64,000 bases of DNA from Pseudomonadota bacterium (GTDB lineage: Archaea > Thermoplasmatota > SW-10-69-26 > JACQPN01 > JAJPHT01). Under the pieces are notes generated by a model. That model was given only the letters and a program-made list of their open reading frames with translations, did not search any database and was not told the origin of the DNA. The stretch is taken from contig JAJPHT010000029.1 of the NCBI GenBank assembly GCA_021325135.1, positions 64,001-128,000 on the forward strand. The letters run 5' to 3'. Below are positions 1 to 64,000 of this stretch, piece after piece; positions within the stretch are counted from its first letter, which is position 1; every line of letters starts with the position of its first letter. Both the position numbers and the translations under genes were made by a program.

Positions 1-2591
1 AGCTGGCGAGCCACCAGCTCATGCAGGGCTCGACGACGCTCCTGGACACGCGCCTGCGCACGCCCTCCTACGGCTCCGCTCCCGGAGAGACCATCGCCAC
101 GTGGTCCACGACGCAGGCCAGCCTCACCCGCGTCCTGCGCGTCGTGAACGGCAGCATCGAGGTGACGTTCACCGCCACCGCGCCCGCCGGCCCCGCGCCC
201 ACCGTGCAGACGGTGTACCTGCGCCACGGCAGCCTCGTGGGCGACACGGTCATCGGCAACTGGACCGGCGGCGCGGCCGCGCCCGCGCTGCGTCTCGACC
301 TGGGCGCCGCCGCGACCACCGTCGCGACGTTCACCACCTCGCCCCTGGCCGGCGCGCGCTGGAGGATCGCCCCCGCGCACCCCGTGGACGCCCGCATGGC
401 GCCCTCCCTGTCTGGTGATATCATCCTCTCGGGCAAGGTCGTCGCCGTCTACCCGGCGAGCTTCGTCCTCCAGGACCGCTCCGGCGCCGCCACGGTCAGC
501 CTGGGCGGCCAGTCCGGCGTCCGCGTGGGCGACATCGCCTACGCGCGCGTCGAGGGCGACGGCAACGGCACGCTCGCGCTCACGGACTACCACGTCACCG
601 GCCACGCCTCCGTCGTCTCCACGCCCGTGGACGCCGCCGGCGCGGCGGCCCTGTTCGCCGCCAACGGCACCATGCTGGTCGACGTCTCGGGCACCGTCGT
701 CTCGCAGAGCGCCAACGCCGTCGTGATCGCCACCGCCACCGGCAACCTCGCGGTCTCCTACGGGAGCGCCGCCCCCGCGGTGGCGCCCGGCGAGCCCTAC
801 GTGGCGCGCGGCGCGCTGACCTCCGCCACGACGCTCCTCTCCGTCCCGCCCACCGTCCGCATCGCCCTCTCGGGCAGCACGTTCGGCCCCTGGTACACCA
901 GCGCCGTGGGCGTCTCCCTGGTGGCGACGGGCGCCGCGTCCACGCAGCTCTCGCTGGACGGCGTCGCGGCGCAGGGCACCAGCGCCACCGCCACGCAGGA
1001 GGGGCTCCACTCGGCCACCGGCAGCGCCACCGACGCGCTGGGCAACGTCGCGCCCATCTCCCGCGCCTTCAGCGTCGACACCGCCGCGCCCACGACGCAG
1101 CTGGCCCTGGTGGGCCCCTCCTACTCGGGCTCCGTCGTGTTCGTGGCGCCCTCCACCACGTTCCGCCTCGTGGCCACCGACGCCGTGAGCGGCGTCTCGG
1201 GCAGCACGCTCTGCGTGCGCGGCTCGTGCGCGCCCTACGCCTCGCCCGTCCCCGCGGGCTCCACCGAGGGCCCGGTCGCCCTCTCGTGGTGGAGCGTCGA
1301 CAACGCGGGCCACACCGAGACGAGCCACGCCAGCAGCGTCACCGTGGACGCCACCGGGCCCGCCGTCGACGCGAGCTTCGCGGGGACCGTGGGCCTCGCC
1401 GGGTGGTGGGTCAGCAACGTGACGGCCACCTTCTCGTGCGACGACGGGGCGGGCTCCGGCTGCGCCTACGTGCAGTATTCGCTGGACAACGGCTCGTGGA
1501 CCACCGCGGGCGCCTCCCTCCTCGTGAAGGGCGAGGCGCGCCACCCGCTGCTGATCCGCGGCGTCGACCGCGTCGGCAACGTGGGCCCCGCGCGCTCCTG
1601 GACGCTCCCCATCGACCTCTACGGCCCCAACATGGGCTGGTCGCTGGCCGGCCCCTTCGCCACGGACGCGCGCGGCTACACCGTCGTGAGCGCCAACACC
1701 ACGCTCCTCCTCGTGGGCCAGGACCGCTTCTCGGGCGTCGCGGGCCTCTGGTACGGCGTCAACGCCGCCGCCTCGCTCCCCTACCCGTCCTCGGGCATCG
1801 GCTTCCCCAACCAGACGGTGAACGAGACGATCTACGCCAACGGGACGGACAACGCCGGCAACGTCGGCCCCACGCTGCGCCTCGACCTCGTCGTGGACAA
1901 CGAGGCGCCCATCGCGAACCTCACCCAGCCGCCGCGCAACTCCGTCACCGTGGACGGCGCGGTCGTCACCCTCGACCCGCCGGGCATCATCGTGGGCGAC
2001 GTGCGCCGCTCGCTGACCGCCGTGCCCAGCGTGGACGCGCGCGGCAGCGCGGTCGTCGCCCGCAGCGTCACGGTGAACCTCACCGCCAACGACCGGCTCG
2101 TGAGGATCGCCCGCGTCGAGTTCTACGTGGACAACGAGACCTCGCCGCGCTACTTCTACGCCCACAGCGTGCCCACGGGCTGGTACACGTGGCTCTGGGA
2201 CGTCTCCACCGAGACGGCCGGCGACCACAACCTCACCGCCAAGGCCTACGACGAGCTAGGCAACGTCGCCGTGATCCGGCGCCTCGTGACCATCGTTGCC
2301 ATCCCGGCCACGTCCGGAGCGCCCGGAAGCGCCAACATGGGCGGCAACATGGTGACCCTCCTCAACGGCATGAACGTCTGCGTGCCGCAGGGCTGGCGCA
2401 ACAACCAGGCGCTCCTCCAGGGGAACATCGCCGACTGCATCCAGAACCTCATCAGCAAGATGACGCCCGTCGCGATGGGCGCCCCCAGCGCGGAGCGCGC
2501 GCCGCCCCGGGAGCCCGCGCCGTCGTCCCCCGACGCGGTGACACCAGATATTTGGCGAAGCAGGCGCGCTCAGGCCGAGGAGTCCCCGTGA
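1..2591 (+). CDS. Large surface/secreted protein, 5'-truncated, with OB-like segments and repeated Ig-like (OmpL47-type) modules
   Basis: Frame is open to the window edge; repeated DxxGN motifs (TDALGNV, VDNAGHT, VDRVGNV, TDNAGNV, YDELGNV); Thr/Ser/Val-rich. Confidence 0.7.
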   Translation, partial: LASHQLMQGSTTLLDTRLRTPSYGSAPGETIATWSTTQASLTRVLRVVNGSIEVTFTATAPAGPAPTVQTVYLRHGSLVGDTVIGNWTGGAAAPALRLDLGAAATTVATFTTSPLAGARWRIAPAHPVDARMAPSLSGDIILSGKVVAVYPASFVLQDRSGAATVSLGGQSGVRVGDIAYARVEGDGNGTLALTDYHVTGHASVVSTPVDAAGAAALFAANGTMLVDVSGTVVSQSANAVVIATATGNLAVSYGSAAPAVAPGEPYVARGALTSATTLLSVPPTVRIALSGSTFGPWYTSAVGVSLVATGAASTQLSLDGVAAQGTSATATQEGLHSATGSATDALGNVAPISRAFSVDTAAPTTQLALVGPSYSGSVVFVAPSTTFRLVATDAVSGVSGSTLCVRGSCAPYASPVPAGSTEGPVALSWWSVDNAGHTETSHASSVTVDATGPAVDASFAGTVGLAGWWVSNVTATFSCDDGAGSGCAYVQYSLDNGSWTTAGASLLVKGEARHPLLIRGVDRVGNVGPARSWTLPIDLYGPNMGWSLAGPFATDARGYTVVSANTTLLLVGQDRFSGVAGLWYGVNAAASLPYPSSGIGFPNQTVNETIYANGTDNAGNVGPTLRLDLVVDNEAPIANLTQPPRNSVTVDGAVVTLDPPGIIVGDVRRSLTAVPSVDARGSAVVARSVTVNLTANDRLVRIARVEFYVDNETSPRYFYAHSVPTGWYTWLWDVSTETAGDHNLTAKAYDELGNVAVIRRLVTIVAIPATSGAPGSANMGGNMVTLLNGMNVCVPQGWRNNQALLQGNIADCIQNLISKMTPVAMGAPSAERAPPREPAPSSPDAVTPDIWRSRRAQAEESP

Positions 2592-4429
2592 TGCCCCGAG
2601 CCTCCAGGATCGCCCCCCTCCTGGCCCTCCTCCTCGTCGCCACCTCCCTCGCCGCCCTGCCTGCGCAGGCCACCGCCGACGACTGCGGGCTCGGGACCGA
2701 CGCGTCCTCCGACGCCTTTGCTCCCTCCGCGGTGACGACGCCCCTGGGCCCGTGCACCGGGAACCTCGGCAGCTCCGACGCGCGGGACGCCTACGGCTTC
2801 CACCTCGACGCGGGGCAGGCCGTGAACGTCACCGTGGGCGCCCCTGCGGGCACCCAGCTGAGCGCGTGCGTCCTAGCGCCCGACGGCTCCTCCCAGGCGT
2901 GCGAGCACCGCGGCGCCGGCGCGACGACGCACCTCACCGAGGTCACCGCCACCGTGGGCGGCACCTACGTCCTCGTCGTCAGCCTCGACAGCGGAGGCGG
3001 GGACTACACCCTGGAGGTCGACGGGCCCTCCGGCGTCCCCGCGCAGGACGACTGCGACCTGGGCACCGACGCGCCCGCCGGCGCCAGCGCGCCCTACCTG
3101 CACCCCGGCCTCTCCTGCGACGGCGCCTTCCCCGAGGGCGACGAGATGGACTCCTACTCGCTGGACCTCCACCGGGGCGACACCGTCACCGCGACCATGA
3201 CGCGCGACGCCAACTACCCCACGATCTGCCTGCAGTCCCCCACGGGCGGCCTCACGTGCGACATGCCCGCGCTCAACCACACGGGCCTCGTGGGCGCCAC
3301 CGTCCAGGTCAGCGGCCAGTGGTCCCTCTACCTCTACGTGGACCCCGGCATCGTCTCCTCCTACCACCTCAACGTCACCCTCGCGCGCCCCGCCGCCGAC
3401 GACTGCCGCACCGGCGGCGACGCGGGCGACGACGCCGCGCACGCCAGCCGCGTCTTCACCCCCATGAACCGCTGCGAGGCCGAGCTGGCCTCCTCCGAGA
3501 CGCAGGACTGGTACGCCTTCAACGCCACGAAGGGCGACCCGCTCTCGGCCTCCGTGCAGGACGGCCCCTTCGTGGGCGCGACCCTCTGCCTCTTCGCCCC
3601 CGCCGCCTCCACGCCCGCCGCGTGCGCGAGCGCCGGGACCGGCGCGCAGGCCTCCCTCGCCCTCAACGCCACCGCCACCGGCGCGTGGCGGGCGCGCGTG
3701 CAGCGCGACTCGGGCGCGGGCTTCTACTCCCTCTCCCTGGTGGACCACCGCGCGGGGATGTTCAACGACCCGCCCGTGCTCCGCCTTCTCACCTGCGATC
3801 CCGGGCCGCACCTCGTGAACCAGGCGTTCACGTGCACGCTCATCGGGCACGACGACGGGCCCCAGGTCTTCTACACGTGGACCTACGGCGACGGCCGCTC
3901 GGGCCTGACCGCCGCCAAGGCGCCTGGCGATCCCGCCCTCGTGACGGTGCGTTACTCCGCCGCGGGCTCCTACGTCTTCCGCGCGCGCATCTCCGACAAC
4001 GACCTGCGCGGCCCGCCCACCTCGGAGTCGGGCAATGAGCTGACCATCACCCTCGTCGTGGGTCCCGGCAGCAGCGCGGCCACCTCGTGGAACGCGACCC
4101 TCGCCACGCCCTCCGTGGCGGCGCATCTCCAGGACCAGGCCTCGCGCCTCGCGGGCTACCGCGGCCCCACGCTCTCCGTCTACGCCGGGCAGGCCAGCTT
4201 CCCGCTGGATCGCCCCGCCGCGGGCGGCGAGGCCGTCAGCCTCTCGTGGACGCAGCCCGCGGACCTCGACGTCCTCTTCCAGGACTCGCAGGGCCGCGCG
4301 CTGCCCGGCGGCTGCGCGACCTCGGGCCTGGGCAGCGCGGAGTCGTGCGTGGCCCCCGCGGGCGCGCGCTTCCTCGTGGTGCGGCTCGCCACGGGCGCGG
4401 TCGCCGACTTCGGCCTCAAGCTGGGCTGA
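2591..4429 (+). CDS. Secreted protein with three PPC-like repeats and a PKD domain
   Basis: ATG overlaps the upstream stop (TGATG); signal peptide MPRASRIAPLLALLLVA; repeats DDCGLGTDA/DDCDLGTDA/DDCRTGGDA; PKD-like TWTYGDG. Confidence 0.75.
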   Translation: MPRASRIAPLLALLLVATSLAALPAQATADDCGLGTDASSDAFAPSAVTTPLGPCTGNLGSSDARDAYGFHLDAGQAVNVTVGAPAGTQLSACVLAPDGSSQACEHRGAGATTHLTEVTATVGGTYVLVVSLDSGGGDYTLEVDGPSGVPAQDDCDLGTDAPAGASAPYLHPGLSCDGAFPEGDEMDSYSLDLHRGDTVTATMTRDANYPTICLQSPTGGLTCDMPALNHTGLVGATVQVSGQWSLYLYVDPGIVSSYHLNVTLARPAADDCRTGGDAGDDAAHASRVFTPMNRCEAELASSETQDWYAFNATKGDPLSASVQDGPFVGATLCLFAPAASTPAACASAGTGAQASLALNATATGAWRARVQRDSGAGFYSLSLVDHRAGMFNDPPVLRLLTCDPGPHLVNQAFTCTLIGHDDGPQVFYTWTYGDGRSGLTAAKAPGDPALVTVRYSAAGSYVFRARISDNDLRGPPTSESGNELTITLVVGPGSSAATSWNATLATPSVAAHLQDQASRLAGYRGPTLSVYAGQASFPLDRPAAGGEAVSLSWTQPADLDVLFQDSQGRALPGGCATSGLGSAESCVAPAGARFLVVRLATGAVADFGLKLG

Positions 4430-4486
4430 GGCGCGCGGCAACCCGCCTCAAACATCCTTTTCTCCCTGGGAAGTTTGCTGGCGGCC

Positions 4487-6487
4487 ATGACCCGCACGTC
4501 ATCCGCGCGCAAGCTGGGTCTTGCCGCCCTCGCCCTCATCCTCCTTCTCGTCCCCGCCGCGCCCTTCGGCCACGCGCAGACGCAGAACCTCAACAACACG
4601 GCGGGCTCGCCCAACGAGCTTTCGTCGCCCTACGGCGGCGGTGGCGGCGCGGGCTACACGACCTCCGGCACGTTCACCACCAACGCGGGCGGCTCGCCCC
4701 ACACCGAGTACTTCCGCGTGCTGGACCGCTTCCGCGCCTCGCCCGTGCAGGACCTGGACGGCGACGGCTTCGTCTCCCTCAACGCGGCCTTGACGCCCTC
4801 CGCCGCGCGCAAGATCGACGACCTCCCCAACCTCACCGACACGGACATCCTCACGCGCATCGTCGCGCTTGGCGTCACCAAGGACAAGATGGAGGCCGAC
4901 GTCGACGCGGGCCTCTCGTGGAACCCCGCCTTCGACGCCACGCGCGCCTCCGTGAAGCTCGACATCGACAACCAGCACTACAAGGACGCGGTCCTCCTTC
5001 TGCGCAGCACGCCCCTGGCCATGACGTACTGGTGCGGCATCCAGGGCGACACGCCCACGGGCTACCTGTGGACTGCCGCCATCCCCTACCCCATGGTGTG
5101 CAACGCGGCGAAGACCTCCCGCGTCACGGCCTACACCGCCCTCAACTGCCAGGCGACCTCCCTCACGTCCCCCACGCAGCAGCGCCCCTGGAAGGGGTGC
5201 TTCGAGCCCGCGGTGGACCCCAGCGGCTGGGCCTCGCACCCCGAGTCCACGGCGCGCGACATCAACCTCGTGAACATGACGACGACGTTCCGCGGCGAGG
5301 ACTCGGCCACGAGCTACCTCACCGTGCAGATGGGCGTGGGCTGGCGCGACCACCAGTTCGGCGCCATCGCCGCGACGCGCGACCTCTGGTCGATCCAGTT
5401 CCAGCTGACGCCCCTCACCTCGTCCAACCCCGTCGCGAACGTCGTCTGGGGCCGCACGACGCCCACCGCCTACTTCGACACCGCGCACCCCGTGACGTAC
5501 ACGTGGGGCTACAACTACAGCCTCGACCGCTCCCTCACGCTGGCCAACGTGGGGACCTCCAGCGCGTTCTCCGCCATCTTCCAGCTGAGCGACCGCGACA
5601 CCGGCGGCGAGTACGTCTGGAACGACCCCGACTGGGAGATCCGCTACCTCCGCGCCGTCACCAAGGACAACAACCCCATCCACGCCTACTTCGACCTGAA
5701 GGCGGGCAACGCGCTCCAGGCGAACTTCTGGAACCTCACCGACGACCAGGGCAACGTCGTCGTGCCGACGTTCCTCTCCGGGCTCCCCCCGGTGGGCGCC
5801 GCGGGCACCAAGCACGTCTTCCAGCTCTACCTCAACTCCTCCACCGACGTGGGCGCGAGGCCCATCTTCGCGTGGGCCGGCGAGTCCAGCTATACGTACT
5901 CGCTCTCGTCGGGCACCTTCGGGTCGGGCAAGATCGTGGGCCTGCCCAGCGGGACGATGATCGTGGGCGACGACGGCAGCGACGGCGACCTCATCCCCTC
6001 CGTCGACGTCGTCAAGCAGCTCTCCAGCGGGCCGGGCTACTTCCGCGGCCTCCTCTTCTCGGGGAAGACGGCGGGGCGCGTGTTCGACACGACCAACGAC
6101 AACGTCACGCGCTTCTTCGCCGCCGTGGGCACGCGCAACCCCTTCGACACGACCAGCTCGCCCTTCGTCTACCACGGCTCCAGGCCCGGCCAGTCGTCCA
6201 TCTCCCAGGACAACCTCACCATCGCGTCGAGCGCGATGAACTGGACGTGGGACGTCTCGGGCGGCGTGAACTTCACCGACAACGTGAGCATGATCGACGC
6301 GCACACGTCGCAGTACCTCATCACGCCCCACATCTCCTCGTGCGATCCCCAGTGCACGGGCACCCTGGGCGACGACGACAAGCTCTCCTTCACCGTGGAC
6401 GGCGCGGTGAAGGCGTGGGAGTGGACGCCGCTGGTGCCCAACACCGCGTCGTGCGCATACAAGTACCTCGACGGCACCTGCCTGTGA
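4487..6487 (+). CDS. Secreted hypothetical protein (cell-surface glycoprotein-like)
   Basis: Signal peptide ending GHAQ; Thr/Asn/Asp-rich with NxT/S sequons; high GC3. Confidence 0.75.
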   Translation: MTRTSSARKLGLAALALILLLVPAAPFGHAQTQNLNNTAGSPNELSSPYGGGGGAGYTTSGTFTTNAGGSPHTEYFRVLDRFRASPVQDLDGDGFVSLNAALTPSAARKIDDLPNLTDTDILTRIVALGVTKDKMEADVDAGLSWNPAFDATRASVKLDIDNQHYKDAVLLLRSTPLAMTYWCGIQGDTPTGYLWTAAIPYPMVCNAAKTSRVTAYTALNCQATSLTSPTQQRPWKGCFEPAVDPSGWASHPESTARDINLVNMTTTFRGEDSATSYLTVQMGVGWRDHQFGAIAATRDLWSIQFQLTPLTSSNPVANVVWGRTTPTAYFDTAHPVTYTWGYNYSLDRSLTLANVGTSSAFSAIFQLSDRDTGGEYVWNDPDWEIRYLRAVTKDNNPIHAYFDLKAGNALQANFWNLTDDQGNVVVPTFLSGLPPVGAAGTKHVFQLYLNSSTDVGARPIFAWAGESSYTYSLSSGTFGSGKIVGLPSGTMIVGDDGSDGDLIPSVDVVKQLSSGPGYFRGLLFSGKTAGRVFDTTNDNVTRFFAAVGTRNPFDTTSSPFVYHGSRPGQSSISQDNLTIASSAMNWTWDVSGGVNFTDNVSMIDAHTSQYLITPHISSCDPQCTGTLGDDDKLSFTVDGAVKAWEWTPLVPNTASCAYKYLDGTCL

Positions 6488-6492
6488 GGACC

Positions 6493-8379
6493 ATGCGCCC
6501 CACCCTGCGCGCCCTGCTCGCCGCCGCGCTGCTGCTCCCGCTCCTGCCCGCCGCGCAGGCGCAGGGATCGCCTCCGGAGCCCGTCTCCGGCGCGGCGGCC
6601 GCCGCCGTGGGCGAGGCCGTCTACCTCTTCGGAGGGACCGGCGCGTCGGGCGCCAGCGATGGGATCGCGCGCGTGACGCCCGACGGCCGGGCCGCCAGCG
6701 TCGCCGCGCGCCTCCCCGCGCCCATGACGGGCGTCGCGGCGGCGTGGACGGGGGACGTGGTGCTCCTGGTGGGCGGCGCCCAGGACGGGCGCCCCACGGA
6801 CCGCGTCCTCGCCTACTCGCCCCAGGAGGACCGCGTGACGGAGCTGGCGGCGCGCCTCCCCGAGCCCGTCTCGCGCGCCGCCGTCGCCTGGACCGGGAAG
6901 ACGCTCCTGGTCTTCGGAGGGACTGAGTCCGGGCGCGTCATCGAGGTCGACCCCGCGGCGCCTTCGGCCCGCGCGCTGGACGCGCGCCTGCCCAGCCCGC
7001 GCGTGGGCATGGTGGCCGCGTGGGCGCCCTCCGCGTGCCCGGGAGGGTGCGCCTTCGCCTTCGGCGGGACCGACTGCGCGCTGGGCTGCTCGCAGCCCTC
7101 CGCGGGCGCGTTCCGCTACAGCCCCGCCAACGGCTCGCTGGACGCCGTGGCGGACCTCCCCGCCGCGGGCTGCTGCGAGGTCGCCGCGCGCGTGGAGGGG
7201 CGCATCGCGCTCCTCTCCACCGACCTCTACTCCTACGACCCCGCCACGGACAAGTATGATATCATCCCCCATCCGCTCGCGGCGCCGAGGCCCGGCGTGC
7301 GCGGCGCGGCCGTGGGCGACCGCCTCCTCCTCTTCGGCGGGATGGAGTGCGGCGCCACGCGGTGCGAGCCCTCCGCGCGCGTCCTCTCCCTCGACCCCGC
7401 CACCGGGGAATCCACCTCCTTCGGGCGGCTTCCTGCTCCGCTCGCGGACGCGGCCGCCGCGCCGAAGCAGGGCGACCTCTTCCTCCTGGGCGGCCGCGGC
7501 CCCCAAGGCCCCGTGGACACGGTCCTGCGCCTCGACCCCGCCACGCGCGAGACGACGCTCCTCCCCGCGCGCCTCCCCGAGCCCCGGGAGAAGGCCAGCG
7601 CCGCGTGGACCGCCTCGGGGCTCCTCCTCGCGGGCGGCGCCACGCCCGCCGGCCTCAGCGATTCCATCCTCCGCTGGGACGGCCGCGGCGCCTTCGCCCA
7701 GGCGGGCCGCCTTCCCCACCCGGTCGCCGGCGCGGCCTCCGCCACCGACGGCGCGCGCGTCTGGCTCGCCGGCGGCTCGGGCCCCTCGGGAGCGCGGGAC
7801 GAGGTGCTGCTCCTCGCCGCCGGCGGGGGCAGCGCCACGGTGGTCGGCCACCTCCCCGAGCCGCGCCGGGACGCCGCAGGCGCCTGGGACGGCTCGCGGC
7901 TCCTGATCCTGGGCGGGAGCGTGTGCCCCGCCGGGGGCGCCTGCCGCGCCACCGACGACGCGCTGGCCTTCGACCCCGCCACCGGCGACGTCCAGCGCCT
8001 CGCGCCGCTTCCCTTCGCGGTCTCCTCCGCCGCGGTCGCCGCGCGGGGCGGAAGCGTCTGGCTCGCGGGCGGCTGCGGCGAGCCGTGCACCGCCTCCACC
8101 GCGACCCCCGCCGCGCAGGCGCTTCCTGCGGGGGGATCGCCCCAGGCCCTCGCCGACAAGCTGCCCAGCGCGCGCTCGGGCGCCGCCGCCGTCGCGCTCC
8201 AGGGGAAGCTCGTCGTCGCGGGCGGCCGCGCGGCGGAGGGCGCCCTGGACGAGGTGGCCGTGCTGGACGCGACGCGCGTCGAGGCGCCGCAGAAGGCGGC
8301 GCGCCCCGCGCCGGCCCCCGCGCCCTTCCTGGCGCTGGCGGCCGCAGCGCTCCTGGCGCGCCGGGCTCAAAGGCGGTAG
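6493..8379 (+). CDS. Secreted Kelch-repeat beta-propeller protein with a C-terminal sorting/anchor signal
   Basis: GAGGA RBS; signal peptide; many hhhGG Kelch motifs (YLFGG, LVFGG, LLFGG, WLAGG); tail PAPAPFLALAAAALLARRAQRR. Confidence 0.8.
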   Translation: MRPTLRALLAAALLLPLLPAAQAQGSPPEPVSGAAAAAVGEAVYLFGGTGASGASDGIARVTPDGRAASVAARLPAPMTGVAAAWTGDVVLLVGGAQDGRPTDRVLAYSPQEDRVTELAARLPEPVSRAAVAWTGKTLLVFGGTESGRVIEVDPAAPSARALDARLPSPRVGMVAAWAPSACPGGCAFAFGGTDCALGCSQPSAGAFRYSPANGSLDAVADLPAAGCCEVAARVEGRIALLSTDLYSYDPATDKYDIIPHPLAAPRPGVRGAAVGDRLLLFGGMECGATRCEPSARVLSLDPATGESTSFGRLPAPLADAAAAPKQGDLFLLGGRGPQGPVDTVLRLDPATRETTLLPARLPEPREKASAAWTASGLLLAGGATPAGLSDSILRWDGRGAFAQAGRLPHPVAGAASATDGARVWLAGGSGPSGARDEVLLLAAGGGSATVVGHLPEPRRDAAGAWDGSRLLILGGSVCPAGGACRATDDALAFDPATGDVQRLAPLPFAVSSAAVAARGGSVWLAGGCGEPCTASTATPAAQALPAGGSPQALADKLPSARSGAAAVALQGKLVVAGGRAAEGALDEVAVLDATRVEAPQKAARPAPAPAPFLALAAAALLARRAQRR

Positions 8380-8687
8380 CGGGCGCAGAGCGGACACCGC
8401 ACGGCGTGGAGCTCCTGCTCGATCTCCTCGGCGCTCTTGCCGTCGGGGTGGTGGAAGAGGATCTCGCGCCCGCGCACGGCAAGCTGGACGCCGCCTGTGA
8501 CGGCCAGGTCGGCCAGCTCCGCGGAGTCGCGCACCTCGGTGATCCACGCCAGGACCACGTCGGCCTCCTCCAGGGAGACCTCCCCCTCGGGGTCCAGCCG
8601 CGCGAGGTTGAGCAGGACGTCGGAGAGCTGGCCCGCGTCGAGGCGGCCCGCGTAGGGTCCGCGCAGCCTCGCCACGGCCTCGGCCAC
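8367..8687 (-). CDS. Small hypothetical protein with C-terminal H..CxxC
   Basis: Protein-like acidic ORF ending HAVRCPLCARYRL; GTG start is uncertain. Confidence 0.6.
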   Translation of the reverse strand: MAEAVARLRGPYAGRLDAGQLSDVLLNLARLDPEGEVSLEEADVVLAWITEVRDSAELADLAVTGGVQLAVRGREILFHHPDGKSAEEIEQELHAVRCPLCARYRL

Positions 8688-8750
8688 GGGGACCCGACCC
8701 CTTTGAGGCTCCGCTTCGCCGGCTCGCATCGCGCCTTGACGCCGCCGGGC

Positions 8751-8766
8751 CTATAAATCGAGATTT
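8751..8766 (+). promoter_or_regulatory. TATA-like box overlapping the palindrome AAATCGAGATTT
   Basis: CTATAAATCGAGATTT in a divergent intergenic region of a GC-rich genome. Confidence 0.4.
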
Positions 8767-8885
8767 GCCTGGGGCTGCCGGGAACGCCCCCCTTGAACGG
8801 GTCCAGACGCAGAGCCCGGATCGGCAATCGGCATCAAACAACCCTAAGTAGGGGCGATCCCGTCGAGCGGCTGGAGGATAACAAC

Positions 8886-9098
8886 ATGAGTCGAACCGCG
8901 ATTCTCCTCGCCCTTCTTGCCCTCGCCTCGTTGACCCCCCTCGCCACGGCGGAGATCACCCCCCAGTCCGACCTGCTGAACCCCACCTTTGTCCTGGGCA
9001 AGGGTCCCTGCAGCAGCGCCGACGACTGCTGCCCGCTGGACCCCACCTACTACGTGACCCACCCCTACGGCGTGACGAACAACTGCCAACAGGCCTGA
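8886..9098 (+). CDS. Small secreted Cys-rich peptide (70 aa, 4 Cys)
   Basis: GGAGG RBS; signal peptide ending ATA; mature EITPQ...PCSSADDCCPLD...NNCQQA. Confidence 0.75.
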   Translation: MSRTAILLALLALASLTPLATAEITPQSDLLNPTFVLGKGPCSSADDCCPLDPTYYVTHPYGVTNNCQQA

Positions 9099-9114
9099 TC
9101 CGGGAAGCCTCGAC

Positions 9115-10596
9115 ATGACGCCCGCGCCGGTCCGCCTCCTGGTCCCGCTCGCCCTGGCTGCCCTCCTCAGCCTCGGCGCCGCGTCGGCCAGCAGCGCGAT
9201 TGACGCGGGCGTCGCCTACGTCCAGGTCCAGGACTCGCGGGGGTCGGAGTGCGGCTCCCCCGTCCCGGACGTCTGCGCGGCCTCCACGCACGTCGACCCC
9301 GCCTCTCCGGGCGAGTCCACGGTGGACGCCTACCAGCGCATCGACTACGTCGGCGTCGCCACCAACCCCGACGGCGCCGGCATCCCCGTTTCCTCTCTTG
9401 GGCTCCCGGTCCCCGACGAGTCCTACACCGTCCACGGCAGCGACCTCTACGTCCGCGAGCCCTTCGTCCGCTTCGCGACGGAGCGCTGGCAGGACGTCTC
9501 CTCCCACCTCCCCGGCACGCCCGCCTACCTCCACATGGGGAGCGACGGCGTGGGCCTCCACTACGACGGCCCCAGCCCGTGGGACCCCAGCACCAGCGGG
9601 CCCCAGGCCGTGGGCTTCGACTATTCCCACGGCCAGGGCGTCGGCTACGAGCAGGTGGGCCCCGTGAACGCGCCCACCGGCACCAGCACCGACGAGGACG
9701 CCACCGGCTGGGAGACCGAGGTCTGCGACCCCGCCGACGCCACCTGCCACGGCGTCGCCCAGGGCTTCCGCGAGGCCTCGCCGAACGCCACCTGGGGCCT
9801 TGAGATCTACGACCTCCAGGCCGCCTCCAACCGCAGCGCGCTCACGGGCCCCGTCGCGCCCCATCTCGCCGCCGCCCCCGCCGCCCCGGCGGCGCCCGCG
9901 CCCGCCCCCCTTGTGGCGGCCGTTCCCCCCAGCCCCGGCGCCATCCCGCCGGCCGTCCACGCCCGCGCCGACGCCCCCGCGCCCTTCGCCGCCCGCGCGC
10001 CCCCCGCCCCGCGCGACGAGGGCGCGAAGGTCCTCGCCCGCGCCTCGGCCGGGGTGGCTCCCCCCTCGGCGCTGCGCGACCTCGCCGTCGCCGTGGCCGG
10101 CGGCGCCGTCCTGGCCGCGATCTTCAGCTCCCTCTACAACCGCTTCACCACCCGCGCCGAGGTCCTGGAGTCGGACGTCCGCGCGAAGCTCCTCCAGCTC
10201 ATCGGCGAGCGGCCGGGCATCTGCATCTCCGACGCCGTCCCCAGCCTGGGCATGACGCGCAACGCCGTGCTCCACCACGTCCGCATGCTGGCCCGCGCCC
10301 GCGTCATCGTCGTCGTCACCGAGGAGGGGCGCAAGCTGCTCTACCTCCCCGGCACGCAGCCGCAGCAGAGCCCCCTTCCCCCTGCCCTCCTGCGCCACCC
10401 CGTGCGCGGCGCCCTCCTCGCCGCCCTGCGCGAGTCCCCCGGCGGCATGACGCGCGACCAGGTGCACCAGCTGCTCTCCCACGTCCCGGAGCGCACCCGC
10501 AACTACACCATCGCCAGGCTCGCCGAGCGCAACATCATCCAGCAGCGCGCCGGGCCTGCAGGCGAGGCGATGCTGGTGCTCAACGAGGCCCCCTGA
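9115..10596 (+). CDS. Membrane-tethered transcription regulator: ectodomain, Pro/Ala linker, TM, tandem winged HTH
   Basis: Signal peptide; TM LAVAVAGGAVLAAIFSSLY; wHTH VLESDVRAKLLQLIGERPG...LGMTRNAVLHHVRML; second HTH after HPVRGALL. Confidence 0.8.
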   Translation: MTPAPVRLLVPLALAALLSLGAASASSAIDAGVAYVQVQDSRGSECGSPVPDVCAASTHVDPASPGESTVDAYQRIDYVGVATNPDGAGIPVSSLGLPVPDESYTVHGSDLYVREPFVRFATERWQDVSSHLPGTPAYLHMGSDGVGLHYDGPSPWDPSTSGPQAVGFDYSHGQGVGYEQVGPVNAPTGTSTDEDATGWETEVCDPADATCHGVAQGFREASPNATWGLEIYDLQAASNRSALTGPVAPHLAAAPAAPAAPAPAPLVAAVPPSPGAIPPAVHARADAPAPFAARAPPAPRDEGAKVLARASAGVAPPSALRDLAVAVAGGAVLAAIFSSLYNRFTTRAEVLESDVRAKLLQLIGERPGICISDAVPSLGMTRNAVLHHVRMLARARVIVVVTEEGRKLLYLPGTQPQQSPLPPALLRHPVRGALLAALRESPGGMTRDQVHQLLSHVPERTRNYTIARLAERNIIQQRAGPAGEAMLVLNEAP

Positions 10597-10642
10597 GGCC
10601 GCAGGGACAAGCGCCATACGCGGGGACCCCGCTGCCCGCGCC

Positions 10643-11428
10643 GTGGCCGGATACCTGCGCGGCTACCGCCTCTCGCCGCGCCTCGTGCTTCGCGTCTGGC
10701 AGCGCGAGCTGACCCTCTACCGCCGCATCTGGCCCTCCACCATCCTCAGCACGCTCTTCGACCCCATCCTCTACCTCCTCGCCATGGGGTTCGGCCTGGG
10801 CACCTACGTCGCCTCCATCCACGGCGTGCCCTACATCCAGTTCATCGGGCCGGGCCTCGTCGCCTCCAGCATCATGACCGCGGCCGCCTACGAAGCCGCG
10901 TGGAACTCCTACGTGCGCATCTTCGTGGAGCGCAGCTACGACGGCATGATGACGACGCCCGCGGAATTGGAGGACGTCGTCGCGGGCGAGGTCATGTGGG
11001 CCGCCACGCGCTCCCTCATCAGCAGCAGCGTCATGCTCGTGGTGCTCGCGATCTTCGGCCTGCTGCGCTCGCCCCTCTTCCTCCTCGTGCCCTTCGTCGC
11101 CGCGCTGGCGGGCGTCATGTTCACCGTGCTGGGGCTCTCCTACACGGTGCGCCTGCGCCACATGGACCAGCTCACGTTCATGTTCACGCTGGGCATCACG
11201 CCCATGTACCTCTTCAGCGGGATCTTCTTCCCCCTGGACAACATGCCCGCGTGGCTCCAGACCGCCGCGTGGGCCAGCCCGCTCTACCACGTCGTGGAGG
11301 TCGTGCGCGCGCTCATCCTGGGAACGCCGTCGTGGCTCTCCCTCGTGCACGTGGCGTGGATAGCAGGGCTCATCGCCCTCTTCTGGGGCATGCCCAGCAA
11401 GGTGCTGCGCAAGAGGCTCACGAGCTGA
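10643..11428 (+). CDS. ABC-2 type exporter permease (NodJ-like)
   Basis: YIQFIGPGL, FSGIFFPL, SPLYHVVEVVR motifs; six TM segments. Confidence 0.85.
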   Translation: MAGYLRGYRLSPRLVLRVWQRELTLYRRIWPSTILSTLFDPILYLLAMGFGLGTYVASIHGVPYIQFIGPGLVASSIMTAAAYEAAWNSYVRIFVERSYDGMMTTPAELEDVVAGEVMWAATRSLISSSVMLVVLAIFGLLRSPLFLLVPFVAALAGVMFTVLGLSYTVRLRHMDQLTFMFTLGITPMYLFSGIFFPLDNMPAWLQTAAWASPLYHVVEVVRALILGTPSWLSLVHVAWIAGLIALFWGMPSKVLRKRLTS

Positions 11429-11504
11429 GCCGCGCGACGTGGATCGGTCCTTGCCACGACGTGGGATGTGTTCTGGAGGGAGGGCGCTTCCTGGAGCGAT
11501 CGTC

Positions 11505-12170
11505 ATGCGCATCCGGATCTTCACCCTCCTGGCCCTCCTCTCGGCGTCCCTGGTTCCTGCGCCCGCCGCGGCCACCGCCGGGTCGTGCACGTTCGAGGAC
11601 ACCTCGTTCGCCAACACGTCGTACACGTCGGGACCCGGCGTGCTCAGCTCGTCGGGGAGTTCCGGCGGGGCGATCTCAGGCTCCGCGCACGTCCGGTCCA
11701 GCGACGCCTCCACGGACTGGGGCAAGGCCACGGGGCGCGTGAACGGCGCGCGTCACCACCTGGACGCCGGGTTTTGGGACGTCGTCTTCTCCTACGGCGC
11801 GGCCAGCGGCTCGCTTTCCTATTCCGACGCCGCCGTGGAGGGCGTCGTGCGCACCGGCGTCCAGGTGGAGTTCTTCAGCGAAAGCGCGATCACCGAGTCG
11901 GTCAGCGCGTCGGGCGACCTCATCACGGCCCCCGAGCAGGGCAGCGCCTCCGAGCCCGCCGGCGCGATCATCGTCCACGTCGACGTCGCAGACCCTGGCG
12001 TGGACGTCGACGGCCTGTTCTTCGGCGACGCGCACGTCCGGCACGACAGCAACGCCGACATCCAGGCGACCATCAGCTGGAGCGGCACGTCCATCTGCTG
12101 GCAGAAGACGGCGAACGCAAGCGCCAGCCAGACACTTCTGACCGCCCGCCGGCTCCTTGGCAGGACTTGA
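11505..12170 (+). CDS. Secreted hypothetical protein (2 Cys)
   Basis: Signal peptide MRIRIFTLLALLSASLVPAPAAA; beta-rich mature region. Confidence 0.7.
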   Translation: MRIRIFTLLALLSASLVPAPAAATAGSCTFEDTSFANTSYTSGPGVLSSSGSSGGAISGSAHVRSSDASTDWGKATGRVNGARHHLDAGFWDVVFSYGAASGSLSYSDAAVEGVVRTGVQVEFFSESAITESVSASGDLITAPEQGSASEPAGAIIVHVDVADPGVDVDGLFFGDAHVRHDSNADIQATISWSGTSICWQKTANASASQTLLTARRLLGRT

Positions 12171-12175
12171 GGGCG

Positions 12176-12478
12176 TCACCCCTCGCGCGCCGCGCCGGTC
12201 CGGTCGGCCCAGCTGGCGTTGGAGAGAAGCTGCACGCCGGTGACGACGCCCCACACCCAGCCCACGATGATGATCGCCAGGAAGAACTGCGCGATGGCGC
12301 GGCCGATGAGCGGGCGCCCGCTGGTGATGCCGGCGATGAGCGTGCCCAGCCCGGGGATGATGATGTTCGCGATGAGGCACCCCACCGCGAGGGGCGTGCC
12401 CAGCACGGGCGCCTTGGGGTACGGGGGCGTGGGGGAGGCCGGCGTCGGGGCCGGGGACATGGGCATGGCGGAAGCCAT
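12176..12478 (-). CDS. Small membrane protein, Stum/SPEC3-like
   Basis: PLAVGCLIANIIIPGLGTLIAG...AIAQFFLAIIIVGWVW pattern. Confidence 0.65.
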   Translation of the reverse strand: MASAMPMSPAPTPASPTPPYPKAPVLGTPLAVGCLIANIIIPGLGTLIAGITSGRPLIGRAIAQFFLAIIIVGWVWGVVTGVQLLSNASWADRTGAAREG

Positions 12479-12620
12479 GCGAGCGAAAAGGGGCTCCTGA
12501 AGTATGAAGGCCCGCCCAGTCGCGCGCGACCATCGCGGACACCGCGTTTCGGCCGAAGCCTCTCCTCGCGGCGCGAGCGCCGCTCGTCGGGATCGGCCTC
12601 ACGCGGCCATCACGATGGTC

Positions 12621-13811
12621 TCACTCACGTTCGACCATCGCGCTGACCGCGTTCCCGCCGCCCAGGCAGAGCGTGGCGACGCCGCGGTGCTTGCCGGTGC
12701 GCTTCAGGTTGTGGAGGAGCGTGGTCAGCACGCGAGCGCCGGATGCGCCCAGCGGGTGGCCCAGCGCGACCGCGCCGCCGCTGACGTTGAACCGCTCGGC
12801 GGGGACGTGGAGCGCGCTCATGACGGCGCAGGAGGCCGTGGCGAAGGCCTCGTTGTGCTCGACGAGGTCCACCTGCTCCATCTTGACGCCGGTCTTCTGG
12901 AGGAGCTTCTCGACGCTGGGGATGGGCGCGGCCATGACGCGCATGGGGGCGACGCCCGCGGTGGTGAAGCCCACGAGGCGCGCCTGCACCTCCAGGCCGT
13001 GCTCGCGCGCCGCCTTGCGGCTGGCGACCACCAGGGCCGAGGCGCCGTCGCTCATCTGGCTCGCGTTGCCGGCGGTGACCATGCCGTCCTTCCGGAAGGC
13101 GCCCTTGAGCCGCGCGAGCCCCTCGGGCGTGGTGTCGGCGCGGATGCCCTCGTCCTGCGTGACCAGCGAGGTCTGCCCCTTGCCGGCGGCGACGGGGACG
13201 GGCACGATCTCGTCCTTGAACCAGCCCGACGCGGTGGCGTGCGCGGCCTTGCGGTGGCTCTGCGCGGCGAACTCGTCGGCCTGCTGGCGCGTGACGTGGA
13301 ACTCCTCGGCGACGACCTCGCCCGTCTCGCCCATGGCGACCTCACTGTACGCGTCCATGAGGCCGTCGTGGTAGAGCGCGTCGACGAACGTCGCGTCGCC
13401 GTACTTGTAGCCGAAGCGCGCGCGGGGCACCAGGTAGGGGGCGCCGCTCATGCTCTCCATGCCGCCCGCGAGCACGATGCTGGATTCGCCGGCGCGGATG
13501 GCGTTGGCCGCCAGGGAGACGGCCTTCAGCGACGAGCCGCAGACCTTGTTGACGGTGAGCGCCGCGACGGAGTCGGGGAGGCCCGCCTTGAGGGCGGCCT
13601 GGCGCGCGGGGTTCTGGCCGGCCCCCGCCTGCACGACCTGGCCCATGACGACCTCCTCCACGAGGCGCGCGTCGAGCCCCGAGCGCGCAAGGGACTCCTT
13701 CAGCGCGAGGGCGCCCAGCGCGACCGCGGAGAGGTCCTTGAACGCGCCGCCGAACTTCCCGATGGGCGTGCGGACGCTGGAGGCGAGGACGACGTCCTCA
13801 GACGAGGCCAT
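12621..13811 (-). CDS. Acetyl-CoA acetyltransferase (thiolase)
   Basis: RTPIGKFGG, NKVCGSS, NEAF, GHPLGASG, CLGGG motifs. Confidence 0.95.
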   Translation of the reverse strand: MASSEDVVLASSVRTPIGKFGGAFKDLSAVALGALALKESLARSGLDARLVEEVVMGQVVQAGAGQNPARQAALKAGLPDSVAALTVNKVCGSSLKAVSLAANAIRAGESSIVLAGGMESMSGAPYLVPRARFGYKYGDATFVDALYHDGLMDAYSEVAMGETGEVVAEEFHVTRQQADEFAAQSHRKAAHATASGWFKDEIVPVPVAAGKGQTSLVTQDEGIRADTTPEGLARLKGAFRKDGMVTAGNASQMSDGASALVVASRKAAREHGLEVQARLVGFTTAGVAPMRVMAAPIPSVEKLLQKTGVKMEQVDLVEHNEAFATASCAVMSALHVPAERFNVSGGAVALGHPLGASGARVLTTLLHNLKRTGKHRGVATLCLGGGNAVSAMVERE

Positions 13812-13889
13812 GATGGCGGATGGCAGGGTCCCCCCGAAAAAGGTTCCCCCCACCGCAAGCGTGAAGGCCCACGCCTCGCGTCCAGCGGC

Positions 13890-14630
13890 GTGCCCCCGCG
13901 AGGCTTCGTCTCCTTCTTCGGCTGGTTCAAGACGACGCCCGGCTGGGCGTGGCTCATCGCCGCCATCAACCTCGTGGGCATCGCCTACGGCTTCTACTAT
14001 TACCGCGTCCAGTTCGCGGGCACGCCCCTCTGGCTCTGGCCCTTCGTGCCCGACAGCCCGCTTGCGGTCCTCTGGGCCGAGCTGGCGCTCCTGGCGTACT
14101 GGCTGAAGCGCCGCCCCGGCTGGCTCGACGCGCTGGCCTTCGTGGGCAACGTGCAGGTGGGCCTCTGGACGTGCTACGTGCTCCTCGCCTACGCGCCCTA
14201 CATGGGCACGTTCGACACCGAGACGTGGCCCGGCGGCTTCCAGGGACCCTCCCTCAACGCGGTCCTCCTCGTGGGCCACTTCGGCATGGCGGTGCTGGGG
14301 CTGATCTTCCTGGCGGGCCTGCGCGCCGAGGCGCTGCGCAGCCGCGCCCGCGTCGCGTGGGCCCTGGGGATCGCGGCGGCGTACTACCTGGTGAACGACG
14401 CGCTGGACTACTTCGGCCCGGACTACGGCCTCACCAACGTCGGAAGCGGCTGCGGCCTGCGCCCCTACACCGTGCCCTGCCTTCCGGGCGCCCCCGAGAC
14501 GGCCCTCACGCTGGTGACCTTCGGGTTGACGCTTGCCGGACTCGTCGCGCTCTGGCTGGTCGTCTGGCCGCGGGGAGCGCGCGCCGCCGACCGCGCCGCG
14601 GAGCCCGTCGCCTCGACGCGGCAGCCTTAG
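13890..14630 (+). CDS. DUF1405 family membrane protein
   Basis: NLVGIAYGFYYY...WPFVPDSPLA and NDALDY motifs. Confidence 0.8.
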   Translation: MPPRGFVSFFGWFKTTPGWAWLIAAINLVGIAYGFYYYRVQFAGTPLWLWPFVPDSPLAVLWAELALLAYWLKRRPGWLDALAFVGNVQVGLWTCYVLLAYAPYMGTFDTETWPGGFQGPSLNAVLLVGHFGMAVLGLIFLAGLRAEALRSRARVAWALGIAAAYYLVNDALDYFGPDYGLTNVGSGCGLRPYTVPCLPGAPETALTLVTFGLTLAGLVALWLVVWPRGARAADRAAEPVASTRQP

Positions 14631-14837
14631 AATCGGGATTCAGCGTTGGACGAACAAGGGTATCTCGCCACGGGGAGTCCTTCCCTTGCCGAGACGGCGC
14701 GACGGTCGACCTCGCCTCAGAAGCCTCCTCGCTCCAAATCGTGGGGCCGACTGACGCTCGCCTCGACAGGCCTCCTGCGCCTGAAGCCAGTTCCGGGACC
14801 CGACAAGCGGGTCGTGGGAACCCGCCATCCGCAAGCC

Positions 14838-14875
14838 CCGCGATGCCTCCTGGGGGATTATGGGAGGCATCGCGG
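14838..14875. repeat. 13-bp perfect inverted repeat (hairpin)
   Basis: CCGCGATGCCTCC-N12-GGAGGCATCGCGG. Confidence 0.8.
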
Positions 14876-14945
14876 TGGGTGGCGTCCTTTTTGTGACCTT
14901 GGTGACAAGCGCGCGCTTTCACGCCGCGGGGCGGCTCTTTCGCCC

Positions 14946-15665
14946 ATGGCCGGGAGACGCGCGCGGATGCCCTGGTCGCGCGAGCCCGCGGAGCCCGAGC
15001 AGGTCGCGCCGCCCGCGCCGCCCCTTCCCCGCCCCCCGGCGGCTCCCCACCACTGGCTCACCGTCCTCGTCGCGCGCCCTGGCCCCGAGGGTCCCCTGCC
15101 CGTGGCGGACGCGCGCGTCGTCATCCGCCCCTTCCCCCTGGGCGCGCCGAAGCCCGGAGAGCCCATGGCGCGCGCCGCCACCGGCCCCGAAGGCACCGTG
15201 GCGCTGCTCCTCCCCGCGGGTCGCTACGCCGTGAGCGCGCGCCATGCGGGCGAAGGCCGCGCCGTCACCGTCACGCTGGAGCACGCGGGCCGCGCGCTCC
15301 TGGTCCTGGAGGCCTTGGGCAAGCGCGTCGTCCTCACCGTGGAGGTCAGCGGCCCCGACGGAGGTGCCTTGCCCGGCGCGCCCGTGGAGGTGCGCAGCGC
15401 GCCGGCCGGCACGCTCGCCGCGCGCGGCGCGACCGACGAGCGCGGCGTCGCCACGCTGCACCTCCCCCCGGGCGCCTACGAGGTGCGCGTCGGCGCGGCC
15501 CGGGCGCGCACGTTCGTGGAGACGGATACGCTGCTGCGCCTCGCGGCCGAGGCCGCGCCCGCGCCGCAGCCGGTGGCCAGCCGCTACGCGCAGAAGGCGC
15601 GCGCCGCCACCAGCTACGTCGCCCCCTTCAGCGCCGAGCACGTGCGCGACGACGTGTGGAACTGA
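14946..15665 (+). CDS. Carboxypeptidase regulatory-like domain protein (two repeats)
   Basis: TGPEGTVALLLPAGRY and TDERGVATLHLPPGAY repeats. Confidence 0.7.
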   Translation: MAGRRARMPWSREPAEPEQVAPPAPPLPRPPAAPHHWLTVLVARPGPEGPLPVADARVVIRPFPLGAPKPGEPMARAATGPEGTVALLLPAGRYAVSARHAGEGRAVTVTLEHAGRALLVLEALGKRVVLTVEVSGPDGGALPGAPVEVRSAPAGTLAARGATDERGVATLHLPPGAYEVRVGAARARTFVETDTLLRLAAEAAPAPQPVASRYAQKARAATSYVAPFSAEHVRDDVWN

Positions 15666-15671
15666 GGAATG

Positions 15672-17135
15672 CTATCGCCGCTCCGTCGCGCGCCTCGCGT
15701 CGCGGACCGCCTGCTGGACGCGGGGCTTGGCGCGCAGCTCGCGGTACTCGTCCTCCTCCTCGATCTCGAAGACCATCTCGGGGCTCTTGCGCAGCGCGGC
15801 CACGATGGCGCCTTGCGCCTCGTCTGAGGAGGAGTCGAAGCGCAGCAGGAGGCGCGCGAGGAGGATCTCGCCTTCGCCGTCGTCGCCCGCCTCGGCGGCG
15901 CGGCGGTAGGCGTCCAGCGCCTCGTCCACGCGGCCGGAGGACTCCAGGATGGTGCCGCGGTCCGCCAGGAGGCGCGGGTGGCGCGGCACCATGGCGAGGG
16001 CCTGCGTGTTCCAGTCCAGGGCGAGGCCCCACGCGCCCTGCTCGATGGCGCGCTCGGAGAGGTCCATGCACTGCTCCACGGTGAGGCCCGGCCTGCGCGC
16101 GAAGCGGCGGACGCCCCACGCGGCCGCGCCCGCCGCCAGCACCGTGCCCCCCACCAGGAGGGCGGCGGTCGCGGGGAAGGGCGACCCTTCGGGAGAGGCG
16201 GGGGCGTAGCGCACGCCCGCGACGGCGGCGTCCCCCTCGATGCGCAGCACGGCGTCGGTCTGCCCCGCGTCGTCCTTCGTGGCGGTGAGGCTCCCTGCGA
16301 GGCGCCCCACGAGGCGCGTGGGCCCGTCGGTGACGCCCTGCTGGTCGCCCACCTGGAGCTGGCCCCCGGTGGCGTCCGCGCCCACGGCGCCGCACTGCGC
16401 GAGGAGGACCTGCGTCGAGGCGGCGGCGAGGGGCACGCGCGTGTCCAGGGTGAGCGACGCGTTGCGCATGGTGAGGGTGGCCCAGGAGTCGTGGTACTGG
16501 CCCAGGGGCCCCGCGTCGCCGGTGCGCCCCGTGTCCACGAAGGAGAGGTTCTCCCGCGCCTGGAGGGAGAGGTTGAGCCCCTGGAGCTTCACGACGAGGT
16601 CGCCGTCGAGGCGCACGCGCCCCCCCACCTCGTAGGCCAGCGTCGGGCCCAGCACGCGCAGGGCGAAGTAGTTCGCATCGGGCTGGGGCGCCGCCTCGGG
16701 CGTCACGCTGTCCATGCCGACGATGGTCTGCGCGAGGGGGCTCCACGAGACGTTCCCCGCCTCCAGGGGATGCAGGCTGGTCCCGGGCGCGTCGTACACG
16801 CCCATCCAGCCGTCGGGCCAGGGCGCGAGGTCGCGCAGCGAGCCGCGCACGTCGTGGACCTCGTAGCTGCGCTCCTGCATGGGCTGGTTGGGCGGCGTCA
16901 CGATGAGGCTGCCCACGCGCTGGTTGGCCTTGTCGAACCAGTCGACGTCCACCGTGGAGGCGGTGAAGGTCCAGGAGCGCAGCCCCTGGAACCCGCCCAC
17001 GTAGGCCGCCTGGGGGTGGGCCGTGAAGAGGGCCTCGTCCGCGTCGGCGTGCCGGACCGTGAGGGTGCCCGCGACGCTCGCCGCTGATCCCGTGGGGACC
17101 AGCAGGACGAGGAGCAGCACCGCCCAGGCCTTCAC
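15672..17135 (-). CDS. Single-pass membrane receptor-like protein with cytoplasmic TPR domain
   Basis: Signal peptide; beta-rich ectodomain; TM followed by RRFARR; TPR helices (RGTILESSGRVDEALDAYRRA). Confidence 0.75.
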   Translation of the reverse strand: MKAWAVLLLVLLVPTGSAASVAGTLTVRHADADEALFTAHPQAAYVGGFQGLRSWTFTASTVDVDWFDKANQRVGSLIVTPPNQPMQERSYEVHDVRGSLRDLAPWPDGWMGVYDAPGTSLHPLEAGNVSWSPLAQTIVGMDSVTPEAAPQPDANYFALRVLGPTLAYEVGGRVRLDGDLVVKLQGLNLSLQARENLSFVDTGRTGDAGPLGQYHDSWATLTMRNASLTLDTRVPLAAASTQVLLAQCGAVGADATGGQLQVGDQQGVTDGPTRLVGRLAGSLTATKDDAGQTDAVLRIEGDAAVAGVRYAPASPEGSPFPATAALLVGGTVLAAGAAAWGVRRFARRPGLTVEQCMDLSERAIEQGAWGLALDWNTQALAMVPRHPRLLADRGTILESSGRVDEALDAYRRAAEAGDDGEGEILLARLLLRFDSSSDEAQGAIVAALRKSPEMVFEIEEEDEYRELRAKPRVQQAVRDARRATERR

Positions 17136-17219
17136 GGGCCGCGCATCCCCGGATTCACGCTTGGCGTTTCCCGTCGCCGGGCCACCCAATCCGGCCCGGC
17201 TCCCGGGGCGCTTGCGGTT

Positions 17220-17252
17220 TAGTCTGGAGATTGCCTCGCGATATCCAGACTA
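17220..17252. promoter_or_regulatory. Candidate operator palindrome in a divergent promoter
   Basis: TAGTCTGGA-N15-TCCAGACTA with further pairing inside the spacer. Confidence 0.55.
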
Positions 17253-17303
17253 TCGCGGCGGCCCTATCGCGGCGCGAGGAGCGGAGGGCGCGAGGTTCCC
17301 ACC

Positions 17304-17483
17304 TTGCGACCTTCGACCCTTGTGATGCTGGCCCTGTCCCTCTGCCTCGTCGGCCTCGGCGCGGAGCCCGTGGCCCTCGCCGACCCCTCGGACCTGCCTC
17401 CCCAGGACACGCCCTGCGTCTCCGTCAACGCGAGCGTCTTCCCCCCGGAGATCCACGAGGCCCCCTGCCCCGTCCTCGGCTGA
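17304..17483 (+). CDS. Small secreted peptide (59 aa, missed by the ORF track)
   Basis: GAGGT RBS, TTG start: MRPSTLVMLALSLCLVGLGAEPVALA-DPSDLPPQDTPCVSVNASVFPPEIHEAPCPVLG; high GC3. Confidence 0.65.
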   Translation: MRPSTLVMLALSLCLVGLGAEPVALADPSDLPPQDTPCVSVNASVFPPEIHEAPCPVLG

Positions 17484-17527
17484 AGGCAAGGACAGCCTTC
17501 ATGCGAGGGGCGGCCCTTCGGCCCGGC

Positions 17528-18106
17528 ATGGCCTGGTTCGACGGCGGCGCCGTGGAGACGCTGGCCCGCGCGGGGGGCGCGCTCGCCTCCTCCGCCCTTC
17601 TCCTGGGCCGCCGCCCCCTGGGGCCCGAGCGCGTCCTGGAGAGCCCGGTCCGCCAGCAGATCCTCGCCCGCGCGCGGGCGACGCCGGGCCTCTCGCTCAT
17701 GGAGCTGCGCCGCGTCATGGGGCTGGGGTGGGGCAACCTGTACCACCACCTCAAGCGCCTGGAGAAGGCGGGGCTCGTGGAGACGCGCGCCGCCGGGCGG
17801 CAATGCCTGGTGTTCCCCACGGGGAGCCGCGGCACGGAGTCGCACCAGCGCGCCTCCATGCTGCGCGGCGCGACCGCGCGCTGGGTCGCGGGCTACGTCC
17901 TCGCGCACCCAGGCTGCGACTTCGCGGACCTGCTCAAGGACGCGCCCGTGGAGCAGCGCACCGTCTACTACCACGTCCAGCGCCTCCAGCGCGCGAAGCT
18001 CATCCGCGCCGGCAGCCGCAGCCGCTACTTCGACCTGCGCCCCGCCGACGACCTGGCGGACTGCCTCGCCCGGGTCACCCCGGGTGACCAGGGCCCAAAG
18101 GCTTGA
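17528..18106 (+). CDS. Tandem winged-HTH transcriptional regulator
   Basis: VLESPVRQQILARARATPG...LGWGNLYHHLKRLEKAGLV; second HTH RTVYYHVQRL. Confidence 0.85.
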   Translation: MAWFDGGAVETLARAGGALASSALLLGRRPLGPERVLESPVRQQILARARATPGLSLMELRRVMGLGWGNLYHHLKRLEKAGLVETRAAGRQCLVFPTGSRGTESHQRASMLRGATARWVAGYVLAHPGCDFADLLKDAPVEQRTVYYHVQRLQRAKLIRAGSRSRYFDLRPADDLADCLARVTPGDQGPKA

Positions 18107-18131
18107 ACGCGGGCCCCCCGTTCGCGCCCCC

Positions 18132-19184
18132 ATGGGCAAGGACGAGCCCCTGACCTACGCCGGCTCGGGCGTCGACATCAAGGCCAAGGACGAGGCCGCC
18201 AAGGCCATGGTGGGCCTCCTCTCCTACGCGCGCACCGGCATGGGGCGCCCCCTGGGCGGCGCGGGCCACTTCGCCGGCATGGTGGAGTTCGGCGAGCACG
18301 CCCTCGTCCTGGCCACCGACGGCGTGGGCACCAAGCTGGAGATCGCCAACGCGCTCCGCAAGTGGGACACCGTGGGGATCGACTGCGTGGCCATGAACGT
18401 CAACGACGCCGTGTGCGTGGGCGCCGAGCCCATCGCGTTCGTGGACTACCTCGCCATCGACAAGCCCGACCCGCACCTCGTCGCGGAGCTGGCCAAGGGC
18501 CTCAACGAGGGCGCGCGCCAGAGCAACATGACCGTCGTGGGGGGCGAGACGGCCGTCCTCCCCTCGCTCGTGAAGGGCTTCGACCTCGCCGGCACCGTGC
18601 TGGGCGTCGTGCGCAAGGACCGCATCGTCAGCGGCGAGCGCATCGCCCCTGGTGATATCATGGTGGGCGTCGCCTCCAGCGGCGTCCACAGCAACGGGTA
18701 CACGCTGGTGCGCCGCGCCATGGAGCGCGCGGGCGTCAAGCTCTCCGACAAGCTCCCCTCCGGGGGCACCGTGGGCGAGGCGCTCCTCACGCCCACGCGC
18801 ATCTACGTCAAGGCCGTGCTGGAATTGCTGGAGGCGCTCCCCCACGGCGCGGTCCACGGCATCAGCCACGTCACCGGCTCGGGGCTCCTCAACGTCCCGC
18901 GCCTCAAGAAGGACGTGCGCTACGTCCTCGACGCGCCGCTGCCCGTCCCCGCGATCCTCCGCGAGGTGCAGCGCTGGGGCGGCGTCGCCGAGGACGAGAT
19001 GTGGCGCACCTTCAACATGGGCATGGGCCTCTGCGTCCTCGTCGCGCCCGAGCACGCCGAGCGCGCCGTCGCCCTCCTCGCGAAGCACTTCCCCGCGCAG
19101 CGCGTGGGGCGCGTCGAGGCCGGGAGCGGGATCAGCGTGCCCTCCTTCGGCGTGGAATTGACCGGGGCGAAGGCGCAGTTCTGA
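18132..19184 (+). CDS. purM: Phosphoribosylformylglycinamidine cyclo-ligase (AIR synthetase)
   Basis: YAGSGVD, TDGVGTK, GGETA, SSGVHSNGY, TFNMG motifs. Confidence 0.96.
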   Translation: MGKDEPLTYAGSGVDIKAKDEAAKAMVGLLSYARTGMGRPLGGAGHFAGMVEFGEHALVLATDGVGTKLEIANALRKWDTVGIDCVAMNVNDAVCVGAEPIAFVDYLAIDKPDPHLVAELAKGLNEGARQSNMTVVGGETAVLPSLVKGFDLAGTVLGVVRKDRIVSGERIAPGDIMVGVASSGVHSNGYTLVRRAMERAGVKLSDKLPSGGTVGEALLTPTRIYVKAVLELLEALPHGAVHGISHVTGSGLLNVPRLKKDVRYVLDAPLPVPAILREVQRWGGVAEDEMWRTFNMGMGLCVLVAPEHAERAVALLAKHFPAQRVGRVEAGSGISVPSFGVELTGAKAQF

Positions 19185-19324
19185 GGCCCCTCGCGGCGCC
19201 GCAAAACGTTCATGTAGCCCCCTCGTGTAGACAGGCCCGCCGCCAGGGCACGGCGAAGCCGCTCCGGAATCCCCCGAAGCCGACCGAGCCGCAGGGGCCC
19301 TGGCCGCGAAGGAGACTGGTTGCA

Positions 19325-20212
19325 TTGGCCACGCAGGAGCGCCTGCTCGAGCTGGAAGAGATCGCGCTGGACCTTCGGCGCACCATCATCGACATGATCT
19401 ACGAGGCGGGCTCGGGGCACCCGGGCGGCTCGCTGGGCATCATCGACGTGATGACGTGCCTCTATTATGAGCAGATGCGGCACGACCCGCAGAACCCCAA
19501 GTGGGAGAAGCGCGACCGGCTCATCATGAGCAAGGGCCACTGCTGCCCCGCGCTCTACGCGCTGCTCGCGAAGCAGGGCTACTTCCCCGAGGAGTGGCTG
19601 AAGACGCTGCGCAAGATCAACAGCCGGCTCCAGGGGCACCCCGACATCAACAAGACGCCCGGCGTGGAGTTCAACGGCGGCAGCGAGGGGCAGGGCCTCT
19701 CGGGTGCCGTGGGCATGGCCCTCGCGGGGAAGATCGACGGCTCGCGCCACCGCATCTACTGCATCATCGGCGATGGCGAGAACCAGTGCGGGCAGATCTG
19801 GGAGGCCGCCATGGCCGCCTCGCACTACCGCCTGGACAACCTCGTGGGCATCCTGGACCGCAACGGCCTCCAGATCGACGGCCCCACCGAAGAGATCATG
19901 AGCGTCGAGCCCGCGGCCGAGCGCTGGCGCGCCTTCGGCTGGCACGTCCTGGAGATCGACGGCCACAACTACGAGGAGATCCTCAGCGCGCTGGAGAAGG
20001 CCAGCCGCGTCACCGGGAAGCCCACCATGATCATCGCGCACACCGTGAAGGGCAAGGGCGTCTCCTACATGGAGGGCACGCTCTCCTTCCACGGCAAGGC
20101 GCCCAGCAAGGACGAACTGGTGAAGGCGCACACGGAGTTCGACATCAGCAAGCGCCGCCTGGAGGCCCGCAAGCAGCAGGCCATGGCCGCCGCGCCCTCG
20201 GGGGGTGCGTGA
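19325..20212 (+). CDS. Transketolase, N-terminal subunit
   Basis: SGHPGGSL, SKGH, LQGHP, GDGE TPP motif, TVKGKG; TTG start after GGAG. Confidence 0.93.
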   Translation: MATQERLLELEEIALDLRRTIIDMIYEAGSGHPGGSLGIIDVMTCLYYEQMRHDPQNPKWEKRDRLIMSKGHCCPALYALLAKQGYFPEEWLKTLRKINSRLQGHPDINKTPGVEFNGGSEGQGLSGAVGMALAGKIDGSRHRIYCIIGDGENQCGQIWEAAMAASHYRLDNLVGILDRNGLQIDGPTEEIMSVEPAAERWRAFGWHVLEIDGHNYEEILSALEKASRVTGKPTMIIAHTVKGKGVSYMEGTLSFHGKAPSKDELVKAHTEFDISKRRLEARKQQAMAAAPSGGA

Positions 20213-21167
20213 TATCACCACCCTCGCCAAGCCCGACCAGCCCAAGATGGCGCTCAAGGACGCCTACTCGCAGGCCCTCGTGGAGCTGGGCCGGACGAAC
20301 CCCAGCGTCGTCGTGCTGGACGCGGACCTTGCGCTCTCCACCAAGACGAAGCGCTTCGGCACCATGTACCCGGACCGCTTCTTCGACATGGGCATCGCGG
20401 AATTGAACCTCATGGGCGTCGCCGCGGGCCTCGCCGCCGCGGGCAAGACCGTCTTCGCCAGCACCTTCGCGGCCTTCGCGACGGGGCAGCCCTACAACGT
20501 CATCCGGCAGAGCATCGCCTACGCGAACCTCAACGTGAAGATCGTCGCGACGCACAGCGGCATCTCGGTGGGCGGCGACGGCGCCACGCACCAGATGCTG
20601 GAGGACGTCTCGCTCATGCGCGGCCTGCCCAACATGCGGGTGTTCGTCCCCGCCGACGGCCCGCAGACGGCGGACATCATCCGCCTCATCGCCGAGAGCC
20701 CCGGCCCGTGCTACGTGCGCCTGCCCCGCGGCGACACGGCGATCCTGCCCGGCGTGTACCCCACGGAGCTTGGGAAGGCCATCACCATCCGCGACGGCCG
20801 TGATATCACCCTCATCGGCTGCGGCACCATGGTGTACGAGACGCTGCGCGCGGCGGACGCCCTCATCGCGGAGGGCGTGGACCCGCGCGTGCTGCTCATC
20901 CACACCATGAAGCCCATCGACCGCGACGCGATCCTCAAGGCGGCGCGCGAGACGAAGGGCATCGTCACCGCGGAGGAGCACTCCTTCTACGGCGGGCTGG
21001 GCAGCGCGGTGTGCGAGGTCGTCTCCGAGAGCCACCCGACGCACGTGCGCCGGATCGGCGTGCGCGACACGTTCGGCGAGTCGGGCGAGGAGCGCGACCT
21101 CATGGAGAAGTACGGCCTCACGTGGCGGCACATCGCGGAGGCGGCGCGAGAGGTGCTGAAGGCCTAA
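20205..21167 (+). CDS. Transketolase, C-terminal subunit
   Basis: GIAE, DGATHQ, EEHSFYGGLG motifs; overlaps the upstream gene. Confidence 0.93.
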   Translation: MRDITTLAKPDQPKMALKDAYSQALVELGRTNPSVVVLDADLALSTKTKRFGTMYPDRFFDMGIAELNLMGVAAGLAAAGKTVFASTFAAFATGQPYNVIRQSIAYANLNVKIVATHSGISVGGDGATHQMLEDVSLMRGLPNMRVFVPADGPQTADIIRLIAESPGPCYVRLPRGDTAILPGVYPTELGKAITIRDGRDITLIGCGTMVYETLRAADALIAEGVDPRVLLIHTMKPIDRDAILKAARETKGIVTAEEHSFYGGLGSAVCEVVSESHPTHVRRIGVRDTFGESGEERDLMEKYGLTWRHIAEAAREVLKA

Positions 21168-21170
21168 GAA

Positions 21171-21242
21171 AAATCGTCGGGAGGCCGCGCCGCAGCGCGG
21201 CCAAAATGGGGGGTTTCAGGGGGGCTCGCCCCCCTGACGTCA
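21171..21242. repeat. REP-like two-hairpin repeat, copy A
   Basis: GGCCGCGC-CGCA-GCGCGGCC, AAAATGGGGGGTT, TCAGGGGGGCTCGCCCCCCTGA, CGT; between convergent genes. Confidence 0.85.
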
Positions 21243-21623
21243 TCGTCTCGTCACCAGCAGGTCCACCCGTCCCGCCGCGTCGGGCGTGCCGGAGACCACG
21301 ATCTTCCAGGCGCCCAGGTCCAGCGGCAGGGAGGCGCTGGTGGTCTGGGTGGTGTGGACGACCTCGTCGCCGTGGGCGTTGTAGACCTGCACGGTGGCGC
21401 TGCCGGCGGTGGCGTTGACCCAGACGTAGATGATGACGCCGGCCATGCTGCCGTCTTCGACGAAGAACTGCTGGGATTGGGGCGCGGCGCGGGCGTCCTC
21501 CAGGGGGAAGCCGCTGGCGAAGAGGGGCTTCTTCATGTAGCCGAAGAGGTCGTCGCGGCTCGCCTTGGCGCCGCAGCCGGCCAGGACGACGGCGACGACG
21601 ACGAGGGCGGTCGCCCATCTCAT
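21240..21623 (-). CDS. Small lipoprotein
   Basis: Lipobox VLAGC. Confidence 0.75.
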   Translation of the reverse strand: MRWATALVVVAVVLAGCGAKASRDDLFGYMKKPLFASGFPLEDARAAPQSQQFFVEDGSMAGVIIYVWVNATAGSATVQVYNAHGDEVVHTTQTTSASLPLDLGAWKIVVSGTPDAAGRVDLLVTRR

Positions 21624-21662
21624 GGGGCGGCGGCTCGCCGGAGGCGGCACGGCTTTTTCGGA

Positions 21663-22196
21663 TCAAGGCTCGAACATCGCCGTGTCGTTGCCGCGGGGGA
21701 GGGGGTCGCAGGGCGTGCATCCGGCGATCCAGTTCACGGTGAACGAGAGCGGGCCCGCGGGGAGGCCGTGGGGGGCGGTGAAGCGGACGGCGACGGCGTA
21801 GGTGCGCAGCTTGCCGTCCACCTGGACCGGCGTGACGAGGTCGACGCGCGTGCAGGCGGCGTAGCTGCCGTTGGGGAGGCGCGCGACGTCCACCTGGTTG
21901 ACGCGGCTCACGCGGTCCTGGCGGTCGGTGTCCTGGTACGTCGCGTAGACCCAGAGGAGCGTGGTGGCGTTGATCTTGTGGACGCCGGGGGCGAGGCCGC
22001 CCGCGTCGTTGGCGGCGTCGGCGCGGAAGTCCACCGCGACGGGGACGCTGTCCTGGGGCGGGCACGGGTCGACCCACGAGCCGCCGGGCAAGGGGGGCGG
22101 CACGTAGTGGGCGGCGGGGGTCGTGCCCGTGGGGGGCGCGGGCGCCTGCGTGCAGCCCGCGGCCAGGAGGACGAGAAGCAGGGCCGCCGCGCGCAT
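21663..22196 (-). CDS. Lipoprotein
   Basis: Lipobox LAAGC. Confidence 0.75.
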   Translation of the reverse strand: MRAAALLLVLLAAGCTQAPAPPTGTTPAAHYVPPPLPGGSWVDPCPPQDSVPVAVDFRADAANDAGGLAPGVHKINATTLLWVYATYQDTDRQDRVSRVNQVDVARLPNGSYAACTRVDLVTPVQVDGKLRTYAVAVRFTAPHGLPAGPLSFTVNWIAGCTPCDPLPRGNDTAMFEP

Positions 22197-22212
22197 GCGG
22201 CGGGCAGCCCGC

Positions 22213-22749
22213 TCACGCGCCAAAAAAGGCTCGGATGCCCCACGGGATGAGCGCGAGGAGCGCGGCCACCAGGTGGTTGCGCGCGGCGCTCGCCTTGCGC
22301 GCGCGGCTTCCGCGCCCGCGGCTCCACGCCCACGCGGAGAGGCCGAGCCCCACGAAGAAGAACGACACGAGGCTGGCCAGCCCGTAGAGCGCCCAGTCGG
22401 GGGCGAGGACGCCGAAGACCAGCGCGTCGCGCGAGACGAGCCCCGCGTCCGCCGCCAGGAGGCCGAGCCCAAGCACCAGCGCGCTGGCGCCCGCGACGAG
22501 GATGGCGGGGAGGTCGGTCCCCAGGAGGAGGCCGCCCAGCATCGCGTCGCCGTCGTCGTCCCGCCCCGCGGCGAGGAGGCCCACGAGAAGCCCCGCGGCG
22601 GCCAGCGCCCCGCCCAGGGCGGGGAGCGCCCACCAGAGGGGCTTCCCTGCGATCGTCGGTCCCGAGGGGCGCAGCATCGCCCCTGCTCCAGCCAGCCCAG
22701 CGCCGCACGCGACCAGCGTCGCGGCGCAGGCGCCGATTCGGCGCGCCAT
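22213..22749 (-). CDS. Hypothetical membrane protein
   Basis: About five hydrophobic segments. Confidence 0.6.
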   Translation of the reverse strand: MARRIGACAATLVACGAGLAGAGAMLRPSGPTIAGKPLWWALPALGGALAAAGLLVGLLAAGRDDDGDAMLGGLLLGTDLPAILVAGASALVLGLGLLAADAGLVSRDALVFGVLAPDWALYGLASLVSFFFVGLGLSAWAWSRGRGSRARKASAARNHLVAALLALIPWGIRAFFGA

Positions 22750-22825
22750 GGGCCCCACCCTTTGTCGGGGGAGGGATTTGGAGCTTCCCCACGGGGTTCA
22801 AGGGGGGAGGGCGCGCTCGCCGCGC

Positions 22826-23449
22826 GTGGCGGCCATCCTGGTCTTCCCCCGGGCGAGCCCCGCCCTGGTCCGCGCGCACCTCAGGCCCGGCGCGCGGGTG
22901 GTCGCCATCGACGCCGGCGCCGACGTCCTGCGCGCGGTGGGCGCCGTGCCCGACCTCATCGTGGGGGACCTGGACTCCGTGAGCCCCGAGACGCTGGGCC
23001 ACTATCAGTCCCTGGGCGTCCCCGTGGAGCGCCACCCCTCGGCGAAGCGCGACACCGACGCGGCCCTCGCGCTGCGCCGCGTCGCGGACGAGGAGGAGAT
23101 CGCCTTCCTGGGCCCCGGCGGCGGCCGCCCCGACCACGCGCTGGCGAACCTGCACCTCCTCGCTGCCGCGAGCCTGCGCGCGCGCGTCCGCGCCGTGGAC
23201 GACGACGGCATCACCGAGGTCGTCACCCCCGAGCGCGAGCTCCAGCTGGGCCTCCCCGAGGGCACGCTCCTCTCGGCCATCCCCTTCGACGCCCGCGTGG
23301 AGGGCATCACCTACGACGGCATGCAGTACCCGCTGGTGGAGGCCACCATGGTCGCGGGCGACCCCTACGGCGTCAGCAACCTCACGGGCCCGCCGCCGCA
23401 GCGCATCCGCGTCCGGAAGGGGCGGCTGCTGGTGATGCTCCCCGCTTGA
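22826..23449 (+). CDS. thiN: Thiamine pyrophosphokinase
   Basis: IDAGA, PDLIVGDLDS, KRDTD, GGRPDH, GVSN motifs. Confidence 0.88.
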   Translation: MAAILVFPRASPALVRAHLRPGARVVAIDAGADVLRAVGAVPDLIVGDLDSVSPETLGHYQSLGVPVERHPSAKRDTDAALALRRVADEEEIAFLGPGGGRPDHALANLHLLAAASLRARVRAVDDDGITEVVTPERELQLGLPEGTLLSAIPFDARVEGITYDGMQYPLVEATMVAGDPYGVSNLTGPPPQRIRVRKGRLLVMLPA

Positions 23450-23623
23450 GCCCCCCGTCTCCGTCCAAAAGATAGCAAATCATCGAGGGCCGCGCGCAGA
23501 GGCCGATCGCGGGCGGGCCGGCATCTCTCCGGCGGCGCGCGGGGCGTGCGCGGGCGGCTCGACGTCAACCCCCCGTGGCTCGCGCTGGACCATAACCTTG
23601 CCGAGTCGGCGCCCGGAGCGGGC

Positions 23624-23923
23624 TCAGCCCTTCTTGACCCACCACGCGTCGGCGTGCTCGGCCTCGGCGCGGCTGTCCACGCGCTTGGGCTTCTGCCGGG
23701 TGGGCATGAGCGGCTTGCCGGGGCCCCGCAGGCCCGGCTCCTTGGGCGCCTTGCGCTCCGCCGCGGGCTCGTCTCCCTCCGCGGGCGCGGCGCGGGGCTT
23801 GCGCGGCGGGGGCGCCTCGATGACGGGGCGAAGCTCCGGCGCAGGCGGCGGCACGGCGCTCGCCTTGCAGAGGGGGCAGGAGGTCCGCAGCTTCTTGTGC
23901 TCGCAGAAGACCGTCGCCGCCAT
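23624..23923 (-). CDS. Small basic protein with N-terminal CxH..CxxC zinc motif
   Basis: FCEHKKLRTSCPLCK followed by a Pro/Lys-rich tail ending AWWVKKG. Confidence 0.65.
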   Translation of the reverse strand: MAATVFCEHKKLRTSCPLCKASAVPPPAPELRPVIEAPPPRKPRAAPAEGDEPAAERKAPKEPGLRGPGKPLMPTRQKPKRVDSRAEAEHADAWWVKKG

Positions 23924-24026
23924 GGGAGCCGGGGAGGCGACGCCCCTTCTTGAGGACTTTGGCTGGGCCGTTCCTCCGCCGCGGATCGCGCAGGGGGATT
24001 TTTTCGTCACCCCTCCCGAGGCGGGC

Positions 24027-25556
24027 TCAGGCTTTCGCCTTGGCGGCGGGCGGCGGCAGGATGGGCGCGAGCGCGGTGGCGTTGCCGCGCAGGGCGGGGC
24101 CCTCCTGGAGCGTGCCGGCGAAGCCCACGTCCACGTCGTAGGGCACCGTGGGGTCGGTGACGCACTTCTGCGTGCACACGTCCACGAACGCGGCCCACGG
24201 GCGGCCGTCGCCGTCGATGGCGATGTCGATGAAGTCGGTCATGCCGTGGCAGCGGTCGCCGCACGCGCCGCGGGAGAGCGGGTCCATGGGGTCGTTGGCG
24301 GTGACCGTCTGGATGGTCGCGTTGGGGTTGAGCGCGTCGGTCATGACGCCGATGTAGGCGTTCCACGTGGCGTTCTTCCAGGCGTCGGGCTCGTCGCAGG
24401 GGAGGGCGGGGAGCGCGCCGCAGGTGGGGGCCGGGTTCTTGTAGCCGCCCGGCTGCGTGGTGCCCACGTAGGCGAAGGCCACCTTGCCGGGCGCGCCGGC
24501 CGCGATGGCGTTGAACTTGGTGGCGGTGACGTCGGGCGCGGCGACGCCCACGGCCGTGCTCCACGTCGCGCCGTGGTCCTTGCTGTACGCGTAGAAGGGG
24601 AGCCCCTTGCTCTCCCAGATGGCGTACACGTTGTCGGCCTCGTCCACGGCCACGTCCACGTGGAGGCCCGTGTTGGGCGCGTCCTTGGAGATGCTGACGA
24701 CCTTCCACGACTGCGCGTCGTCCTCGGTGATGGCCACCGAGGCGAGGCCGCCGCAGTCCAGGGGGAGGAAGACGCGGCCCGTGGAGTCGCTCTCCAGGTG
24801 GCCCGTGATGGCGCCGCACGCGTTCATGGCCTCCTTCACGGGGACCTGGGGGAGGAACGAGAGGCCGCCGTCCACGGAGATGGCGCAGCCGGTGAAGGCG
24901 AGGTTGTTCACGCAGCGGTAGACGAGGTTGGGGTAGCCCACGGTGGGCAGCGTGTGGGGCTTCGCGGTGCCCACGGTCTGGTGGTCGTTGACGTTGGGGT
25001 TGCCGCAGGACGCGGGGTCGTGGGTCCACGACGCGCCCTTGTCGTCGGTGTAGGAGAGGAAGCCGCACCCGAGGGGGTAGATGTCGTCCATGAACACGCG
25101 GTCCGTGTCGTGGTCGACGTGCATCATGGGGTCCCAGGAGCGCAGCTTGTAGCTGTCGCCCGTGGGGAGCTTGGGGAACGCGTCCTGCCAGGTCTGCCCC
25201 TTGTCCTTGGAGCGCATGAGCGTGGGGCCCGCCTGGAAGTTGGCGTAGGGCAGGGGCGGGCACCCGGCGGTGGCGCAGGTGGGGTTGGGCACCTCGGCCG
25301 TCATGAAGATGGTCCCGTCCTTGGTCACGCCGATGGTGGGCTCCGCCGAGGCCACGCCCAGGGAGTACTGCCCGCCCACCGCGCGCACGGTGTCCGCGGC
25401 CGCGGGGACGAGGTGGCCCATGGTGTCGTGGAGCACGCCCCCCGTGGGGAGCGCCGCGGAGCCCACGGGCGCCGAGGCGGGGGAGAGGTTGGCGGAGGGC
25501 GCCGCGCAGCCCGAGAGGAGGGCGGCGAGGGCGAGGAGCAGCGGGAGGGCGCGCAT
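24027..25556 (-). CDS. Lipoprotein, BNR/Asp-box (sialidase-like) beta-propeller
   Basis: Lipobox LSGC; SKDKGQTW, TDDKGASW, SVDGGLSF, SKDHGATW. Confidence 0.85.
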   Translation of the reverse strand: MRALPLLLALAALLSGCAAPSANLSPASAPVGSAALPTGGVLHDTMGHLVPAAADTVRAVGGQYSLGVASAEPTIGVTKDGTIFMTAEVPNPTCATAGCPPLPYANFQAGPTLMRSKDKGQTWQDAFPKLPTGDSYKLRSWDPMMHVDHDTDRVFMDDIYPLGCGFLSYTDDKGASWTHDPASCGNPNVNDHQTVGTAKPHTLPTVGYPNLVYRCVNNLAFTGCAISVDGGLSFLPQVPVKEAMNACGAITGHLESDSTGRVFLPLDCGGLASVAITEDDAQSWKVVSISKDAPNTGLHVDVAVDEADNVYAIWESKGLPFYAYSKDHGATWSTAVGVAAPDVTATKFNAIAAGAPGKVAFAYVGTTQPGGYKNPAPTCGALPALPCDEPDAWKNATWNAYIGVMTDALNPNATIQTVTANDPMDPLSRGACGDRCHGMTDFIDIAIDGDGRPWAAFVDVCTQKCVTDPTVPYDVDVGFAGTLQEGPALRGNATALAPILPPPAAKAKA

Positions 25557-25653
25557 GGGCGCGCCAGGCCCCAGGGCGGCTTAGTCGTTTGCGGTCGCGC
25601 CGTTGCCCATCCCGTCGGGAACCTTCAAAGGCGGAGGGCCGGATGCGCGCGCG

Positions 25654-26913
25654 ATGGTCGACGTCATCGTCGTCGGCGCGGGCCCGGGAGGCTCCGCCTG
25701 CGCGAGCTTCCTCGCCCGCGAGGGCCTGCGCGTCCTGCTCGTGGACAAGGCCACCTTCCCCCGCGACAAGCCGTGCGGCGACGCCATCAGCGGCAAGAGC
25801 GCCGCGGTCCTGCGCGAGCTGGGCATCGCGGACGCCGTCGAGGAGCGCCCCCACGCCATCGCCGAGGGCGTCCTCTTCTCGGGCCCCAAGGGGGACCGCG
25901 TGCAGATCCCCTTCCCCAAGGACGTCGACCCCACCGGCATCAGGAACAGCAAGCGGTACAACTACGTCACCGCGGGCTGGGTCGCGCGCCGCCTCGTGTA
26001 CGACGAGATGCTCTTCCGCCACGCGCAGTCGTACAAGACCGTCGAGACCCTGGAGGGCTTCGAGGTCAAGGACCTCCTCTGGGAGGGCGATCGCGTCGTG
26101 GGCGTCAAGGGCGCGGACGGCCGCGAGATCCGCGCGAAGCTCGTCGTGGGGGCCGACGGCGCCATGAGCGTCGTCGCCCAGAAGGTGGGCGCCTTCGAGC
26201 GCGACCACGACCACTGGATCGGCGCCTACCGCGTCTACTACGAGGGCGTCACGGGGATGACCAACGACATCGAGATCCACTTCGTGGAAGGGCTCATCCC
26301 CGGCTACTTCTGGATCTTCCCCCTGGACAACGGCCTGGCGAACGTGGGCAGCGGCATGGTGGAGACCGACCTCCAGGCCGTCGACCGCTCCGGCAAGAAG
26401 AAGGTCCACCTCATCGAGGACACCGAGCGCATCATGCGCGAGCACCCGGCCTTCCGGGAGCGCTTCGCCAAGGCCAAGGAGGTGCCCGGCTCCAAGCGGG
26501 GCTGGCTCCTCCCGGTGGGCAGCAAGCGCCGCCCGCTGGCCGGCGAAGGCTGGATGCTCGTGGGCGACGCCGGCGCGCTCATCGACCCCTTCTCGGGCGA
26601 AGGCATCGGCAACGCCATGGTCAGCGGCCGTCTCGCCGCCGCCACCGCCGCCAAGGCGCTCGCCGCCGGCGACGTCTCCAAGGCGCGCCTCCTGGAGTAC
26701 GAGGCCGCCGTGCGTGCCGAGCTGGACGAGGAGCTCCAGATGAGCTACAAGCTCCAGCGCCTCGGCCGCAGCCGCATGCTCCTCAACTTCGTCCTGCGCC
26801 GCGCCGCGAAGCGCCCCAAGGTCCGCGAGACCATCAGCAGCATGCTGGCCGACCGGGAGAAGAAGGAAGAATTCGGCTCCGTCCTCTTCTACGTGAAGCT
26901 GCTGTTCATGTGA
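25654..26913 (+). CDS. Geranylgeranyl reductase family FAD oxidoreductase
   Basis: GAGPGGS, FPRDKPCGD, GYFWIFP, GDAGALIDPFSGEGI. Confidence 0.9.
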   Translation: MVDVIVVGAGPGGSACASFLAREGLRVLLVDKATFPRDKPCGDAISGKSAAVLRELGIADAVEERPHAIAEGVLFSGPKGDRVQIPFPKDVDPTGIRNSKRYNYVTAGWVARRLVYDEMLFRHAQSYKTVETLEGFEVKDLLWEGDRVVGVKGADGREIRAKLVVGADGAMSVVAQKVGAFERDHDHWIGAYRVYYEGVTGMTNDIEIHFVEGLIPGYFWIFPLDNGLANVGSGMVETDLQAVDRSGKKKVHLIEDTERIMREHPAFRERFAKAKEVPGSKRGWLLPVGSKRRPLAGEGWMLVGDAGALIDPFSGEGIGNAMVSGRLAAATAAKALAAGDVSKARLLEYEAAVRAELDEELQMSYKLQRLGRSRMLLNFVLRRAAKRPKVRETISSMLADREKKEEFGSVLFYVKLLFM

Positions 26914-27025
26914 TCCTTCTTCGGGCGGCCGGCGGCCCGCGCCTCTTCACAATCAATCTCGCATAGCCTCATGTCCGGGAGGGAGATGGATCCGTGCGAG
27001 GCTCTGGAGGCTTCGCAGTGAGACC

Positions 27026-27418
27026 ATGATCCCCTACGCCAAGCCCCTCTTCTCCCCCGTGCACGACGAGCGCGAGTCCGCCGGCTGCTGCTTCTTCTTC
27101 AACAACGCCGGGCAGGGCGTCTACTATTATCCCGGCTCGGGAGGCAGCGGAAACGGCGGGGCCTCGGTGGGGAACAACTCCGCCTCCGTCACCCCGCTGT
27201 GCGGCACGGGGCTGCCCGCGACGCAGCCCCAGACCTTCGGCATCCCCCTGGGCACGACCGGCCTCGTCGCCAACGTGGGGGCTGACGGGAGCGTGACGTT
27301 CGCCCTCGATCCCAACACCTTCGGCGCGAGCGTGGCCGGCACGTCCGTGGGCCCGGGCGGGAACCCGGCGGGCCTGCCGCGCGTCGAGCAGTGCATCAGC
27401 CCCAGCGGCAACTGCTGA
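27026..27418 (+). CDS. Gly/Ser/Asn-rich small protein with YxKP leader-like N-terminus (possible RiPP precursor)
   Basis: MIPYAKPLFSPVHDERESAG-CCFFFNN...ISPSGNC; no signal peptide. Confidence 0.55.
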   Translation: MIPYAKPLFSPVHDERESAGCCFFFNNAGQGVYYYPGSGGSGNGGASVGNNSASVTPLCGTGLPATQPQTFGIPLGTTGLVANVGADGSVTFALDPNTFGASVAGTSVGPGGNPAGLPRVEQCISPSGNC

Positions 27419-27605
27419 TCGCCCCTAACGGATCGAGCGCCATCGCGCATCGGCAGCCGCAAGGCACGACCTTGTTTTTCTCGTGGGGTTCCGGCACAGG
27501 AGAAGCGTGCGCCTGCCGATCGTTTCTCACGGTTTTTCTCCGGAAGCGATTAGCCGGCGCAGCGCGCTTGGGGCGCGCCGGCCTGGGCCGGCAGAAGGCT
27601 TCAGC

Positions 27606-28187
27606 ATGAGCAAGACCTCGATCCTCTTCGCGCTCGGTCTCCTCCTCGCGACGGCGCACGCGCCGCCGGTCCACGCCAACACCAGGTGCCCCGGCGCCAA
27701 CCAGCCGACCCACATCTTCCTGGCCCAGGGCGGCACGCAGTTCAGCGACACGGTGACCATCGTGGACACCAACACCACGGATTGCAACGGCGACAGCAAC
27801 CCGCGCGACTTCGACGGCGACTACGACCTGGGCATCGGCGGCGGCTTCTTCGGCTCGTCCACCCAGTGGGACGTCACGGCCGGCTGCGGCTACGACCTCA
27901 ACGTCCACGCCACGACCGGGCTGGCGGTCTCCACCACGGGCCTCGTCGCGGCCGGCAGCGTCGGCGTCGACGACACCACGGGCCCGACGGTCGTCACCGA
28001 CCCCTCGGGAGCGACCCTCAGCTGCCAGGTGGACGGCACCGTCACGCCCGAGACGGACTCGGACGACTGCCTCGCCCCGTTCGTCGGTGCGTGGGCCGCG
28101 CCCTGCGGCGGCGTGGGCGGCGACGACGGCTACTGGATCTTCGTCCACGCGGAGTCCTCGGCCGGAACGCTGACGGCCGACTTCTGA
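27606..28187 (+). CDS. Secreted Asp/Thr/Gly-rich protein (6 Cys)
   Basis: Signal peptide ending VHA; DFDGDYD Ca-binding-like motif. Confidence 0.75.
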   Translation: MSKTSILFALGLLLATAHAPPVHANTRCPGANQPTHIFLAQGGTQFSDTVTIVDTNTTDCNGDSNPRDFDGDYDLGIGGGFFGSSTQWDVTAGCGYDLNVHATTGLAVSTTGLVAAGSVGVDDTTGPTVVTDPSGATLSCQVDGTVTPETDSDDCLAPFVGAWAAPCGGVGGDDGYWIFVHAESSAGTLTADF

Positions 28188-28296
28188 CCCGCAAGCTTGC
28201 GCTCAGGCGTGCTGCCTTGATACGTCGCGGACGAGTCCGCTCGCCTGCGAGCCTTGTTCCAGAATCGCCAATGCGGGTCCCGCCGAGCCTCGGAGC

Positions 28297-28497
28297 GTGC
28301 TGCGCGCGCTCGCTGCCCTGGTGGGGCTCCTCGTCGTCGTGGGCGTCTATGGCGTCGTGACGGGCGGAGCCCAGGCGCACGCGGCGTCGCACGCGGGACC
28401 GGGCAGCGCGGACTTCGGCTTCGCGCTGGCCGCCGGCGCCGTGGCGCTGGGCGCGACGATCCTCATGAGCCGGCCGCGCTTCCGCTTCAGGCGCTGA
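28297..28497 (+). CDS. Small two-TM membrane protein
   Basis: Two hydrophobic helices and a basic tail. Confidence 0.55.
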   Translation: MLRALAALVGLLVVVGVYGVVTGGAQAHAASHAGPGSADFGFALAAGAVALGATILMSRPRFRFRR

Positions 28498-29419
28498 GCC
28501 TCTTCGCGCGCGCGAGGTCCCACGCCACTCTGCACGGCGAGCCCGGCGCGGGGAAGCTCCCCACGGGGCCGCGCGCGTCGATCTCCTGGCCGCTCGCGAG
28601 CCTCACGCGCGCCTCCTCGTGGAACCCCGCGAAGCGCCGCGCGACCACGCGGGCGTCCCCCTGGGGATCGGCCTCGACGCGCACGGCGTCGGGCGGCACG
28701 AGCCACCCGTCGACGACGTTGGCGGCGCCCAGGAAGCGCGCGGTGAAGGCCGTGCGCGGCCCGCGGAACAGGGCGCGCGGCTCGCCCTCCTCCACGACCG
28801 CGCCCTCGCGCATGAGGACCAGCCGGTCCGCCAGGGCGAGGGCCTCGTCGCGGTCGTGGGTGACGAGCACGCTGGTGAGCCCCGCCTCGTCGTGGATGCG
28901 CCGCAGCGCCTCGCGCAGGTCCTCGCGCAGCGCGCGGTCCAGGCTCGCGAGGGGCTCGTCGTAGAGAACCACCGCCGGGCGCGGCGCCAGCGCGCGGGCC
29001 AGCGCGACGCGCTGCCGCTCGCCGCCGGAGAGGCGCGCGACGCGGCGCTTGCCGAACCCTTCGAGCCCCACGAGGCGCAGGAGCTCCTCGACGCGCTCGC
29101 GCGCAGGCTCGCCGCGCACACGCAGGCCGAAGGCGACGTTGGCCGCGACGTCCAGGTGCGGGAAGAGGGCGCCCTCCTGGAAGACGAGCCCCACGCCGCG
29201 CGCCTCGGCGGGGGCCTCCGTGACGTCGCGCCCGTTGAGCAGGATGCGCCCGGCGTCGGGGCGCTCCAGGCCGGCGACGAGGCGCAGGAGCGTGGACTTG
29301 CCCGATCCGCTGGGGCCCAGGAGCACCGTGAAGCTGCGATCGGGGAGGGAGAGCGTCGTGGGCTGGAGCGCGAAGTCGTCGTAGGTCCGCGCGACGCCTT
29401 GCAGGTCGATGCGCGCCAT
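28487..29419 (-). CDS. thiQ: ABC transporter ATP-binding subunit (thiamine uptake, ThiQ-like)
   Basis: GPSGSGKS, LSGGERQRVALAR, DEP; same operon as thiB/thiP. Confidence 0.85.
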   Translation of the reverse strand: MARIDLQGVARTYDDFALQPTTLSLPDRSFTVLLGPSGSGKSTLLRLVAGLERPDAGRILLNGRDVTEAPAEARGVGLVFQEGALFPHLDVAANVAFGLRVRGEPARERVEELLRLVGLEGFGKRRVARLSGGERQRVALARALAPRPAVVLYDEPLASLDRALREDLREALRRIHDEAGLTSVLVTHDRDEALALADRLVLMREGAVVEEGEPRALFRGPRTAFTARFLGAANVVDGWLVPPDAVRVEADPQGDARVVARRFAGFHEEARVRLASGQEIDARGPVGSFPAPGSPCRVAWDLARAKRLSA

Positions 29420-31021
29420 TCAGAACCCTCCCGCGCGCCCGGGGCGCAGGCGCTCCAGCGCGGCGAAGACGGCGACGTCCAGGAGCATGAGCAGCGTGGC
29501 GAGGGCCATGGCCTCGGGGAAGAGCCACGGGTCGGGCTTCGTCTCGCCGAGGTAGCGGAACATCTCGGCGGGGACGGTGGCGTTCTCGGGGCGCAGGAGG
29601 ATGAGGGCGCCGGCGAACTCGCCCAGGCTCACGCTGGCGGCGAGCACGGCGCCCACCAGCAGCGCAGGTGATAGCAAAGGCAGGTCGATCCAGAGGAGGC
29701 GCTGCCAGCGCGCGGCGCCCAGCGTGCGCGCGGCCTCGCCGAGCGCGGGGTCGCGGGCGCGCAGCGGGCCGGTCACGGCGCGGGCGACGAAGGGGAACGC
29801 CACCAGGGCGTGGACGAGGACGAGGAGCGCGGCGCTGGCGCGCAGGTCCAGCGACCAGGGGCCCACGCGCCAGGGGAAGACGACGAGGAGGCCGAGGCTC
29901 AGCGTGACGGCGCTGGCGCCCAGGGGGAGCATCCACGCGGCGTCGACCAGGGGCCCGCTGCGCGCGGCGGCTCGGGCGGCGAGGGCGCCCAGGGGCACGG
30001 CGAGGACGACGGTCCACGCGGCGAAGACCAGCGAGTTGCGCAGGGCGCGCAGCGGCGGCACGTAGAGGAGCGCGCCCTGGTCGTGGAAGACGCGCAGGAA
30101 GGCGTCGAGGCCCCAGCCGGCGGGCGTGTCGAGGGCGCGCACCGCGGCGGCCAGGAGCGGGAGGAGGAGCAGCGCGGCGACGAGGAAGCCCAGCGCGGCG
30201 AGGGGGCGCGAGGCGGCGGAGAGGGGCGCGAGCGCGGTGGCCTCGTCCACGGGGCGCTCCTGCGCGGCGGCGCGGCGCTCCAGCCAGGCGTAGGCGAGGG
30301 CGGCGAGGAAGGTGAAGACCAGCTGGAGGAGCGCCAGCGTCGCGGCGACGGGGAGGTCGAAGACGCCGATGCCTTCGGTGTAGACGGCGACCTCCAGCGT
30401 GGCGTGCTTGACGGGGTCCGCGAGGAGGAGCACGGTGCCGAAGGCGGTGAAGCCGAAGAGGAACGCCAGCGTGGCGGCGGCCGCGAGGGCGGGCGCCAGG
30501 CGCGGGAGCGTCACGCGGCGCAAGCGCGTCCACGGGCCCGCGCCCAGCGTGGCGGCGGCGTCCTCCAGGCGCGGGTCGAGGTGCGCCCACGCGTCGCCCA
30601 CGAGGCGCACCACCAGCGGGACGTTGTAGACGGCGTGCGCGACGAGGAGCGCGGCGTAGGTGCCGGCGAAGGGGAAGCCGTGGCCCAGGAGGCGCAGCGC
30701 GTAGCCGCGCGGGCCAAGAAGCGCGAGGAGGCCGCCAGCGACGACGACCACGGGCATGACGAAGGGCACCGTGACCAACGCGCGCAGCAGCTTGCGGCCG
30801 CGGAAGCGGTGCCGCCCCAGGAGCCACGCGAGGGGCATGCCGAAGAGGAGGGCGAGGAGCGCGGTGAGCGCGCCAAGCTGGAGGCTCGCCGCGAGGCGCC
30901 CCCGCGCCCACGGGCCCAGGGCGGCGGGGGGGCCCGCGAGGCGCAGGAACGATAGCAGAGGCCACGCGAGGAAGACGAGGAGGAACGCGGCGGGGAGGAG
31001 CCACGTCCAGCTTCGCCGCAT
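29420..31021 (-). CDS. thiP: ABC transporter permease with duplicated domains (ThiP-like)
   Basis: Two EAA-like loops (EDAAATLGA, EAARTLGA); SLGEF. Confidence 0.85.
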   Translation of the reverse strand: MRRSWTWLLPAAFLLVFLAWPLLSFLRLAGPPAALGPWARGRLAASLQLGALTALLALLFGMPLAWLLGRHRFRGRKLLRALVTVPFVMPVVVVAGGLLALLGPRGYALRLLGHGFPFAGTYAALLVAHAVYNVPLVVRLVGDAWAHLDPRLEDAAATLGAGPWTRLRRVTLPRLAPALAAAATLAFLFGFTAFGTVLLLADPVKHATLEVAVYTEGIGVFDLPVAATLALLQLVFTFLAALAYAWLERRAAAQERPVDEATALAPLSAASRPLAALGFLVAALLLLPLLAAAVRALDTPAGWGLDAFLRVFHDQGALLYVPPLRALRNSLVFAAWTVVLAVPLGALAARAAARSGPLVDAAWMLPLGASAVTLSLGLLVVFPWRVGPWSLDLRASAALLVLVHALVAFPFVARAVTGPLRARDPALGEAARTLGAARWQRLLWIDLPLLSPALLVGAVLAASVSLGEFAGALILLRPENATVPAEMFRYLGETKPDPWLFPEAMALATLLMLLDVAVFAALERLRPGRAGGF

Positions 31022-31024
31022 GGC

Positions 31025-32113
31025 TCACGCCTGGCCGGTGGCGTCGCGCCAGCCGGCGAGCCACTCCTCGCGGTGCGCGTCGACCTGGTCGCCGGGGAGG
31101 TACGCGGGCTCCAGGGGCTCGGGCGCGTAGGTGAGGTAGGCGTCGGGCGCGTTGGCGCCGGCCACGACCGGGTATTCCACCTGCTGGAAGGCGCCCTTCT
31201 CCTGGACGTCCGTGGCCATGAGGTAGTCGATGAGCGCCTCGGCGCCCTTGGGGTTCTTGGCGTGGGCGAGGACGCCGATGGCCTCCACCTGGAACCAGGA
31301 GCCCTGGCGCACGTCGAGGTCCGCGCTGGTGGCGTTGCCGTAGCCGTTCATGGGGTTGTACGCGGGGCTCGTGCTGTAGGAGAGGACGATGGGGCGGTCG
31401 TGGCTGCCCGTCGTGTCGTAGCCCTGCGTGAAGACGTCGCCGTAGGCCTGGTCCCAACTCGTCGCGACCTTCCCGCCGTTCTTGGCGTAGTCGCTCCAGA
31501 AGTCCTTGTACGAGTAGCCGGGCGTGCCGTTGAAGCGCGCGACGGTCGCCAGGAGGAACGCGAAGCCGGGGCTGGAGGTCTGCGGGCTCTCGACGACGGT
31601 GAGGGGCGCGTAGGTGGCGCCCGCGATCTGCCGGAGGTCCGTGGGCAGCGACAGGTTGTGGTCGTGGAACCACTGCGTGTCGTAGTTCAGCTCCACGTAG
31701 CCGTAGTCGAAGGGCGTCGCGAGGAGCGTGTCGTTGTCGCCGCGGAAGGGCGCCTTGTAGCGCTCCGCGACGTAGGCCGAGGCGCGCCCCTCGTAGGGCT
31801 GGAAGATGCCGGCCTCCCTGGCGCGGTGGATGAGCGCGTTGTCCACGCCGAAGAGGGCGTCCGCGACCGGCGCGTCCTTGCTGGCGATGGCGCGGCTCAC
31901 GACCTCGCCCGCGTCTCCCTGCGCGAGGACCGTCACCTTGTAGCCGGTGAGGTTGGTGAAGTCGTCGAAGATCGACTTGTTGAGGCCGAAGGCGCTGTAC
32001 GTGAGCAGCGTGACCTCGTTGCTGGCGGCGGGCGTCGTGGAGGCGGTCCGCGGCGCGGAGGTGGAGCAGCCCGCCAGGAGCAGGGCCACCAGAAGAAGGG
32101 GGAGGATGCGCAT
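31025..32113 (-). CDS. thiB: Thiamine ABC transporter substrate-binding lipoprotein
   Basis: Lipobox LAGC; GDAG, GVDN, PFDYGY, TSSPG, VLSYSTSPAY, FQVE. Confidence 0.88.
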   Translation of the reverse strand: MRILPLLLVALLLAGCSTSAPRTASTTPAASNEVTLLTYSAFGLNKSIFDDFTNLTGYKVTVLAQGDAGEVVSRAIASKDAPVADALFGVDNALIHRAREAGIFQPYEGRASAYVAERYKAPFRGDNDTLLATPFDYGYVELNYDTQWFHDHNLSLPTDLRQIAGATYAPLTVVESPQTSSPGFAFLLATVARFNGTPGYSYKDFWSDYAKNGGKVATSWDQAYGDVFTQGYDTTGSHDRPIVLSYSTSPAYNPMNGYGNATSADLDVRQGSWFQVEAIGVLAHAKNPKGAEALIDYLMATDVQEKGAFQQVEYPVVAGANAPDAYLTYAPEPLEPAYLPGDQVDAHREEWLAGWRDATGQA

Positions 32114-32169
32114 GGGTATTCCTTGGTTGTAGTCGCGGAGCCTACAGGCGGAGAAAAGGGTTTCGCCGC

Positions 32170-34209
32170 TCAGCCCCCGTGCCGCGCCCCCCGCAGCCGC
32201 TCCGCCAGCTCGTCGGGCGTCCGCGCCGGGGGGAGGCACCGCGTCCCGAGGCACACCAGCGCGCCTTCGCCGCGGAACGCGCGCGCCTCCTCGGGCAGGC
32301 CCGCATCGTCGGGCCCCGCGAACGTCGCGCCCGGCTTCGCCTCGCGCCGCGCGACGGCCCGCAGCGGCGCCGGATCGCCGCGCGCCACCACGATGCGGGG
32401 CGGCGGATGCGTCGCGGCATCCAGGGCCAGCAGCAGCGCGCCTCCGAAGAGGGAGAGCCGCGCCGCGTCCTGCGCGAGCGAGGCGAGGTCGCGCGTCGCG
32501 GCCTCGCGATATCGTTCTTCCCCGGTGACGTCCGCGAGGCGCAGCAGCGCGCGCAGCGCCACGCCGTTCGCGCTGGCCGTGGGCGCGTCCTGGAGGGGCC
32601 GCTCGGGAAGGCCCAGCGCGCCCACGGCCTCCGGCGCCAGGCCCGCGGCCCGGTCCGCGAAGCCCCCCTGCGGGTGCCGGAACCGCGCGAGCAGCAGGTC
32701 CGCCACCTCGCGCGCCGCGGAACGATATCGAGGCTCGCCCGTCGCGAAGTGCGCCTCCAGCAGCGCGTCCAGCATCTGCGCGTTGTCGTCCACGAACCCC
32801 CACTGGCGCGCCTCCAGGGTCCGCGCGAAGCCGCGCCGGGGATCGTAGGCCTTTTCCAGGAAAGCGTCCAGGGTGAGCAGGGCGAAGCGCTGCGCCTTGG
32901 CATCGCCCGAGACGCCTGCGTACTCCAGCACGGCGCCCACGGCCATGCCGTTCCAGCTTGCATAGCAGAGGGAATCCACGAAGGGCGCCTTGCGCCTCTC
33001 GCGCGCCGCCCGCATGAGGGCCCTGCCGCGGGCGAGGTCCGCATGCACCTTGTCCAGCGGGAGCCCGAACGCGGCGGCGAGGGCCTCCTCGCCCGCGCCC
33101 ACGCGTAGCACGTTGCGCCGCGGGTCGTGGTGCATGTCGCCCCGCTCCTGCACGCGATATCGGGCCGCCATGAGCTTCGCCAGCGCGGGGTCGCCCACCG
33201 CCTCGCGAAGCTCCTCCAGCGTCCAGGTGAAGAAGTCCCCATCATCCTCCAGGCTGACGTCGGCGTCCTGGCTCCCCCCGAAGCCGCCCCCCTCCTGCGC
33301 CAGCACATCGCGCAGGAAGAAGAGGATCTCCTGCGCGGTCTCCAGGAAGGAGGGGTCGTAGACCGCGGCGCGCGCGTAGTTGCGCAGCAGGCCCGCGTTG
33401 TCGTAGAGCATCTTCTCGAAGTGCGGCACGATCCACTCGGCGTCCACGCTGTAACGGTGGAACCCGCCGCCCAGCTGGTCGTAGACGCCCCCCGCGCGCA
33501 TGGCGCGCAGCGTGGAGAGCGCGACGTCCCGCGCCGCGGCGTCGCCCTGCAACGCGCGCTCCAGCAGGAAGTCGTGCGCGGCAGGGTGCGGGAACTTGGG
33601 CGCGCCCCCGAAGCCACCGTGCGCGGGGTCGAACTCGTCGCGCATGTGGCCCGCCGCGTGGGCGAGGAGCGTCTCCCAGGCATCCTCGGGCATCGCCTCG
33701 CGCGCGGCCGACCCGCGGCGCAGCCACTCCGAGACGGCCTCCGCGTTCTGGAGGGCCTCGTCGCGGCGGTCGCGGTACGACGCGGCGACGCCTTCGAGGA
33801 CCCGGCGGAACGCGGGCCGCCCGTGCGCGTCGCGCGGCGGGAAGTACGTGCCCCCGTAGAAGACGCGCCCGTCGGGCAGCAGGAACGCCGTGAGCGGCCA
33901 GCCCCCCTGCCCCGTCATGGCCTGCACGGCCTTCTGATAGCGCGCGTCCACGTCGGGGCGCTCGTCGCGGTCCACCTTCACCGGCACGAACAGCCGGTTG
34001 GCAACCTCGGCCAATGCGGGGTCCTCGTAGCTCTCGCGGTCCATGACGTGGCACCAGTGGCACCACACCGCGCCGACGTCGAGCAGGATGGGCTTGTCCT
34101 CGGCCCGGGCGCGCTCGAACGCCTCGGGGCCCCAGGGCATCCAGTGGACGGGCTGGTGCGCGGCGCTGCGGAGGTAGCTGCTGGCCTGGTCGGCGAGGCG
34201 GTTCGCCAT
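32170..34209 (-). CDS. YyaL/SSP411 thioredoxin-domain protein
   Basis: NRLA..SSYL..AH.PVHW, WCHWCHVM, GGWPLT, APKFP, PHFEKMLYDNA. Confidence 0.92.
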   Translation of the reverse strand: MANRLADQASSYLRSAAHQPVHWMPWGPEAFERARAEDKPILLDVGAVWCHWCHVMDRESYEDPALAEVANRLFVPVKVDRDERPDVDARYQKAVQAMTGQGGWPLTAFLLPDGRVFYGGTYFPPRDAHGRPAFRRVLEGVAASYRDRRDEALQNAEAVSEWLRRGSAAREAMPEDAWETLLAHAAGHMRDEFDPAHGGFGGAPKFPHPAAHDFLLERALQGDAAARDVALSTLRAMRAGGVYDQLGGGFHRYSVDAEWIVPHFEKMLYDNAGLLRNYARAAVYDPSFLETAQEILFFLRDVLAQEGGGFGGSQDADVSLEDDGDFFTWTLEELREAVGDPALAKLMAARYRVQERGDMHHDPRRNVLRVGAGEEALAAAFGLPLDKVHADLARGRALMRAARERRKAPFVDSLCYASWNGMAVGAVLEYAGVSGDAKAQRFALLTLDAFLEKAYDPRRGFARTLEARQWGFVDDNAQMLDALLEAHFATGEPRYRSAAREVADLLLARFRHPQGGFADRAAGLAPEAVGALGLPERPLQDAPTASANGVALRALLRLADVTGEERYREAATRDLASLAQDAARLSLFGGALLLALDAATHPPPRIVVARGDPAPLRAVARREAKPGATFAGPDDAGLPEEARAFRGEGALVCLGTRCLPPARTPDELAERLRGARHGG

Positions 34210-34217
34210 GGGGTGCG

Positions 34218-35204
34218 CTAGACGCCGCCCGCGCTTGGAGCTTGCCCCGCCTGCAGGGCGTCGGGGCCCTCCGGCGGGCGGGGCGTGAGGGAGGGGCGTG
34301 GGAGGGCGAAGGAGAAGGTCGCGCCGCGCCCCGGGCCCTCGCTCTCGCACCAGAGCCGCCCCTGGTGCTGCTCGAGGATGCCGCGGGAGATGAACAGGCC
34401 GAGGCCCGTCCCCCCGGTGGCGTGGCGCAGGGGGTCGTGGACCTGGGAGAAGGGGACGAAGAGGCGCTGGCGCTGCTCCTCGGTGAGCCCGGCGCCGGTG
34501 TCCGCGACGCTCACCAGCGCCTCGGTGGAGCGCCGGCGCAGCGAGACGCGCACGCGCCCGCCGCGCGGCGTGAACTTGAGGGCGTTGGAGAGGAGGTTGA
34601 CGAGCACCTGCGTGATGCGGTGCGCGTCGAGGACCATGGGCTCCTCGCCCTCGACGTCCAGCGCCAGCGCGACGCCCGCCGCCTCGGCCTGGGGACGCAC
34701 GGTCTCCGCCGCGTCGCGCACGAGGCGCGCGAGATCCACGTTGCGCGGCGTGATGCGCATGTGCTCGGTCTGGATGCGCGCCGCGTCGAGCACGTCCGAG
34801 ACGAGGAGGCTCAGGCGCTCCAAGTTGCGCGTCAGCACGTCCACCGAGGCGCGCTGCCGCTCGTTGAGCTCGCCCATGTGGCCCCCGCCGAGCAGGTGGA
34901 GCTGGATGCGGATGGGCGTGAGCGGCGTGTTCAGCTCGTGGGCCGCGGCGTTGATGAAGCGCGTCTTCATGTCGGAAAGCTCGCGCAGGCGCGCGTTGGC
35001 GGCCTCCAGCTCGGCGCGCCGGCGCTCCCCCTCGGCGTGGGCCGCCTCGATGTCGTCGAGCATGAAGCGCACCGCCATGGCGAAGCGGCCGATCTCGTCG
35101 TCCACCTCGATGATCTCGGGCTTCTCGCTGAAGTCGCCCGCCGCCACCTTGGCCAGGATCCGCACGAGGTCGGCGACGCGAGCCTCGGCGTCGGGCTCAG
35201 CCAT
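34218..35204 (-). CDS. Soluble HAMP-like sensor histidine kinase (HisKA + HATPase)
   Basis: HELNTPL H-box; NLLSNALKF; DTGAG; GTGLGL. Confidence 0.92.
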   Translation of the reverse strand: MAEPDAEARVADLVRILAKVAAGDFSEKPEIIEVDDEIGRFAMAVRFMLDDIEAAHAEGERRRAELEAANARLRELSDMKTRFINAAAHELNTPLTPIRIQLHLLGGGHMGELNERQRASVDVLTRNLERLSLLVSDVLDAARIQTEHMRITPRNVDLARLVRDAAETVRPQAEAAGVALALDVEGEEPMVLDAHRITQVLVNLLSNALKFTPRGGRVRVSLRRRSTEALVSVADTGAGLTEEQRQRLFVPFSQVHDPLRHATGGTGLGLFISRGILEQHQGRLWCESEGPGRGATFSFALPRPSLTPRPPEGPDALQAGQAPSAGGV

Positions 35205-35568
35205 GCGGCTCCTCGCGCAGCCACGCGCGCGCCGTCGGCTCCTCGTGGAAGAAGCGCGCGTTGGCGTGCCCCGTGGCGGCCAGCAGGAACGAGACGAGGA
35301 ACTCCTGGAGCCGGCTGCTGCCCACGACGGCGATGCGGCGCCCGTCGAGCTCGTGGTGCCGCTTGTAGACGACGGCGCGGAAGCCCTGCTTGAGCGCGAC
35401 GCTGCCGCGCACGTCGATGAGCAGCCGCTGGTGGGGGCGCTTGGCGATCTCGTCGAAGAACCACGCGGTGTCGTGCGCCACGTCCGAGCCGTCGTGCGCG
35501 ACGTAGAGCAGGAGGTCGCCCTCGTCGCGGAACGGGCCGGGCGCGAGGGCGAGGGCCGGCGCGCTCAT
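35197..35568 (-). CDS. STAS/SEC14 (SpoIIAA-like) domain protein
   Basis: LLIDVR..., RIAVVG, FFHEEPTARAWL pattern; ATGA coupling to the upstream gene. Confidence 0.7.
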   Translation of the reverse strand: MSAPALALAPGPFRDEGDLLLYVAHDGSDVAHDTAWFFDEIAKRPHQRLLIDVRGSVALKQGFRAVVYKRHHELDGRRIAVVGSSRLQEFLVSFLLAATGHANARFFHEEPTARAWLREEPHG

Positions 35569-36152
35569 GGGTCCGTCCAGCGCATGACGTAGGTGTACCG
35601 CGCCGGCCCGCTCTGGCGCCCCTCGACGAGGCCGCGGTAGCCGAAGTCGTCCATCCATTCCTGGAAGAGCCCGCGGAAGTGGTCCAGCGGGTAGTCGTTG
35701 TTCTCCATGACGACCTCGATCTCGCGCGGACCCGTCTCGCGCGCCTCGAAGCCCACGCCCTTGAACACGCGCTCGGCGATGGAGGGCGTGTGGAGGATGA
35801 GGTAGCGATAGTTGCGCGGGAAGATGGCGAACATCATCCGCGCGATGGGCGTGCCCTTGAAGTTGCGGAAATGCAGCCGGCCCCCCTCGAACGCGCGCGC
35901 CTCGGGCGGGACGGGCGCCTCGCTGAGGATGTCGTTGGCCGCCTCGATGAGCCGCACCTCGTCGCGGATGGGCACGTCGTCGAAGTCGCCGTAGTCCAGC
36001 GGCCCGCCCATGGCGGCCTCCAGCCGCGCGAGCCCCTCGGGTCCGCAGCGGCGCCGGACGGCGTGGATGTGGCTGTTGACGAAGATGCCCTTGATCGTGG
36101 GTGGCGGACCCGGCCGCAGGTGGGCCTGCATCGCGGACTGGGCGGCTGCCAT
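35565..36152 (-). CDS. DUF2378/TIGR02265-like protein
   Basis: IKGIFV, F..TPIARMM, YPLDHFRGLF, YVMRW pattern. Confidence 0.6.
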   Translation of the reverse strand: MAAAQSAMQAHLRPGPPPTIKGIFVNSHIHAVRRRCGPEGLARLEAAMGGPLDYGDFDDVPIRDEVRLIEAANDILSEAPVPPEARAFEGGRLHFRNFKGTPIARMMFAIFPRNYRYLILHTPSIAERVFKGVGFEARETGPREIEVVMENNDYPLDHFRGLFQEWMDDFGYRGLVEGRQSGPARYTYVMRWTDP

Positions 36153-36253
36153 GCCGGAGGGTCCGTCGCGCAAGGGCCTTGATCCGGACGCGCAGGTCCC
36201 TCTCCGGCCCACCGCAACGGGGATGAAGGGGGCGGGTCCCGGCGCGCGCCGGC

Positions 36254-36691
36254 CTACGCCACGGCCAGCGTGGCCACGCCGTGCCACTCGAAGGGGATGG
36301 CGCAGGTCCGGCACTGCCAGGTGAACGTGTAGCTGCGGACGGCGTCCATGGACGAGGGGTCCGTGAGGCAGAGGAGGCTGTTGCCGTCATAGGTGTTGAC
36401 CAGGCAGCCGCCCACGTCAGGGTCCCACGGGCCCGCCCAGCCGTTCGGGGCCCCAACCTTGGTGCAGGTCGAGCTGGAGCTGACCGACGTGAACTGGAAG
36501 CTCCAGTCCGTGCGCCCACGGAGGGCGGAGCTGACCCGCTCACCGGAGACGGCCAGGACCCCGGAGGGGCACGACGGCTCGAAGGAATCCTGCGCGGTCG
36601 CATACCCGATGGCCACGGTCTGGGACGCCGCCTGGGCGGGCGAGACGAGCAGGAGGGCAAGAAGAGGGATCAACACGGGGGCGCACCGCAT
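36254..36691 (-). CDS. Small secreted Cys-containing protein (6 mature Cys)
   Basis: Signal peptide ending AQA. Confidence 0.7.
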   Translation of the reverse strand: MRCAPVLIPLLALLLVSPAQAASQTVAIGYATAQDSFEPSCPSGVLAVSGERVSSALRGRTDWSFQFTSVSSSSTCTKVGAPNGWAGPWDPDVGGCLVNTYDGNSLLCLTDPSSMDAVRSYTFTWQCRTCAIPFEWHGVATLAVA

Positions 36692-36812
36692 AACAGTCTC
36701 CGGACGAGAAGCCGGGCGGCGGACGATAAGCTAGCGTCAACCCTCGGAGTGACACAAGGAGCGAGGTCCTCACGAAGGATAGCCTCAAGCCGCCCGCCCC
36801 GATGGCCGGACG

Positions 36813-37595
36813 ATGCCCGAGATCGAGACGCGCCGCGAGGGCGCGGTCGCGGTGGTGACGCTCAACCGCCCCGAGGTCTACAACGCGTTCAGCCTCGCCA
36901 TGATCCGCGAGCTGGGCGCCGCGCTGCGCGCGCTCACGCACGACTCCGCCGTGGGCGCCATCGTCCTCACCGGCGCGGGGAAGGCGTTCTGCGCCGGGGG
37001 CGACGTGGCGGAGATGGACGCCAACGTCCACCGCGCGCACGATCACTTCCTCGACCTCACCGCGGACCATCACGCCGTGGTGCGCCTCCTGGTGGAGGGG
37101 CCGAAGCCCGTCGTCTGCGCGCTCAACGGCGTCGCGGCGGGCGGGGGCTTCGGCCTCGCGCTCTGCGGCGACCTGCGCATCGCCTCGGAGCAGGCGCGCT
37201 TCAAGCCCGCCTACTTCCGGCTGGGCGTCGCGCCCGACGGCGGGAGCACCTGGCTGCTGCCGCGCCTCGTGGGCTTCACGCGCGCCCAGGAGCTTCTTTT
37301 CCACGACCGGGTCGTCTCCGCGCAGGAAGCGCTGGCGCTGGGGCTCGTCCACGAGGTCGTCCCCGCGGAGCGGCTGATGCCTCGCGCCCTGGAGGAGGCC
37401 CAGGCGCTCGCGCGCGGGCCCCCCTTCGCGCTGGCGGCCGCGAAGCGCCTGCTGGCCGCGACGACGAGCCACGACCTCGCCGCGCAGCTCGCGCTGGAGC
37501 GGAGATTGAACAGCGAGAGCGGCGCGACCGCGGACTTCGCCGAGGGGGCGCGGGCGTTCCGCGAGAAGAGGGAGCCGGTCTTCCGGAGCCCATAG
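36813..37595 (+). CDS. Enoyl-CoA hydratase/isomerase (PaaG-like)
   Basis: LNRPEVYNA, FCAGGD, AAGGG, PDGGST, AFREKR. Confidence 0.92.
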   Translation: MPEIETRREGAVAVVTLNRPEVYNAFSLAMIRELGAALRALTHDSAVGAIVLTGAGKAFCAGGDVAEMDANVHRAHDHFLDLTADHHAVVRLLVEGPKPVVCALNGVAAGGGFGLALCGDLRIASEQARFKPAYFRLGVAPDGGSTWLLPRLVGFTRAQELLFHDRVVSAQEALALGLVHEVVPAERLMPRALEEAQALARGPPFALAAAKRLLAATTSHDLAAQLALERRLNSESGATADFAEGARAFREKREPVFRSP

Positions 37596-37781
37596 GGGGG
37601 TTCGGGGGGCGAAGCCCCCCGAAGCAATCGTCGTCCGGCCGCGCCGCAGCGCGGCCAAAAGCGGGGGTTTCAGGGGGCGCAGCCCCCTGACGTCTCGGTC
37701 GTCTGCTGGACTTTCTCTTACGTCAGGGGGGCGAGCCCCCCTGAAACCCCCCTTTTGCGCGCGCTGCGGCGCGCGCGACGG
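37596..37781. repeat. REP/BIME-like cluster, copy B (three units including an inverted pair)
   Basis: Hairpins at 37601-37623, 37637-37656, 37670-37690 and an inverted unit at 37720-37776; between convergent genes. Confidence 0.85.
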
Positions 37782-37790
37782 TCTTCAGCC

Positions 37791-38324
37791 CTACCCCACG
37801 GGCTGCGCGCACTGCGCGACCCAGCGGTAGCTCGCCAGCGAGCCGCCGGAGGGCGTCACGAGGTCCACGCGGCACGTGAGCGGGAAGTCGCCCACGCCCA
37901 CCGAGGGCGACATGCAGATGACGTTGGAGGGGAAGACGCCCGCCGTGCACGAGACCGAGGGGCTGGCGCCGCCGACGCACGTCGCGGTGGTGGAGATGGA
38001 GAAGCCCAGGTCGTCCACCAGGGCGAACGCCTCGGGGTTGGCGCACGGGATCGCGAGGCCCGCGGGCGTGCAGGTGACGACCAGCTGCGTGCCGGTGGGC
38101 GGGGGCAGGGTCGCGGGGCCGCAGTTGATCCCGGGCGTCGTGGCGACGAAGACGCCGACGCCAGGCACGTTGGTGATGCCGACGCCGCCCGCGCCGGGCA
38201 CGTCGGGGCACTGCACCTGCACGGCGTTGGGGACGGGGCTGCAGTTCTTGAGGCCGGCCGCGTCGGCGCCCAGGGTCGCGACGGAGGCGGCGAGGACGAC
38301 GAGGGCAAGGAGGGTTGCGCGCAT
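37791..38324 (-). CDS. Secreted Cys-rich protein (10 Cys)
   Basis: Signal peptide ending ADA. Confidence 0.75.
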   Translation of the reverse strand: MRATLLALVVLAASVATLGADAAGLKNCSPVPNAVQVQCPDVPGAGGVGITNVPGVGVFVATTPGINCGPATLPPPTGTQLVVTCTPAGLAIPCANPEAFALVDDLGFSISTTATCVGGASPSVSCTAGVFPSNVICMSPSVGVGDFPLTCRVDLVTPSGGSLASYRWVAQCAQPVG

Positions 38325-38395
38325 GGCGCGGGGGCAGCCCGCGCCCGCCTCATGCCCGCTGTGGTCGCATCGTTGGAACGTCGGATTCGAACCCG

Positions 38396-39409
38396 TCAGA
38401 ATCCTGGTAACAGAACGCGCGTGCCGCGGCGGAACGCCGCGACGTGGAACGCGCTGCCGAGGCCCGCGGCTCCGGCCACCGCGCGCACCTCGTCGGGGAG
38501 CCCCAGGTCGGCGATGCCCAACGCGTCCAGGAATTCCTGCTGGGTCGCAAGGCCCAGGGGCTCCATGCCGGCCTCGCGCGCGGCGTGCTCGACGGCGGTG
38601 AAGTCCACGTCCGCCGTCAGGTCGCGCTGGCCCGGCTCCTCCAGCGGCTCCTGGAAGCGGCCCTGCGCCTTGTACGCGGCCAGCGTGCCGTTGAGACGCT
38701 GCGGAGAGTAGAGCGCAGGCGCGGGGTCGCCATAGTCGATGAAGACGAGGAAGCCCGGGTCGGGGAGGCGCGCGGCGGCGCGGACGAACGCCTCCAGCCC
38801 GGGCGCCACGTCCAGGATCTGCCCCCGCTGCGGCCAGACTCCCTCCCGCGCGAGGCGCGCCTCCACCTCCGCGTCGCGCAGGGGCACCAGGCGCTCGCGG
38901 AAGCGGCCCGTGCGCGCGTCCACGTCCACGGCCACCTCCAGGAGCCCGCCGTCGGGGGCGCCCGCCACGCGGCGCACCGGGAGCGCGTCGAGCACTTCGT
39001 TGCCGAAGACGAGCCCCGGGGCGGGTGATAGCATCTCCGCGCTGGCGACGGGGCGCGCGCCCGCGGCGGCCTGCTTCGCGCGCAGGCCCGGGCTCGCGTC
39101 CACGGTCGCGTAGTCCAGCCCGGGGTGCTCGGCGAGGATGGCGCGCGCCAGCTCGCCCGTGCCGGCGCCAAGCTCCACGACGCGGAAGGGCCCGGGGAGC
39201 GCGTCGCGCGCGGCGGCCACGAGACGCGCCATGGCGCGGCGGAAGGCGGGGAAGCGGACGCTGGTGGAGAAGTCGCCCTGGGGCCCGATGGCGGGGCCGC
39301 GGGCGTAGTACCCCTCATGGGGATCGTAAAGCGCGGCCTCCATGAAGTCGTGGAATGATATCGGCCCCTCCTTCGCGATCTGCGCGCGCAGGCGCTCCTC
39401 CAGCGTCAT
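38396..39409 (-). CDS. MidA/NDUFAF7-family SAM-dependent methyltransferase, paralog 2
   Basis: ALYDPHEGYY, GDFST, ELGAGTG, NEVLDALP, IDYG, DLTADVDF. Confidence 0.9.
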   Translation of the reverse strand: MTLEERLRAQIAKEGPISFHDFMEAALYDPHEGYYARGPAIGPQGDFSTSVRFPAFRRAMARLVAAARDALPGPFRVVELGAGTGELARAILAEHPGLDYATVDASPGLRAKQAAAGARPVASAEMLSPAPGLVFGNEVLDALPVRRVAGAPDGGLLEVAVDVDARTGRFRERLVPLRDAEVEARLAREGVWPQRGQILDVAPGLEAFVRAAARLPDPGFLVFIDYGDPAPALYSPQRLNGTLAAYKAQGRFQEPLEEPGQRDLTADVDFTAVEHAAREAGMEPLGLATQQEFLDALGIADLGLPDEVRAVAGAAGLGSAFHVAAFRRGTRVLLPGF

Positions 39410-40440
39410 GCGTGCGGCCTCGGGTGGAAGCCGGGAAGCGGGGGCGCCATGGGCGCGTCGCGGGCCAGCAGCAGGGCGCCGAAGCGGTCGCCCATGCCGC
39501 CGGGCATGAGGAGCCCCTTTCCGGCGAGGTACGCCGCGTGGTCGCCCCGCGCGAGGGCATGCATCAGGTCGTCCACCAGCCCCAGGTCCCCGAGGAATTC
39601 CCCTTGGGGCGCGAAGGCGTGCCCGTGCCAGCCGGCCTCGGCCGCAAGCTGCGCGATCCACGGGAAGTCCACGTCCGCCGTGACGTCCTGCTCGCCGGGC
39701 GCCTCGAAGGGCTCCGTCACCTGGTGCCGGCGGAAGCCGCGCAGCATGCCCCCGGGGCGCCCTTCGCCGTAGAGGCGCTCCGGCGCGCCGCCGTAGTCCA
39801 GGAAGAGCGCGTAGCCTCGGGGCGCCGCGCGGGCCATCTGCGAGAGCAAAGCCGCGGCGTCCAGGTTCACTTCCACCGCGGCGCCCGGAGGGAGGTGCGG
39901 CGCGAGACGCGCGGCGGCATTCACCAGCTCGGGCGTGGAGAGGGGGCCGGGCACCTCCACGAGCGCGCCGTCGACCGCGTCAAGATAGCCCTCGCGGACG
40001 CCCTCAGGAGTGCCCAGGAGGCGGTGGACGGGGAGCGCGTCGAGCACCTCGTTGGCGAGGAAGACGGTGGGCGCGGGGCGAAGCTCCTCCAGCGAGGCGA
40101 CGACGTGGAGCCCCTGGGCGCGCTGGCGCTCGGCCATGCCCGCGTTGGGCTCCACCGCCGTGACGGGCACCTGGAGCGCGGCCGCCAGGGCGCCCGTGCC
40201 GCCGCCCAGCTCCACGAGGCGCGCGCCCTCCAGGCGCTCCATGGCGGCCTTGACGAAGCGCGCCAGCGCGCCGGGGAAGAGGCTCACGTTGCTGGCGGTG
40301 TAGAAGTCGCCCTCCGCGCCGATGGCCGCGCCCTTGGCGTAGTAGCCCTCGCGCGGGTCGTGCAACGCCATCTCCAGGAAGTCGCGCACGCGCAGCGGGC
40401 CCTCGCCCTCGATGCGGCTGATGATCCGGTCGCGCAGCAA
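39406..40440 (-). CDS. MidA/NDUFAF7-family SAM-dependent methyltransferase, paralog 1
   Basis: ALHDPREGYY, GDFYT, ELGGGTG, NEVLDALP, LDYG, DVTADVDF, PGGMGDRF. Confidence 0.9.
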   Translation of the reverse strand: MLRDRIISRIEGEGPLRVRDFLEMALHDPREGYYAKGAAIGAEGDFYTASNVSLFPGALARFVKAAMERLEGARLVELGGGTGALAAALQVPVTAVEPNAGMAERQRAQGLHVVASLEELRPAPTVFLANEVLDALPVHRLLGTPEGVREGYLDAVDGALVEVPGPLSTPELVNAAARLAPHLPPGAAVEVNLDAAALLSQMARAAPRGYALFLDYGGAPERLYGEGRPGGMLRGFRRHQVTEPFEAPGEQDVTADVDFPWIAQLAAEAGWHGHAFAPQGEFLGDLGLVDDLMHALARGDHAAYLAGKGLLMPGGMGDRFGALLLARDAPMAPPLPGFHPRPHA

Positions 40441-40461
40441 CGCCCGGGCCAGCGCGCGCCA

Positions 40462-41241
40462 TCACTTGGAGGTTTTGCGGCGCTTGGCGGCCTTCTTGGG
40501 CTTCGCCGCGCCCAGCCCCGGCGTCGGCTTGTCGAGGACGCCCAGCTTGAGCATCTTGGCCTCGGCCTGCTGGGCCCACCCCTTGTTCGCCAGCGGGTTC
40601 GCGGGGCTGGGGTGGAGCACGCTGCCCACCCGGGCGTCGATCCCCTGGGCCTCGACGACCTCGCGGATGCGCCCCTCGGCGAAGGCCCCGATTCCCAGGA
40701 CCCACTCGGGGCGGAGGGCCCGCGCGACGGCGGCGAGGTGCTCGTCGCAAGCGGCGTAGAGGTGCTCCGTGTCGCCCTTCTTGAGGTCGGGCGGCGTGAG
40801 GTTCTTGCCCGCGGCGTCGTAGAAGAGAAGCGGGCAGTAGTTGACGACGTAGAACTCGGCGAAGAACGCCTCCGCGGTCCCGTAGCGCGCCTGCGCCCAC
40901 CCGTAGAGGCGGCTGCCGCTGGGCTCGCGGCGCTTCGTCGCGAAGCCGGTGATGGGGCGCTTGGGGTGGAGCCTCGGGGGCTCGCCCACCTTCCCGTCGA
41001 TGCCCATCCAGTCGCGCACCATGACGACGTCGCCGAAGGGCACGCCCGTCTGCCCCATGCCGTTGGGGCCCGGGTTCATGCCCACGAGGAGCGCGCGCCG
41101 CGGCGCGCGCGCCCCGAAGCGCTTGACGTACTCGGCGTGCGGCTCCCACGCGTACTGCAAGGGGTCGTAGACGTAGGGCACGCCGAAGCGCATCGCCTCG
41201 ACCTCGTCGCGCAGGCGCTGGGCCGCCTGGAGGACCGGCAT
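40462..41241 (-). CDS. SMUG1-type (family 3) uracil-DNA glycosylase
   Basis: GMNPGPNGMGQTGVPFG, EPSG, NYCPL, HPSP motifs. Confidence 0.9.
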   Translation of the reverse strand: MPVLQAAQRLRDEVEAMRFGVPYVYDPLQYAWEPHAEYVKRFGARAPRRALLVGMNPGPNGMGQTGVPFGDVVMVRDWMGIDGKVGEPPRLHPKRPITGFATKRREPSGSRLYGWAQARYGTAEAFFAEFYVVNYCPLLFYDAAGKNLTPPDLKKGDTEHLYAACDEHLAAVARALRPEWVLGIGAFAEGRIREVVEAQGIDARVGSVLHPSPANPLANKGWAQQAEAKMLKLGVLDKPTPGLGAAKPKKAAKRRKTSK

Positions 41242-41319
41242 GGGACGCCGCACGCCGGGCGCCCGCAAAAGAATGACGGCTCCGACAAGGCCAAGGCGCG
41301 CTCCGGGATTCGGCCCCCC

Positions 41320-42816
41320 GTGGAGGAGCCCCTGCACGTCCTGGCGTGCGACCGGCAGCCGCAGGACGCCGACGCGCTGGTCCACCGGTGGGCCGACGGC
41401 GCGCGCGACCGACTCTCGTTCGCGGACGTGGGGCTCGCCTCCCGCGCGCTGGCGTCGCGCCTCTCCGAGGCGGGCGTGCGCGCGGGCATGCGCGTCGCCA
41501 TCGCGCTCCCGCCCTCGCCCCTCGTCCCGGTCGCGCACCTGGCGTGCTCGCGCGTGGGCGCCGTGAGCGTGCCCCTCTCGCCCATGCTGGGGCCCGACGC
41601 GCTGGCGCCGCGCCTCGCCATGGCGGAGCCGGCCCTCGCCCTCGTCCACGAGACGCGCGTCGCGGCGTTCCGCCAAGCGGCGCCGCGCCTGGCGCTCTGG
41701 ATCGCCCAGGGGCGCAACCTGCGCACGACGCGCGGCCCCCTCCCCGAGGACGCGCTTGCCGCGTCGGCGCCGCTGCGCGAGCGGGCGATGAGCCTCTTCT
41801 TCACCAGCGGCACCACCGCCGCGCCCAAGGCCGTCGTGCTGCCGCACCGCGTCATCCCCGGAAGGATGGAGGGCTTCCGGCGCGCGCACCCGGGCTTCGC
41901 CGGGGGCCGCTTCTGGAGCCCCGCCGAGTGGAGCTGGATCGGCGGCCTGCACGACGCCCTCTTCGCCCCCTGGCTCGCGGGCGGCTGCGTGATATCATCC
42001 GAGCGCGCGGGCCACTTCGACCCGGCGGCCGCCGCGCGCCTCCTCGTCGAGGAGCGCGTCGAGAGCGCGTTCCTCCCGCCCACCGCGCTGAAGCTCTGGC
42101 GCGCCAGCGGCGCCCCCACGCCGCGCCTCTCCTCGCTGCACACCGCCGGCGAGACGCTCCCCGAGCCGTTGCTGGGCTGGGCGCGCGAGGCCTTCGGCGC
42201 GCCGCCCCGCGAGGTCTACGGCCTCACCGAGTGCGCGTTCGTCCTGGTGAACGACGAGGCCGAGCCCGGCGTCACGGGCCGCGCGGCGTCGGGCGCCGAG
42301 GTGGCGGTGCTCGCGGAGGGGTCCGACGAGCCCGCGAAGCCCGGCGAGACGGGCGAGGTGTGCATCCGCGCCGGCGCGCCCACCATGATGCTGGGCTACC
42401 GCGAGGCGGGCGCGATCGCGCTCCCGGTGGACGAGGGCGGCTGGCTGCGCACGGGGGACGAGGCGCGCGTGCTGGAGGACGGCCGCCTGCGCGTGCTGGG
42501 CCGCCTGGACGACGTGGTCAAGACCAGCGGCTTCCGCGTCTCGCCCGGCGAGGTCGAGGCCGCGCTGCACCGGCACCCCGCCGTCGCGGCGTGCGCCGTG
42601 GTGGGCGAGCCCGACCCCGAGCGCGGCCAAGCCCTGGTGGCCTACGTCGTCCCCGCGCCGGGCCACGTCGCGGGCCCCGCGCTGGCAGACGCGCTGCGCG
42701 AGCACGCCAAGGGGCACCTCGCGGCGTACATGGCGCCGCGCGCGGTCCGCTTCGTGGACGAGCTTCCCACCACGGTCAACGGGAAGCTCCAGCGCCGCCG
42801 CCTGCGGGGCGGCTGA
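41320..42816 (+). CDS. Acyl-CoA synthetase (AMP-binding)
   Basis: FTSGTTAAPK, YGLTE, TGD, GRLDDVVK, GKLQRR. Confidence 0.88.
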   Translation: MEEPLHVLACDRQPQDADALVHRWADGARDRLSFADVGLASRALASRLSEAGVRAGMRVAIALPPSPLVPVAHLACSRVGAVSVPLSPMLGPDALAPRLAMAEPALALVHETRVAAFRQAAPRLALWIAQGRNLRTTRGPLPEDALAASAPLRERAMSLFFTSGTTAAPKAVVLPHRVIPGRMEGFRRAHPGFAGGRFWSPAEWSWIGGLHDALFAPWLAGGCVISSERAGHFDPAAAARLLVEERVESAFLPPTALKLWRASGAPTPRLSSLHTAGETLPEPLLGWAREAFGAPPREVYGLTECAFVLVNDEAEPGVTGRAASGAEVAVLAEGSDEPAKPGETGEVCIRAGAPTMMLGYREAGAIALPVDEGGWLRTGDEARVLEDGRLRVLGRLDDVVKTSGFRVSPGEVEAALHRHPAVAACAVVGEPDPERGQALVAYVVPAPGHVAGPALADALREHAKGHLAAYMAPRAVRFVDELPTTVNGKLQRRRLRGG

Positions 42817-43624
42817 GCCCGCGCACGTCGGAGGCCATCTCCTTCCAGTGGAGGGCGCCGCGCTCCTCGCGGAAGTACCCGAAGTGGCCCAGGCCGTCGA
42901 GGACGCGGCGCTGGAGCCTCTCCTGCGGGAAGCGCGCGAGGAGCGCCTCGACCGCGGCGGCGGGCGCGTAGCCGTCGTCCGAGACGCGCAGCGCCAGCGT
43001 CGGCATCCTCAGCCGGGCGTAGTCCGCCTCGCCCTCGACGAAGCCGCGCCGCCGGCCCCACGCGGCCCACTCCCGCGCGACGCCCGCGGGCACGTCCTGG
43101 CCCAGGCCCGCCCACCCGGGCACGCGCCCCAGCGCCGCCGCGAAGAGCGGGATGCCCACGTGCCACACGCCCCACAAACGATATCGCGACGCGCCCCGCC
43201 AGTGGCGCCAATGCCCGTCCTGGCTCGCCACGAGCACGAGGCCCTCCAGCGTCGCGGCCTCAGGGCAGAGCCCCGCGAGCCAGCCGCCCGCGCTGTGGCC
43301 CAGCATCACGAGCGGGCGGCCCGGAAACGCGTCGCGGGCCGCGGCGATGGCGGCGGGCATGTCCAGCCTCGCCCAGTCGCGCATCGTCGCGGGGTCGTCG
43401 CGCACGCGCGGGAGGCGCGAGCCGCCGATGCCGCGGAAGTCGTAGGTGAGCGTGGGCACGCCCTCGGCGGCCATGGCCGCGGCAAAGGGCGCGTAGTAGG
43501 CGCGGCGCACGGCCATCGCGGGGCTCACGAGGAGCGCGGGGCCCGTCCCAGGAGCGGCGTCGAAGCGCGTCGCGGCGAGGGCGCGTCCGTCAGCGGCGTG
43601 GAGAAGGAGATCGACCCCGGGCAC
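42776..43624 (-). CDS. Alpha/beta hydrolase
   Basis: YDFRGIGGS, GHSAGG nucleophile elbow, GHFGYF. Confidence 0.85.
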   Translation of the reverse strand: MPGVDLLLHAADGRALAATRFDAAPGTGPALLVSPAMAVRRAYYAPFAAAMAAEGVPTLTYDFRGIGGSRLPRVRDDPATMRDWARLDMPAAIAAARDAFPGRPLVMLGHSAGGWLAGLCPEAATLEGLVLVASQDGHWRHWRGASRYRLWGVWHVGIPLFAAALGRVPGWAGLGQDVPAGVAREWAAWGRRRGFVEGEADYARLRMPTLALRVSDDGYAPAAAVEALLARFPQERLQRRVLDGLGHFGYFREERGALHWKEMASDVRGLSRPAGGGAGASR

Positions 43625-43753
43625 GGGCGGGACTGGAGCCGCGACGTCTTGGCCGTTGCGAGCCCTGACCCGTCCTGGTCGCAGCCGGCCAGGTGCAGGC
43701 GCGCTGCCTCCTAAGCGCCCCCTTCCCGTCGCCCGCCCCGGAGGCACAACAAG

Positions 43754-44368
43754 ATGAACCCCCGCATCGCGGCAATCGCCACGCTGTCCCTTCTGCTCAC
43801 CGTCCCCCTGGCGCCCATGGCGTCGGCGCAGCCCCCGACCATCGTCCACCTCTGCACGGACCAGACGTCGGACTACTGCCCCGGCCTGGTCTGCTTCTCC
43901 ATCAGCCTTCAGGTGACCAACTGCGTCCCCGACGTGGTCTCCCCGCTCACGCAGATCAGCGTCTGCCGCGAGCACGAGACGGGCTGCCCCCCCGGCCAGT
44001 ACGCCTGCGTGACCGACGGCGCGGCGCAGCAGTGCGTCGTCGACCCCTGCCTGCTGGCGCCCGAGATGTGCAACCCCCTCCAGACCGGCCCCGGCCCCTG
44101 CCTGGACTCCCTCAACGGCGGCTGCGGCCCCTGCCCGCCGGGCACCCTGATGGTGTGCAGCTGCCTGCTCTGCGAGATCACGCCGATCATCGCGTGCAAC
44201 ACGCTGCCCACCGAGACCGTCGGCTACTTCGCCGGCTTCCAGGGCACGAGCTGCATCGGCGGCCGCGCCTACGTCTGCACGGACCCCCAGGTCACGCTCC
44301 CCAGCCGCTTCCTGCCGGGCCACGTCCAGTGCACGGCCGAGGACGACTCGGTCCTCGTGATCCCGTAA
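43754..44368 (+). CDS. Secreted highly Cys-rich protein (20 Cys)
   Basis: GGAGG RBS; signal peptide ending ASA. Confidence 0.8.
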   Translation: MNPRIAAIATLSLLLTVPLAPMASAQPPTIVHLCTDQTSDYCPGLVCFSISLQVTNCVPDVVSPLTQISVCREHETGCPPGQYACVTDGAAQQCVVDPCLLAPEMCNPLQTGPGPCLDSLNGGCGPCPPGTLMVCSCLLCEITPIIACNTLPTETVGYFAGFQGTSCIGGRAYVCTDPQVTLPSRFLPGHVQCTAEDDSVLVIP

Positions 44369-44558
44369 CGCCGCTGCGCGGGACTCCTCCGCGGCCGCGA
44401 GGCCCGGGGTGTTCCGCGTGATATCCTTTTTTCTCGTTCTCCTTCTCATCGCCGTCGCGGCGGACGACGCCGCAGGCTTCTTCTGCGCGCGGGGGGGGAC
44501 GGCCCGGGAGCGCCCCTTGGTCTTCGCGCTCCCGGGGCGTGCCACCGTTGGCGGACGC

Positions 44559-45095
44559 TCAGCCGTGGCCGACGGTCACGCCGATGGGCACGCACGACCC
44601 GTAGAGGCTGACCGTCCGCAGGCCGGCGAGGAACGTGTGCAGGTTGGCGCACGTCGTCCCGCAGCTGAGCGTCCCGTCCAGCACGGGCACCGCGCCCTTG
44701 TAGGAGCCCGTGAGCTCCGAGGTCGAGCCCACGCGGACGTACTCGAAGTGCGAGCCGTCGCTCACGTTCATGACGCACGACTCGGCGGCCGCCGTGCAGC
44801 CCCCGGCGCCGTCGGACTCGTAGTCGACCTGGTGCGTCCAGGTCGCGAGGTAGAAGAGGCCCAGGGGCGGGTCGCGCACCGTTGCCCCGGCGTTCGTGAC
44901 CAGCGTGAAGGCCCAGGGCTCGGTGGCCGAGGTGGTGGAGCCCGAGCAGTCCACGGCCGTGCCGGTGATGAACCCGCTGGCGTCGAGGCAGGCGTCGAGC
45001 GTGCAGACGGTGGAGTCGGCCGAGGCCGGATGCGCAAGGAGCATCGCGGGGGCAAGGAGCGCGGCGAGGAGGGCGGAGGTCTTCCAGAATGTCAT
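44559..45095 (-). CDS. Secreted Cys-rich protein (8 Cys)
   Basis: Signal peptide MTFWKTSALLAALLAPAMLLAHPASA. Confidence 0.75.
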   Translation of the reverse strand: MTFWKTSALLAALLAPAMLLAHPASADSTVCTLDACLDASGFITGTAVDCSGSTTSATEPWAFTLVTNAGATVRDPPLGLFYLATWTHQVDYESDGAGGCTAAAESCVMNVSDGSHFEYVRVGSTSELTGSYKGAVPVLDGTLSCGTTCANLHTFLAGLRTVSLYGSCVPIGVTVGHG

Positions 45096-45222
45096 GGGAA
45101 TCCGTTGCCCCTTTCCGGGGCGATCCGCGACCCGCGCTGGCGAGAATAACACATCTATGCAGGTTGTTTCTGTAACAGCCGCGCCGGGGGTTAGCCTTCC
45201 CCCCGGCGAGGGGGCTGGTGCC

Positions 45223-45525
45223 TCACGCGACGTTGAGGTTCACGCACGTCTGCGTTGGCAGGCGGTCGTGCAGCGGGTCGAAGGCGAGCCAGTCGATCGT
45301 CTCCAGGCTGCCTGCGTAGGCCACGAGGCACAGGGCCGTGGCCTTCACGCCGTTGGCCAGGCCGACGGCGTCGGCGACGAGGCAGTTGACGGAGGCGCAC
45401 GGAAGGGGCGGGATGGGCGGGATCGGGTGCGGGCCGCAGAGGGTGGGCGAGCACGCGGCGGCCTCGGGCAGCAGCGCGAAGGTGGACGCGATCAGCGCGG
45501 CGATCAGGATGAATCGGGCGTTCAT
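45223..45525 (-). CDS. Small secreted Cys/Pro-rich peptide (6 Cys)
   Basis: Signal peptide ending AAA, then CSPTLCGPHPIPP. Confidence 0.75.
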   Translation of the reverse strand: MNARFILIAALIASTFALLPEAAACSPTLCGPHPIPPIPPLPCASVNCLVADAVGLANGVKATALCLVAYAGSLETIDWLAFDPLHDRLPTQTCVNLNVA

Positions 45526-45612
45526 GTCGAAGCTCCGGCGCCATCGACGCGCGTCCGAAGCTAAGCGATTCCCTTCGGATGGTTGCTGGAGCGGAGCGCC
45601 CAGGGGTGAAGG

Positions 45613-48528
<2,916 letters not shown>

Positions 48529-48652
48529 CGGAGAATCGCGCGCCCATCTCCAATGATGGTATTTGAGGCTTCGCGGGGGGCGGCGAAGGTGCGCTCCCGG
48601 GGTCGCGCCTCGGTCCCCTGGCCGCTCCCCGCGGAACCTTGAAGGACCTGCC

Positions 48653-49426
48653 TCAAGAGGTCGGGCCGAGGGGGATGTGCTCGGTGTGGCTGACGGGCCC
48701 AGCCTCGATGGTGAGGTCGATCCACGCCGCGAGCTGGCCTTCGGGGCTGCGCGGCACGGAGCATGACGGCTCGCAGTACCAGTAGGGGATCGATTGGCCC
48801 GTGGGAAGGTCCAGCGTCCCGTCGGTGCGGGGGATGGTGTAGAACTCTCCCGCATGGGGGTCCAGGAAGCTGCCGGCGGGGACGACGAGGCGCGCGGTCA
48901 CCGTCACGGGGGGCGCGTCGCCGACGTGCTCCGAGCCGACGGTGGTGGTCGTGTCGCAGCCAGTGTGATGGCCCTGCGCAGCCCAATTGACGTAGCCGCA
49001 GATGCTCGCAAGGTCGGGCGTGACCACCTGGAGGGGGATGGAGGCGAAGCCGGGCGTCGGACCGAGGGTCGCGGGACCGGCGACCTCGAACTCGCCAATG
49101 CAGAGGAGGTGGAAGCCGTCGTCCGCCGGGGAGCCCTCAGGGGGGATGCACACGCCCGGGAACGTCACGGGGCCCACCGTCTCCTGGGCCGGGTCCACCG
49201 CTGGGGTCGCGGCGTTGACGTCGGGGATGGGCGTGACGCTCCGGCAGGCCTGGAGAAGGGTACACCAGCGGGAGACGCTCTCCTGGGGGGTGTCGATTGC
49301 CTGGCCGGGGATGGAGGGTCCCACCGTCTGGTCAACGGCGGGGACGGGAACGGGCGTGGCCGTGACGGACGGCGCGGCCAGGATCATGACAGCAAGAAAA
49401 GTGAGAATCGGGAAGGTCGTTCGCAT
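48653..49426 (-). CDS. Secreted Pro/Thr-rich protein (8 Cys)
   Basis: Signal peptide ending VTA. Confidence 0.7.
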
Positions 49427-49621
49427 GGGAGAAACCGTGCCGCCGGAATCTGTAACTGTTATTTAATGTCGTTTGACCTGCGTTGCTGGGAGGCGGCCGC
49501 CGGGCTGCCCCTCGTCCAGGCCCGGCCGGGGGCGAAGCCGTCCGGCCCGGCGTGAGATGTGCCCTCACGCCCCCCAGGGACAGAGAAGAGCCTTATGCTG
49601 GCCAAGGCGGTGCGGCCCCTC

Positions 49622-50719
49622 ATGCGGCTGGCTGTCCTCCTGCTCGTCTTCCTGGTCCTCCCCCTCGCTGGCGCGGCCCCGCCGCTGGACGACGACGCCG
49701 GAAGCGGCACGGACGCCCCCAACACCCCCTCCCCCGGCGTGGCCATCGTCCCCGGCCCCGTCTACATGGGCGCCTTCTCGGTGCCCTCGGACACGGCGGA
49801 CTTCTACACCTTCTCGGCCGTGAGCGGCGACGCGCTGCGCGTCATGGTCTGGCCCCTGGAGGCGTGCATCAGCTTCTACGCCCCCAGCGGCGCGCTGCGG
49901 CAGAGCCTCTGCACCGTGGGCGGCTCCAACCTCGTGCTCTCCGGCACCGCCAACGAGACGGGCACCTGGTACCTGGGCATCTCGCAGATCGAGCACGCCC
50001 TCACCCCCTACCGTTTCTCCCTGGGCGTCAACGGCTCCCCCTCCGACCCCAGCCCCGGCGTCTCCCTCAACCCGCCGCGCTTCATCCAGCCTGGCGAGCT
50101 GGTCACGACGCCCGTGGGCTCGTGCACCATGAACTTCGTCTACAACGGCACGGGCGCCAAGGCGGGCCACGTCTACATCGGCACGGCCGCCCACTGCTGG
50201 ACCGCCCTGGGCCAGAGCGCCTCGGCCGCAGGCATCACCAACTTCGGCACCGTCGTCTACCTGGGCGACTACGCGGGCATCAACGTGGGCACGTTCGACA
50301 ACGGCATCCCCGGCACGCAGGTGGACTTCTCCCTCATCGAGATCAACTCGGCCTACCTGCCCTTCATCAAGGGCGAGGTCAAGGGGCACCCCGGCATGCC
50401 CACCGCGCTGAAGGCGCACAGCACCGTGAAGCTGGGCGACCGCTTCCTCTTCTCGGGCTACGGCGTGGGTTTCGACTCCAGCCAGCCCACCCGCGAGGAC
50501 CGCCAGGGAATCTACACCCTCAACGAGGGCACCACCTGGCAGGCCGCGGCGCCCATCACGCCGGGCGACTCCGGCGGCCCCGTGCTCCACTCCGACGGCA
50601 CCGCCGTGGGCGAGGTCACGGACATCAGCGCGCTGGGCGCGGGCGGCCCCTGGCTCGACCAGGCCATCAGCGAGGCCAGCGCCCACGGCTTCCCCATCGC
50701 CCTGAGGCCCGCGTACTAG
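49622..50719 (+). CDS. Secreted trypsin-like (S1) serine protease with N-terminal PPC-like domain
   Basis: TAAHC, DFSLI, GDSGGP catalytic motifs; alternative start at 49595. Confidence 0.88.
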   Translation: MRLAVLLLVFLVLPLAGAAPPLDDDAGSGTDAPNTPSPGVAIVPGPVYMGAFSVPSDTADFYTFSAVSGDALRVMVWPLEACISFYAPSGALRQSLCTVGGSNLVLSGTANETGTWYLGISQIEHALTPYRFSLGVNGSPSDPSPGVSLNPPRFIQPGELVTTPVGSCTMNFVYNGTGAKAGHVYIGTAAHCWTALGQSASAAGITNFGTVVYLGDYAGINVGTFDNGIPGTQVDFSLIEINSAYLPFIKGEVKGHPGMPTALKAHSTVKLGDRFLFSGYGVGFDSSQPTREDRQGIYTLNEGTTWQAAAPITPGDSGGPVLHSDGTAVGEVTDISALGAGGPWLDQAISEASAHGFPIALRPAY

Positions 50720-50759
50720 AACCGGCTTCACGGTCTCGCCCGGACCTTTTTCCTCTCCT

Positions 50760-50879
50760 CCGGCGGCGCCGCAGCGCCGCCAAATGCGGGGGGTTTGGGG
50801 GGCGCAGCCCCCTGAAGTGAAGTCCCGTTCCAGCCGACGACCGAAACGTCAGGGGGCTTCGCCCCCCGAACCCCCCGCA
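50760..50879. repeat. REP/REPIN-like inverted pair, copy C
   Basis: GGCGGCGC-CGCA-GCGCCGCC and GGGGGCGCAGCCCCCTGA, linker, inverted ACGTCAGGGGGCTTCGCCCCCCGAACCCCCC; between convergent genes. Confidence 0.85.
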
Positions 50880-50881
50880 CC

Positions 50882-51481
50882 TCAACCTTCGAGGTCGCCG
50901 CGGTCGAGGATGACCATGCCGGTCTTCAGCGACTCGGCCTCCTCCGGGGAGAGCACGCGGCGCTCCACCTTCTCGGCCAGGATCGCGCTGTTGCCGAAGG
51001 GGTCGTCGATGACGAGGCTGAAAGGCAGCTCGCCCGTGAGCATCCGCTCGTAGCGCGAGAGGTACTCCTGGAGGAGCGCCACCTTCTCCGGGTCCTCGCC
51101 GTGGAACTCCAGCGCCGTGAGGAGGATGTCCTTCGCGCGGTCCAGCACGCCCTCCACGTTGGAGACGTAGCTCTCCGAGAGGGGCGAGGGCTCCGCCGTG
51201 AAGCCAAGCTCCGCGATGCGGATGGTGCCCGAGTTGCTGCGGATGACGCGGATGGTGAGGTCCTCCAGCGACTCCACGCGAAGCTCCAATCGCATGGGGT
51301 CCTTCTGCGAGAGGATCATGAAGTCCGCGTGGCGGAACCCGCACGCGCCGCAGCGCAGCGTCGTCTCCATGCCGTCCCCGAAGTAGGGCACGTTCACCGT
51401 CATGCTCAGCATCGTGAGTTGCCCGACGGCGCGGCACATGGGGCAGGGCGAGTCGACCGGGACAGCCTGGATGCCGCTCAC
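50882..51481 (-). CDS. ZPR1 zinc-finger protein
   Basis: CPMC, VPYFG, CGACGFR, SNVEGVL, DDPFGNS. Confidence 0.92.
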   Translation of the reverse strand: MSGIQAVPVDSPCPMCRAVGQLTMLSMTVNVPYFGDGMETTLRCGACGFRHADFMILSQKDPMRLELRVESLEDLTIRVIRSNSGTIRIAELGFTAEPSPLSESYVSNVEGVLDRAKDILLTALEFHGEDPEKVALLQEYLSRYERMLTGELPFSLVIDDPFGNSAILAEKVERRVLSPEEAESLKTGMVILDRGDLEG

Positions 51482-51600
51482 GGTCCGCGCCACTCTTCGG
51501 ATTCTCTTAATGGTTCCTGGGCGCCCCGTGGGGTCTTTCTCTGGTCGCCACGCCTCCGGAGACGCCAAAGGAGGCGGGAGAGGACGTCGTGCGGGCAAAG

Positions 51601-51658
51601 GGTCACGTGACCGGTCACGTGACACGGCCACGCGAGTCATGTGACCGGTCACGTGACT
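51601..51658. repeat. Array of four GTCAYGTGAC palindromes (two 24-bp doublets)
   Basis: GGTCACGTGACC GGTCACGTGACA N10 AGTCATGTGACC GGTCACGTGACT. Confidence 0.9.
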
Positions 51659-51812
51659 CCCTCCTCGTTGGCCTCCTTGGAGAGCGGGCATCTCGGTGAG
51701 CCCAGAAAGGAGCCCCCAGACGCGGGAGGCGCAAAGACGGGCCGAGCCCGATTTTGAAATGATGAAGCTTAAGTGCCTCGCGCGAGTGATATGCCACGCA
51801 AGGGATGCACGC

Positions 51813-52358
51813 ATGGCGTTTCTCGACAAGCTGATCGGCGGCAACAGCAGCAACGGCCGCCGCCCCGCCGAGGGCGGCAACGACCGCACCTACATCGATC
51901 TCTCCGACTACGCCGCCACCGAGAAGACGGGCGAGGGCGCCGCGAGCACCTACGTCCGCTTCGCGGAGCTGCGCGCGCTGGACGACCTGAAGCAGTTCTC
52001 GTCCTACGTGTACGACGGCAACCTCCTCATCCTCGACTTCAGCAAGGTCCAGGGAGACGAGATCCTGCTGCGCCGCCTCACCAACGAGCTTCGCAAACTC
52101 GCGCAGGACACCGGCGGCGACATCGCCGGCCTGGGCGACCACCACATCCTCCTGACCCCCACGGGCGTCAAGGTGGACCGCAAGCGCCTCACCGCCAACA
52201 AGGGCGACGAGGAGGAGCCGGCCCACGTCCCGCGCACCTCGGCGAGCCCCGCCCCGGCCCCCGCGCCGATGGTGGCCCCCGCTCCCGCGCCGGCTCCGGC
52301 CGCGGCCCCCCCGGTCCGGACCAACGGCGGCGTCGGCCGCCGCATGGCGAACAAGTAG
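51813..52358 (+). CDS. sepF: Cell division protein SepF (archaeal type)
   Basis: Amphipathic MAFLDKLIG; YIDL; VYDGNLLILD; GGDIAGL...LLTPTGVKVDR. Confidence 0.85.
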   Translation: MAFLDKLIGGNSSNGRRPAEGGNDRTYIDLSDYAATEKTGEGAASTYVRFAELRALDDLKQFSSYVYDGNLLILDFSKVQGDEILLRRLTNELRKLAQDTGGDIAGLGDHHILLTPTGVKVDRKRLTANKGDEEEPAHVPRTSASPAPAPAPMVAPAPAPAPAAAPPVRTNGGVGRRMANK

Positions 52359-52409
52359 GCCTCTTGGCCCCTCGCCGCCGGCATCCGCCCTTTCTCGGCC
52401 GGCGGCAGA

Positions 52410-52456
52410 ACTATTTATAAACTATTTAAACGACCGGCTGCTTTGGGCTTATAAAG
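52410..52456 (+). promoter_or_regulatory. Multiple TATA boxes upstream of tbp
   Basis: ACTATTTATAA ACTATTTAAA and TTATAAAG about 23 nt before the ATG. Confidence 0.65.
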
Positions 52457-52478
52457 CGGCCTTGGCCGGTGACTCTCC

Positions 52479-53024
52479 ATGGCGAAGATCAAGATCGAGA
52501 ACGTCGTCGCGTCGACCTCCATCGGCACCGAGCTGGACCTCCAGTCCATCGCCCTCGCCCTCGACAACGCGGAGTACGAGCCCGAGCAGTTCCCCGGCCT
52601 CGTCTGCCGTCTCAAGGACCCCAAGACGGCGGCGCTCCTCTTCCGCAGCGGCAAGGTCGTCTGCACCGGCGCGAAGTCCATCGACGCCGTGGGCAAGGCC
52701 GTGGACATCGTGACGGCCAAGATCGAGGCCAGCGGCGTGAAGGTCGACCGCAACCCGGAGATCACCGTCCAGAACATCGTCGCCTCGGCCGACCTGCACT
52801 CGGAGTTGAACCTCAACGCCATCGCCATCGGCTTGGGCCTGGAGAAGGTCGAGTACGAGCCCGAGCAGTTCCCCGGCCTCGTCTACCGCCTGGACGACCC
52901 CAAGGTCGTGGTCCTCCTCTTCGGCAGCGGCAAGCTCGTCTGCACGGGCGCCCGCAAGCCCGAGGACGCCGAGCGCGCCGTCGACAAGATCACCGAGGAG
53001 CTTCAGGCCCTCGGCCTGCTCTAA
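52479..53024 (+). CDS. tbp: TATA-box binding protein
   Basis: Two repeats IENVVAS/VQNIVAS, YEPEQFPGLV twice, FRSGK/FGSGK. Confidence 0.98.
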   Translation: MAKIKIENVVASTSIGTELDLQSIALALDNAEYEPEQFPGLVCRLKDPKTAALLFRSGKVVCTGAKSIDAVGKAVDIVTAKIEASGVKVDRNPEITVQNIVASADLHSELNLNAIAIGLGLEKVEYEPEQFPGLVYRLDDPKVVVLLFGSGKLVCTGARKPEDAERAVDKITEELQALGLL

Positions 53025-53139
53025 CCGGGCGGTGAGGATCGCCCCCGAAGCGCCGCTTGCGGCGCGGAGCGGGGCGCATCGTGCGTATTGCCGGCTGGTA
53101 CGCCAGCCGCGGAGGAGCTTCAGGCCCTCGGCCTGCTCT
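52995..53139 (+). repeat. 28-bp direct repeat duplicating the tbp 3' end (att-like scar)
   Basis: GAGGAGCTTCAGGCCCTCGGCCTGCTCT at 52995-53022 and 53112-53139. Confidence 0.9.
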
Positions 53140-53209
53140 GAACGGGTTTCCGTTTTCCTTTTTCCGCCCTCCCGAAGGGCGGGTCCCTTTCTTCGTCCTA
53201 GCGGGGGCC

Positions 53210-53605
53210 ATGGACGTCTCCACCGCCCGACGCATCGAGCGCGCGCTGCTGACCGCGGAGAACGAGGACCCCGACGCGCTCCGGAGCGTCCTGTCCAGCG
53301 CGCCCACGTGGCACACGCCGGGCCACAACATGCTGGCGGGCGACCACATGGGGCGCGAGCAGGTGGTCCAGCTTCTCAAGGACTACCGCGACATGACCCA
53401 GGGGAGCCTCCGCGTGGAGGAGGCCCGCGGGCCCGAGACGCGGGGCGACGAGGGGACCCTCCACCTGCACCTCTCCGCGAGGCGGCAGGGGCTCATGCTG
53501 GACACCGAGGCGGACGTGCGCTTCCGCCTGGAGGAGGGGCGCGTGGCGGAGCTTTGGACCCAGCCCGAGGACGCCGCGGCGTGGGACCGCTTCTGGGCCC
53601 CGTAG
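53210..53605 (+). CDS. NTF2/SnoaL-like protein
   Basis: WHTPGHNMLAGDHMGREQV...GRVAELW...WDRFW. Confidence 0.8.
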   Translation: MDVSTARRIERALLTAENEDPDALRSVLSSAPTWHTPGHNMLAGDHMGREQVVQLLKDYRDMTQGSLRVEEARGPETRGDEGTLHLHLSARRQGLMLDTEADVRFRLEEGRVAELWTQPEDAAAWDRFWAP

Positions 53606-53646
53606 GCCGCCGGCACCGTGAATAGCGGGCGCGTCGTCGCCTGGCC

Positions 53647-55011
53647 ATGCGCGCCCTGCTCCTTCTCGTGATCCTCCTGGCCTCCGGCTGCGTCGCGCCT
53701 GCGGTCCACCCGGAGGAGAGGCCCGCGGGCTTCGCCACCCTCGCGGGGGTCGCAGGGCCGGTGAGCCTGGGGCCGCAAGCGGGGCACGCCATGGAGCCCT
53801 CCCTGGCGATGCGCGGCGACGCCATCGTGATCGCGGCGCACACGGAGATGCCTGGCACGGAGCCCGGCCAGGCGCGCGTGTTCGCCATCGTCGTCCACCG
53901 CTCCACCGACGGGGGCGCCACCTGGTCCTCCGCGCCCCTTCCCCGCGACGTGACCTCCCCCTTCGACCCGCTGGGCCGCATGCGCTACAGCGGCGACTCG
54001 GTCCTCGCCTTCGCCCCCTCGGGCGCGCTCTACCTGGCGGGCGTCGCGCTGGACGGCGTGGGCGACGCCGCGGTCCTGGGCCAGAACACCGACTTCACCG
54101 TCTTCGTCACGCGCTCCGACGACCAGGGCGCGACGTGGTCGCCCGCCGTGTTCCACGTCCGCGGCGCGGGCCCCGCCCTCGCGCTGGCCCAGGACAAGCC
54201 GTGGCTCAGCGTCGACCCCGAGGGCTCGCTGCGCCTGGTGTGGACCGAGTTCGTGCAGTCGCTCACCCTCATCCAGTACGCTCGCTCGGACGACGGCGGG
54301 GCCACGTGGAGCGCGCCGCGCACGCTGGCCCTCAACTCGGCCCAGGAGATGAACCAGGTCACCGGCGCCACCCTCGCGACGCCCGGCGGCGGGCGCGTCT
54401 ACCTCTCCTACACCGACATCCGCAACGAGCCGTGGCCCCCCACCGCGCCCGTCGCGAGCCGGCAGCTGGCCTTCTGGAGCGCAGACGGCGGCGCCACCTT
54501 CCAGGGGCCCCTCGTGGTGGGCCCCTCGGTCTTCCCGCGCTTCGGGCGCGTCGTCGCGGACCCGCGCGATCCCCTGCACGCCGCGGTGCTGGCCTCCGAC
54601 GACGCGGCCCAGCCCCGCGTGTACCTCCGCGAGACGCGCGACGGCGGCGCCTCGTGGGGCCCGCGCCTGGACCTCGCGCCGCAGCGCGCGGGCGCGCAGC
54701 AGCTTCCCACCGGCTGGTTCGGCCCCGACGGGAGGCTCCACGTCGCGTACTACGACGCGGGCTGGCCCGGCGGCGAGCGCGTCGTGCTGGACACGCTGGA
54801 GGGCGGCGCCCTCGTCGCGGAGCAGCCCGCGCCCGGCCCGTCCATCGCGCCCGGGCCGTACCGCCGCGAATACTTCGGCCTCGACGGAGAGGGCTCCCGC
54901 GTCTGGGCCGCCTGGGTCGCGGGCGACGGCGGCACGGGCGACTCCGTGGCGGTGCTCACCGGGACCGATGGCACGGGGACCTACGTCGCGGCGGCGCCGT
55001 TCGACGTCTGA
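53647..55011 (+). CDS. Lipoprotein, BNR/Asp-box sialidase-like propeller
   Basis: Lipobox ASGC; STDGGATW, SDDQGATW, SDDGGATW, QDKPW. Confidence 0.85.
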   Translation: MRALLLLVILLASGCVAPAVHPEERPAGFATLAGVAGPVSLGPQAGHAMEPSLAMRGDAIVIAAHTEMPGTEPGQARVFAIVVHRSTDGGATWSSAPLPRDVTSPFDPLGRMRYSGDSVLAFAPSGALYLAGVALDGVGDAAVLGQNTDFTVFVTRSDDQGATWSPAVFHVRGAGPALALAQDKPWLSVDPEGSLRLVWTEFVQSLTLIQYARSDDGGATWSAPRTLALNSAQEMNQVTGATLATPGGGRVYLSYTDIRNEPWPPTAPVASRQLAFWSADGGATFQGPLVVGPSVFPRFGRVVADPRDPLHAAVLASDDAAQPRVYLRETRDGGASWGPRLDLAPQRAGAQQLPTGWFGPDGRLHVAYYDAGWPGGERVVLDTLEGGALVAEQPAPGPSIAPGPYRREYFGLDGEGSRVWAAWVAGDGGTGDSVAVLTGTDGTGTYVAAAPFDV

Positions 55012-55967
55012 TCGCAAGCGCAGGCCGCCGCGCGGCGCATGCGGCGGGCGCGCGGGATCGCGGAGGCGAGGGCGAGGACCAGCGCGGCAGCCAGGGCGGC
55101 CGTCCGCATGCGCGGGTCCCACGGCGCCGCGCGCACGCCCTGCACCACGAGCGCGAGCCCGAGGCCCAGGAGCGTCTTCACCGTCGCCTTCATCCAGCGG
55201 CGGCGCGCGAGGCCCAGGCTGGAGACGGCCTGCGCGCCCGCGGCGAGAAGGCCCAGCCCCAGCGCGGCGGCCCACGGCAGGGGTGCCATCAAAAGCGCCG
55301 CCATGGCGAGGAGGAAGACGGGGAACGTCGTGAAGCACCCCACGCAGAGCCGCAGGCCATTGATCCGGTAGACGTCCTTGCGGTACGCCTCGGTGTCGGG
55401 GTGGTGCGCGAAGACCTGGGGCAGCGCCAGGGGTGCGGCCTTGGAGGCCAAGGGGAGGAGGGCCAGCGCGGCGCACCCGCAGCCGCCGCACCCTCCGCAA
55501 CCCCCGCAGCCGCAGTCGCACGCGCCGCAGCTTCCGCAGCCGCACGGGTCGCCCCCGCCGCACGGGTGGCAGCAGGGGGAGCACGGGTCGCAGCACGAGG
55601 AGGGGCAGCAACACCCGCCCCCTCCGTTGTTGCACGTGCACGCGGGGCCGCTGCTGGCGGGGACGGGGCGCATGGCGGTGAAGAAGAGGATGAGGAGCAC
55701 CAGCAGCACGAGGACGCCCGACGCGTAGACCAGCGCGACGAGGAGCGTCGCCACGAGGGCGGTCTGCCCCGCGAGGACGGCCGCCACGGCGAGGTTCCCC
55801 TGCCGCTCGTGAAGGCCCAGGCCGAGGGCTGCCGCGCCGAAGACCAGGGAGAGGAAGAAGACCGCGGGGTCGGGGGTCACGAGGAAGCCCGCGAGGAAGC
55901 TCACCCACGCCAGCGCGCCCAGGACCAGGGCCGCGATGGCCTTCCCTGATGGAGCCTCCTCCGGCAC
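54981..55967 (-). CDS. Membrane protein with metallothionein-like Cys-rich segment and DUF2085-like C-terminal domain
   Basis: 21 Cys in about 56 aa; FAHHP...RLCVGC followed by TM helices. Confidence 0.65.
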   Translation of the reverse strand: MPEEAPSGKAIAALVLGALAWVSFLAGFLVTPDPAVFFLSLVFGAAALGLGLHERQGNLAVAAVLAGQTALVATLLVALVYASGVLVLLVLLILFFTAMRPVPASSGPACTCNNGGGGCCCPSSCCDPCSPCCHPCGGGDPCGCGSCGACDCGCGGCGGCGGCGCAALALLPLASKAAPLALPQVFAHHPDTEAYRKDVYRINGLRLCVGCFTTFPVFLLAMAALLMAPLPWAAALGLGLLAAGAQAVSSLGLARRRWMKATVKTLLGLGLALVVQGVRAAPWDPRMRTAALAAALVLALASAIPRARRMRRAAACACDQTSNGAAAT

Positions 55968-56045
55968 GCGCCAGCAAAGGGGCGGGGGGTCTTCAGCGTT
56001 TCACGCGTCGGCCACCTTCAAACCCGGGGGACGCGATGCGCGGGC

Positions 56046-56987
56046 GTGTCCGCCATCGTCGCGACAAGCCTGCGCAAGTCCTACGGCGAGGTGCGCGCCG
56101 TGGAGGACGTCTCGCTGGACGTGGCGGAGGGGGAGATCTTCGGCCTCCTGGGCCCCAACGGCGCGGGCAAGACGACGACGGTCCGCATGCTGGCGACGCT
56201 GCTCCGCCCCGACGCGGGCGAGGTGCGCATCCTGGGCCTCGACCCCGCGCGCGACCGCGTCGCCGTGCGGCGGCTCATGGGCATCGCGCTCCAGGAGACG
56301 GGCCTCGACGACCTCGCCACGGGCCGCGAGCTGCTCACCCTCCACGCGCGCCTCTATGGCCTCCCCCGCGCGCGGGCCCGCGAGCGCGCCCAGGAGCTTC
56401 TCGCGCACTTCGGCCTGGAGGAGGCGGCGGACCGCCGCGTCGGGGAATATTCCGGCGGCATGCGGCGGCGCATCGACCTCGCCAGCGCGCTCGTCCACTC
56501 GCCCAAGGTCGTCTTCCTCGACGAGCCCACCGTGGGCCTGGACCCCGCCGCCCGGGCGCAGCTCTGGGGCGCGGTGCGGCGCCTCAACCGCGAGGAGGGC
56601 ACCACCATCCTGCTGACGACGCACTACATGGAGGAGGCCGAGCGCCTCGCGGGGCGGCTGGCCGTCATCGACCGCGGCCGCGTCGTCATGGAGGGCACCG
56701 CAGCGCAATTGAAGGCTCGCGTGGCGAAGCGCGTCGTCACGCTGGCCTTGGACGACGAGGAGGGGGACTTCCCTCGGGTGGCCCGCGCCCTCGCGGCGAT
56801 GCCCGGCGTCCTGCGCGCGCTCCCCACGCCCGAAGGCGTCGTCGTCCACGTGGGCGAAGGCGGCCCCCGCGCCGACGAGGTGCGCGCCGTGGCCGAGAAG
56901 GAGGCGCGCGTCGTGGGCGCCACCTCCAACGACCCCACGCTGGACGACCTCTTCCTCACCACCGGCCGAAAGGAGGGATCGCAATGA
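56046..56987 (+). CDS. ABC exporter ATP-binding subunit (DrrA-like)
   Basis: GPNGAGKTT, YSGGMRRR, LDEPTVGLDP, TTHYMEEA. Confidence 0.93.
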   Translation: MSAIVATSLRKSYGEVRAVEDVSLDVAEGEIFGLLGPNGAGKTTTVRMLATLLRPDAGEVRILGLDPARDRVAVRRLMGIALQETGLDDLATGRELLTLHARLYGLPRARARERAQELLAHFGLEEAADRRVGEYSGGMRRRIDLASALVHSPKVVFLDEPTVGLDPAARAQLWGAVRRLNREEGTTILLTTHYMEEAERLAGRLAVIDRGRVVMEGTAAQLKARVAKRVVTLALDDEEGDFPRVARALAAMPGVLRALPTPEGVVVHVGEGGPRADEVRAVAEKEARVVGATSNDPTLDDLFLTTGRKEGSQ

Positions 56988-57751
56988 GCTTCCTCACCGC
57001 GACCGACGAATTGCTTCGCAAGACGCTGCGCCAGTTCCCTCGCGTGCCCCCTGATATCGTCCAAGCCCTCGCGATCCCGCTCTTCCTCTTCGCGCTCTTC
57101 TCGCTCCAGATGGCGGCCGTCTCGCGCCTGCCCGGGTTCCCGACGGAGAATTACGCGCAGTTCCTCCTGCCGCAGATCATCGTCTTCACGGCGTTCACCA
57201 GCGCGAACGGCGCGGGGTACGGCCTGGTGCTGGAGGCCAAGAGCGGGTATCTCGACAAGCTGCGCGCGATGCCCATCCCGAGGGCGAGCATCGTGCTGGG
57301 GCGCCTCCTCGCGGTGGGCCTGCGCGCCATGGCGCAGGCGCTTCTCGTGCTCGCCGTGGCGTTCCCCTTCGGCATCCGCGTCGCGGGCGGCGTCCTCGGC
57401 GTCGTGGGCATCCTGCTCCTCGCCGCGTGCGTGGCCATCGCGTGGGCGGGCATCATGTCCATGCTGGGCCTCCTCACGCGAAGCCCCGAGGCGGTGGAGG
57501 CCTCGACCGTGCTCTTCATCCCGCTCACGTACCTCACCACCGGCGCCATGCCCCTGGCGCTCATGAGCCCCGCCGTGCAGGGCGTCGTGCGCGCGAACCC
57601 CGTGACCTACGTCGTGGAGGGCATCCGCGCGTTCAGCCTTGACGCGGGCCTTTCCGTGGTGCACCTGGAGGCCTTCGCGTCGGGGCTCGCCATGGCGCTC
57701 GTGGGCGTCGCGCTCGCGACGTGGGCGATGCGGCGGCTCGACACGCGCTGA
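56984..57751 (+). CDS. ABC-2 exporter permease (DrrB-like)
   Basis: ATGA overlap; six TM; GYLDKLRAMP, NPVTYVVEGIR. Confidence 0.9.
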   Translation: MSFLTATDELLRKTLRQFPRVPPDIVQALAIPLFLFALFSLQMAAVSRLPGFPTENYAQFLLPQIIVFTAFTSANGAGYGLVLEAKSGYLDKLRAMPIPRASIVLGRLLAVGLRAMAQALLVLAVAFPFGIRVAGGVLGVVGILLLAACVAIAWAGIMSMLGLLTRSPEAVEASTVLFIPLTYLTTGAMPLALMSPAVQGVVRANPVTYVVEGIRAFSLDAGLSVVHLEAFASGLAMALVGVALATWAMRRLDTR

Positions 57752-57881
57752 GCATGGGGACGGCGGAGCGTGGACTGTTCCTCCGCGCGGGCCCGCGGCC
57801 TCCGAGGGGAAACATATCACACGCGTGCAGAATCATTAAACCAGTTAGCGCCATTGGGTGCCGCGCCTGCGAGATGATATC

Positions 57882-58640
57882 ATGCGCGCCGACGACCTCC
57901 TCGTTCTCGACTACGCCGGCTTTTCCCGCCACACGGCCCTGTTCTACAAGAAGCTGGAGGCGGCGTCGTTCCGGGAGCTCTTCGTCCGCGACCCGGCGGG
58001 CGTCCTCTTCGACTCCCTCTTCCCCGGCTACAAGAGCCCGACCCCTGGGAAGATCAACCAGGCCAACCGCATGCTCTTCTCCCTCCTGAGCAACCCGAAG
58101 TTCATGGACTGGAGCAAGGGCTTCCAGAAGAAGCTCGAAGAGACGGCCCAGCGCGCCGCGCCGCAGGAGAAGCCCGGCGAGGCCATCAAGCTCTACACGG
58201 TCCAGGTGGACCGCGCCAAGCTCTACCAGGAGATCCTGGAGGCGACGCGGAGCTTCGCCGACGTGGAGTTCTTCCACTCGGCGTTCATCGCCGACCCCGA
58301 CGACAACCCGTGCGGGACCGTCCCCCGCCCCATCCCTCTCCCCAACCCGCCTCAGCCCCCCGTCCCGTGGCCGGACATCTCGATCATGCCGCGCTTCGGA
58401 GGCAACGAGGACGTCGCCGTGGAGGTCGAGACCCTGATCTACGCCGTCGCGGTGGCGGCGGTGGCCGTCGTGGTCACCGTCGTGGCCGTCGCCGGCATGC
58501 CCGCGGTCGAGATCCTCTCGCGCCAGGACCTTGCCAAGGTCACCGGGATCGCCGCAGAGCACCTGCAGGCGCGCGCCCAAGGCCTGCGCGAGTCGGGCAA
58601 GCTGACGTCCCACGAGGCGATCCGCGGCCGCCTGATGTGA
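57882..58640 (+). CDS. Putative large RiPP precursor (NHLP-like leader, GG, Val/Ala-rich core, follower)
   Basis: FRELFVRDPAGVL; CGTVPRPIP Pro-rich linker; FGG-NEDVAVEVETLIYAVAVAAVAVVVTVVAVAG; 4 nt upstream of the radical SAM gene. Confidence 0.6.
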   Translation: MRADDLLVLDYAGFSRHTALFYKKLEAASFRELFVRDPAGVLFDSLFPGYKSPTPGKINQANRMLFSLLSNPKFMDWSKGFQKKLEETAQRAAPQEKPGEAIKLYTVQVDRAKLYQEILEATRSFADVEFFHSAFIADPDDNPCGTVPRPIPLPNPPQPPVPWPDISIMPRFGGNEDVAVEVETLIYAVAVAAVAVVVTVVAVAGMPAVEILSRQDLAKVTGIAAEHLQARAQGLRESGKLTSHEAIRGRLM

Positions 58641-58644
58641 GCCC

Positions 58645-59709
58645 ATGAGGATCTTCGATCCTCTTCCGGAGGGCCGGACGCTCTCGGTCATGCCGACCTT
58701 CCGATGCACCGCCGAGTGCGACCATTGCGGCACGTTGAGCAGCCCCCGGGAGAGCACCTGGCTCCCCCGGGACCTCATGCTGCGCGTCATCGGCGAGGCG
58801 GCGGACAACGGCTACAAGGTCGTGGTCTTCACCGGTGGCGAGCCCACGCTGGCGGGCGCGGACCTCCTGGAAGGCATCCGGCTCGCGAGGTCGCGTGGGC
58901 TCGTGGCGCGCATGGTGACCAACGGGCACTGGGCCGTCCACGACGCCGCGGCGGACCGGAAGATCGGCGAGCTCGTGGACGCCGGCCTCAACGAGATCAA
59001 CTTCAGCACCGGCGACCAGCACGCGCGCTTCGTCCCCATGGAGCGCGTGCTCCGGGGCGCAAGGGCCGCCGCGAAGGCGGGCCTCACCATCGCGATCATG
59101 GTGGAGACGGTCAACGAGCGCCGGATCACCAAGGAGACGGTGGAGAAGCACCCCGAGTTCCAGCGCCTCCTGGAGGAGCACCCCGACGCGCGGCTGAGGC
59201 TCCACGAGAGCCCCTGGATGCCGCTGATCCCCTCCAAGGTCTTCCGCTACCCCGAAGGCCTCGCCATCAACCGGGCGAACCTCGCGTGGCGCGCCGGGTG
59301 CGACAGCGTCCTGGGCACGACGACGCTCCAGGCCAACGGCAACCTGGGCGCGTGCTGCGGCATCGGGATGAAGAACGTCCCCGAGCTGAGCCTGGGGAAC
59401 GCCCGCGACGTGCCCCTCGCCGAGGCCGACGCCAAGGCGGGGGACGACTTCCTGAAGCGGTGGATCCGCGTCGAAGGTCCCGAGAAGATCCTCGACTGGG
59501 CCTCCCGCCACGACCCCTCCATCCAGTGGGAGGACATGTACGCCCACCGCTGCCAGGCGTGCATCCGCCTCTACACGGACCCCGCCGTGCGACGGGTGAT
59601 CCGCGAGAAGCACCAGGAGAAGATGGCGGACGTCGTGTTCGGCGAGTGGCTCCTCTTCAAGTTCCAGGGCGCGGACGACCCCGTCGTCGCCGCGCCCCCG
59701 GAGCCGTAG
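58645..59709 (+). CDS. Radical SAM enzyme, YydG/EpeE-like peptide epimerase
   Basis: RCTAECDHC..LSSP, FTGGE, TNGHW, HARFV, GC...GNLGACC, IRVEG, CQAC. Confidence 0.8.
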   Translation: MRIFDPLPEGRTLSVMPTFRCTAECDHCGTLSSPRESTWLPRDLMLRVIGEAADNGYKVVVFTGGEPTLAGADLLEGIRLARSRGLVARMVTNGHWAVHDAAADRKIGELVDAGLNEINFSTGDQHARFVPMERVLRGARAAAKAGLTIAIMVETVNERRITKETVEKHPEFQRLLEEHPDARLRLHESPWMPLIPSKVFRYPEGLAINRANLAWRAGCDSVLGTTTLQANGNLGACCGIGMKNVPELSLGNARDVPLAEADAKAGDDFLKRWIRVEGPEKILDWASRHDPSIQWEDMYAHRCQACIRLYTDPAVRRVIREKHQEKMADVVFGEWLLFKFQGADDPVVAAPPEP

Positions 59710-59810
59710 CCCACGCCACCGGCCGCTGCGCAGAAGTGGGCAGCGGGAGCCGTTCCTCACGACGCGGTCACCGCAAGGTTTAGCATGCCCTCCCCGTGAC
59801 GCGGCCGCAG

Positions 59811-60761
59811 ATGCGCGCGCTCCTCCTGGCGCTCCTCGTGGCCGGCCTGGCCGTCGCGGGGTGCGTCAAGCCCGCCCACGACGCGAAGACCGCCGCCCCC
59901 GTGCAGGCCGCCGCCCTGATGCTGCCCCCCGTCAACGCCACGGGGAGCCTCGTCGTCGCGACGCTGTTCAAGGACCGCTCGCCGCTGGCCGACGTGAACG
60001 TCACCGTGGGCAACCTCAGCGCGACCTCCGACGGGAACGGCGAGGCGCGCTTCGAGAAGCTCGCGCCGGGCCTCTACAACGTCACCGCGAAGAAGGCCGC
60101 GCACCGCACCGCCATCGCGCAGGCGCAGGTCGTCGCGGGCCAGGAGGCGCGCGTCGAGGCCGTGCTGGAGGCCGAGGCCGGAAGCGTCCACAGCCACGAG
60201 CGCGGCCTCTTCGCGCACCGCGACCTCTACACGTTCCAGGGGCGCTTCGACTGCTCCGCGACGTACCTCATCGTGACCGGCGACTGCATGATCCTCGTGC
60301 AGAACGTGAGCGAGCAGGCGGGCGCGCCCCCGCCGCCCAACGTCACCACCGCGAAGAACGTCATCGAGTTCCCCCTGGACGCGACGTGGAAGGAGCTGGT
60401 CGTGGAGATGAACTGGACCGCGCCGCAGGTCGCCGTGGAGCAGGGCATGACCCTGGCCCTGGAGCCTGCGCAGGCGCCCGCCGACGGCCACGCCGCCAAG
60501 TACGCGCAGGCCTCCGGCGCCTCGCCGCTGAAGATCGACTTCCTGCCCGGCGTCAAGCACCCCACCGCGACCGCGCAGGACATGCCCAACCCCAACGGCG
60601 GCGAGGTCATCCGCGCCCGCGCGTTCGTCGAAGGCCTCCAGCACAACCCGGGCGGCACCGACTTCCTGGGCGTGGGCGTCGCCAAGGACCAGACGTTCAC
60701 GCTGCTGGTGAGCGTCTTCTACGGCGAGCCCGCCCCCGAAGGATATACCGCCCTGCATTGA
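59811..60761 (+). CDS. Lipoprotein with carboxypeptidase regulatory-like domain
   Basis: Lipobox VAGC; SDGNGEARFEKLAPGLYNV. Confidence 0.8.
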   Translation: MRALLLALLVAGLAVAGCVKPAHDAKTAAPVQAAALMLPPVNATGSLVVATLFKDRSPLADVNVTVGNLSATSDGNGEARFEKLAPGLYNVTAKKAAHRTAIAQAQVVAGQEARVEAVLEAEAGSVHSHERGLFAHRDLYTFQGRFDCSATYLIVTGDCMILVQNVSEQAGAPPPPNVTTAKNVIEFPLDATWKELVVEMNWTAPQVAVEQGMTLALEPAQAPADGHAAKYAQASGASPLKIDFLPGVKHPTATAQDMPNPNGGEVIRARAFVEGLQHNPGGTDFLGVGVAKDQTFTLLVSVFYGEPAPEGYTALH

Positions 60762-60840
60762 ACCCGTCCGCGCAGGCGCCCCCTTGCCGCCACCGAAGGT
60801 TGAAGCGCCACCCACGGCGTCCTGCCGCGGGCACACCCCC

Positions 60841-61206
60841 ATGCGCTCCACCACGATCCTTCTGGCCCTCTCCCTCGCCGCCACCTTCCTGGCCTTTGCC
60901 GCCCCCGCCGACGCCTGCGCGGGCACCGCGTGCATCCCCGGCTGCACGCAGGACCGCTGCCCCCCCGGCTGCGGCGACAACATCGGCTGCTGCCAGCCCG
61001 GCAGCAGCATCGTGGAATGCTTCGTCCCCCACTGCACGCAGACCTTCTGCATCGACCTCCCGCCCGTGCCCCCCTGCGTGCGCCCGGACTGCATCCCCAC
61101 CTGCTACGGCCCCCTGTGCATCAACGACTGCACCTACCTCCTGGGCTGCCCCCCGAACCTGTGGTGCAACAACCTCTACTGCTACACGCCCCCGCCCCTG
61201 GCGTGA
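60841..61206 (+). CDS. Small secreted extremely Cys-rich protein (18 Cys in 96 mature aa)
   Basis: Signal peptide ending ADA, then CAGTACIPGC... Confidence 0.8.
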   Translation: MRSTTILLALSLAATFLAFAAPADACAGTACIPGCTQDRCPPGCGDNIGCCQPGSSIVECFVPHCTQTFCIDLPPVPPCVRPDCIPTCYGPLCINDCTYLLGCPPNLWCNNLYCYTPPPLA

Positions 61207-61256
61207 GGAGACCACCCGCGGAACGCTTTTGACCCGCCCCCGTCTACCCGCCCCCG

Positions 61257-61937
61257 ATGGCCTACGCCTGGCTCGTGCCGGCCCTCGCCGGCGCCGTGAG
61301 CGCGGTCTTCGCCTCGCTGGTGTGGGGGCAGTTCTCCGCTCGGCGCCGGCCGTTCCAGCTGGCCTGGGCGCTGGGCCTCTCCGCCTACTCGGCGGCCTCC
61401 TTCATCGAGGCCTACGTGAGCGGCAACCCGTGGAGCGTCGCGCTCTACCGCGCCTACTTCCCGCTGGCGGCCGCCACCGTGGGCCTGCTGGGGTTGGGCA
61501 GCGTGCTCCTGGCGCGCGTCAACGCGTGGACCGCCCTCTACGCCGCGCTCACGGGCCTCGCCGTCGTCGTCGCGCTGGTGGGCCCCTTCGCGCTGCCCCT
61601 GGACTCCGCGGCCTTCGCGGACGCGGGGCCCAGCCTGGGTGCGGCGCCCGTGCCCTTCAGCAACCCGGGCCGCGTCGCGTTCCTCGTGCTCAACATCGTG
61701 GGCGGCCTCGCCCTCATCGTGGGCGCGCTGTGGAGCTGGTGGCGCACGCGCCGCGCGGGCGTCCTCCTCATCGGCCTGGGCGCCATGCTCCCCTTCGCGG
61801 GCGGCAGCCTCAGCGACCTCCTCCACGCCGACGTGCGCGTGCTGCTCCAGCTTCTGGGCATCGTCGTGATGTTCGCGGGCTTCCTGCAAGGCCGCGAGGT
61901 GCCCAGCCGTGCGGCGGTCGCGGTGCCTGAGGCCTGA
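61257..61937 (+). CDS. Polytopic membrane protein (about 7 TM)
   Basis: Serial hydrophobic helices; high GC3. Confidence 0.75.
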   Translation: MAYAWLVPALAGAVSAVFASLVWGQFSARRRPFQLAWALGLSAYSAASFIEAYVSGNPWSVALYRAYFPLAAATVGLLGLGSVLLARVNAWTALYAALTGLAVVVALVGPFALPLDSAAFADAGPSLGAAPVPFSNPGRVAFLVLNIVGGLALIVGALWSWWRTRRAGVLLIGLGAMLPFAGGSLSDLLHADVRVLLQLLGIVVMFAGFLQGREVPSRAAVAVPEA

Positions 61938-62645
61938 TCACACGTCCAGGGCCAGGTGCCCGCGCCCAAGCCGATGCAGCACGGGGAGCGACACGTTGTA
62001 GACCGGCACGCCCCCGTCGGTGCGCCCTTCCGGCGCGCCGTGGTGCGCGTGGCCGTGGAACGCGACGGTGGCGCCCCCTTCGTCCAGCGCCTGCCCGAGG
62101 CGGCTGGAGCCCAGGAAGCTGTGGATCTCCACGGGCTCCGTCGCCACCGTCTCCAGGACGGGGCTGTAGTGCGTGAGCGCGACCTTCGCGCGCGTGCCCA
62201 GCCCCTTCAGCGCGGCGCGGAGCGCCTGCGCCTCGACGACGCTCTCGGTGACGAACGCCTTGAGGGCGTCCTCGCCGAAGGCGCGCACCGCGTTGCGCCC
62301 GAAGCCGCCTGCGAACCCCTTCGCCCCCGCGAAGCCGACACCTCCGATCTCCACGGCGCCGCCGCGGTCCAGCAGGTGGACGCCGCCGCTGCGCAGGATG
62401 CGCGCGACCTCCGGCGCGCAGCCCCCCTCGTGGTCGTGGTTGCCCAGGACCGCGACGACGGGCGCGTCCACGCCGTGCACGGCCTCCAGCAGCGCCTCCG
62501 CCTGCGCGGGGCGGCCGTGGTCGGTGAGGTCGCCGCAGAGGAGCACGACGTCCGCGTCGCGCGCGGCGTCGGCGAGGAGGTCCGCGAGGCGCTTCGCGTC
62601 GTCCCGGTCGCGGGCGTGCAGGTCGGCCAGGGCGGAGACGCGCAT
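61938..62645 (-). CDS. Calcineurin-like metallophosphoesterase (Icc-related)
   Basis: DLH, GDLTD, GNHD, HYSP, HGHAH motifs. Confidence 0.9.
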   Translation of the reverse strand: MRVSALADLHARDRDDAKRLADLLADAARDADVVLLCGDLTDHGRPAQAEALLEAVHGVDAPVVAVLGNHDHEGGCAPEVARILRSGGVHLLDRGGAVEIGGVGFAGAKGFAGGFGRNAVRAFGEDALKAFVTESVVEAQALRAALKGLGTRAKVALTHYSPVLETVATEPVEIHSFLGSSRLGQALDEGGATVAFHGHAHHGAPEGRTDGGVPVYNVSLPVLHRLGRGHLALDV

Positions 62646-62654
62646 GGGCGCCCC

Positions 62655-63440
62655 TCACTCGCGGCCTTCGGCCGATCCGAAGATGTCCGCCAGCGCCTTC
62701 TTGTGCGGGTCGGGCATGCCCCAGTCGTCGACGTCCACCTGGAAGCTCTGGATGTCCAGGAGCAGCGCGCGGAAGGGGCCGTAGCTGCTCTGGCTCTCCA
62801 GCGCCCGCTTCTCCAGGAGGTCCATGGCCGCCTGCGGCACGCGCTCGCGCCACCCGGGGTAGCCCCAGCGGTACATGTGCAGGTATGCGAGGACGAGGCC
62901 GGCGTGCTCGCCGCAGGCCTTCGCGAGGCGCTCCCAGTCGACGAGGTCCCCCGCCGCGTGGAGGATGTGGAGGATGTCCGCGCCGTCGAAACGATATCGC
63001 CCCGCGACGAAGATCTTGCTGAGGATCAGCTCCTCCAGGGGGACCATGCGCTGCTCGCGGCCGAAGAGCGTGGCCGGCGGCGCGTGCTCGAACCAGGCGT
63101 CCTCCACGGGGAAGAGACCGTTGGCGTTGCGCCAGATGACGTCCACGAACACGTCGCCCACGAACCCCTTGCCCAGCCACGACTCGTAGACCGTCTCGAC
63201 GCGGAAGCCCGCCTCGGCGAGGGCGTCCAGGACGCGCGGCGCGTCCCCGGGGCGGCAGAAGAGGTCGATGTCCTTGGTGTCGCGCCAGATGCCGGTGTAG
63301 TGGTTGAAGGCCACGGCTCCCCCCAGGAGGACGGGCACGCCGCGGTCGGCGAGAGCCTCCAGCGCGGCGGCGTAGACGCGCGCGTGCTCGTCCTGGAAGG
63401 CCGGCGCCGAAAGCCGGGTCGCGGGCGGGAGCTGGGCCAT
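62655..63440 (-). CDS. Pol-beta superfamily nucleotidyltransferase
   Basis: LGGAVAF...RDTKDIDLF, FVDVI, LILSK. Confidence 0.8.
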   Translation of the reverse strand: MAQLPPATRLSAPAFQDEHARVYAAALEALADRGVPVLLGGAVAFNHYTGIWRDTKDIDLFCRPGDAPRVLDALAEAGFRVETVYESWLGKGFVGDVFVDVIWRNANGLFPVEDAWFEHAPPATLFGREQRMVPLEELILSKIFVAGRYRFDGADILHILHAAGDLVDWERLAKACGEHAGLVLAYLHMYRWGYPGWRERVPQAAMDLLEKRALESQSSYGPFRALLLDIQSFQVDVDDWGMPDPHKKALADIFGSAEGRE

Positions 63441-63532
63441 GAAGCGCGCTTCGGGCACCCTCGGGGCTGGGAGGGCGCCACGTAAGAGCGTGTTGGCCGG
63501 GAGACAGATGGGCGCCCAGGCGGGCAGCCGCG

Positions 63533-64000
63533 TCACGCCGCGATGGGCCTGCTTGGGACGAGCATCGAGCGCACGTCCTCCTCCAGCGCGCTGGCGTCGA
63601 CCTCGCTGATGTTGAGCTTCGCGCGCAGGCCGATGAGCATGGCGCGCTCCTTGGCGCTCACGCGCCCGTCCTCCAGCACGCCTTCGAACGCCGCGCGGTA
63701 CACCTCCAGCTTCTTGAACGCGAGGTACTCCGGAGTGGCCTTGGCGCCGGGCATCGCCTTGTCCGCGACGCGCTCGGCGGCCTTCTGGATGGGGTTGAGC
63801 GCGAAGAGGAGGAGGCCCGCCGCGGCGCCGCCCACGACGACGCCGTACTGCTGGAGCCAGTTCTGCGCGATCTGGGCCACCACGAAGAAGACCGCCAGGA
63901 ACGCGCCCGCGATGGCGCTCACGCGGATGCTGCGCTTGATCTTGAGGTCGATGTCGAAGAGCTGGTACTTGACGATGCCGTAGGCGATGAGCGGCACGTA
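63533..64000 (-). CDS. Membrane protein, C-terminal part only (sensor-like TM region plus helical tail)
   Basis: YGIVKYQLFDID motif, two TMs, tail EDGRVSAKERAMLIGLRAKL; start lies outside the window. Confidence 0.65.
   Translation of the reverse strand, partial: YVPLIAYGIVKYQLFDIDLKIKRSIRVSAIAGAFLAVFFVVAQIAQNWLQQYGVVVGGAAAGLLLFALNPIQKAAERVADKAMPGAKATPEYLAFKKLEVYRAAFEGVLEDGRVSAKERAMLIGLRAKLNISEVDASALEEDVRSMLVPSRPIAA

What the first reader, a model, noticed from the sequence alone, without database searches (positions are those of the whole stretch)
15672..18106. Second, split version of the module: TM-TPR receptor, hidden peptide, soluble wHTH and operator
Seen: an ectodomain-TM-TPR gene diverges from a 59-aa secreted peptide (17304-17483, absent from the ORF track, 2 mature Cys) and a tandem wHTH protein. 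The wHTH shares VLESxVR...PG...HH with the cytoplasmic part of the 9115 regulator. A 9-bp-arm palindrome (17220-17252) sits in the shared promoter. Inference: a three-part peptide-receptor-TF circuit in which the TPR recruits or releases the TF.
Basis: partly seen in the sequence, partly recalled or inferred. Interest (0 to 1): 0.72.

Follow-up and report, generated by a model that had tools for sequence, protein, structure and literature searches.

The report
Archaeal receptor, secreted hairpin protein, regulator cassette
A soil archaeon carries about ten copies of a three-gene unit (a membrane receptor with a docking tail, a small exported cysteine-loop protein and a DNA-binding regulator) that looks like an undescribed, kinase-free way of passing an outside signal to a gene switch, although no binding step has been shown.

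Summary
The window has a signal-peptide/ectodomain/TM/TPR gene (15672-17135, -). It diverges from a 59-aa exported two-Cys ORF (17304-17483) and a tandem-wHTH gene (probably 17528-18106). A 33-bp near-perfect palindrome lies between them.

- **Small ORF:** it has the genome's coding signature (GC3 0.93) and a GAGGT Shine-Dalgarno site.
- **Linkage:** receptor homologues pair divergently with a signal-peptide/Cys-hairpin ORF (C-Φ-x-Φ…PP…C) at 8 of 9 loci examined here and at 8 loci in four relatives. A tandem wHTH gene usually follows.
- **Fusion:** two relatives fuse this ectodomain through a TM helix to the same wHTH pair.
- **Ectodomain:** it has no Pfam match and no PDB match (best Z 3.7). 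It is nearly confined to one Thermoplasmatota class.
- **Palindrome:** it is unique to this copy and holds the region's only TATA-like stretches.

The likeliest mechanism is inferred, not shown. The exported hairpin protein would bind its own receptor, and the TPR tail would hold or release the regulator, which would autoregulate the divergent promoter. This is the logic of SdpC/SdpI/SdpR without homology to it.

Earlier follow-ups of this scan described the same cassette on other contigs of this genome.

The parts
15672..17135 (-). Receptor gene (487 aa from GTG 17135; an alternative TTG start at 17189 would add 18 aa): signal peptide, ectodomain, one TM helix, cytoplasmic TPR
   Evidence: ORF and codon-position GC 0.75/0.52/0.97. 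AF2 model pLDDT 87.6. About 10 paralogues in this genome and homologues in 19 of 21 genomes of the class.
16191..17087 (-). Ectodomain (residues 17-315): all-beta with very long strands, without a family or fold assignment
   Evidence: AF2 of the domain alone: pLDDT 91.4, pTM 0.87. No Pfam hit. Foldseek TM-scores at most 0.14. VIA-align against 48,161 chains: best Z 3.7. The profile finds 553 clusters at 50% identity, and 145 of the top 149 carry the TPR tail.
16101..16169 (-). Transmembrane helix (residues 323-345), followed by RRFARRP (positive-inside)
   Evidence: AF2 helix 323-345; alignment A1.
15678..16079 (-). Cytoplasmic TPR domain (residues 353-486): three repeats plus capping helices
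   Evidence: Pfam TPR models at E 7e-5 to 7e-3, all below their cut-offs. Structural match to HOP TPR1 1elw: Z 15.3, rmsd 2.2 A over 114 residues. Also matches Sti1, CHIP and Sgt2 peptide-clamp TPRs.
17220..17252 (.). Near-perfect 33-bp palindrome TAGTCTGGAGATTGC-ctc-GCGATATCCAGACTA in the divergent promoter; candidate operator overlapping both TATA-like boxes
   Evidence: It contains the only octamers with at least 5 A/T in the 170-nt intergenic region. Genome-wide, an A+T-rich peak lies 25-45 nt before start codons.
17237..17274 (.). Second repeat set: CGCGATA (17237-17243) / TATCGCG (17251-17257) inverted, and CTATCGCGGCG direct repeat (17250-17260, 17264-17274)
   Evidence: the repeat finder D4 and the sequence itself.
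17292..17296 (+). Shine-Dalgarno-like GAGGT, 7 nt before the TTG start of the small ORF
   Evidence: Sequence. The same GAGG(C/T)T spacing precedes the hairpin ORFs of three paralogous cassettes. A genome-wide SD signal lies at -12 to -9.
17304..17483 (+). Small exported protein (59 aa): signal peptide 1-26, mature 33 aa with Cys38-Cys55 loop CVSVNASVFPPEIHEAPC (17415-17468)
   Evidence: Coding signature. Homologous position and C-Φ-x-Φ...PP...C motif at 16 of the roughly 23 receptor loci inspected. Public gene call P0153.
17528..18106 (+). Tandem winged-helix regulator (192 aa from ATG 17528; 201 aa if from 17501), with a conserved N-terminal helix and LLLGRRPLGPER before the first wHTH
   Evidence: Pfam HTH_20 and HTH_HVO_0163_N above cut-off. 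Orthologues P0155-P0157 (73-75% identity) start at MAW and keep the N-terminal segment. Family alignment A2.

Best explanation
This is one copy of a lineage-specific, repeatedly duplicated three-protein signalling cassette that has no kinase.

Shown here by computation:
- The receptor is a single-pass membrane protein with an outside beta-rich domain and an inside 3-repeat TPR.
- The small ORF is a real gene for a Sec-exported protein whose conserved core is a Cys...PP...Cys loop.
- The small ORF is followed on the same strand by the tandem-wHTH gene.
- Receptor, hairpin protein and regulator stay together through many duplications.
- Relatives fuse this ectodomain directly to this regulator type.

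Inferred:
- The exported hairpin protein closes a disulfide and docks on the ectodomain of its own receptor.
- Occupancy changes the receptor so that its TPR tail holds or lets go of the regulator. The likely handle is the regulator's conserved N-terminal helix.
- The free regulator binds the 33-bp palindrome, which covers the only TATA-like stretches of both divergent promoters. It thereby represses or adjusts transcription of the receptor gene and of the hairpin-regulator operon, giving a feedback loop.

The logic is that of SdpC/SdpI/SdpR of Bacillus subtilis: an outside peptide, a membrane protein that sequesters an ArsR-type autorepressor, and derepression. It is built from unrelated receptor and ligand parts.
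For: Coding status of the small ORF:
- GC3 is 0.93 and GC2 0.51, against 0.58 and 0.71 in the competing frame.
- It has an SD site.

Linkage:
- The receptor has about 10 paralogues in this genome.
- A divergent signal-peptide/Cys-hairpin ORF sits next to 8 of the 9 own loci examined, and at 8 loci in G001, G002, G003 and G007.
- A tandem wHTH gene follows at 5 of those own loci and 7 of those relatives' loci, and flanks further receptor loci without a detected hairpin ORF.
- Of 11 genome-wide matches to a strict hairpin pattern, 4 lie beside receptor genes, which occupy about 0.4% of the genome.

Fusion:
- L148 ORF 1360-3054 and L140 ORF 1276-3129 are signal peptide, the same ectodomain (E 5e-15 and 1e-14), a TM helix and a tandem wHTH.
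- hhalign of the L148 C-terminal part against the wHTH family gives 99.3% probability.

Domains:
- The TPR resembles peptide-binding 3-TPR clamps (Z 15.3).
- The regulator's N-terminal segment is nearly invariant among 65-75% orthologues.
- The ectodomain is the fastest-diverging part (mean identity 20%, against 33% for the TPR and 32% for the wHTH), as expected for a specificity domain.

Promoter:
- The palindrome is unique in the genome and holds the region's only A+T-rich octamers.
- A+T-rich boxes lie about 27 nt before start codons genome-wide.

Sdp logic was verified in PMC2910880.
Against: - No binding step is tested, and no RNA or peptide evidence exists (one search lists only DNA runs).
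- The palindrome is found in this copy only. The other cassettes show no inverted repeat above chance, and it is not alignable in the G001 relative.
- About half of the hairpin proteins carry a 100-aa Fn3-like domain. This suggests a docked subunit rather than a free signal.
- Receptor-regulator distance matrices correlate only weakly (TPR vs wHTH r 0.21, p 0.14).
- Some receptor copies lack an adjacent wHTH (C19b, C35, C42, C45) or a detectable hairpin ORF (C35, L014, L018, L019).
- All cassette promoters also carry a genome-wide motif that is not specific to them. Another regulator may therefore control them.
Confidence: 0.5

Rival explanations
1. Co-receptor model. The hairpin protein is not the signal. 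It is a constitutively bound outside subunit of the receptor, like ToxS for ToxR or TcpH for TcpP. The real input would be something else, such as envelope damage, redox state acting on the disulfide, or a polymer. The TPR-regulator relay would work as in the main model.
For: - Half of the partners are 130-150-aa proteins with an Fn3-like domain.
- The hairpin gene always sits next to the receptor gene under the same divergent promoter, which gives matched production.
- The fused forms L148 and L140 show no hairpin ORF nearby.
Against: - The short forms are bare 30-40-aa hairpins, which fits a free ligand.
- The many fast-diverging paralogous pairs resemble orthogonal ligand-receptor sets.
Confidence: 0.25
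2. Toxin-immunity model (a true Sdp analogue). The hairpin protein is an antimicrobial peptide (archaeocin). The receptor both neutralises it and, by holding the regulator, induces its own synthesis.
For: - The layout matches SdpC/SdpI/SdpR: an exported peptide, a membrane protein and an ArsR-type regulator.
- Many diverged copies per genome are typical of conflict systems.
Against: - There is no SdpI-family or any other immunity or exporter domain.
- The receptor is single-pass with a 300-aa ectodomain.
- The long forms carry an Fn3-like domain, which is unusual for a toxin.
- No maturation or export genes are linked.
Confidence: 0.1
3. No relay. Receptor and hairpin protein form a surface structure (adhesion or envelope assembly, with the TPR as an assembly scaffold). 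The wHTH protein is only a local autorepressor, and the palindrome merely reflects two mirrored core promoters.
For: - The palindrome holds the only TATA-like stretches, so mirrored promoters could account for part of its symmetry.
- The palindrome is not conserved in other cassettes.
- Four own receptor copies lack an adjacent tandem wHTH.
Against: - Fusion of this ectodomain to the wHTH pair in two relatives argues for a sensor-output relation.
- 9/9 identity of the arms goes beyond what generic TATA/BRE similarity needs, and the 9-mer is otherwise absent from the genome apart from a tRNA gene.
Confidence: 0.15

Closest known systems
SdpC / SdpI / SdpR three-protein pathway of Bacillus subtilis (Ellermeier et al. 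2006, as summarised in PMC2910880)
   Same: An exported peptide is encoded nearby. A membrane protein is proposed to bind it outside and to hold an ArsR-type winged-helix autorepressor inside. The operon is autoregulated and there is no kinase.
   Different: - SdpI is a 6-TM protein, whereas this receptor is single-pass with a 300-aa beta ectodomain and a TPR tail.
- No sequence or domain relation exists between the receptors or between the ligands.
- The regulator here is a tandem wHTH.
- About ten cassettes occur per genome.
- The host is an archaeon.
RRNPP receptor-peptide cassettes (Rap-Phr, PlcR-PapR, NprR, PrgX, AimR) of Bacillota and their phages
   Same: A TPR-type receptor gene sits next to a small gene for a signal-peptide-bearing pro-peptide, and there are many paralogous cassettes per genome. 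PlcR appears among the structural matches of the TPR (2qfc, Z 12.7).
   Different: - RRNPP receptors are cytosolic, have 5-9 repeats that bind the re-imported peptide directly, and usually carry their own HTH.
- Here the TPR has three repeats, is tethered behind a TM helix and a large ectodomain, and the DNA-binding protein is separate.
- The disulfide-loop ligand is unlikely to act inside the cell.
Transmembrane transcription regulators (ToxR/ToxS, TcpP/TcpH, CadC; survey in PMC10269533)
   Same: An outside sensor domain is coupled across one TM helix to a winged-helix DNA-binding domain, often with a small exported or membrane partner encoded alongside. The fused relatives L148 and L140, and the window's 9115 regulator, are of this kind.
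   Different: - In the window's cassette the DNA-binding protein is a separate soluble chain, and a TPR takes its place on the receptor.
- The topology is reversed relative to ToxR: sensor at the N terminus, DNA-binding part at the C terminus.
- The DNA-binding domain is a tandem ArsR/HVO_0163-type wHTH, not OmpR-type.
Membrane anti-sigma factor / ECF sigma pairs
   Same: A single-pass membrane protein with an outside sensor holds a transcription factor at the membrane until a signal arrives. The pair is co-located and autoregulated.
   Different: Archaea have no sigma factors, and there is no anti-sigma domain. The held protein would be a wHTH repressor or activator.

Membership tests
RRNPP | Soluble cytosolic receptor | tested here: not met
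   Signal peptide, 300-aa ectodomain and one TM helix.
RRNPP | Peptide-binding TPR-like domain of 5 or more repeats, usually fused to an N-terminal HTH | tested here: not met
   Three repeats plus cap (residues 353-486). The DNA-binding protein is a separate gene.
RRNPP | Adjacent small gene for an exported pro-peptide | tested here: met
   ORF 17304-17483 with a Sec signal peptide. It is conserved next to receptor homologues.
RRNPP | Mature peptide re-imported by an oligopeptide permease | not tested
   No Opp genes were looked for. A disulfide-closed loop argues for action outside the cell (inference).
SdpC/SdpI/SdpR | SdpI-family multi-pass membrane immunity/signal protein | tested here: not met
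   Pfam scan of the receptor lists only TPR models and BTAD. It has a single TM helix.
SdpC/SdpI/SdpR | ArsR-type wHTH autorepressor encoded beside the membrane protein | tested here: met
   HTH_20 49.2 bits and HTH_5 (ArsR) 24.2 bits, both above cut-off. Autorepression itself was not tested.
SdpC/SdpI/SdpR | Ligand-induced sequestration of the repressor at the membrane | not testable with these tools
   This needs localisation or binding assays. The only indirect support is the fused forms.
Transmembrane transcription regulators (TTR) | DNA-binding domain and TM helix in one polypeptide | tested here: not met
   - The best 19-residue hydropathy of the N-terminal stretch scored for the window's regulator is 0.09. 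That stretch was cut short, to residues 1-20, at an early 'PG'.
- The following ALASSALLLG stretch is too short for a TM helix by eye.
- The 9115 TM helix scores 2.02.
- The feature is met in the relatives L148 and L140 and in the 9115 gene.
Pfam HTH_20 / HTH_HVO_0163_N winged helix | Score above the curated gathering cut-off | tested here: met
   49.2 bits against a cut-off of 27, and 49.1 against 31. Two stretches matched.
TPR superfamily | Helix-turn-helix repeats of 34 residues forming a right-handed superhelix | tested here: met
   The Pfam TPR models all score below their cut-offs (best 23.7 bits against 32.7). The AF2 model superposes on HOP TPR1 at Z 15.3, rmsd 2.2 A over 114 residues. 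The family consensus keeps the A/G/P positions.
Fibronectin type III (long forms of the hairpin protein; absent from the window's copy) | Match to the fn3 profile or to solved Fn3 domains | tested here: inconclusive
   Pfam fn3 at E 0.04 in 1 of 9 members. The profile against PDB gives RIM-BP Fn3 at E 0.007, and tenascin and FN3con at E 0.1-0.3. The W.P...Y.VYG...Y.V.A..G.ES pattern is visible in A7.

The most novel reading that the evidence does not exclude
The cassettes are orthogonal channels of peptide or protein-based cell-to-cell communication in archaea. Each exported disulfide hairpin would be a diffusible signal read only by its own receptor, and the TPR tail would convert occupancy into release of a dedicated regulator. 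That would be the first peptide quorum-sensing-like system in Archaea, built on a new sensor fold and without kinases.
Probability: 0.2. Interest if true: 0.9.

Novelty: new variant of a known kind. Interest (0 to 1): 0.7.

Why it matters
- **Open question:** how archaea pass signals from outside the cell to transcription is little known beyond two-component systems and a few membrane-bound regulators.
- **Model to test:** this cassette gives a concrete three-protein model. Its parts are clearly delimited: a sensor domain with no known fold, a 33-aa disulfide hairpin that can be synthesised, a 130-aa TPR, a 190-aa regulator and a 33-bp candidate operator.
- **Built-in controls:** the natural split and fused forms, and about ten diverged paralogues per genome, provide a ready specificity matrix of cognate against non-cognate pairs.
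- **If confirmed:** the relay would extend the 'sequestered repressor' logic of SdpCIR and anti-sigma factors to Archaea, and could reveal peptide signalling in an abundant group of uncultured soil archaea.

Tried and rejected
- **Long alternative frame.** The frame 17231-18106 as the regulator gene was rejected by codon-position GC and by orthologue starts.
- **Conserved palindromic operator.** No inverted repeat above shuffles was found in 14 other cassette promoters, and there is no alignment with L013.
- **Shared cassette-specific motif.**
  - Gibbs sampling found ~TTTCACAnGAATCTCCA.
  - A genome scan shows about 70 copies, mostly before genes for exported proteins. It is therefore not specific to the cassette.
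- **Further copies of the half-site as a regulon.** The only other copy lies in a tRNA gene.
- **9115 ectodomain as a homologue of this ectodomain.** hhalign gives 0.1% probability.
- **Regulator N-terminus as a TM anchor.** Hydropathy is too low in most copies.
- **Co-evolution.** Distance-matrix correlations are weak. The receptor tree is star-like, and short and long hairpin types are not clustered.
- **Fold of the ectodomain.** Foldseek, VIA-align wide and the ESM Atlas gave nothing usable.
- **Orthologous loci elsewhere.**
  - Genome contigs and two metagenome-contig scans gave no close receptor relative.
- **Small-ORF homologues by protein search.** Only the genome's own 52-aa call was found.
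- **Expression.** No RNA holder is listed.
- **Read laying on four mine-metagenome runs.** It gave only 200-nt pieces identical to the window and short unrelated matches, with no variants for a selection test.
- **Literature.** Searches on HVO_0163, archaeal membrane-bound regulators and RRNPP in archaea found no description of this cassette.
Full report
**Setting.** The window lies on contig C33 of a 3.77-Mb, 71.6% G+C genome in 51 contigs. It was assembled from a soil metagenome. Identical 200-nt pieces also occur in a 2024 mine metagenome. PurM next door is 52-57% identical to proteins of 'Thermoplasmatota archaeon' MAGs, and a Cdc6/Orc1 gene lies on C45. The host is therefore an uncultured Thermoplasmatota archaeon. 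High-G+C soil orders of this phylum are described in PMC9287336. I could not place the genome in a named order.

**The receptor gene.** It runs from 15672 to GTG 17135 on the minus strand, or to TTG 17189. AlphaFold2 with 20 homologues (pLDDT 87.6) gives four parts: a cleavable signal peptide, an all-beta ectodomain (residues 19-310), one TM helix (323-345) followed by RRFARRP, and a helical repeat domain (353-486).

**The small ORF.** ORF 17304-17483 has the codon-position G+C pattern of real genes (0.73/0.51/0.93, against 0.75/0.52/0.97 for the receptor). The overlapping long frame does not (0.83/0.71/0.58).
- It is preceded by GAGGT at a 7-nt spacing.
- It encodes a Sec-type signal peptide ending ALA|D and a 33-aa mature part with the loop C38-VSVNASVFPPEIHEAP-C55.
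- A public gene call covers it from the internal ATG (P0153).

**The regulator.** It scores above the Pfam cut-offs for HTH_20 and HTH_HVO_0163_N, with two matched stretches.
- Orthologues at 73-75% identity begin at MAW..., which puts the start at ATG 17528.
- They keep the N-terminal helix, and the motif LLLGRRPLGPER is invariant.

**The palindrome.** It is longer than reported: 15-nt arms with 13/15 matches and a 3-nt spacer. A CGCGATA/TATCGCG inverted pair and a CTATCGCGGCG direct repeat overlap its right side.

**Is it more than chance?**
- The palindrome alone is only moderately unlikely. An equally good repeat appeared in 2 of 60 shuffles of the 200 nt upstream.
- Its 9-mer half-site occurs three times in the whole genome: the two arms and a tRNA gene.
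- The two arms contain the only octamers with at least 5 A/T in the 170-nt intergenic region.
- Across 690 roughly called genes of this genome, an A+T-rich peak lies 25-45 nt before the start codon, and an SD signal lies at -12 to -9. The arms are therefore the natural candidates for the two TATA boxes.
- TTTAG lies 29-33 nt from TTG 17189, which would give a leaderless receptor mRNA.
- GATATCC predicts a plus-strand start near 17270 and a leader of about 35 nt carrying the SD.
- A protein bound to the palindrome would occlude both promoters. Promoter occlusion is the usual mode of archaeal repression (established knowledge, not tested here).

**The gene trio recurs.** tblastn in the own genome finds about ten receptor paralogues and more than fifty tandem-wHTH paralogues. 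A profile search counts 11 ectodomain matches.
- In the own genome, a divergent ORF for a signal peptide plus Cys loop sits next to the receptor gene at C33, C11, C7, C19a, C19b, C46, C42 and C45. That is eight of the nine loci examined.
- In relatives it is found at L011, L012, L013, L015, L016, L017, L020 and L139, in four genomes of two genera.
- The loop reads C-Φ-x-Φ-x(2-6)-P-P-x(3-8)-C. Examples are CVSVNASVFPPEIHEAPC (window), CVYVDWSQSPPQVYTAPC (G001) and CVKISPFDVPPVSVYDC (G003).
- Of 11 genome-wide matches to a strict form of the pattern, 4 lie beside receptor genes.
- A tandem-wHTH gene follows the hairpin ORF on the same strand in C33, C11, C7, C19a, C46, L011, L012, L013, L016, L017, L020 and L139. 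A wHTH gene also flanks receptor homologues in more distant genera.

**Two forms of the hairpin protein.** The short form is a signal peptide plus hairpin, as in the window. The long form is 130-150 aa with a conserved W.P...Y.VYG...GY..Y.V.A..G.ES domain before the hairpin. That domain gives only weak Fn3 matches. The two forms are interspersed on a star-like receptor tree.

**Link between sensor and regulator.** In G003 (L148, ORF 1360-3054) and G005 (L140, ORF 1276-3129) the same ectodomain family (profile E 5e-15 and 1e-14) is joined through a TM helix to a tandem wHTH of the same family. hhalign gives 99.3% probability, E 8e-21.
- This fused form is a transmembrane transcription regulator in the sense of PMC10269533.
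- It ties the outside domain to this output domain.
- In the split form the TPR stands where the wHTH pair stands in the fused form, so it is the obvious candidate for holding the separate regulator.
- The juxtamembrane stretch of the fused forms (LPLYTRL, LPMYSRI, SSLYNRF) resembles the hydrophobic-P-L/M-L/M-G-R stretch at the N-terminus of several split regulators.

**The 9115 gene is a different lineage.** The window's own 9115 regulator shares the wHTH pair (E 4e-7). Its ectodomain is unrelated. It is a parallel case, not the fused ancestor of this cassette.

**What the parts look like.**
- The TPR superposes on three-repeat peptide-clamp domains: HOP TPR1 at Z 15.3, rmsd 2.2 A over 114 residues, and also Sti1, CHIP, Sgt2 and PP5. 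Helical repeats score high easily. This shows the fold and a typical peptide-binding format, not the ligand.
- The ectodomain folded alone is predicted with high confidence (pLDDT 91.4, pTM 0.87). It has no Pfam hit, no Foldseek match (TM at most 0.14) and a best Z of only 3.7 against 48,161 chains. The tool notes that unmatched models usually reach Z 7-8.
- The ectodomain profile finds 553 clusters at 50% identity in 1.84 billion proteins, 235 of them at E below 1e-30. Of the top 149, 145 carry the TPR tail and none a wHTH.
- Among GTDB species genomes the profile hits 19 of 21 in the host's class and 3 of 180 elsewhere in the phylum sample.

**Mechanism.** I commit to a relay of the SdpC/SdpI/SdpR type (verified in PMC2910880). 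The lead came from earlier follow-ups of this scan on other contigs.
- The exported hairpin protein binds the ectodomain of its own receptor.
- The TPR tail then holds or releases the regulator.
- The regulator acts on the palindrome across both divergent promoters.

All three binding steps are inference. The main rival is that the hairpin protein is a permanent outside subunit (ToxS-like) and the signal is something else. Toxin-immunity and 'no relay' readings are less likely but not excluded.

**Weak points.**
- No comparable palindrome was found in the other cassettes.
- Every cassette promoter also carries a genome-wide motif, ATTTCACAAGAATTCTCCA. It has about 70 copies, mostly 20-140 nt before genes for exported proteins. 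Another factor may therefore drive these promoters. In the window this motif is a weak copy that forms the centre and one arm of the palindrome.
- Distance-matrix correlations between receptor and regulator are weak.
- No expression data exist.

**Novelty and verdict.** I found no description of this cassette. The logic has bacterial precedents (Sdp, anti-sigma factors, RRNPP, TTRs). The receptor, the hairpin family and the split TPR-for-wHTH arrangement are new, and they occur in Archaea. I class it as a new variant of a known kind, with interest 0.7. The same cassette was already reported by this scan on other contigs of this genome. My tests were made independently before I read those notes, except for the Sdp comparison.

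Noticed in passing
Genome-wide; in the window only as a weak copy at 17224-17243 (-). Examples: C37:6208, C19:2455, C45:66875, C46:87970: A 17-20-nt motif, ATTTCACAAGAATTCTCCA (core TTCACA-N-GAAT-N-CTCCA, partly palindromic AATTC-N4-GAATT). It occurs about 70 times in the genome, mostly 20-140 nt upstream of genes for signal-peptide proteins, including most cassettes. It looks like the site of a regulon-wide factor for exported proteins.
   Followed up: partly
L148:1360-3054 (+) and L140:1276-3129 (+): One-chain forms in relatives: signal peptide, the same novel ectodomain, a TM helix and a tandem wHTH. No hairpin ORF was detected next to them.
   Followed up: yes
window 8883-9098 and 9115-10596: A four-Cys exported 71-aa protein lies directly upstream of an ectodomain-TM-tandem-wHTH regulator. 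The wHTH part is homologous to the cassette regulator (E 4e-7), but the ectodomain is unrelated (hhalign 0.1%). The regulator has four full-length paralogues in the genome.
   Followed up: partly
G000 C11:14990-15175 (-), C19:466-783 (-), C45 (L029:2502-2831 +), C35 (L030:4294-4707 -), C42 (L031:4255-4500 -): Small single winged-helix-like genes (60-140 aa...HVHPLLNRLR...GLV...) lie just downstream of several receptor genes, mostly convergent with them. There is none in the window's copy.
   Followed up: no
Genome-wide (690 roughly called genes): An A+T-rich peak lies 25-45 nt before start codons, and a separate SD signal lies at -12 to -9. This suggests a mix of leaderless and SD-led mRNAs in this archaeon.
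   Followed up: partly
window 17427-17435 (NAS); L024 hairpin ORF (NIS); L012 hairpin ORF (NWS, NTS): N-x-S/T sequons lie inside the Cys loop of several hairpin proteins, so the loop may be N-glycosylated (read from the sequences).
   Followed up: no
Hairpin proteins and other Cys-rich exported proteins, e.g. C23:16319-16963, C30:547-1206, C47, C39: Many end in a hydrophobic residue followed by L/V/I-P at the very C-terminus (...VVLP...TAVLP...LVGLP). Among signal-peptide-like proteins 3.1% end in LP, against less than 1.7% of the others. The trend is weak and of unknown meaning.
   Followed up: partly
window 14646-15665 (+): A gene with CarboxypepD_reg-like beta-sandwich repeats converges on the receptor gene with only 6 nt between the two stop codons.
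   Followed up: no
window 15831-17229 (pieces): Contigs of about 200 nt from four runs of a 2024 mine metagenome are identical to parts of the receptor gene and promoter. The same strain or a very close one therefore lives outside the source soil.
   Followed up: partly

Follow-up and report, generated by a model that had tools for sequence, protein, structure and literature searches.

Two adjacent genes in the 64,000-nucleotide stretch of archaeal DNA analyzed here (the window, to which all positions refer) appear, with rather better than even confidence, to form a self-contained, horizontally spread RiPP-type cassette, in which P0001 is the substrate and P0002 a radical SAM enzyme that carries out EpeE-like epimerization of an insert within it. 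The coordinates (Table 1) agree with the gene order given in an earlier note, namely an ABC transporter pair, a 252-residue reading frame and, 4 nt further on, a radical SAM gene, all on the + strand. The unit is P0001 plus P0002, two genes rather than four. The gap upstream of P0001 holds a TATA-like A/T run ∼45 nt 5′ of the ATG and, as a sequence-based prediction, is possibly a promoter of its own; the TATA-like hexamer did not figure among the motifs enriched upstream, and the repeats found in the locus sequence resemble chance matches.

Table 1. Features of the locus in window positions
Feature	Position	Strand	Basis
DrrA-type ABC-2 ATPase, 313 aa, GTG start	56046..56987	+	TIGR01188, 322.9 bits, over cut-off
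DrrB-type ABC-2 permease, 255 aa	56984..57751	+	Family profile matches
Intergenic gap, 130 nt, GC 63% (lower)	57752..57881	.	
P0001, partner and probable substrate protein, 252 aa	57882..58640	+	Adjoins enzyme in 28/29 loci
P0002, EpeE/YydG-like radical SAM enzyme, 354 aa	58645..59709	+	HMM, PDB sequence, fold
P0001 N-terminal helical scaffold, conserved, aa 1-135	57882..58286	+	Conservation; pLDDT 88-97 over aa 11-140
P0001 Pro-rich linker, aa 139-175, variable length, non-conserved GG inside	58296..58406	+	Low pLDDT
P0001 Val/Ala/Ile-rich insert, aa 176-205, proposed core, no Cys	58407..58496	+	pLDDT below ~55
P0001 C-terminal follower helix, aa 212-241, SRxDL ... LRxxGxL	58515..58604	+	Conserved; pLDDT 86-97
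P0002 radical SAM CxxxCxxC motif, C21/C25/C28	58705..58728	+	Sequence motif
P0002 auxiliary region, C219/C237/C238/C303/C306	59299..59562	+	Five Cys invariant in 115/115 homologues

Every motif previously listed for P0002 is present and in the order given: RCxAxCDHC..SSP at residue 20, FTGGE at 62, NGxW at 93, HxxFV at 126, Cys-219 followed by Gly-232 and the Cys-237/Cys-238 pair, IRxEG at 274 and CxxC at 303-306. The proposed likeness to YydG/EpeE was borne out by profile, PDB sequence search and fold, and the enzyme does not group with non-peptide radical SAM families, its nearest relative being EpeE/YydG. TIGR04078 (YydG/EpeE) is the top family for P0002 and matches all 115 homologues (best E 1.4e-23), the P0002 match covering residues 12-138 only and scoring 58.6 bits, short of the cut-off of 300. 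EpeE/YydG is also the closest solved relative in the PDB sequence search; overall identity is ∼17%. The structure model of P0002 (pLDDT 93.6) aligns with EpeE over 305 residues with a Z score of 26.9 and an rmsd of 3.2 (next Z 19.2), and EpeE fills the top nine rows of the Foldseek search (TM 0.67-0.71). As modeled, P0002 has the EpeE fold, a radical SAM core with an extended twitch (T-SPASM) domain, and it carries no N-terminal extension for an RRE.

In EpeE, Cys-223 is the proposed hydrogen donor and Val and Ile are the targets (PMC8326336; PMC13012085). The auxiliary region of P0002 has one invariant cysteine more than a single cluster needs, and Cys-237 and Cys-238 align with EpeE Cys-222 and Cys-223 (chain residues 247 and 248, chain residue 26 being Met-1), in a segment that scores below significance; Cys-238 is hence the candidate hydrogen atom donor. 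By counting, we take the remaining four (Cys-219, Cys-237, Cys-303, and Cys-306, with Cys-237 the other member of the pair) to be the putative ligands of the auxiliary cluster. Asp-210, which presumably has a role in EpeE, would fall on the nearly invariant Thr-225 of P0002 when counted back from the cysteine pair. It is the residue mutated in PDB 8AI6.

We think it fairly probable that P0002 epimerizes residues within the P0001 insert. The same substrate could instead undergo other radical chemistry, yielding a cross-link, a cyclopropane on Val or Ile, a desaturation or a backbone cleavage and no epimer, which we hold to be unlikely. The low identity to EpeE and the threonine at the inferred Asp-210 position leave room for such a reaction, and radical SAM cyclopropyl synthases do use Val and Ile, but the GYW motif that is reported to be unique to those enzymes (PMC10878394; auxiliary cluster I) is absent from P0002, and the fold match to TigE is much weaker (Z 14.8) than that to EpeE. 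Thioethers are disfavored by the lack of cysteine in the insert, with a nearby cysteine in only 18 of 127 partners, and enzymes 55-65% identical to one another accompany very different inserts, a pattern that fits backbone chemistry.

The partner protein belongs to an unnamed family of 318 clusters and matches no family in Pfam or NCBIfam. Its N- and C-terminal helical parts are conserved and confidently modeled, and they enclose a Val/Ala/Ile insert that is variable. The Val/Ala-rich segment described in the earlier note as a polytheonamide-like core is indeed present (residues 178-204), but it is not C-terminal: ∼45 residues, including the conserved helix, come after it, so that the core is internal, unlike that of a proteusin, and the proteusin layout has to be given up. 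So does the supposed GG cleavage site at residues 173-174, since glycine occupies that column in 8% of homologues and only 15 of 127 partners have any GG within 25 residues upstream of the core. The NHLP-like leader survives in part; the stretch exists, but its likeness is weak, spans ∼50 residues and gives no family match over the cut-off. Residues 2-49 weakly resemble the leader helix of the NHLP clan and Frankia peptides (hhalign probability 86.5% to a Frankia-peptide-like reading frame), and the leader region of the partners matches positions 6-37 of TIGR04509 below its cut-off. TIGR04509 was found in 11 of 116 partners and TIGR03793 in two of 116, weakly and under the cut-off where scores were seen; P0001 itself had no match among NHLP/Nif11 leader families, with NHase alpha at a probability of 2%. 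Fold searches with the P0001 model gave a best Z of 5.5, no Foldseek match at E ≤ 0.001 and an Atlas TM of ∼0.3, a lack of clear matches that does not make the fold new.

In 28 of 29 related loci the enzyme gene has a P0001-type reading frame next to it, which answers the question of whether the two co-occur elsewhere, and the two are fused in two lineages (P0021 and P0100; two assemblies carry the same P0100 sequence). Distances between scaffolds follow those between enzymes (rho 0.67) more closely than distances between cores do (0.25), although the scaffold correlation is also expected from co-transfer of neighboring genes alone, and the short core is the noisier measure. Three loci (L012, L123, and L125) pair one enzyme with two partner paralogues, and in L123 the two inserts are clearly different. 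P0001 probably behaves, then, as the substrate of P0002, and genetic linkage together with a putative recognition region that is conserved next to a variable core would class it, by sequence, as a RiPP-type precursor. A complex prediction for P0002 with P0001 (median 0.43, one control 0.26) was counted neither for nor against this assignment.

An arrangement in which P0001 is no substrate at all, but a membrane-anchored or scaffolding subunit whose Val/Ala segment is a transmembrane helix and whose enzyme acts on a lipid, a small molecule or a phage component, seems to us distinctly unlikely. Strict one-to-one adjacency and the fusions would fit it too, as would the variable and sometimes mobile contexts of the cassettes, the lack of a conserved protease or exporter and the hydrophobicity of the insert, which is sufficient for a membrane span (116 of 127 above 1.6) and is modeled in P0001 as a low-confidence helix. 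Against it stand the loci with paired paralogues and the composition of the insert (V34/A22/I11/L9), which differs from that of host membrane helices (L24/A19/V16/G9). Some partners, moreover, carry polar repeats or have no hydrophobic stretch (L108), most of those with polar repeats retaining a hydrophobic stretch ahead of them. In PADLOC, P0002 matched viperins only at the generic radical SAM level and P0001 matched nothing, and the cassette had no phage match. Asparagine recurs at each sixth residue, eight times in a row, in the Thermus partner, and nine and seven times in a row in reading frames 5′ of two distant enzymes. Such spacing is expected of a D,L β-helix, as in polytheonamide.

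The ABC pair, which flanks the insertion site, is host background and no conserved part of the cassette, because a genome of the same genus (G009) has the pair without the cassette, and the permease is missing from related loci. The ATPase orthologue in G009 is 80% identical, permease orthologues in G009, G007, and G006 are 77, 57, and 53% identical, the enzyme occurs in none of the three, and no permease homologue was found in the 36 cassette loci searched. The membership of the pair in the cluster, which the earlier note had assumed, is thus lost, and a four-gene version, in which an archaeal epipeptide/proteusin hybrid is cleaved at GG and the ABC pair exports it or gives immunity to it, becomes quite improbable. 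The pair is adjacent and on the same strand, in Bacillus subtilis the epe locus includes an ABC pair that serves autoimmunity (PMC13012085), and the pair may have been co-opted after the cassette was inserted; on the other hand, it is of the DrrAB type and shows no listed peptidase domain, in addition to the unconserved GG and the internal core. Peptidase genes adjoin a minority of loci, none of them conserved and none beside the archaeal cassette: S8/S15 peptidases lie beside some related cassettes and a CAAX-type protease beside three (L110, L125, and L016). Further RiPP or immunity genes beside some relatives, which favor the substrate reading, are a RamC_N lanthipeptide synthetase domain (L123) and, in Thermus (L115), SdpI with a methyltransferase and a serine hydrolase. 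Across the cassette loci, neither a cleavage motif nor a gene for a protease, an exporter or immunity proved to be conserved.

The host is an archaeon, as shown by TBP, SepF, and ZPR1 genes 3-7 kb upstream of the ABC pair and by the nearest named TBPs, whose labels are mostly Thermoplasmatota or broader euryarchaeal. The cassette was found in only this one of 21 genomes of the class, two others among the 401 genomes of the phylum having distant matches only, and no second P0001-type copy was found in the host genome. The family is mainly bacterial and spans many phyla, with intact cassettes in cultured Streptomyces canus (on a plasmid) and Thermus aquaticus (pTA14); the pathway had been called archaeal, whereas this distribution shows the archaeal copy to be a transfer across domains and not an archaeal invention. 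The enzyme tree is star-like and points to no donor lineage. That the locus is a passenger without activity, or a product of faulty assembly or binning, is scarcely credible to us: the estimated contamination of the genome is 5.57% and the cassette is absent from the relatives searched, but both frames are intact with every invariant residue kept, the GC3 of the cassette (0.96) equals that of its neighbors, and it sits between two genes that are adjacent in G009, on a 378-kb contig that carries TBP.

According to reviews, radical SAM peptide epimerases are of two kinds, the PoyD type and the EpeE type, the latter described only on a short epipeptide of Bacillota. With epeXEPAB of B. subtilis (yydFGHIJ; TIGR04078; PDB 8AI1-8AI6) the cassette shares the enzyme fold, one auxiliary cluster region, the CC at the Cys-222/Cys-223 position and a Val/Ile-rich candidate target. 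In contrast to EpeX, of 49 residues, the partner is a 252-residue folded protein with an internal insert and no family match; the EpeP protease has no counterpart adjoining the archaeal cassette, the ABC pair is conserved there and host background here, and epe is found in Bacillota, whereas P0002-type cassettes occur in many phyla. Proteusins (PoyA/PoyD and OspA/OspD) resemble it in having a large structured leader, that of P0001 beginning with a weakly NHLP-like helix, and in a Val/Ala-rich core, and the inserts with asparagine at every sixth position accompany some related enzymes. They differ in that PoyD types have the SAM cluster only plus an RRE (PMC8326336), whereas P0002 is of the EpeE type with a second cluster, and the cassette lacks an NHLP match over the cut-off and a conserved GG and has a follower helix. 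Borosins (OphMA; SonM/SonA) are comparable in principle alone: a leader made of a helical bundle, with a linker, offers the core to a backbone-modifying enzyme (PMC9811515), and both fused and split forms occur. Their enzyme is a methyltransferase, no sequence or fold similarity was detected, the five-helix borosin binding domain having been looked for among the families listed in the fold searches, and in P0001 a C-terminal helix secures the insert as well. SdpC (TIGR04032) is of similar size with a hydrophobic Val/Ala segment near its C terminus, and an SdpI-family gene lies beside the Thermus homologue, but TIGR04032 gave only nine weak matches among 116 partners (best E 2.4e-5; best score 24.3 bits against a cut-off of 99.2), all seen scores lying far short of it and arising mostly from the hydrophobic segment, and none to P0001. 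SDP is matured by SdpAB and is not known to involve a radical SAM enzyme. Searches on a remembered lead, origamin/OpgD, gave nothing relevant. Literature searches, whose coverage excluded most subscription papers, found no description of the cassette family.

In the mechanism that we propose, residues 1-135 and the C-terminal helix of P0001 would pack into a folded scaffold that is recognized by the enzyme and holds out the variable Val/Ala/Ile insert on its Pro-rich tether, probably also maintaining the solubility of the insert. P0002 would act as EpeE does, cleaving SAM and then abstracting a Cα hydrogen in the insert; Cys-238 would return a hydrogen on the opposite face, with the thiyl radical being reset by the auxiliary cluster. 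The fold and cysteines suggest D-Val, D-Ala or D-allo-Ile as products. Host proteases might then cut the insert free, yielding a membrane-active peptide, or the insert might be retained in the protein; we put its release from P0001 at about even odds, and release, export and membrane activity are all inferred only.

The cassette may further represent, though we lean slightly against so broad a view, a widespread and undescribed class of systems: an EpeE-type enzyme would introduce many D-residues into a loop whose two ends are anchored in a folded protein. The leader and the follower would act together as one clamp, reusable for inserts of the hydrophobic, Asn-ladder or repeat kind, two genes would suffice, and the product could be a released D,L β-helical membrane peptide or a full-length protein with D-residues. 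If the assignment is true, more than 300 distinct partner clusters bring large folded substrates from many phyla and one archaeon into the range of EpeE chemistry, and if recognition is scaffold-based and the insert exchangeable, as the sequences suggest, the cassette could offer a means of putting D-residues into peptides of choice with two genes.

The partner gene and the gene for the EpeE/YydG-like radical SAM enzyme form a cassette, separated by 4 nt and preceded by an ABC ATPase and permease, and the four-ORF layout described in the earlier note, with every gene on the + strand, is correct. The enzyme motifs that it listed were likewise all found in the order given. The cassette sits on a 378-kb contig, and its GC3 of 0.96 is similar to that of the neighboring genes. 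The host is an archaeon, probably of the Thermoplasmatota, because TBP, SepF, and ZPR1 genes lie upstream in the window and, among named TBPs, those closest to the window's are labeled Thermoplasmatota or with wider euryarchaeal names. The window has a single TBP gene; in a genome of the same genus (G009, 99% complete) the gene is duplicated in tandem, the copies being 100 and 90% identical to that of the window.

Coordinates of features in the window and at loci (L) in other genomes
Feature	Positions	Strand	Description
BNR-repeat gene	53647-55011
Cys-rich ORF	54981-55967	-	328 aa, no name
ABC ATPase	56046-56987	+
ABC permease	56984-57751	+
P0001	57882-58640	+	Partner, probable substrate, 252 aa
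P0002	58645-59709	+	Radical SAM enzyme, 354 aa
Cys-rich ORF	60784-61206	+	140 aa, no name
L105 (G009)	6744-7835		Tandem TBP genes
L115 (NZ_CP010823.1, Thermus aquaticus pTA14)	2271-7270		HTH regulator, partner, enzyme at 44.6%, SdpI, methyltransferase, serine hydrolase
L012	6819-12448		Enzyme between two partner copies that carry long Gly-Pro-Asp-Pro repeats; three genes for 2OG-Fe(II) oxygenases nearby
L032	6971-7918		Close enzyme homologue
L002	7225-7965		ORF upstream of distant enzyme; Asn every six, 9 times
L052	4047-6941		ORF upstream of distant enzyme; Asn every six, 7 times
L118 (Halocatena salina plasmid, cultured haloarchaeon)	4014-9447		177-aa ORF with terminal Val/Ala stretch; enzyme 30% identical, CC pair kept; DUF3784 membrane gene; TPR protein

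The ABC pair, of the DrrAB type and previously counted as part of the cluster, is outside the system, with orthologues that occur without the enzyme in relatives and a permease that is missing from cassette loci. In G009 the ATPase and permease are followed at once by the gene that stands after the cassette in the window (77-80% identity), and two further genomes (G007 and G006) have ABC orthologues and no enzyme match. Permease homologues were found at 0 of 36 cassette loci and ATPase matches, distant or partial, at 2, with at least 3 kb of upstream reach in 22 of the 29 loci of the linkage set described below. The proposed GG site is not conserved among partner homologues. With the pair outside the system and GG not conserved, we regard the four-gene version as improbable, and the archaeal, four-gene, GG-cleaved reading does not hold. 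The enzyme is found in the window's genome alone among 21 genomes of the class, and just two others among 401 of the phylum match it, distantly (100-129 bits versus 586); the most economical explanation is that the cassette was gained here by transfer, and the enzyme tree names no donor. The two Cys-rich ORFs and the BNR-repeat gene are also missing from the matching G009 locus and therefore indicate several gains or losses in the region.

The linkage set comprised 29 non-redundant loci whose enzyme scored 300 bits or more and which had 700 bp or more of upstream sequence; in 28 of them the partner is adjacent to or fused with the enzyme. The same holds for just 1 of 59 radical SAM loci with lower scores. 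The fusions, P0021 (with a second cluster member) and P0100 (identical in two assemblies), have different junctions, and at three loci (L012, L123, and L125) a single enzyme is accompanied by two partner paralogues, the inserts at L123 being clearly unlike each other. That the cassette is a passenger or an artefact seems to us very improbable. Named hosts include the Bacillus cereus group, Paenibacillus, Spirillospora, Roseiarcus, Eremiobacterota, Ignavibacteriae, Streptomyces canus, and T. aquaticus. Enzyme distances follow those of the partner's conserved scaffold (rho 0.67) more than those of its core (0.25), which is soft evidence because joint transfer alone could produce the same. L032 has the sole close enzyme homologue without a nearby partner gene detected, and its C-terminus is apparently shortened.

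P0001 has no match in Pfam or NCBIfam, and a profile search gave 318 clusters when grouped at 50% identity, 208 of them with E≤1e-10. Two parts of the protein are conserved, residues 1-135 and residues 212-241. The stretch that separates them contains a Pro-rich, length-variable linker and a Val/Ala/Ile insert of variable sequence. The flanks are modeled with a pLDDT of about 90, the insert below about 55, and we infer that both flanks pack as a single domain. The insert (V34/A22/I11/L9/G2.5) differs in composition from host membrane helices (L24/A19/V16/G9). The NHLP-leader likeness noted earlier is genuine but small, confined to residues 2-49, which match a Frankia-peptide-like ORF with 86.5% probability and TIGR04509 positions 6-37 below the cut-off. 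That the partner is instead a subunit or anchor, one enzyme being found beside paralogues with unlike inserts, we consider rather unlikely.

P0002 is built like EpeE yet lies outside the YydG family: its best NCBIfam match, TIGR04078 (YydG), reaches 58.6 bits where 300 is the cut-off, and all 115 aligned homologues match that family. EpeE is its best PDB sequence match. For a structure model with a pLDDT of 93.6, EpeE also takes up the first nine rows in Foldseek (TM 0.67-0.71, identity 16-18%), and the model superposes on it with Z 26.9 and rmsd 3.2 over 305 residues (next fold 19.2; TigE 14.8). The five cysteines outside the SAM motif (219, 237, 238, 303, and 306) are invariant in 115/115 homologues. 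Cys-237/Cys-238 align, in a segment scoring below significance, with EpeE chain residues 247/248, which are Cys-222/Cys-223 since chain residue 26 is Met-1; the PDB sequence comparison reported no such alignment for EpeE C223A chains. EpeE epimerizes Val and Ile, with Cys-223 the proposed H-donor (PMC8326336; PMC13012085; PMC5682303). Counted back from the CC pair, EpeE Asp-210 would correspond to Thr-225, nearly invariant among homologues and a possible active-site difference; radical chemistry other than epimerization is unlikely in our view, though less so than a subunit role.

The Thermus partner has Asn at each sixth position eight times running, the spacing of the Asn ladder in the D,L β-helix of polytheonamide; the window's own insert, proposed earlier as a polytheonamide-like core, has no Asn ladder. 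The Val/Ala-rich ORFs at L002 and L052, upstream of enzymes of about 31% identity, are polytheonamide-like in the same way and were unmatched by the partner profile. Enzymes about 30% identical on Lactococcus, B. cereus, and Clostridium felsineum plasmids (L116, L117, and L119) stand beside 170-236-aa ORFs with Val/Ala stretches, and nearby genes include a C1 peptidase, ABC genes, DUF1648, and a CAAX protease. The match of TIGR04078 to the C. felsineum enzyme (88 bits) is nearly full-length. At L045-L049, L054, and L040, the proteins encoded before distant enzymes have conserved flanks around long repeats, Pro/Ile-rich or Pro-Leu-Val, and are perhaps a second scaffold family.

Most related loci are bare two-gene cassettes, RiPP-type genes being added in a minority: a RamC_N lanthipeptide synthetase domain directly after the second partner (L123), SdpI with a methyltransferase and a serine hydrolase (T. 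aquaticus, L115), CAAX-type proteases (L110, L125, and L016), or S8 or S15 peptidases (L009, L012, and L030). Tat-like signals occur in a few partners and not in P0001. Of the clusters seen, that of T. aquaticus, a cultured host, is the most complete, and the 301-aa partner there has a Tat/lipoprotein-like N-terminus and an Asn-alternating insert. Proline hydroxylation of the L012 partners is possible. In the B. cereus group (L006/L007), a Tad/Flp-type pilus gene cluster lies immediately upstream of the cassette.

The literature searched, which took in few subscription papers, yielded no description of the cassette family. The cassette is proposed to work in the manner of the epipeptide system, but membership tests place it outside both epipeptides and proteusins; borosins resemble it, in logic only, in their folded leader and fused or split forms. 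On balance we favor a mechanism in which the enzyme would bind the partner scaffold, abstract a Cα hydrogen within the insert, and have hydrogen returned from Cys-238 to give D-residues. Given epimerization, host proteases would then free a hydrophobic, membrane-active peptide, an outcome that we judge evenly poised.
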